Below, piece after piece: positions 1 through 24,527 of a DNA stretch of 24,527 nt. The stretch is from contig JAITVV010000019.1 in assembly GCA_031285625.1 (NCBI GenBank), positions 1-24,527 of the forward strand, read 5' to 3'. How positions within the stretch are numbered: position 1 is the first letter of the stretch; each line of letters begins with the position of its first letter. The DNA is from Prevotella sp. Lineage in GTDB: Bacteria; Bacteroidota; Bacteroidia; Bacteroidales; Dysgonomonadaceae. A model generated the notes under the pieces. It had not been told where the DNA came from and did no database searches. It saw nothing but the letters and a program-made list of their open reading frames with translations. Both the position numbers and the translations under genes were made by a program.

Positions 1-690
1 TATGATTTTGAAGATCCATTGGGACGAAAAAACTGGTCAAAAATGTTTGTATCTAAACTATTAGAGACAGGAAAAGGCAATTGCCATTCATTACCTTACC
101 TGTACAAGATTCTTGCAGATGAATTGAATATACCCTGCAATTTAGCCTTTGCGCCCAATCATATTTATATCAAACTCTTTTCCGAAAAAACAGGCTGGTA
201 TAATACCGAACTGACAAACGGATCATTCCCCATCGACGCATGGGTTATGGCTTCGGGATATGTCACAATAGACGCTATACGCAATAGCCTGTACATGGAT
301 ACCCTGAGCAATAAACAGGCTGTGGCTAATTGTTTGCTCGATCTGGCTTTAGGGTATCAGCACAAGTACGGAAAGGATAACCCTGATTTTGTAGTAATGT
401 GCTGCAATACGGTTTTACAATACCATCCGTCCAATGCGAATGCCATGCTGACTAAAGCCGAAGCGCAGAAGCATTATATCCATTCACTGATGAAGGAACG
501 GAAGCTAAAGAAACCGGATGCCCTTTTTTCAGATCCGGCCATAAAAGAGATGTACGCGGAAATGGAAGCTACCTATATAGGACTGCATAAATCCGGATAT
601 CGTCAAATGCCGGAAGAAATGTATATGCAATGGTTGAATATGCTCAATGAGGAACCGGGTAAATATATGAATCAAAGATTGAAAAAATAA
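1..690 (+). CDS. Transglutaminase-like (SirB1/Transglut_core2-type) protein with TPR-like helical C-terminus; 5'-truncated by window edge
   Basis: Frame is open from base 1 (YDFEDPLGRKNW...). Motifs LLETGKGNCHSLPYLY, APNHIYIK and WYNTELT give a Cys-His-acid arrangement typical of transglutaminase-like folds. Confidence 0.65.
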   Translation, partial: YDFEDPLGRKNWSKMFVSKLLETGKGNCHSLPYLYKILADELNIPCNLAFAPNHIYIKLFSEKTGWYNTELTNGSFPIDAWVMASGYVTIDAIRNSLYMDTLSNKQAVANCLLDLALGYQHKYGKDNPDFVVMCCNTVLQYHPSNANAMLTKAEAQKHYIHSLMKERKLKKPDALFSDPAIKEMYAEMEATYIGLHKSGYRQMPEEMYMQWLNMLNEEPGKYMNQRLKK

Positions 691-732
691 TTAATCAGGT
701 TATAAATGAGTAAATGGTATATGTACCGAAAG

Positions 733-1001
733 CTACATCTTATCCGATTGGATATTCTCTTCTGACGGATTACAATGAGCCATAGAAACGGCCAGCTCAA
801 TAGCCTTGCCAATTTCATCCGGATTGGTCTTCTCCGGATTGAAAATAATATGCAGTATACCATCTGCTTCAATGAAAACCGAGCCGTATACCCCGGCTAC
901 ACACAAAGCAGCCAATTCTATTCTATAATAGTTTTGTCCTGTTCGCACATCTGCCCGATTTCCATAAATACATATTCCGAGCATCTGAAGATTGTTTCCA
1001 T
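733..1001 (-). pseudogene. Heavy-metal-associated (HMA)-like small protein, frameshifted by a 5-bp tandem duplication
   Basis: ATG at 1001 (minus strand) follows A-rich AATTAAATC. Removing one copy of TTCTA at 916-925 gives an 87-aa ORF, METIFRCSEYVFMEIGQMCEQDKTIIELAALCVAGV...LHIIFNPEKTNPDEIGKAIE, matching the HMA domain pattern. Confidence 0.55.
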
Positions 1002-1021
1002 GATTTAATTCAATCAAGGTC

Positions 1022-1043
1022 AGCAGGAGCCCACTCTCCTGCT
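1022..1043. promoter_or_regulatory. Stem-loop in the leader of the HMA-like gene
   Basis: AGCAGGAG-cccact-CTCCTGCT, perfect 8-bp stem. Confidence 0.4.
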
Positions 1044-1202
1044 TTCTGGAATTAACAAATAAGGACATCTATTGTTTAAGCGCTTGAACTGAAATACAAT
1101 GGAAACGGCATATTCTAATGTTATATAAGTGATTATAAATACCGCTCCCGGTTTTAACAAAGAAATGTGGGAACCATACCCGTGAATCTATCCGGATTTT
1201 AT

Positions 1203-1210
1203 TACTTTTG
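1203..1210 (+). promoter_or_regulatory. Bacteroidota housekeeping promoter -7 element for the 91-aa ORF
   Basis: TACTTTTG(C) matches TAnnTTTG, 46 nt upstream of ATG 1257. Confidence 0.55.
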
Positions 1211-1229
1211 CGGCACAAATAGCTATTTT

Positions 1230-1528
1230 AATATTAAAATCTATTCATAGAAAAAAATGGATAAGGATACAGGTTCCTTTAAAACGGAAGCGCTGGCAGG
1301 GGTAGTTTTCAGACTGTTAAAAGAGCATCGCCTGCTGGCGGATTTTGAAATGAAAAGGGATGTGGACAGATACGGGTACAGCAACCCGGTAGCCACATCT
1401 TTCCCTACAGTGGCAGACGCTATCGCTTTCTTCAGTCAGTTCGATGAACCGGAAGGATTGGACCTCCATCACAGCCGCTTTACCCAATATGCCAATGCCA
1501 TAATGTTCGAGATCACACTGAAATTAAT
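1230..1528 (+). repeat. Diverged direct repeat, copy 1 (copy 2 at 14568-14850)
   Basis: Alignable from AATATTAAAATCTATT through CACTGAAATTAAT. Long shared stretches include GAAAAGGGATGTGGACAGATACGGGTACAGCAACC and AGCCGCTTTACCCAATATGCCAATGC. Confidence 0.95.
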
Positions 1529-1532
1529 ATAA
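1257..1532 (+). CDS. Hypothetical protein (91 aa)
   Basis: ORF with upstream promoter and A-rich start context. Several differences from the paralogous copy are synonymous, which supports coding status. Confidence 0.7.
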   Translation: MDKDTGSFKTEALAGVVFRLLKEHRLLADFEMKRDVDRYGYSNPVATSFPTVADAIAFFSQFDEPEGLDLHHSRFTQYANAIMFEITLKLI

Positions 1533-1773
1533 CGATTTATTGATATCCGTGTATTTTCATTGGTATTGCAGCAATGTCATTATTAATTGAAAAAATGAAT
1601 ATCCGTAACAACACCTATAAATCATGTAATTATCTATAAAACAGAATATTGTAGACAATTTAACAAATACATTAATATTGTTCATTACCAAATAGTTAGA
1701 TAAGATTTTAGGTAAGAATGCGGATACTCATTTTGAAAAATATGTACTTCCAGAATTTATATTTATCTTTGGA

Positions 1774-1804
1774 TTGTTATTGTATTTATAATATTATATC
1801 TTTG
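1774..1804 (+). promoter_or_regulatory. Bacteroidota housekeeping promoter of the toxin-antitoxin operon
   Basis: TTG (1774-1776), 20-nt spacer, TATCTTTG (1797-1804) followed by CA. Confidence 0.65.
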
Positions 1805-1870
1805 CAATCTCTATATTTGGGCAAACTCACTTAAAATGCAATAGTTACATCCGGATAATTTATAGTCGAT

Positions 1871-2434
1871 ATGAAAACTAATGATGAAATATTAAAAATC
1901 AAGGCTACCGCTCTTTATATACTGAAAAGTTTTACGGATGGTGTTGATTTCATAAAGCTGTTTAAAATCATGTATTTTGCCCAGCAGGAAAATCTTGTTA
2001 AATATGGCAGGCCAATATTTAATGATACTTTTCACGCACTGAAACACGGACCTGTACCAACGTTCCTTTACAAATGCATTCAGGCGCTTGAAGGCCGCGG
2101 GGTGCAAATGGATGTTTCCGATATGTTTAACAAGGCTCTGAAAGTGCAAGAAGCAAAAGTATTCTTATTAGAAGAGCCTGATACGGATGAACTGTCAAAA
2201 GCAGAACTTCGTATCCTGGATAATGCTGTTAATAAATATAAAGACATTCCATCCTACACACTTTCGGGTAAATCACATGACAAGGCTTGGAGAGAAGCTT
2301 ATACACGGGCGCAGGATGACCCTGAAAAAGACAGGATATCACTTATTGAAATTGCAAGAGCTGGAAATGCAAATAATGATATCGTAAAATATATCAGGGA
2401 AAAAGAGCAACTTAAAAGAACACTGACATTGTGA
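1871..2434 (+). CDS. Panacea domain (DUF4065/SocA-like) antitoxin
   Basis: KLFKIMYFAQ...YGRPIFNDTFHALKHGPVP, ELSKAELRILD and LSGKSHDKAW are the hallmark DUF4065 motifs. Confidence 0.88.
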   Translation: MKTNDEILKIKATALYILKSFTDGVDFIKLFKIMYFAQQENLVKYGRPIFNDTFHALKHGPVPTFLYKCIQALEGRGVQMDVSDMFNKALKVQEAKVFLLEEPDTDELSKAELRILDNAVNKYKDIPSYTLSGKSHDKAWREAYTRAQDDPEKDRISLIEIARAGNANNDIVKYIREKEQLKRTLTL

Positions 2435-2988
2435 AAGATGGAATGAAGGAGCAGTTAGAAAAATTGCTCACAGGGCTCAAAAAGAAAGGTGAATCAAAAG
2501 AAGAAAAGAAGGGTAAACATAACACAAAAAAGAAAAAAAGGCCTCAGGGAATTCCGATAAAAGACACTTCTTATCAAACCGGCAAAATATTGGAAATGAG
2601 ACTTGATGAATCGGATGGTATTGTTCCAAAGGATGGCTATGAGTCCCGAAGAAAATATTTCGTTGTTTTAGGAGAATATAAAAATGACAGTGTTATCGGT
2701 GTTTTTCTTATAAACAGTGATGTCAATAAAAATTCAATAAACACCAAAGAACTTATTGATTGCCAATTTCCTCTAAAAGAGGCTGACTACGAAACAATAT
2801 TGGATTATGACAGTTATCTGGATTGTAGCGAGATTATGGAACTTAGCAAAATTAAGATAAATACCTTGGGCGCTGAACTAGGGCAGCTAACCGATTCGGA
2901 TAAAGGTTTAGTAATCGATACAATAGAAAAATCCGAAGTCATTCCTCCTAAACAGAAAAGAAAATTCGGTTTCGAAGATAAATCTTAA
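2431..2988 (+). CDS. Putative PemK/MazF-fold toxin with Lys-rich N-terminal extension
   Basis: GTGA overlap with the antitoxin stop. RRKYFVVLG...VFLINS...LDYDSYLDCSEIMEL...LGQLTDSD follows the PemK/MazF pattern (RPxVV; L..DS....Q; G.L). Confidence 0.6.
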   Translation: MKDGMKEQLEKLLTGLKKKGESKEEKKGKHNTKKKKRPQGIPIKDTSYQTGKILEMRLDESDGIVPKDGYESRRKYFVVLGEYKNDSVIGVFLINSDVNKNSINTKELIDCQFPLKEADYETILDYDSYLDCSEIMELSKIKINTLGAELGQLTDSDKGLVIDTIEKSEVIPPKQKRKFGFEDKS

Positions 2989-3153
2989 TTGATTTTATAT
3001 ATCATGCTCTCATAAGTAACTATTCAGTGAATAATAAAATTTTAAAATGCTAATATTCAACATATTACAAAATCATCGATTCATCTGTTTCAAGAATAAC
3101 CCTGCGTAAAATCTTGGCTCTCTCTTTTAAATACATCCACAGGATGTTTTTCG

Positions 3154-3305
3154 GGTGGTGATGTAAAAAGTATGCTGGTCATTTTTTGTAGTTATCTCAG
3201 GCACAAGAAGACCTCGTTAGACAATTGTTTCAGGCATATTTACTGTTGGCTTTATACAGTAATTTAGACTTCTTTGATAGGTAGCATACTTTTTACATCA
3301 CCACC
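3154..3305. mobile_element. 152-bp MITE, IS1-family-like ends
   Basis: Perfect 23-bp terminal inverted repeats GGTGGTGATGTAAAAAGTATGCT (3154-3176, 3283-3305), flanked by the 8-bp direct repeat GTTTTTCG (3146-3153, 3306-3313). No transposase inside. Confidence 0.88.
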
Positions 3306-3426
3306 GTTTTTCGTAATAAATTGTCTTGTGGTATAATCAAATTATACAGTTCTGAATAATTACTGAATGTAAGAGATTGCTGTTGTGGCAACATAATAGA
3401 GGTTTTAACTACCTCAAGAGACAAAA

Positions 3427-3466
3427 AATAGTGAAAATGAAGCTGTTATTCTTCACTTTCACTATT
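3427..3466. repeat. Inverted repeat / hairpin
   Basis: AATAGTGAAAaTGAAG-ctgttatt-CTTCAcTTTCACTATT, 15 of 16 positions paired. Confidence 0.7.
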
Positions 3467-3483
3467 CAATGTGAAATCCAAAA

Positions 3484-3522
3484 GACTTTTTCAGTGGCCT
3501 CAAACTTCTGAGACACCCCCTC
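3484..3522. mobile_element. Possible orphan IS end (IS1182/IS5-like) next to a REP-like half site
   Basis: GACTTTTTCAGTGGCCTC followed by AAACTTCTGAGACACCCCCTC resembles, from memory, termini of Bacteroidales IS elements. No partner end or transposase seen. Confidence 0.3.
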
Positions 3523-3699
3523 TACAAGTATGTAGAACAGAGACTAAAAATTTCGCACGTTTACCCTAATTAAAATTTAGACATACTTAGTTTTTAATTT
3601 TTTTTAATTATATTGGAGCTCAATAGAGAATAGAGTGATACTCTATCGTATATAACTTGGTTGAATACATTTTCCAATCAGGAATATTCATAATTCATA

Positions 3700-4251
3700 A
3701 TGGATGTTAAGATATTATATGAATTAAAACAGGGAAATGAAAGTGCCTTCGAGACCATTTTCAAAAAATACAATGCAAAAATTTATCATTTTGCCGTGGA
3801 TACATTATACAATAAAAACTTGGCAGAAGACATCACTCAAAATGTTTTCCTATCTGTATGGGAACACAGGTCGGATATTATTCCCGAGAAAAATTTCCAG
3901 GCTTACCTCTATACTATCGCTAAAAACCTGGTATTCAGGGAAACTGAAAAAATGATACTGGCATTCCGTTATGAAGACCACATACATAAAAGCTCTTTAG
4001 GAAAAATAGACTTATCCACGGAAGAAAAAATTATTTCCGATTCTTTGGAAGAAATGCTCTTTCTATTGATCGACCGGCTTCCCACAGCACGAAAAGAAAT
4101 ATTTCTTTTATACTTAAAAGAAGGCTTAAACAACAAGGAAATAGCCCAAAAACTTTCCATCTCTGAAAAAAATGTCGGGATGCAGATCAGGCGTTCTCTG
4201 GACTATATCCGCAAGTATCTTAAGGATTATATTACTTTTTTGTTTTTTTAA
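3700..4251 (+). CDS. ECF-type RNA polymerase sigma-70 factor (Bacteroidota PUL-associated)
   Basis: GNESAFETIFKKY, AEDITQNVFLSVW and FQAYLYTIAKN (region 2); LPTARKEIF...GLNNKEIAQKLSISEKNV (region 4 HTH). Confidence 0.95.
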   Translation: MDVKILYELKQGNESAFETIFKKYNAKIYHFAVDTLYNKNLAEDITQNVFLSVWEHRSDIIPEKNFQAYLYTIAKNLVFRETEKMILAFRYEDHIHKSSLGKIDLSTEEKIISDSLEEMLFLLIDRLPTARKEIFLLYLKEGLNNKEIAQKLSISEKNVGMQIRRSLDYIRKYLKDYITFLFF

Positions 4252-4338
4252 CAAATAGTTAAAATATATTAAAATAGCTATTTATTGTTAGGCAAATGCC
4301 ATGTTCGCGTATATTATATAAAGTAGCATCAGGATGAA

Positions 4339-5337
4339 ATGAAAGACGAGTTAACCTTATTGATAGAAAAACTTCTCCGCGGGCAGACGGAAGCCGGGGA
4401 ACTTTCCCGTTTAAAAGAATTATTTATACAAGCGGAGGCAAAAGACATGCTTTCTGATTTATATGACAAAAAATGGGAACAAGCAGCCTCTGATTCTGAA
4501 AAAGACGTAGAAGAGCGAATCTGGTCGAAACTGCATAAACAAATACAATCAGAGCCTGTCGGAAATTTAGCTGTGCCTGTGAAATATTCCCTACTGCAAA
4601 AAGGATTACGCATAGCGGCCTCTGTATTGATTCCTTTATTCTGTATCGGGTTGGGGTATTTCGCATCGGAAAATAAAGGTACACGGGGAAATGATAAAAT
4701 AACCGTCCGGGCAGAAGCCGGACAAAAGGCTGGTATACAGTTGCCTGATGGATCATCTATCCTCCTGAATTCGTCCAGTTCACTGACATATGACGGGTCT
4801 TTTAATAATAAAGAGCGGATTGTTTACCTGCAGGGAGAGGCCTATTTCGAAGTAAACAAGGATAAAGCCCGCCCCTTTATCGTGAAAGTGAATGATATTT
4901 CCGTCGAAGCATTGGGCACAAGTTTCGATGTCAAGGCCTACCCTGATGATAATTATATCATGGCAACACTGATAGAAGGGAGCATCCGTGTAAAATCCCC
5001 CTATCAATCGGAAGTTCTGTTTTCCAACGAGAAGCTGACGCTTTCTAAAAGCAACGGGGCATTTACCAAAAACTCATTGCCGGACGCGGCAAAAAATATC
5101 TCATGGATAGATAACCGGTTGGCATTCGAACAGGAACCTCTGGGAAATATAGCCAAGATACTGGAACGGATGTATAGCATCCGGATAATATTCGCTTCGG
5201 ATGAATTGAAGGATATCCGTTTTTCGGGAGTGATCAATAATAATAGTCTGGATAATGTATTGCAATTAATCACGCTTGTTTCTCCGGTTAGCTATTCCAG
5301 GAAAAATAACGCAACTATCATTATCCATAGTAAGTAA
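4339..5337 (+). CDS. fecR: FecR-family anti-sigma factor
   Basis: Single TM segment (IAASVLIPLFCIGLGY), LPDGSSILLNSSSSL, LQGEAYFEV and VEALGTSFDV motifs; lies directly after the ECF sigma. Confidence 0.95.
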   Translation: MKDELTLLIEKLLRGQTEAGELSRLKELFIQAEAKDMLSDLYDKKWEQAASDSEKDVEERIWSKLHKQIQSEPVGNLAVPVKYSLLQKGLRIAASVLIPLFCIGLGYFASENKGTRGNDKITVRAEAGQKAGIQLPDGSSILLNSSSSLTYDGSFNNKERIVYLQGEAYFEVNKDKARPFIVKVNDISVEALGTSFDVKAYPDDNYIMATLIEGSIRVKSPYQSEVLFSNEKLTLSKSNGAFTKNSLPDAAKNISWIDNRLAFEQEPLGNIAKILERMYSIRIIFASDELKDIRFSGVINNNSLDNVLQLITLVSPVSYSRKNNATIIIHSK

Positions 5338-5380
5338 CCTAAATAATCTAAAGATATGGATACATCATAATAACCTACCA

Positions 5381-5414
5381 TAAAAACGGAATAATGTTGA
5401 CGCATTATTCCGTT
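5381..5414 (-). terminator. Intrinsic terminator on the minus strand (hairpin in the fecR-susC spacer)
   Basis: AACGGAATAATG-ttgacg-CATTATTCCGTT (5385-5414). The A-run at 5382-5386 reads as a U-tract on the minus strand. Confidence 0.7.
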
Positions 5415-5497
5415 CACTGCAGATGGTTAGTCTCATAATATACATAAAACGTCATTGAGGAAATATTCTTCAAGAGGGTGTTTTATGTCCAGTCTGC
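5381..5497 (-). ncRNA. Predicted cis-antisense sRNA in the susC leader (DonS-like), about 115 nt; ends approximate
   Basis: Bounded by a consensus minus-strand promoter (5502-5534) and a minus-strand terminator (5381-5414). Confidence 0.55.
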
Positions 5498-5501
5498 ACA
5501 A

Positions 5502-5534
5502 CAAAGATAATAAAATATCAATAAGAATACCAAA
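5502..5534 (-). promoter_or_regulatory. Antisense Bacteroidota housekeeping promoter just upstream of the susC start
   Basis: Minus strand reads TTTG (5534-5531), N21, TATCTTTG (5509-5502), a full match to TTTG-N19-21-TAnnTTTG. Confidence 0.75.
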
Positions 5535-5545
5535 TAGTTAACCAT

Positions 5546-8500
5546 ATGAAAAACATAAAAAAAGCCATTGGTTGCTTGTTGCTGCTCCTTTTTGTTGCAG
5601 CTTACCAAACATCCGTCTTCGCGCAGATTACGGTTTCGGTTAAAAACACTAAAATAAGACAGATCATCCAGCAACTGGAAAAGAGTAGCGGATATAGTTT
5701 TTTCTATAGTGATGATTATATAGACCTGGATAAGATAATCAGTGTGGATATAAAAAATGAAAATATAGAGTCCGCTCTGAACCGGATATTCAAGGATACG
5801 AATATAAAATATGCTGTCGGTGAAAATAAGCAGGTTATATTGGCCGACGGCAAGCAGAATAATGAAAGAGTAAGACCGCTTGTTATGTCTCAGAAGAAAA
5901 TAACCGGTATTATCAAGGATGAAAAGGGTGAACCCGTTATCGGGGCTTCCGTCACGGTAAAAGGTACCACTACCGGTACAATTAGTGATATCGATGGCTC
6001 GTTTTCTTTGGATGTTCCGCAAAATGCTACGCTAATCATATCATATCTCGGTTTTTTGCCTGAGGAAATTAAGGTAGGGGATAAAACTGTATTGGATATT
6101 ATCCTCGAAGAAAACACCCAGACTTTGGATGAAATTGTCGTTGTCGGTTATGGCGTACAGAAGAAAATAAACCTGTCGGGCGCGGTACAGGCTGTCGGTG
6201 CTGAAGCATTGGCAAGCCGCCCTATATCCAATGTCGGCTCGGGACTCCAGGGTATGGTTCCCAATTTGAATATTACGGTAAATAGCGGCCGGGCCGATGA
6301 CGCGCCTATTCTTAACATACGAGGATTTACATCAATAAATGATACGAATGGCGAGGCTTTTGTTCTGGTTGACAATATGCCTGTAACCCGGGAAGAGTTA
6401 GCTCGCCTGAACCCCGATGATATAGCTAATGTATCGGTACTTAAAGACGCGTCGGCCGCGGCGATATACGGGGCGCGTGCTGCATTTGGAGTAGTATTGA
6501 TTACTACCAGAAGCGCACAGGACGGTAAATTACAAATTAACTTCAGTGGAAACTATGCTTTGAGGGACAGGGGGATCGCTCCTGGTATAGAAACCGATGT
6601 AGAAACTGTGATGAATATGAAAAGTGCTGCCAGATACCCGTTATCTGCCATATTCAGTCCTCAACAGCTTGAATATGCAAAACAGATCACAGCTAACCCG
6701 GGTATCGATAGAACTATCGTAGATCCGACCAATCCGAATGTGTGGCAATATTATGGACAAACAGACTGGTTTGACGAAACCCATAAAAACACGGCGGCAA
6801 CATATACTGCCAACCTGAACATCTCGAAGAAAACGGATAACCTTTCCTACTATGTATCAGGCGGCTATTATAAACAAGACGGATTATTGAAATATGGAAA
6901 TGATATACTGAACAGGTACAATATCCGCTCAAAGGCTGATGTAAAATTGACAAATTGGTGGAATCTGGGCGCTAATCTAACATATACGCATATAAATTAT
7001 GATTCGCCGTCATTTCTGGATGGTTATTTTTATTGGCAGGTAAACAGAACCAGTTCCCTGGATGTGCCTAAAAATCCTGATGGAACATGGACAACCGCCG
7101 GAGCGACACTGCTCGGGGTGCTAAATGAAGGAGGACGCCGTAAAGACCGTACCAATGAAACACAAGTATCTATTACCACCCAGTTTGATATTGTCAAGGA
7201 TATATGGAAAGTTAACGCGGATATAAACTTCAGACGGACAAACAAAACCCGGGATAAGGAAAACCTTGCCGTCAAATACCGTACAGGGCCAAACCAACCT
7301 ATTCTCCAGACTTTTGGCGAGAGGGGCGGCAGTGGTAACAATTCAGTAAACAATATAGCCTACTATAGCTGGGAAGATATGTACAGCGTATACAACATAT
7401 ATACAAATTTTACGAAGACATTTGCAGGTAAGCATTATTTTAATTCCATGCTGGGATACAACAGGGAATTTCAAACAAGATACTATTATTCAACTGTTAA
7501 AACCGGTTTGATCACACCGGCCCTGCCCGAAATCAACTTGTCAACGGGTGATGTCACTGCGACCAATACCCGTAGGGAATTGGCATTGGAGGGCATATTC
7601 GGCAGGCTGAACTACATATATGATAACCGTTACATATTCGAAATGAACGGACGTTATGACGGATCTTCACGTTTTCTGAAAGGTGACCGCTATGGATTTT
7701 TCCCATCAGCATCAGTAGCATGGTCTGTAATCAATGAGCCGTTTTTCAGGGCGCCGGCCGAAAAACTTCATATGACCAATCTGAAATTCAGGGGGTCTTA
7801 CGGAGCCTTGGGAAACCAGGCATTAGCAGACTATTATCCGGCCATACCTTACATGACGGGAAGTAAAATGTCATACATTCTGGATGGGGCCCAACCTATT
7901 ATGATGGGCCAGCCCGGAGTTGTTTCTCCTACTCTGACCTGGGAAAAAGTCAGGACCGTCAATTTTGGAGTGGACCTCGGTTTATTCAACAAGTTTGATC
8001 TCAACTTCGATGTATACAGCCGTTATACTGACGATATGTTGACACAAAGCAAAGAACTGCCTGCTGTTTTCGGTGCAACTCCTCCAAAAACAAATGCGGC
8101 GGACCTGAAAACAAACGGTTGGGAATTATCATTGGCTTATAGGGACAAATTCACAGTGAAAGGATCTCCCCTGAACTGGTCTGTTAAGTTTATGATCTCT
8201 GACAGCCAATCCAAAATTACCAAATATGATAATCCGACATATAATTTCGGGAAGGACGGAAACTCCTATTACGAAGGGAAGAAAATTGGGGAAATCTGGG
8301 GATTTACAACGGATGGATATTTCAAAACACAGGAAGAGGCTGACGCTTTAAACCAAAGGGAGATTGGTACCGATGATGTAGGATACGTATTTCAGGTGGG
8401 AGATATTAAGATGAAAGACCTCGACGGTGATAAAAAAATCTCGTTTGGAGATAATACACTGGAAAAACCCGGCGACAGGAAAGTTATCGGGAATACTTCT

Positions 8501-9016
8501 GCCCGTTATCCATACAGTTTTGAACTTTCCGCGGACTGGAAAGGATTCGACATACGCGCGTTTTTTCAGGGTGTAGGTAAACGCGACTGGTATCCGGGAG
8601 CTGCCAGTATCTACTTCTGGGGAGTTTACGCACAGCCTTGGACTAACGTTACCACCAAAAATATGGATCATTGGACTGAAGATAATCCGAATGCCTATTT
8701 TCCAAGGGTAAAAGCTTATGCGGCCGAAGACGGCAATATGGAATTGGCTGCCGCGCAGACAAAGTATTTGCAGGATGCCTCTTACCTGCGCCTGAAGAAT
8801 TTAACTATTGGCTATTCTATACCGAAGAATATTTTGAAAAGCCTGAATATTTCTTATTTACGCTTTTATTTCAGTGCGGAGAACCTCTTTACTGTTAGTC
8901 ATCTGGATAAAGGGATTGACTTGGACCCTGAAATTATCGACCGGTATAATGGATTTAACAGTGGAACATATCCAATGCAACGTATATATTCTATCGGGGC
9001 AAATCTGACTTTCTGA
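5546..9016 (+). CDS. susC: SusC/RagA TonB-dependent transducer with N-terminal signalling (STN-like) extension
   Basis: Signal peptide; STN-like LEKSSGYSFFYS; CarboxypepD-like GEPVIGASVTVKGTT; LDEIVVVGYGVQKK; VLKDASAAAIYGARAAFGVVLITT; C-terminal GANLTF. Confidence 0.97.
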   Translation: MKNIKKAIGCLLLLLFVAAYQTSVFAQITVSVKNTKIRQIIQQLEKSSGYSFFYSDDYIDLDKIISVDIKNENIESALNRIFKDTNIKYAVGENKQVILADGKQNNERVRPLVMSQKKITGIIKDEKGEPVIGASVTVKGTTTGTISDIDGSFSLDVPQNATLIISYLGFLPEEIKVGDKTVLDIILEENTQTLDEIVVVGYGVQKKINLSGAVQAVGAEALASRPISNVGSGLQGMVPNLNITVNSGRADDAPILNIRGFTSINDTNGEAFVLVDNMPVTREELARLNPDDIANVSVLKDASAAAIYGARAAFGVVLITTRSAQDGKLQINFSGNYALRDRGIAPGIETDVETVMNMKSAARYPLSAIFSPQQLEYAKQITANPGIDRTIVDPTNPNVWQYYGQTDWFDETHKNTAATYTANLNISKKTDNLSYYVSGGYYKQDGLLKYGNDILNRYNIRSKADVKLTNWWNLGANLTYTHINYDSPSFLDGYFYWQVNRTSSLDVPKNPDGTWTTAGATLLGVLNEGGRRKDRTNETQVSITTQFDIVKDIWKVNADINFRRTNKTRDKENLAVKYRTGPNQPILQTFGERGGSGNNSVNNIAYYSWEDMYSVYNIYTNFTKTFAGKHYFNSMLGYNREFQTRYYYSTVKTGLITPALPEINLSTGDVTATNTRRELALEGIFGRLNYIYDNRYIFEMNGRYDGSSRFLKGDRYGFFPSASVAWSVINEPFFRAPAEKLHMTNLKFRGSYGALGNQALADYYPAIPYMTGSKMSYILDGAQPIMMGQPGVVSPTLTWEKVRTVNFGVDLGLFNKFDLNFDVYSRYTDDMLTQSKELPAVFGATPPKTNAADLKTNGWELSLAYRDKFTVKGSPLNWSVKFMISDSQSKITKYDNPTYNFGKDGNSYYEGKKIGEIWGFTTDGYFKTQEEADALNQREIGTDDVGYVFQVGDIKMKDLDGDKKISFGDNTLEKPGDRKVIGNTSARYPYSFELSADWKGFDIRAFFQGVGKRDWYPGAASIYFWGVYAQPWTNVTTKNMDHWTEDNPNAYFPRVKAYAAEDGNMELAAAQTKYLQDASYLRLKNLTIGYSIPKNILKSLNISYLRFYFSAENLFTVSHLDKGIDLDPEIIDRYNGFNSGTYPMQRIYSIGANLTF

Positions 9017-9046
9017 CACATAATTAATCAAGTAAAATGCATAAAT

Positions 9047-10810
9047 ATGAAAAAGAATATATTAGGTATAATAATATCAGCTTCTGTACTGGTATTCTCC
9101 TCTTGTGAAGATTCCCTGGACAAAGTTCCTAAAACAGAAATTACAGCCAAAAATTATTTCAAAACGGCATCCGATCTGGAAACATATACCAATGGTCTCT
9201 ACCAGGCATTGATATCGGCACCGATTGACGATGTCGGATCAGACAATGTATCCATAAGCACCAATGCCAATACAATGTACACGATGGTAAACAGCGACGG
9301 TATCTCATCGAGCAATATTGGAGGCTGGGATACTAATGATTGGGCTAACTTGCGCAGGATTAATTATATGCTGAACAATATCCATCCTGATCAAATGGAA
9401 ATTTCAGGCGAAGATCTCAGGCATTATGTAGGTATTGCTAAATTCTTCAGAGGCAATTATTATTACAACAAGGTGAAGAATTATTCGTCCGTACCATTCT
9501 ACAATACCGCAATGGATCCGACAAGCGAAGATCTTTACAAGGCATCCGATTCGAGGGTGGTAGTTGTCGATTCGGTTATGCGCGATCTGGAATTTGCAGC
9601 CCGGTATATAAGACCTGTTATCGGCCAGCGTACACGCGTCAGCCAATATGCGGCGCTGGCCCAGCTGGCCAGGGTCAGCTTACATGAAGCGACATTTCGT
9701 AAGTACCATTCAAGTCTGGGGCTAATGGCATCCGCCAACACATATTTTGAAAAAGCAATAACAGTGTGTGAAGAAATTATCGTATCGGAGAAATTCCGGA
9801 TTCATGGGACAAATGCCCATGATTACAGCACGTTATTCTGTTCGTCCAAGTTAAGAGATAATAATGAGATCATTATGTTCATGGAATGCGATCAGACTTT
9901 GGGTAAAGGGAATAATTCCCATACCGTACTGGGCGAATATTGGGGACTCAGCCGTTCGCTGATGGAAACCTATCAAATGAAAGACGGAACTGACTTCAAC
10001 CCTGCTAATCCGGATGGTTCTCTCAAAACATATGTAGAGTTGTTCAAGGACAGGGATCCGCGTTTTGCAGAAACATTTGCATATCCGGGATTCAAGATTT
10101 CCCCTGAAATCGAATCGAGCGCACCTTATCGTCCCAAAATTACCTATGGAGGGTTTATCCAGTTGAAGTACTATCCCAAGGAAACAGCCCAACGCTTTGG
10201 ATGGAATATGAATTATACGTCTTTACCCCTGTTCAGGTATGCGGAGATACTGCTGATCTATGCTGAAGCTAAAGCCGAGTTGGGTACGCTTACCCAAGCC
10301 GATCTGGATAAATCCGTAAATCTGATAAGAGACCGAGCAGGAATGCCGAAAATCGTAATGTCATCAAATATACTGGAAAATATCCGTAGGGAAAGAAGAG
10401 TCGAACTGGCATGTGAAGGATTCCGTCTGGATGACATAAAACGCTGGGCAAAAGGTGAATTGTTAGGGCAAAAACCACAGGGCGTATATATCCATAAATT
10501 CGGAGCATTTGACGTAACGGGCGATGGTATTCCAGATATTGCAATATTACCTGATCCGGGCGATGAATCTTCAATTGCGGATTTACCTGAAAATGTCAGG
10601 GTGTCGCTTGTCAAGGAATATTTAAGGAACGCCAATGGGAAGGAGACAAGTATCTATCTGGACGGGGTTGATGGAAAATCAGGATATATAGAATTTTATA
10701 CGAGCAAAAGCCGGAAATGGACGGATAAATTTTATTTCACTCCAATCCCTAAACGGCAGATGCAATTGAATCCTAACCTGATACAGTCTCCGGGTTGGGA
10801 AAATAACTGA
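9047..10810 (+). CDS. susD: SusD/RagB surface lipoprotein
   Basis: Lipobox VFSS-C; FRYAEILLIYAEA, IRRERRVELACEGFRLDDIKRW and NPNLIQSPGW motifs. Confidence 0.97.
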   Translation: MKKNILGIIISASVLVFSSCEDSLDKVPKTEITAKNYFKTASDLETYTNGLYQALISAPIDDVGSDNVSISTNANTMYTMVNSDGISSSNIGGWDTNDWANLRRINYMLNNIHPDQMEISGEDLRHYVGIAKFFRGNYYYNKVKNYSSVPFYNTAMDPTSEDLYKASDSRVVVVDSVMRDLEFAARYIRPVIGQRTRVSQYAALAQLARVSLHEATFRKYHSSLGLMASANTYFEKAITVCEEIIVSEKFRIHGTNAHDYSTLFCSSKLRDNNEIIMFMECDQTLGKGNNSHTVLGEYWGLSRSLMETYQMKDGTDFNPANPDGSLKTYVELFKDRDPRFAETFAYPGFKISPEIESSAPYRPKITYGGFIQLKYYPKETAQRFGWNMNYTSLPLFRYAEILLIYAEAKAELGTLTQADLDKSVNLIRDRAGMPKIVMSSNILENIRRERRVELACEGFRLDDIKRWAKGELLGQKPQGVYIHKFGAFDVTGDGIPDIAILPDPGDESSIADLPENVRVSLVKEYLRNANGKETSIYLDGVDGKSGYIEFYTSKSRKWTDKFYFTPIPKRQMQLNPNLIQSPGWENN

Positions 10811-10834
10811 CCTGCCTGTCACGGATAAAAGACA

Positions 10835-10880
10835 TACAATACAAAGGTGTTCAAGATCTTTTAAATACCTTTGTATTGTA
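10835..10880 (+). terminator. Intergenic stem-loop after susD (partial terminator or mRNA stabiliser)
   Basis: TACAATACAAAGGT (10835-10848) and ACCTTTGTATTGTA (10867-10880), perfect 14-bp stem. Confidence 0.65.
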
Positions 10881-10903
10881 ATTTATGTACTAAAAAAATA
10901 AAT

Positions 10904-11818
10904 ATGAAGAAATATTTTATGCTAATACTTAGTATTGTACTTTACTTTTCCGGTATCGGTGCACAAACAGCGGACTCAAAACAGAAACGGGCCGGTCATG
11001 TTATTTTGATCGGGCTTGACGGTTGGGGAGCATACAGTGTGCCAAAAGCCGAAATGCCGAATGTAAAAAAGCAGATGGAGCAGGGATGTTACACTTTAAC
11101 GAAACGAAGTGTCTTCCCTTCATCCAGCGCAGCTAATTGGGCATCCATGTTTATGGGCGCAGGCCCGGAGCTTCACGGCTATACCGAATGGGGATCCAAG
11201 ACACCTGAATTTCCATCAAAAATCATTAAAAAGAATAATATATTCCCTACAATTTTCCAGCTTTTACGTGATAATGATCCTAAAGCCGGAATAGCCTGCT
11301 TTTATGAATGGGAGGGTATAAAATTCTTAGTAGATACAATATCCCTGGATTACCATGCCCAAGTTCCGGACTACAATAAACATCCGGATGCCCTATGTGA
11401 AATGAGTGTAAAATATATACTGGGGGAAAAACCTGAGTTATTGGCGGTTTGCTTTGACAATCCCGACCATACAGGGCATGAAGACGGACACGATACTCCC
11501 GCTTATTACTCAAAACTGAGAGAACTTGACGATTATATCGGTAGGATAATAAAAGCAACCGAACAAGCCGGTATCATTGATCAAACCGTTTTTATTATAA
11601 CATCCGATCATGGTGGAATTCAAAAAGGGCATGGAGGTAAAACCGTAGCGGAGATGGAAACTCCTTTCATTATAGCCGGAAAAGGGATTAAGCGAGGAGG
11701 ATGTTTCGAAGAAAGCATGATGCAATTTGACATAGCTTCTACTATTGCATACATCTTCGCATTGAAACAACCGCAGGTTTGGATAGGACGGCCTATGCTC
11801 AATGTTTTTGAGAAATGA
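10904..11818 (+). CDS. Secreted alkaline-phosphatase-superfamily enzyme (type I phosphodiesterase / nucleotide pyrophosphatase-like)
   Basis: Start reassigned to ATG 10904 (signal peptide MKKYFMLIL...). Metal motifs IGLDGWG, PDHTGH and TSDHGG; nucleophile region PSSSAANWASM. Confidence 0.85.
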   Translation: MKKYFMLILSIVLYFSGIGAQTADSKQKRAGHVILIGLDGWGAYSVPKAEMPNVKKQMEQGCYTLTKRSVFPSSSAANWASMFMGAGPELHGYTEWGSKTPEFPSKIIKKNNIFPTIFQLLRDNDPKAGIACFYEWEGIKFLVDTISLDYHAQVPDYNKHPDALCEMSVKYILGEKPELLAVCFDNPDHTGHEDGHDTPAYYSKLRELDDYIGRIIKATEQAGIIDQTVFIITSDHGGIQKGHGGKTVAEMETPFIIAGKGIKRGGCFEESMMQFDIASTIAYIFALKQPQVWIGRPMLNVFEK

Positions 11819-11883
11819 TGTAATAAATGATGATACAAAAACAAAAGAAAGCATACGGGCTATACGAACAAAAAATTATACGC

Positions 11884-14355
11884 ATGAATAAAAAATTTAT
11901 AATAGGACTTTTATTATTTATATCGGTCGGATTATCGGCCTCTCATCGGGGAAGGGTTTTCGTCGATGATAACAAGAATGGGTTGTACGATAAAAATGAA
12001 AGGCTCTTGAACGGGATTATGGTTACAGACGGATTAAATGTCGTAAAAACGAATTCGTCGGGAGAGTTTGAACTTCCCGGACATTCCCGGGAGCGCTTTA
12101 TTACAGTCACTACCCCATCCGGATATAAAACCGGTAGGACTCATTATATCCGGATAAATAGCGATATAGATTCCTATGATTTTGCCTTAAACGTATGGAA
12201 TACGCGTGTAGCGAAAGATGGTAGCCATAAGTTTGTCCAGATCTCCGACACCGAAATATTTAATACATCCGATCAGGAAAGATGGGTACAAGATATTCGT
12301 GATTATGCGAAAAATGAAGAGATAGCCTTTACAATACATACAGGTGATATTTGTTATGAAGATGGGTTGCGGAAGCATATAAAGCTTATGAACAGTAATG
12401 AGTTGGGTTGCCCCATGTATTATATAATCGGAAATCATGATCTGGTCAAGGGTGATTATGGAGAACAATTTTTCGAGAATATATATGGGCCTGTCTGGTT
12501 CTCCTTTGATTACGGTAATGTCCACTATATAGTCACCCCAATGCTTCAGGGAGATTACAGCCCAAGCTACAAAGAGGCTGATGTATACGAATGGCTGAAA
12601 AATGATTTGGCCCATTTAAGTGCAGGTACTCCGGTAATATGTTTCAACCATGATTTGAAATCCTATACGGACGAATTTGTCTTTAAGAAGAGCGATAATG
12701 AAAAACTGATACTTAGTGATTACAATCTGAAAGCCTGGATATACGGGCACTGGCACAACCATTTCGTACGCCGACAGGATAAAGTAAAAACCATCTCAAC
12801 TGCCACTCCCGACAAGGGTGGTATAGACCATTCGCCTGCGGCATTCAGAGTTATGTCGGTAGATACGAAAGGAAATGTGAGTACACAGTTGAGATATACT
12901 TATATCAAAAACAGTATCGTAGTAGCATCGATAGGAAACGGGGCAACTCCGGTTAGCGGCAAGGGACGAATCCCTTTATACGTAAATGCTTATAATTCGG
13001 TATCACCTATTGTAATGATCAATTATACTTTAAGCGATGAAAACAGAACAGTCAAGTCCGGTCAGGATTTAAAACAAAATTCGGACTGGACTTGGTATGC
13101 CGAAATCGATATTCCTGCGCAGAACTTCAATAAACAGTTGTTTATCGAAGTGTCATCCCTGAGTGGAAATGGCGAAATAGCTAAGATCCGGAAACCTTTC
13201 GTACATATCCCGGATCAAAAGCCGAACGTATGTATAGGCAATAACTGGACTACTTTATTAGGCAACCCGGAGCATAATGCTTACGGTACTGATTCGCTGA
13301 ATAAGCCAAAGCTGGAGTGGGTGAACAATGTTGGGGCTAATATATTCATGTCTTCGCCGTTAATATATGATAATACAATCTATGTAGCTTCTGTCGATGA
13401 AGACTTGGAGGGAAAATGTGGCCTGCATGCCTTGGGCATCAGGTATGGCGAACGGAAGTGGTTTTTCAGGACGCGAAACTCGATTAAGAATACAATAGCT
13501 GTTGAAGGTGATAATGTTTTTGCGCAAGATGCGGAAGGATATTTATATGCCGTTGATACGAAAACCGGGAAATTGTCATGGGAAAAAAAGTTGAAAATAA
13601 AGGGGCTACCTGTACTGGATAATGGATTGGCTGTGAGAAACGGATTGGTCTATGCCGGTACGGGAAAAGGGTTCGCAGCTTATGACAGTAAAACCGGGGA
13701 ACTAAAATGGACCAATACGGATTGGGAACAGGGAGAAGGAACAACAAGTACTGTTGCGGTAAATGACGATGTGGCTATAAACAGTGCTCAATGGCGTGGA
13801 ATGTATGCCAATGATGCTAAAACCGGTAAATTACTTTGGTCTCAGGGTAAAAACGGTATATCAAGCAGGGGAGCAAGCCCTGCTTTGCACGATGGATTAG
13901 CATACTTTATTTCTTCCGAATCTTTGTTTATCCTAGACATCCAATCCGGGAAAATCATATTGTCCAAAAAACTACCATATAGCGTTGATGTGACATCTAC
14001 CCCGCTTGTAACGGATAAGCTAATAATTTTTGGAACTGCCGGCAACGGCTTGGTTGCATTAGACCGGGAGAACTATGAAGAAAAGTGGAAGGTTAATACC
14101 ATGGAATCCCTGATCTATACAGCTCCTTATACACGCCATCCTGTAACAAGTATTGAAACCAGTCCTGTACGTTTTGGGAACCATGTTATTTTCGGAGCTT
14201 CCGATGGATATATTTATGCTATAAATATGGATAATGGAAAGGTCGACTGGAAGCATGGAACAGGAGCTCCTATTCTCAATTCTGTGGCGGTTTCCGGAAA
14301 TTCATTTTTTGCGGCAGATTTCGGAGGTAATGTATATGCATTTTCCTGTGAATAA
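11884..14355 (+). CDS. Secreted calcineurin-like metallophosphoesterase fused to a PQQ/BamB-like beta-propeller
   Basis: Start reassigned to ATG 11884 (signal peptide). N-terminal GRVFVDDNKNG domain; ISDTE, HTGD, IGNHD and GHWH motifs; C-terminal repeats such as YAVDTKTGKLSW and YAINMDNGKVDW. Confidence 0.88.
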   Translation: MNKKFIIGLLLFISVGLSASHRGRVFVDDNKNGLYDKNERLLNGIMVTDGLNVVKTNSSGEFELPGHSRERFITVTTPSGYKTGRTHYIRINSDIDSYDFALNVWNTRVAKDGSHKFVQISDTEIFNTSDQERWVQDIRDYAKNEEIAFTIHTGDICYEDGLRKHIKLMNSNELGCPMYYIIGNHDLVKGDYGEQFFENIYGPVWFSFDYGNVHYIVTPMLQGDYSPSYKEADVYEWLKNDLAHLSAGTPVICFNHDLKSYTDEFVFKKSDNEKLILSDYNLKAWIYGHWHNHFVRRQDKVKTISTATPDKGGIDHSPAAFRVMSVDTKGNVSTQLRYTYIKNSIVVASIGNGATPVSGKGRIPLYVNAYNSVSPIVMINYTLSDENRTVKSGQDLKQNSDWTWYAEIDIPAQNFNKQLFIEVSSLSGNGEIAKIRKPFVHIPDQKPNVCIGNNWTTLLGNPEHNAYGTDSLNKPKLEWVNNVGANIFMSSPLIYDNTIYVASVDEDLEGKCGLHALGIRYGERKWFFRTRNSIKNTIAVEGDNVFAQDAEGYLYAVDTKTGKLSWEKKLKIKGLPVLDNGLAVRNGLVYAGTGKGFAAYDSKTGELKWTNTDWEQGEGTTSTVAVNDDVAINSAQWRGMYANDAKTGKLLWSQGKNGISSRGASPALHDGLAYFISSESLFILDIQSGKIILSKKLPYSVDVTSTPLVTDKLIIFGTAGNGLVALDRENYEEKWKVNTMESLIYTAPYTRHPVTSIETSPVRFGNHVIFGASDGYIYAINMDNGKVDWKHGTGAPILNSVAVSGNSFFAADFGGNVYAFSCE

Positions 14356-14567
14356 CAAGTTATTAAAATTCGAAAACACCTTTTTTTCAGTAGATTAAAA
14401 TATAATATTTCATAAGTTACTGATAATCGTCTAAACTAAACTATTATAAATGAGTCCTAAATTTTGAAATCTGATACCTTTTGTTTGCTCCAACCAATAT
14501 TTGGTAGCTTCATTAACTGTTAGGTTATACCATTCAATACTGTAAATATTTTTATTTCACGTTATTA

Positions 14568-14850
14568 AATATTAAAATCTATTTATAGATAAAAAATGGA
14601 TACAGGTTCCTTAAAAACGGAGGAGTTGGCAGGGATGGTTTTCAGGCTGTTAAAAGAGCATCGCCGGCTGGCGGATTTTGAAACGAAAAGGGATGTGGAC
14701 AGATACGGGTACAGCAACCTGGTAGCCACATCCTTCCCTACGGTAACAGACGCTATTGCTTTCCTCAGGCAGTACAGGTCTGGACCTCCATCATAGCCGC
14801 TTTACCCAATATGCCAATGCAACGATGTTCGAGATCGCACTGAAATTAAT
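14568..14850 (+). repeat. Diverged direct repeat, copy 2
   Basis: Aligns with 1230-1528, with a 6-nt and an 11-nt deletion in the coding part. Confidence 0.95.
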
Positions 14851-14857
14851 CAAATAG
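14596..14857 (+). pseudogene. Frameshifted paralogue of the 91-aa ORF at 1257-1532
   Basis: An 11-nt deletion near 14775 (GATGAACCGGA missing) causes an early stop at 14796. The original tail LDLHHSRFTQYANATMFEIALKLIK* survives in another frame, ending at 14857. Confidence 0.85.
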
Positions 14858-14973
14858 TGTTTCTGAAAACATCCTGCCATATATGGTTTTATTAATGCGG
14901 CCTGCAAATTGCTTATGGATCTCGCCTCAAAAGGACAATGAGTACGTCTATATTTGGTTATTACTTATGGCCT

Positions 14974-15285
14974 ATTCAGGCTTTCTTTACTGGTAACCTG
15001 GGATTATTACCGACCGGCAGAAGACAAACACTAATTCCAACATAAGGCTATTGGAAGTTCCCAAGCGTATTATAGAAAAGTACAGGAGAATGGTAAAGGA
15101 TAAGTTCCGGGCAACAGTAACTGCAATACGAAGCTGAAAAAATAGGAGTACTATGTGGAATCAAGACTAAGCTGACATATCACCTCGCCTGATACAGCGG
15201 CTACCCTTATTTTTTATCGCAGGGGATATCTATTGAAACGGTAAGCAGGTTATTGGGGCATACCAATATCAAGACTATCCAATGC
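14974..15285 (+). pseudogene. C-terminal remnant of a Bacteroidales tyrosine integrase
   Basis: Translation across frameshifts gives IITDRQKTNTNSNIRLLEVPKRIIEKY, VPGNSNCNTKLK, GVLCGIKTKLTYHLA* and FLSQGISIETVSRLLGHTNIKTIQ. The HxxR Arg codon is a stop and the catalytic Tyr is missing. Confidence 0.9.
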
Positions 15286-15475
15286 ATTTTTCTATAAATT
15301 ACGGGCAGGCCACTACCTCCAACTATCAGCCGAAGGACTGTTTGTTTATCCTTTTTAAGTCCCCCCTCCTACTTTCCCTGATTACTTCGTTCACTTTTTC
15401 CTGTTCTCTTGCATTAATCACTATTGAGAAAGAGCTTCCTAAGGCAAGTCCCGGTTATGAAAAGGTATCAATTCT

Positions 15476-16564
15476 TTAAACCTTCCCCCTTGTCGATCCC
15501 AAAAAATACCGGTAACTGCGATAGGACCTGAAGCCGGCTTCAATGATTAATTCAATCTCACTCAAGCCATCATATTTGGACAGGCTGCGCATCCGTTCCA
15601 CTTCCTGCATCCGCAATGTGTTAATATACCGGCTAAAATTCATTCCGTATTCCTTATTGACAAATTCGGACATGTACTGGCGATTAGTACAGAATGGAAG
15701 CAGTAAATCTGTTATTTTTAGTTCAGGATCCAAATACGGTTTGTACTTATGCATATAGGTTTCAAAGGCAGTACGGTTCAGTCTTAATACCTCTTTTCCT
15801 TTACTTTCTCCGACAGGAGATGAAACTATTATATAATTTCCTCGCAGTAAATTGTAGCAAAGAACAGGATATAGTCCAATCGGCAAAGCCCGCCATAAAA
15901 AGGGAATAATATAATCTGCCAGTATATAACTGCCTGAAAACCGGGTCATCAGGAAAAACGAAACCAGTGACAGTACTATATAAAACAGGTGGAAGATCAA
16001 ATAAAGCGATACCACGGTACTTCGCCCATAATCCACAGAATGTTTGTCTGTTTTTCGGCGGAAACGGTTTAGTCTTCTTATTCCCATCCCGGTATATAAG
16101 GAAGTGAATACAATGCTGAATATAGCGGGGATAAACCGGGGAACAAACAGATATTGAAAATATTCTGGCTTCTTATTGCTATATTGTGTCCTATATTCCA
16201 TCCACAACAAGATTACCACTACTACAAGAGTTATTACAATGGGGAAAATATAGTGAAAGATAGAAAAGCGTTCTTTGATTCCCGTACCTGTCAGTAAAAA
16301 GACCAGATAATAGCCGCTAACCTGTGAAAATACCAGACTTATGTAAAATAGAGGATAAATACTGGCAAATACTGCCGGGGAGGAGACAACAAGCCATCTG
16401 CATACATTCATGCTATAATAAACGATCATGGTATATACTGGCTTGTTGTCTCTCTGCCTCTCTTCTTCAAGAAAGCAGTAACCAAGCGAGAGTAAAAGGC
16501 ATAAGAATGCCGTTAGTACCGGAAGCAGGTAACTGATTAGCTGAACAGTCTCACTCGCCACCAT
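15476..16564 (-). CDS. Membrane-bound AraC-family regulator (multi-TM sensor plus C-terminal HTH)
   Basis: About seven hydrophobic segments, then KPYLDPELKITDL...TNRQYMSEFVNKEYGMNFSRYINTLR...AGFRSYRSY. Confidence 0.88.
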   Translation of the reverse strand: MVASETVQLISYLLPVLTAFLCLLLSLGYCFLEEERQRDNKPVYTMIVYYSMNVCRWLVVSSPAVFASIYPLFYISLVFSQVSGYYLVFLLTGTGIKERFSIFHYIFPIVITLVVVVILLWMEYRTQYSNKKPEYFQYLFVPRFIPAIFSIVFTSLYTGMGIRRLNRFRRKTDKHSVDYGRSTVVSLYLIFHLFYIVLSLVSFFLMTRFSGSYILADYIIPFLWRALPIGLYPVLCYNLLRGNYIIVSSPVGESKGKEVLRLNRTAFETYMHKYKPYLDPELKITDLLLPFCTNRQYMSEFVNKEYGMNFSRYINTLRMQEVERMRSLSKYDGLSEIELIIEAGFRSYRSYRYFLGSTRGKV

Positions 16565-17714
16565 CTTTTTTCAAATTTATATTGTAGCCTTTCTTTGTCC
16601 AGAGTCGCTTTTGACGTTCCGCTTTGCAGCGCTGATAACTTCTAAGGCTTCCAAACCCGGACTGGAGAATAAGGTCAGCAGTTTTTTTACCGGCATTAGC
16701 CGGTAATGAGAGTAAGCGTTCCATTTCCTCCAGACGCAAAGCATTCAAATATTGACGAAAATTCATATTATAGGTTTCCCTGATAAACGCGGAAAAAGTA
16801 AACTGGTCAATACCCAACTCTTCAACCAGGGCGCCGGAGGAAATCCGAGGATTGGCATATAATTTGTTCTTTACAAAAAGAGTTTCAAAGTCTCGGCGTT
16901 TTAATACGAAACTTTCGGACTGCGGTATCAAGGTCGGTATATTTTCAGCCTCTTCTCCCTGCACAGCTACGTTTACCCCCCTCTTTTTACCGGGATCTTT
17001 AAATATTAGGTTACATGGGCATATCAGGTTATATATAAGGATGATAAATTGGGCTGAAACCAGTGTTGACCCCAGAAATTCCCATGGCATATATTTTCTG
17101 GCTGGCAGGAAAATAGGGATAGCTGTATCGAATAAAAGTAAAAAAGACAAAAAAGTCAATACTATTATCCAACGTGTAAGTACAGGCTTACTTTCAGGGG
17201 TTACAGATTGTAATTCCAGATTACGCTTAAACAACCTGTAGCAAGACGACATAAAGTAAAATAAGGATGATAGAAAATAACATGTAAGAAGCCATGTGGT
17301 AATCTGTTCTTCCGGATTGACCGGGGAAATATGAAAAATGAGGACGAAGACTCCAGAAAGAATGCCTAGTATTGCTGCAGGGAGGAAATGAAAGGACAGG
17401 AACCCGGGAACAGATTGCCTGTAAATTAGGCGACATATAAAAAGGTATAATGCCGCGGGAGCGCTCAGCACAAAGAAAACATGGACAGGAAGAATTACAT
17501 AAAATATGCTCCTGTCAAAGAAATACAGGAATATGCCTGTCCACATCCCCAGCATCAGAGAAAAATAAAGCATCAGAGACCGTTTTTGATTAGCCTCTTC
17601 ACTGGTTATACTGCCCCGGTAGGAAAGCAGTAACATTAGAAGTCCGGCTATAATAAATAGAGATGGCATGCAAAGTAAACTTAAATACATAATTTGCCGA
17701 ATCCAGTTATCCAT
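16551..17714 (-). CDS. Membrane-bound AraC-family regulator (multi-TM sensor plus C-terminal HTH)
   Basis: Multiple TM segments, then KLYANPRI...FSAFIRETYNMNFRQYLNALR...SGFGSLRSYQR; overlaps the next gene by 14 nt. Confidence 0.85.
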   Translation of the reverse strand: MDNWIRQIMYLSLLCMPSLFIIAGLLMLLLSYRGSITSEEANQKRSLMLYFSLMLGMWTGIFLYFFDRSIFYVILPVHVFFVLSAPAALYLFICRLIYRQSVPGFLSFHFLPAAILGILSGVFVLIFHISPVNPEEQITTWLLTCYFLSSLFYFMSSCYRLFKRNLELQSVTPESKPVLTRWIIVLTFLSFLLLFDTAIPIFLPARKYMPWEFLGSTLVSAQFIILIYNLICPCNLIFKDPGKKRGVNVAVQGEEAENIPTLIPQSESFVLKRRDFETLFVKNKLYANPRISSGALVEELGIDQFTFSAFIRETYNMNFRQYLNALRLEEMERLLSLPANAGKKTADLILQSGFGSLRSYQRCKAERQKRLWTKKGYNINLKKDGGE

Positions 17715-18107
17715 GACACAAATATATTATCAAAACAGTAAACCAAGATAGACAATAATCTGCTTTTAGCTGTTTCATCTTTACAAAATACCCAATCGCA
17801 GGTAATTAAATACTAAACTCTAAAATCAGGATTAGGATATAAATATCCTCATTCAGCATAAATTCACGTTGACAAATCGTAAAATAAGCCAGCGCCATAA
17901 TTATTTTTTTAATTATTATGACACCGTCAAGGGTGCAATAATTGCAATATTCTTAAGATAGCATATATCGCAGTATGCCTGTGGGACAAGACATTATACC
18001 TCACCTGTATTTTCGGGGAAACTTGACGCTATATCTTTTTATGGTTTTACGCAGCATTATGTAGGCCAAATGCTTTATTTGCATTGTTTTAAAATAGTAA
18101 TAAAGAA

Positions 18108-19769
18108 ATGGAGAGGGAGAATATTTTACATAATTTATGTGACCGTATTAAGGGATCAAGAATATATTCGGCTTCATCCGGAGAACGGTTATATATTCCA
18201 TATTATGTTCATCATCCATATATAATTAAAGTGCGGGCGTTTCTTGAAGTTATCAATACCAAGGTACAACTTTTTGTGAGGGTATCTTCAGATATATATA
18301 CCCAAGCTTGGTGCAAGCAAGAATCTTTTCGGATAAAAGCCATATTAAATGAGCAACTATCTGAAGTTATTTGTAGTTGTGAACGGGAGCCTTATATTGG
18401 TTTACCTCACATGTCATTGCTGGATAATAATATCCAGCCTGTATTGTCGGGCTCGACATCTGAGCAAGCAAAAGCCATACGTTTTCTATGTCAGCGGAAA
18501 GTGGCTTTACTTATTTCGGAAGACCGGGGCGAACGATGGACCATCGCTCTACGAATAGCTGAGAGCCGGCACACAGCAAAAAAAATCGATAGGCTGCTGG
18601 TCTTTTTACCTGGAATCCATATTGAAAAGTTCAGGGAAGCATATGTGAAGCAGAAAGTAAAGATATATCCGATAATCATAGCCGGCATCGAAAGACTCAG
18701 CCATAATTTTTATTTGTATAAAAAGCTGCTTGATTATACGGGGCGGTCAACCATGATTATCGCAGACGACTGCCATCTGTTTAAATCTCCTGATTCCCTC
18801 CGCTCAAAACGCATAATGGTTATTGCGCGACAATGTAATTATAAATTATTGATGACTGCTTCATTGGTTACCAACAATATTCATGACGTATATATGCCTT
18901 ACAATATACTGGACGAACGGATTCTTTGCTATTATCGCTGGGAATACTTTTCAAAAATACATATTATATATGGGGGAGTAGATGGCTCTCAAATATTAGG
19001 ATACAAGAATATAGCCTATCTGATCAGCAAATTAGAACCTTACACATATAGCATAAACCGAATAAAACCTTGTTCGGCCGAAGTACAATCTATGGAGATG
19101 CAAATATATTGTTGTGAATTGACAACCATGCAAAAATATTACTACGCAAATGAAAAGCAGGAGTTGCTTTCGTTGATTGAAGAGGACAGGCTGAGTGTGT
19201 ATGATATTTTCCGCATTTTTATCCGTATGCAAAAGATTGTCTGCGGATATCCTTTGGATAAAGACAAGTATGATAACAATAAAATATATGAAACTAACAA
19301 AAAAGAACTGCTAAAAGAAAATTTGCCTGCCGGTGTATGTGTTATTTTTTGCAAATTCCGTTTTGAGATCGATCTGTTATTGTTCCTTCTTGGTGAAAAG
19401 AATTGCAGGGTTATAAATAATAAATGTAAGGTTGGTATTTCTAAGAATGAACAGGAAAATGCCTTTCTGCAAGAGAAATACTTCCTTTCAACCCTTTATT
19501 CTCCGGAATCAAAATTACAGGGAGTTAAAGATTTTACTCATATCCTTTTTTTTAGCCTATCTTTCTGTTATACCGATTATTTACAGTGTTTCTCCTACAT
19601 TTCCGATAACGGAATGGGGCAAAAGGTATCTTTTGCCTGCTTTGCAACTAATTCCGGAATAGATCACCTTATCATCCAGAACCTGAAACGGAAGGGAATG
19701 CTGGCTACTGAATTACGGGATTCCCTGGCAAACAAATCCCGATTAGCCCGCCTTGTTGAAATTTTATAA
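18108..19769 (+). CDS. SNF2/SF2 helicase-like protein with degenerate catalytic motifs
   Basis: SNF2 motif order is recognisable (EQAKAI, LLVFLP, IIADDCHLFK, LLMTASLVTNNIHDVY, ELTTMQKYYY, VIFCKF, IDHLIIQNLKRK), but there is no GKT Walker A and no QxxxRxxRxGQ motif. Confidence 0.75.
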   Translation: MERENILHNLCDRIKGSRIYSASSGERLYIPYYVHHPYIIKVRAFLEVINTKVQLFVRVSSDIYTQAWCKQESFRIKAILNEQLSEVICSCEREPYIGLPHMSLLDNNIQPVLSGSTSEQAKAIRFLCQRKVALLISEDRGERWTIALRIAESRHTAKKIDRLLVFLPGIHIEKFREAYVKQKVKIYPIIIAGIERLSHNFYLYKKLLDYTGRSTMIIADDCHLFKSPDSLRSKRIMVIARQCNYKLLMTASLVTNNIHDVYMPYNILDERILCYYRWEYFSKIHIIYGGVDGSQILGYKNIAYLISKLEPYTYSINRIKPCSAEVQSMEMQIYCCELTTMQKYYYANEKQELLSLIEEDRLSVYDIFRIFIRMQKIVCGYPLDKDKYDNNKIYETNKKELLKENLPAGVCVIFCKFRFEIDLLLFLLGEKNCRVINNKCKVGISKNEQENAFLQEKYFLSTLYSPESKLQGVKDFTHILFFSLSFCYTDYLQCFSYISDNGMGQKVSFACFATNSGIDHLIIQNLKRKGMLATELRDSLANKSRLARLVEIL

Positions 19770-19823
19770 GATGAATCGGCTTGTTCCGGTACGGAATTAC
19801 AATAGTTAAATACTTGAATAAAA

Positions 19824-20219
19824 ATGACAGATATACAACAGCGTATTGAAAAAATATGGGGTACAGACAATCGTCTCCACCAATTAATAGGCCCTTTTGT
19901 TATGAATCCCGATATAATCCGCATAAATAGAGGATATCCTTTTAAAAATACTGAGGATCATTTATGGTATATTGCCTTGAAAAATAAGAATATGGTAATG
20001 GGATTCCTTGCGGTTTGTAATGGGCGTATTTGTAATGATTTCACATGGCAGGATTGTGAGGTGCTGGAGTTTCTACTGAAGAAAGTCCTTGATGATATGG
20101 AAAAGGAAATGCTTGTTTCTTTCATCGCTGAAGATTATGAAGTGGGCTTGTTGGAAGAATTAGGCTTCCAACAGGAACGGAGAACTAAACGATATGTCAA
20201 GATGGTCAAGGTAACTTAA
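19824..20219 (+). CDS. Hypothetical protein, possible GNAT-like fold
   Basis: WYIALKNKNMVMGFLAV beta-hairpin and C-terminal LLEELGF resemble the GNAT pattern. No clear acetyl-CoA-binding Q/RxxGxG/A loop. Confidence 0.55.
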   Translation: MTDIQQRIEKIWGTDNRLHQLIGPFVMNPDIIRINRGYPFKNTEDHLWYIALKNKNMVMGFLAVCNGRICNDFTWQDCEVLEFLLKKVLDDMEKEMLVSFIAEDYEVGLLEELGFQQERRTKRYVKMVKVT

Positions 20220-20251
20220 TGGAAATAAAGTAGAAAAAATAACATATACTG

Positions 20252-21550
20252 ATGCAAGCTGAAAATGTATATCAAAAAGCGATGGGACGGATTGAATATA
20301 TCTTCTCCAGATTCGATAATATCTGCGTTTCCTTCTCAGGGGGAAAGGATAGTGGCGTAATGCTAAATCTGGTATTGGATTATATGCGTTCACACAAGAT
20401 CAAAAGAAAAATAGCGGTACTGCATATCGATGTGGAAGCGTCATACAGGCGGACGATGGACTTTGTTGAAAAAATATATCTCGACAATCTTGATCTGATC
20501 GATCCTTATTGGATATGTTTGCCGATGATTACGACAAACGCCGTGTCGATGTACGAACCCTACTGGATATTCTGGGATAGGGACAAAAAGGAAAAATGGG
20601 TCAGGCCAATGCCTGACCATCCCTTTATTATCCATCAGGGAAACTGCCCTTTTGGGTTTTACCACTTGAATATGACCTTCGAGGAATTCGTTTCTTATTT
20701 CGGAGATTGGCTGAATGGATACAGGAAAGCGGAAAAAACAGCATGCTTGGTAGGAATCCGCTCAAACGAAAGTTTAAATCGTTACCGGGCAGTTTCACGA
20801 AAGGATAAAGCCATGTTTGAAGATAAAGAATATTCTACCCGTATTTCAGAAAATACGTATAATTTCTATCCGGTTTATGACTGGAAGGTAGACGATATTT
20901 GGATTTATAACGGTAAGTTCGATAAACCGTACAATACAATTTACGATTTATTCTATAAGGCGGGAATTTCCCTTTCAAAAATGAGGATATGCGAGCCTTA
21001 CGGGGATGAGCAGAAAGCAGGGTTAAATTTGTTCAAAGTGCTGGAACCCGAAACCTGGATCCGGCTCGTGGACAGGGTCAGCGGAGCTAATTTCGGGAAT
21101 ATATACTGTGGCACCAAAGCTTTGGGGGTACGTCAAATATCCTTACCTGAAGGACATACCTGGAGAAAGTATTGTAAGTTCCTGCTGGATTCTTTACCTG
21201 AAGAAACCAGGAATATATATACAGCTAAATTTCTCCGTTTTATCCGTTATTGGAATAAGACCGGCTGTCCTGTTGCAGATGGGGATATACAAAGACTTAA
21301 CCCGGACACGATTATCAATACATATGAGTTTAGCAGACGGGGTAAATCCGACAAGTATGTGGTAAAATTCCGAATCATTCCTGATGCCTTGCCCGGATTG
21401 GATAATAAAACAGATTTTCTTTCATGGAAAAGAATGTGCATGGCTATTTTAAAAAACGACATAACATGCCATACCCTTTCTTTCTCTATGACCAAAAGGC
21501 AAATATTACATCAACAGCAACTACTTGAAAAGTATAAGAATATGTTATGA
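20252..21550 (+). CDS. ibrA: PAPS-reductase-like PP-loop / DUF3440 protein (IbrA/YbdN family)
   Basis: VSFSGGKDS PP-loop; YWICLP; LVGIRSNESLNRYR; YPVYDWKVDDIW; MRICEPYG; RVSGANFG; LPEGHTW; SWKRMCMAILKND. Confidence 0.88.
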   Translation: MQAENVYQKAMGRIEYIFSRFDNICVSFSGGKDSGVMLNLVLDYMRSHKIKRKIAVLHIDVEASYRRTMDFVEKIYLDNLDLIDPYWICLPMITTNAVSMYEPYWIFWDRDKKEKWVRPMPDHPFIIHQGNCPFGFYHLNMTFEEFVSYFGDWLNGYRKAEKTACLVGIRSNESLNRYRAVSRKDKAMFEDKEYSTRISENTYNFYPVYDWKVDDIWIYNGKFDKPYNTIYDLFYKAGISLSKMRICEPYGDEQKAGLNLFKVLEPETWIRLVDRVSGANFGNIYCGTKALGVRQISLPEGHTWRKYCKFLLDSLPEETRNIYTAKFLRFIRYWNKTGCPVADGDIQRLNPDTIINTYEFSRRGKSDKYVVKFRIIPDALPGLDNKTDFLSWKRMCMAILKNDITCHTLSFSMTKRQILHQQQLLEKYKNML

Positions 21551-22218
21551 AAGAGAATATAAATCTCCCGGATGAGATCATCCGGGCATTGACCGGTGAA
21601 CTATGCGACAGGATAAAGGAGATACCGGATACCGACTCCCGGATAGACACTTTGAATTATATACGTATGATGTTACATCAAGTCAGCCCGTTAAAACATC
21701 ATCCCGTTGATTTCGTTGCTTGGGAAAGATCCGTAATAATAGAAGCAAATGATTACAATCCTAACAGTGTTGCCCCGCCGGAAATGCGGTTATTGGTTAC
21801 CTCTATCGAAGATGATGGCTATACAATGCCGGTAGTAACATGTCCTGAAGAATGTATATTCCGTATCGTAGATGGCTTTCACCGTAGACAAGCGGAAAAA
21901 AAATCGAAGAATATATCCATCAGTACATATGGACGGCTGCCGGTTACTTTTATCAGGGAATCGCGACGAGGCCTCGACGACCGGATGGCATCTACAGTTC
22001 GTCATAACAGGGCGAGAGGTGCGCATAATATTGACTTAATGTCAAATATTGTCAGGGAATTAATATTCATGGGAAGATCTCTTCAATGGATATCCAGGCA
22101 TGTGGGAATGGATATGGATGAAATCCTCCGGTTAAAGCAACTGACGGGACTGGCTGCTTTGTTTGCCGGAAAGGAGTTTTCTTATAGCGAAAATATGGAT
22201 TCTTTTAAATCCCCTTAA
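21547..22218 (+). CDS. ibrB: ParB/sulfiredoxin-domain protein (IbrB/YbdM family)
   Basis: HPVDFVAW; ANDYNPNSVAPPEMRLL; DGYTMPVV; IVDGFHR; RMASTVRHNRARG; HTH-like GMDMDEILRLKQLTGL; ATGA overlap with the upstream gene. Confidence 0.88.
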   Translation: MKENINLPDEIIRALTGELCDRIKEIPDTDSRIDTLNYIRMMLHQVSPLKHHPVDFVAWERSVIIEANDYNPNSVAPPEMRLLVTSIEDDGYTMPVVTCPEECIFRIVDGFHRRQAEKKSKNISISTYGRLPVTFIRESRRGLDDRMASTVRHNRARGAHNIDLMSNIVRELIFMGRSLQWISRHVGMDMDEILRLKQLTGLAALFAGKEFSYSENMDSFKSP

Positions 22219-22268
22219 TATTTTAATAATAAATCGGTTACCCCTCGAACTGAAGAATTAAAAGAAAG

Positions 22269-22472
22269 ATGAATCAGTACAAATTTATATTACTGGGAGA
22301 AACAGTGGAAACGATTGTTCAGGTCAATGCTACTGATTACCTAAAGGCCTCAATAAAAATAATAGGTTGGATTACATCCAATCCTCAGGAATTAGAGAAC
22401 ATGAGATATCACGGGATTACTTTAATTAAAAGAGGGCGGCCGTTGATTTTTATAAAATCATATTCAGAATAA
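22269..22472 (+). CDS. Small hypothetical protein (67 aa)
   Basis: ATG in A-rich context, 50 nt after the ibrB-like stop, same strand, fills the gap. Confidence 0.5.
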   Translation: MNQYKFILLGETVETIVQVNATDYLKASIKIIGWITSNPQELENMRYHGITLIKRGRPLIFIKSYSE

Positions 22473-22614
22473 ATATTTTAAGTAGCTCACTCTTTTTCCA
22501 TCCGAAGCTTCCCTGGCAGTTTTGGCTGCCTGTACGTTTTGGCGGACAGCCCTGATAGCGGCAAGATACTTATAAAAATAAATAACCTCTATTACGAATT
22601 AAAAATTTTAAAAG

Positions 22615-24174
22615 ATGAGAGAACTAAACAAAAAGACGATGTTAGTAACATTTATTATACTTATGTTACTGACTATATTTACACAGACTTCGTATGCACA
22701 GGTAACAATCGGTGCAGGAGAGCCACCCCAGGAATTTTCTATCCTTGAAATTTCGGCAAAATATACAAAGGGCGGCCTTGACTTGCCCCAGCTGTCGACA
22801 CACGAACGGGACTCGATAACGGCTACACCGGCTTTCAAGAAAGAAATGGCAGGTAAAGCCTGTGGATTAACCTTGTTTAATACCGATAAGAAGGAAGTAC
22901 AATACTGGGACGGGGCACAATGGGTAACAGCCGGAAAAAACTCACCGTGGCATGTATCCCCGGTTTCCGGTGCTTCCTCAAATCCTGCAGACCATCAGAC
23001 AGCTACCGGTTATAACCAAGATATCTACAGGACAGGCCATGTTACCATAGGCAACCATACAAAGAAAATAGATCCGGCAGCCATACTCAATGTCGTAGCC
23101 AGTGATAAAGGAGTGCTGCTACCCAGGGTAGCATTAATAAGTTCTACCGACATGACCACCATTGCGAATCCTACCACGGGCTTGCTGGCCTATAATACGG
23201 GGACGGCAGGACTCAAGGCCGAAGGCTATGTATATTGGAACGGGAATGAATGGAGAAAATTCGGTAACAGCTCCCTGTCCCCGGGAACCATAGGCAGCAT
23301 AACCTGTAACGGTGTCTCACTGACTCCCAGTATCTATAAAGCCGGGATACCTTATGAAGGAACTATGATAATCCCATATACAGGCGGTAACGGCGGAATG
23401 TATCCCGAACAGACAACAAGCAAGGTAAACGGGCTTACGGCAACTTTAGTTTCAGGGAATTTCGAGGTAGGAGCGGGCAATCTTGCTTATACTGTAAAAG
23501 GTATTCCGACAAAAACAACTCCCGAGACTACGACATTTACCGTAAATGTCGGCGGTAAAACCTGCCATGCGGTAATCGGGACAGGAGACGGGATTGCACC
23601 GGGTGATTTGGTTTATTATGCCACGGATGAATTTGACGCTGCAGTCAGCGGTGTTGATCTGGGAACTTTCAATTATGCAGGCGACCCGAATAATGGATAT
23701 TATGCTACGGGATGGTTGAGCTCTTATATAAAAAATCTCCCTATAATAGGGGGAAAACTCAGGCTGGACGGCTATTTTAATAAATCTTCCTCGAAAGGAA
23801 AGGGAACGGTCAGCTTCAATCCCCGGCTGGTTAATATTACCGATAAAAATGTAAAGTTCTGGTTCAGCGCCATGACTACCGTTAACAATTACAATGCTTC
23901 GAATATTGTTTTAGCACCCGGCAAATGGGTGAATCTTGATGACGGTATTTATCTCAACCTCGGAATGAACAGTACGGTAACCTCCCCGACAAATCCTAAC
24001 ACCCATAATAAATATGGAGTAACAGTAAGCGGGGATCAATCGGAAGTTGTTACATTGGACTTGTCCCTGGATAGTAAATGGTATAGGGTTTACTATTATC
24101 CCATAATTGACAATAAGGATGGTTCTACCACTCCTAAGAGAAAGATATATATGTCTATACAAAGGCTATATTGA
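22615..24174 (+). CDS. Secreted adhesin/fibre-like surface protein
   Basis: Signal peptide ending TSYA|QVTIG; two related modules (ILEI..KGGLDLPQL..GLTLFNT..YWDGAQW and ILNV..KGVLLPRVAL..GLLAYNT..YWNGNEW); Gly/Thr-rich beta-rich C-terminal region. Confidence 0.65.
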   Translation: MRELNKKTMLVTFIILMLLTIFTQTSYAQVTIGAGEPPQEFSILEISAKYTKGGLDLPQLSTHERDSITATPAFKKEMAGKACGLTLFNTDKKEVQYWDGAQWVTAGKNSPWHVSPVSGASSNPADHQTATGYNQDIYRTGHVTIGNHTKKIDPAAILNVVASDKGVLLPRVALISSTDMTTIANPTTGLLAYNTGTAGLKAEGYVYWNGNEWRKFGNSSLSPGTIGSITCNGVSLTPSIYKAGIPYEGTMIIPYTGGNGGMYPEQTTSKVNGLTATLVSGNFEVGAGNLAYTVKGIPTKTTPETTTFTVNVGGKTCHAVIGTGDGIAPGDLVYYATDEFDAAVSGVDLGTFNYAGDPNNGYYATGWLSSYIKNLPIIGGKLRLDGYFNKSSSKGKGTVSFNPRLVNITDKNVKFWFSAMTTVNNYNASNIVLAPGKWVNLDDGIYLNLGMNSTVTSPTNPNTHNKYGVTVSGDQSEVVTLDLSLDSKWYRVYYYPIIDNKDGSTTPKRKIYMSIQRLY

Positions 24175-24183
24175 TCCGGCTGA

Positions 24184-24258
24184 AATGGGAGTTATGGGAA
24201 AGATTATCAACAGGACACTGCTTCTGGGTACTTGTAAGATAATCTACCCATTCCCATT
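24184..24258. terminator. Long imperfect hairpin between convergent genes
   Basis: Nested pairings AATGGGA/TCCCATT, ATGGG/CCCAT and AGATTATC/GATAATCT. Confidence 0.45.
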
Positions 24259-24303
24259 ATCTATCCACTTTTACATTGGAAAATCCTTTCTATTGGGCAC
24301 TCC

Positions 24304-24527
24304 CTATATAGCGACTAAATTTTCTTCCTCTTCTAACTCGACATCTGCCTCCACTGCTTGTTTCTTTTCCAGTTCTTCCAGTTCCCTTTTTATTTTACGC
24401 TCCAGCCCGTCCAATTCGATTTTCATTTGTTTCAGTTCTTCCTCTTTTTTCCACGGGATAGCCACTATCTTCTGAAGCTTCGCAATATCTTCTTCCAACA
24501 CGGCATTCTCTTTTTCATACTTTCCAA
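24304..24527 (-). CDS. C-terminus of a gene entering from the right, probably the large DNA methylase/helicase of Bacteroidales conjugative elements
   Basis: Frame is open to the window edge. LEEDIAKLQKIVAIPWKKEEELKQMKIELDGLERKI resembles the coiled-coil WKKEDELKQLKSEL-type tail of that family. Confidence 0.6.
   Translation of the reverse strand, partial: GKYEKENAVLEEDIAKLQKIVAIPWKKEEELKQMKIELDGLERKIKRELEELEKKQAVEADVELEEEENLVAI

Follow-up and report, generated by a model that had tools for sequence, protein, structure and literature searches.

The window, that is, the whole stretch of 24,527 nucleotides analysed here, is an entire contig of a Prevotella sp. assembly (GCA_031285625.1, JAITVV010000019.1). 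Two genes on the reverse strand encode AraC-like regulators, the first as an ORF of 362 aa (15476-16564) and the second of 387 aa (16551-17714), and share 14 nt. On the forward strand, divergent from them, six co-oriented genes code for an SNF2-family pseudo-ATPase of 553 aa (18108-19769), a GNAT-fold protein of 131 aa (19824-20219), an IbrA-type enzyme of 432 aa (20252-21550), an IbrB-type protein of 223 aa (21547-22218), a 67-aa ORF (22269-22472) and a secreted fibre-like, PTL_trimer-related protein of 519 aa (22615-24174). From the SNF2 gene to the 519-aa gene, the successive spacings are 54 nt, 32 nt, a 4-nt overlap, 50 nt and 142 nt; the overlap, read directly in the sequence, is an ATGA in which the start of IbrB meets the stop of IbrA. 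A terminator-like hairpin (22515-22530) lies upstream of the 519-aa gene. The initial annotation had the eight ORFs right, together with the spacings and the domain calls, and had also placed the genes on a mobile element. The latter is not borne out in the window, where none of the scanned ORFs matched integrase, transfer or phage structural families in Pfam.

The conserved unit is smaller than first proposed. It is a self-contained cassette of four genes (18108-22218), and the AraC twins, the 67-aa ORF and the fibre-like protein, which had been taken as members of the system, are its neighbours and not its components. Of the related Bacteroidales loci, 15 have enough flanking sequence, and 14 of them keep the order SNF2-GNAT-IbrA-IbrB, which upholds the proposed co-occurrence of these four genes; the exception (L015) is without the GNAT gene. 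The flanking gene families change in almost every locus, and DNA similarity between loci ends at the cassette edges (18147-22187). The AraC twins are found beside the cassette in one of the 15 loci (L006), the fibre-like family in two (L006 and L007) and a homologue of the 67-aa ORF in none, and none of the three was found in 84 further loci. Synteny, together with a single 693-aa ORF that joins SNF2 and GNAT in a metagenome-assembled genome (L011; possibly an assembly error), suggests that the four proteins may associate physically. The cassette is patchy and accessory, with DUF3440 present in 7/401 sampled genomes of the phylum; it adjoins a conjugative coupling protein in one locus (L001) and sits between integrases in another (L005). 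Other Bacteroidota genomes carry GNAT with IbrAB, SNF2 with IbrAB, or IbrAB alone.

The IbrA-type protein of the window matches DUF3440 (E 1.8e-53) and PAPS_reduct (6.7e-15) in Pfam, as well as phrog_2302 (1.6e-100). Its identity is 65-79% across loci and below 60% to every phage record. The PP-loop motif, SGGKDS, is intact, and among 86 unique family members at least 95% share the PP-loop residues. Just one cysteine is conserved at that level (≥95%); this speaks against sulfur insertion by an Fe-S chemistry like that of DndC, and "DNA modification" then has no specific reaction to stand for. The 223-aa protein, without a Pfam match even at E 10, matches phrog_2159, "ParB-like", at 1.4e-57. 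It is composed of a ParB/Srx-type (ParB/KorB-like) N-domain with a DGFHRR motif and a C-terminal HTH. Its AF2 model (pLDDT 79.3) matches ParB (7bm8), KorB (8qa9), Spo0J and Noc in Foldseek with a probability of 1.00 over 150-170 columns, and the match to ParB/KorB/Noc covers the N-domain and the HTH alike. Across 20 IbrB sequences, D109, G110, H112 and R113 are invariant, as are R152, H153, N154, R155, A156, R157 and G158, and the window's protein retains both DGFHRR and RHNRARG. A sequence search for solved relatives of IbrA and IbrB detected none.

The SNF2-like protein carries two RecA-like lobes behind an additional N-terminal domain of ~110 aa. It reaches 30 bits for SNF2-rel_dom in Pfam (cut-off 24.9), in the N-lobe only, and matches phrog_62 at 6.4e-21. 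It had been called a degenerate SNF2, and the motif alignment confirms this, with EDRGERWT at Walker A, DDCH at motif II, MTASL at motif III and motif VI lost. In the clade of the window's protein, degeneration extends to motifs I, II, III and VI, and Walker A, G(T/S)GK(T/S), is absent from 11 of the 16 genome loci, the window among them. In the tree, these 11 dead forms make up a single clade (support 1.0) that is sister to the active forms of L010-L013, and the window's protein falls within the phage SNF2-partner family. Full-length SNF2 and GNAT frames are present in 11/11 loci of the dead clade, at 39-50% identity to the window's protein. The dN/dS of the dead SNF2 is 0.12-0.17 in all six unsaturated pairs; since this is about twice as high as that of IbrA (0.04-0.09), the constraint on it is relaxed. 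At the former Walker A, R/K-W is found in 10 of the 11 loci, and at the former motif II, C-H is likewise found in 10.

The 131-aa protein has no Pfam match. Its AlphaFold (AF2) model (pLDDT 88.6) adopts a GNAT fold, with ElaA, 1xeb and GCN5 as the best Foldseek matches (TM up to 0.73), and the active homologues of L013 and L010, which were scanned, both pass the Pfam Acetyltransf_1 threshold, so that the GNAT-like call stands. In the 11 dead-clade loci the protein is without seven residues at motif A, the acetyl-CoA loop, and its dN/dS is 0.10-0.27. Because both are kept under purifying selection, the SNF2 and GNAT proteins are read as pseudoenzymes and not as decaying genes. The loss of motifs I, II, III and VI in SNF2 and of the acetyl-CoA loop in GNAT appears, from the sequences, to go back to a single ancestral event in the clade of the window.

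Relatives of IbrA are carried by 223 phage records and by at least 470 viral contigs, and public phage records label the IbrAB pair "co-activator of prophage gene expression". Of 80 viral contigs, 76 have IbrB next to IbrA. An SNF2 partner lies near IbrAB in 29/80 viral loci, or 27/63 when at least 1.5 kb upstream is available, and a GNAT-like gene in 5/80, at two different positions. In phages the pair is located where one module gives way to another: it follows the lysin in CHPC1230 and CR28 and precedes the terminase in L013. This last is a large terminase of gpA type, 1.2 kb beyond the downstream end of the cassette, while phage-only families are found on the upstream side. The cassette is a Bacteroidales branch of this widespread phage-borne module, which has IbrA and IbrB as its invariant core and which, across the family, may or may not be joined by an SNF2-family ATPase and a small GNAT. 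The term "undescribed system" was therefore too strong for the core, IbrA/IbrB being a named and common phage pair.

The IbrA/IbrB proteins of the E. coli ECOR-9 island, their K-12 paralogues YbdN/YbdM and phrog_2302/phrog_2159 resemble the window in that a PAPS_reduct and DUF3440 protein stands beside a ParB-like protein, and the pair is usually translationally coupled, as it is here. YbdN is described as a PAPS reductase/DUF3440 protein and YbdM as a protein with a ParB-like nuclease domain, and repression by YbdO is reported (PMC9068703). Compared with E. coli IbrA/IbrB, the window adds two dedicated partners, SNF2-like and GNAT-like, both catalytically degenerate. The SNF2-IbrA-IbrB trio of phages (Lactobacillus phage CR28 and many IMG/VR contigs) has the SNF2-family gene directly beside IbrA/IbrB, as in the window. 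However, the complete viral partners keep Walker A, G(T/S)GK(T/S), in 28/28 cases and are mostly without the ~110-aa N-terminal domain, whereas the window's protein carries this domain but no longer the ATPase motifs, which it has lost. DndH offers a precedent: its inactive SWI2/SNF2-type domain is an SNF2-derived module whose ATP-binding signatures are gone, with DNA binding as its proposed role in a conflict system (PMC10853773). DndH has the C-terminal lobe only, within a very large multidomain protein, while the SNF2 of the window has both lobes and stands alone, beside IbrAB.

Taken as a whole, the explanation that we favour, with a probability of roughly 60%, is a phage-derived IbrAB cassette with SNF2 and GNAT pseudoenzymes under selection, from which the neighbours are excluded. 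IbrB, with an N-domain predicted to be of the NTP-pocket type, would bind DNA through its HTH, nucleotide-gated like ParB and KorB, and would position IbrA. IbrA, as a putative PP-loop enzyme using ATP and bearing DUF3440, would spend ATP at the PP-loop, adenylating and then substituting a group on DNA or on a DNA-bound substrate, so that the action of the cassette would be directed at DNA. In phages, the SNF2 motor may move the IbrAB machinery along DNA; in the host-resident clade, the only role left to the former motor and to the GNAT would be that of a DNA-binding or scaffolding subunit.

A modification-based role in anti-phage defence or self-marking, of the Dnd/Ssp/BREX-type-4 kind, appears unlikely. 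In such a system IbrA would act on the DNA backbone like DndC/SspD, and IbrB and SNF2 would correspond to DndB and DrmD. The pairing of a ParB-superfamily protein with a DNA-modifying enzyme, in Dnd a PP-loop ATPase, does have parallels in DndB-DndC (phosphorothioation) and DpdA-DpdB (7-deazaguanine in DNA), as set out in PMC10853773 and PMC12839542. The patchy, accessory distribution, the company of a coupling protein or integrases in two loci and weak PADLOC matches to DndC (6.2e-10), BrxP (1.2e-5) and DrmD (0.0036) also fit. However, all matches to Dnd, BREX and DISARM models are far under their thresholds (35.7 bits against a cut-off of 290.4 for DndC, TIGR03183), IbrA lacks the conserved multi-cysteine set of DndC, and a Pfam scan of 23 ORFs of the window revealed neither DndA, DndD, DndE or Dpd partners nor a cysteine desulfurase, PglZ or nuclease effector. 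Moreover, the module is carried mainly by phages, a distribution that suits counter-defence or phage DNA metabolism no less than host defence.

It is also rather improbable that the module controls transcription without DNA chemistry. On that reading IbrB would be a clamp or activator of the KorB/ParB-like kind, gated by a nucleotide and serving genes of the resident element, IbrA would make or consume its nucleotide ligand, and the dead SNF2 and GNAT would be adaptor subunits. The match of the IbrB model to KorB and ParB clamps in both domains, the "co-activator" label and the module-boundary placement in phages are in favour of it, but the flanks vary from locus to locus, which leaves no conserved target in the vicinity, and an enzyme as large and highly conserved as IbrA would be unusual as a mere ligand supplier.

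Less probable again is a single system made up of the cassette, the membrane AraC twins and the secreted protein, with the IbrAB-type proteins, by analogy, turning on the surface protein. A study by Sandt et al. in 2002 is said to have found E. coli IbrAB required for prophage Eib expression, and the KorB-like, DNA-binding type of architecture predicted for IbrB would suit such a role, as would the co-oriented genes with short gaps, divergent from the AraC genes. The AraC-like proteins have ~5-6 hydrophobic N-terminal segments in the hydropathy profile and a C-terminal HTH_18 (22.7 and 29.7 bits, under the Pfam cut-off of 33.6); the 519-aa protein is hydrophobic at its N-terminus, which ends in SYAQ, and its closest Atlas clusters carry PF26696 PTL_trimer (phage-tail-like trimerisation) with a score of 0.94. 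In L006 the cassette is accompanied by AraC twins and PTL_trimer-like genes, and in L007 by a PTL_trimer-like gene and two AraC genes, a recurrence that may reflect a loose link between the fibre-like family and the cassette. Yet the twins are missing in 14 and the fibre-like family in 13 of the 15 related loci, the terminator-like hairpin precedes the 519-aa gene, and in L006 the twins face the fibre-like genes directly with the cassette downstream, which suggests that these genes form a unit of their own. The genome holds ten fibre-like paralogues, and nine of them are on contigs other than that of the sole DUF3440 gene. The 67-aa ORF is an orphan, matched only by itself among 5.8 billion clustered proteins, and is probably not a conserved gene.

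Finally, it is very improbable that the SNF2-like and GNAT-like genes are functionless remnants in decay and that IbrAB alone matters: their catalytic motifs are lost and many loci have IbrAB with neither partner, but their open frames, low dN/dS and the new residues conserved at the former SNF2 active site speak against decay.

The IbrA/IbrB pair itself was already known; in the window it keeps company with SNF2-like and GNAT-like partners that are both dead and yet selected.

The entity in the window is a phage-derived IbrAB cassette of four genes (18108-22218, + strand), which encode, in this order, a 553-aa SNF2-derived pseudo-ATPase, a 131-aa pseudoenzyme of GNAT fold, IbrA (432 aa) and IbrB (223 aa). 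The initial annotation had described six co-oriented genes, the last two being a 67-aa ORF (22269-22472) and a gene for a 519-aa fibre-like protein (22615-24174), and had joined them with the twin AraC-like sensors at 15476-17714 into one candidate undescribed system that may control a surface protein or act against phages. Re-reading of the sequence confirms its layout exactly, including the positions of all eight ORFs, the intervals between the six genes (54 nt, 32 nt, an ATGA overlap of the IbrB start with the IbrA stop, 50 nt and 142 nt), and the placement of the two upstream AraC-like genes on the opposite strand with a mutual overlap of 14 nt. Its interpretation stands for the four-gene unit and falls for the AraC twins, the 67-aa ORF and the fibre-like protein as components.

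The IbrA-like protein was searched in one genome per species, which gave 18 loci (L001-L018) from Dysgonomonas, Prevotella/Prevotellaceae MAGs, a Bacteroides MAG and unclassified Bacteroidetes, 15 of them with enough flank to be judged. The gene-neighbourhood survey proposed earlier finds SNF2-like, GNAT-like, IbrA and IbrB genes in the window's order in 14 of these 15 loci, with the AraC twins in one and the fibre-like gene in two. The exception, L015, has no GNAT-like gene and a shorter SNF2. Clustering of the flanking ORFs shows different neighbours in nearly every locus, and DNA similarity to the window starts and stops inside the cassette (18147-22187). Some copies have mobile surroundings. 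Downstream of the L001 cassette, at a distance of 1 kb, lies a gene for a TraG/TraD-type coupling protein, and the L005 cassette has integrases on both sides as well as a Gp49-like gene and an S24 peptidase gene. At L014:5402-11299, a complete cassette is followed by a second GNAT-like and IbrA copy, which is a tandem partial duplication, and an integrase is located 1 kb beyond. The genome of Dysgonomonas termitidis (L001, L004, L016, L018) holds at least two full cassette copies and two contig-end fragments. In L011:1808-3889, from a Prevotellaceae MAG, one ORF of 693 aa contains an SNF2 with active motifs as well as the GNAT, a single case; the 691-aa representative P0039 from the SNF2 profile search spans the whole SNF2 profile. 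L013, in which all four genes have the active form, has a gpA-type large terminase gene 1.2 kb downstream and the phage-only families phrog_5809 and phrog_18108 upstream, which places this copy in a prophage.

The AraC-like pair, whose N-terminal halves are hydrophobic, scores 22.7 and 29.7 bits for HTH_18/HTH_AraC, below the Pfam cut-off of 33.6, and has homologues only in L006 (1/15 loci). The 519-aa protein has no match in the Pfam copy scanned, which does not include PF26696 (PTL_trimer); an Atlas feature search (0.94) finds 219 features in common with clusters in which 97-100% of the members have PF26696. Its family is present in L006, where the twins and two such genes are immediate divergent neighbours, and in L007 (2/15 loci). 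The protein also has nine paralogues in the window's genome, on contigs C75, C55, C12, C37, C23 (three consecutive genes), C28 and C71, and belongs to a multigene family whose secreted members contain a phage-tail-like trimerisation region. The 67-aa ORF is absent from all 15 loci, and 5.8 billion clustered proteins yield no relative of it. A set of 80 viral loci and four further genome loci lacks all three, the ORF, the AraC twins and the 519-aa family. The twins and the fibre-like gene lie beside the cassette without being part of it, which removes a false lead, namely that the adjacent regulators and surface protein belong to the IbrAB system. As an observation apart, overlapping membrane AraC-like twins adjoin PTL_trimer-like secreted proteins both in the window (15476-17714 and 22615-24174) and in Dysgonomonas hofstadii (L006:1375-6025), and these genes may form a regulator/surface-protein unit of their own.

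The window is an entire 24.5-kb contig of a 4.8-Mb genome in 96 contigs, so no additional flank exists. The proposal that a mobile element carries the cassette finds no mobile-element gene in the window itself, where neither integrase or att-type features bounding the cassette nor flanking repeats as insertion marks were seen. Near the left end, a Panacea-domain (SocA-like) antitoxin gene (1871-2434; PF13274, 2.5e-23) overlaps by 4 nt a 185-aa ORF without a Pfam match (2431-2988), and the two may be a toxin-antitoxin pair (1871-2988). The genes to the left of the AraC twins form a typical Bacteroidota polysaccharide-utilisation-type locus (3700-14355), in which Pfam recognises an ECF sigma factor, a FecR anti-sigma factor, a SusC-like TonB receptor with an STN domain, SusD, a type I phosphodiesterase and a metallophosphatase-PQQ beta-propeller protein; its make-up suggests utilisation under trans-envelope signalling, perhaps of a phosphorylated substrate. 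The stretch of approximately 1.1 kb that separates the metallophosphatase gene from the first AraC-like gene (14356-15475) contains neither an ORF longer than 66 aa nor any match in the Rfam and tRNA scans, which were likewise negative for the whole window. A sigma-70-type promoter scan returns 21 sites (23.7 expected), an uninformative number, and TANNTTTG, a Bacteroidetes -7 motif, occurs at 24 sites (25.9 expected), none of them on the + strand of 17715-18107.

IbrA and IbrB are intact. The assignment of the former to PAPS-reductase/DUF3440 is well founded, with matches to PAPS_reduct (6.7e-15) and DUF3440 (1.8e-53; 181.4 bits, cut-off 25) and an end-to-end match to phrog_2302 (1.6e-100). 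Its PP-loop motif SGGKDS, read as VSFSGGKDSG in the translation, consists of residues that are at least 95% conserved among 86 unique family members, in which a single cysteine (C89 in the window) reaches the same conservation. For IbrB, Pfam, ParB_N included, gives no detection, and the ParB/Srx identity first proposed is carried by model matches and a DGFHRR motif of the DGxHR pocket type, which, together with RHNRARG, is invariant in 20 family members. It matches phrog_2159, a 'ParB-like partition protein', at 1.4e-57, and its structural model (pLDDT 79.3) retrieves ParB, KorB, Spo0J and Noc in Foldseek over the N-domain and HTH (150-170 columns, probability 1.00); sulfiredoxin matches the N-domain alone. 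Sequence searches of the PDB find no solved relative of either protein past marginal PP-loop, Noc and serine-kinase matches.

The two companions have lost their catalytic motifs. The 553-aa protein, annotated from the outset as a degenerate SNF2, matches the N-lobe alone of PF00176 (SNF2-rel_dom, 30 bits, cut-off 24.9), as well as phrog_62 (6.4e-21), and reads EDRGERWT, DDCH and MTASL at the Walker A, motif II and motif III positions, where active relatives have DTGTGKSK, DESH and MTGTP. Motif VI (GRIDRQGQ in active relatives) is absent, with SYISDNGMGQ at its place; the protein thus carries neither the Walker A GxGK(T/S) nor the motif II DExH nor the motif VI R..R.GQ that an SNF2 enzyme requires. 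Since these motifs are missing and Helicase_C is undetected by Pfam, it is classed as an SNF2-derived pseudo-ATPase. An extra N-terminal domain (residues 1-110, 18108-18440) is common to the dead and active Bacteroidales forms and missing in most viral partners; an Atlas search with the N-terminal 112 residues gives leads all below 0.9 (viral 'SNF2 N-terminal' fragments, XPB_DRD and HARP). The 131-aa protein has the GNAT fold ascribed to it, as its predicted model (pLDDT 88.6) matches ElaA, 1xeb and GCN5 (TM up to 0.73, probability 1.00). In sequence, it matches no Pfam family, GNAT included, even at E 10, whereas its L013 and L010 homologues match Acetyltransf_1 at 36.4 and 32.9 bits (cut-off 20.7). 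Seven residues are deleted exactly at the motif-A-like YRKNGIHKKL of these homologues, and the protein shows neither GNAT motif A (the R/Q-x-x-G-x-G/A acetyl-CoA loop) nor a profile match. Complex prediction for the SNF2-like and 131-aa proteins returned a score of 0.00, a 'no answer' that counts neither for nor against contact.

The degeneration is shared by a clade. The Walker A sequence G(T/S)GK(T/S) is kept in all 28 complete viral SNF2 partners and in L010-L013 and L015, and lost in 11 of 16 genome loci (the window, L001-L009 and L014). A maximum-likelihood tree unites these 11 dead SNF2 proteins in a single clade (support 1.0) whose sister group is the active L010-L013; this points to a single loss, and the 7-residue GNAT deletion is found in the same 11 loci. 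The window's cassette combines the two accessories, both in degenerate form, and the degeneration goes back to one event. For six dead-clade pairs with unsaturated synonymous divergence, dN/dS is 0.12-0.17 for the SNF2-like protein, 0.10-0.27 for the GNAT-like protein, 0.04-0.09 for IbrA and 0.04-0.17 for IbrB, compared with 0.057 for the active SNF2 pair L010/L012. All 11 frames are full length at only 39-50% identity to the window's protein, and new conserved residues have appeared in the former active site (R/K-W in 10/11, C-H in 10/11). Low dN/dS, full-length frames and new conserved residues together identify retained pseudoenzymes under selection, not decaying genes. When 1.84 billion representatives were searched with an SNF2 profile, 16,389 relatives came up at E <=0.001; among the best 150 of these, 117 match G.GK[ST], 14 have no N-lobe in the aligned piece and 19 fail the strict pattern, of which seven are without the Walker lysine, namely four in the window's clade plus P0054, P0057 and P0072. 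In the loci that encode P0054 and P0072, a dead SNF2 lies beside IbrAB, in the order dead SNF2-IbrA-IbrB in a Lentisphaeria MAG (L108:4956-8203) and IbrA-IbrB-dead SNF2 in an uncultured-bacterium assembly (L109:2675-6350), so the motor ATPase was lost in at least one further lineage.

The family is at home in phages. Relatives of IbrA occur in 223 phage-collection records, all less than 60% identical, with Flavobacterium, Mycobacterium and Streptococcus phages foremost. In S. thermophilus phage CHPC1230, a pair annotated as IbrA/IbrB follows the lysin; the pair of Lactobacillus phage CR28 comes after a 'helicase ATP-binding' gene, and ~1.3 kb separate the pair of a Pseudoalteromonas phage from the portal gene downstream of it. 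At least 470 IMG/VR contigs encode an IbrA relative, and in the best 80 of them IbrB is adjacent to IbrA in 76, an SNF2 of the window's family is nearby in 29 (27/63 of those with at least 1.5 kb upstream), and a GNAT-like gene is present in five; one of these five has it in the window's position, with SNF2 and IbrA on either side, and the other four have it between IbrA and IbrB. DUF3440 is found in 7 of 401 sampled genomes of the phylum; of the four inspected, one has GNAT, IbrA and IbrB, one has SNF2, IbrA and IbrB, and two have IbrA and IbrB only. The viral and phylum counts thus define IbrA and IbrB as the core, with SNF2 and GNAT as optional dedicated accessories.

By analogy with ParB and KorB, IbrB would bind DNA via its HTH under nucleotide control and would position IbrA, whose PP-loop would adenylate a substrate on or near DNA, while the SNF2 protein would move the complex in phages and merely bind DNA in the window's clade. 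The main alternative is a KorB-like role for the pair purely as a regulator, which is in line with the pair's old designation as 'co-activator of prophage gene expression', found as an annotation in phage records. Activation of prophage gene expression is the property behind the IbrB name, and the Eib/IbrAB work is reportedly due to Sandt and colleagues. A Dnd-like insertion of sulfur by IbrA is counted against by its score of 35.7 bits to the DndC equivalog TIGR03183 (cut-off 290.4), by its single cysteine of at least 95% conservation (C89) where a set for Fe-S or a cysteine dyad is expected, and by its partners, as no desulfurase, DndA/D/E or nuclease is found among the 23 window ORFs scanned with Pfam; in all three respects, it stands outside Dnd phosphorothioation, and PADLOC matches to DndC, BrxP and DrmD are all sub-threshold. 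BREX type 4 and DISARM are not recognised either, with BrxP at 21.8 bits over 39 residues, DrmD at E 0.0036 over 59 residues, and no PglZ, BrxC, DrmA/B or similar among the same 23 ORFs.

A bolder reading of the degeneration, to which we give a chance of roughly one in four, is that when the module leaves a phage for a chromosome or conjugative element, its motor and acetyltransferase repeatedly turn into pseudoenzymes with IbrA and IbrB intact, once in Bacteroidales and, for SNF2, independently in at least one other lineage.

IbrA/IbrB (YbdN/YbdM) are among the commonest phage accessory gene pairs without a known reaction. PMC9068703 names the ybdNM products as PAPS reductase/DUF3440 and ParB-like proteins, with YbdO as the repressor, and two other papers record IbrA/IbrB in environmental and archaeal viruses (PMC4490671, PMC8813620). 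DndB/DndC, DpdB and the inactive SNF2 domain of DndH are covered in PMC10853773 and PMC12839542. The terms PAPS and Ibr do not occur in the polyvalent-protein survey PMC5512222, and in the full texts of articles searched, no paper was found that gives the IbrA/IbrB reaction or an SNF2/GNAT partner.

The companions of this pair that the cassette reveals are an SNF2 and a GNAT, both dedicated. Their catalytic activities appear, as judged from sequence, to be dispensable in host-resident copies in which the proteins themselves are retained. The natural pairs of active (L010-L013) and dead (the window's clade) forms are material for experiments on the contributions of motor and acetyltransferase. 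If the reading of repeated conversion into pseudoenzymes is true, the four proteins would be a DNA-bound complex with two modes, of which the phage mode would be mobile and ATP-driven, acting along replicating phage DNA, and the host mode would be static and would have taken on a new role, as a mark on DNA, as a regulator, or as a decoy or sensor in conflicts between phage and host.
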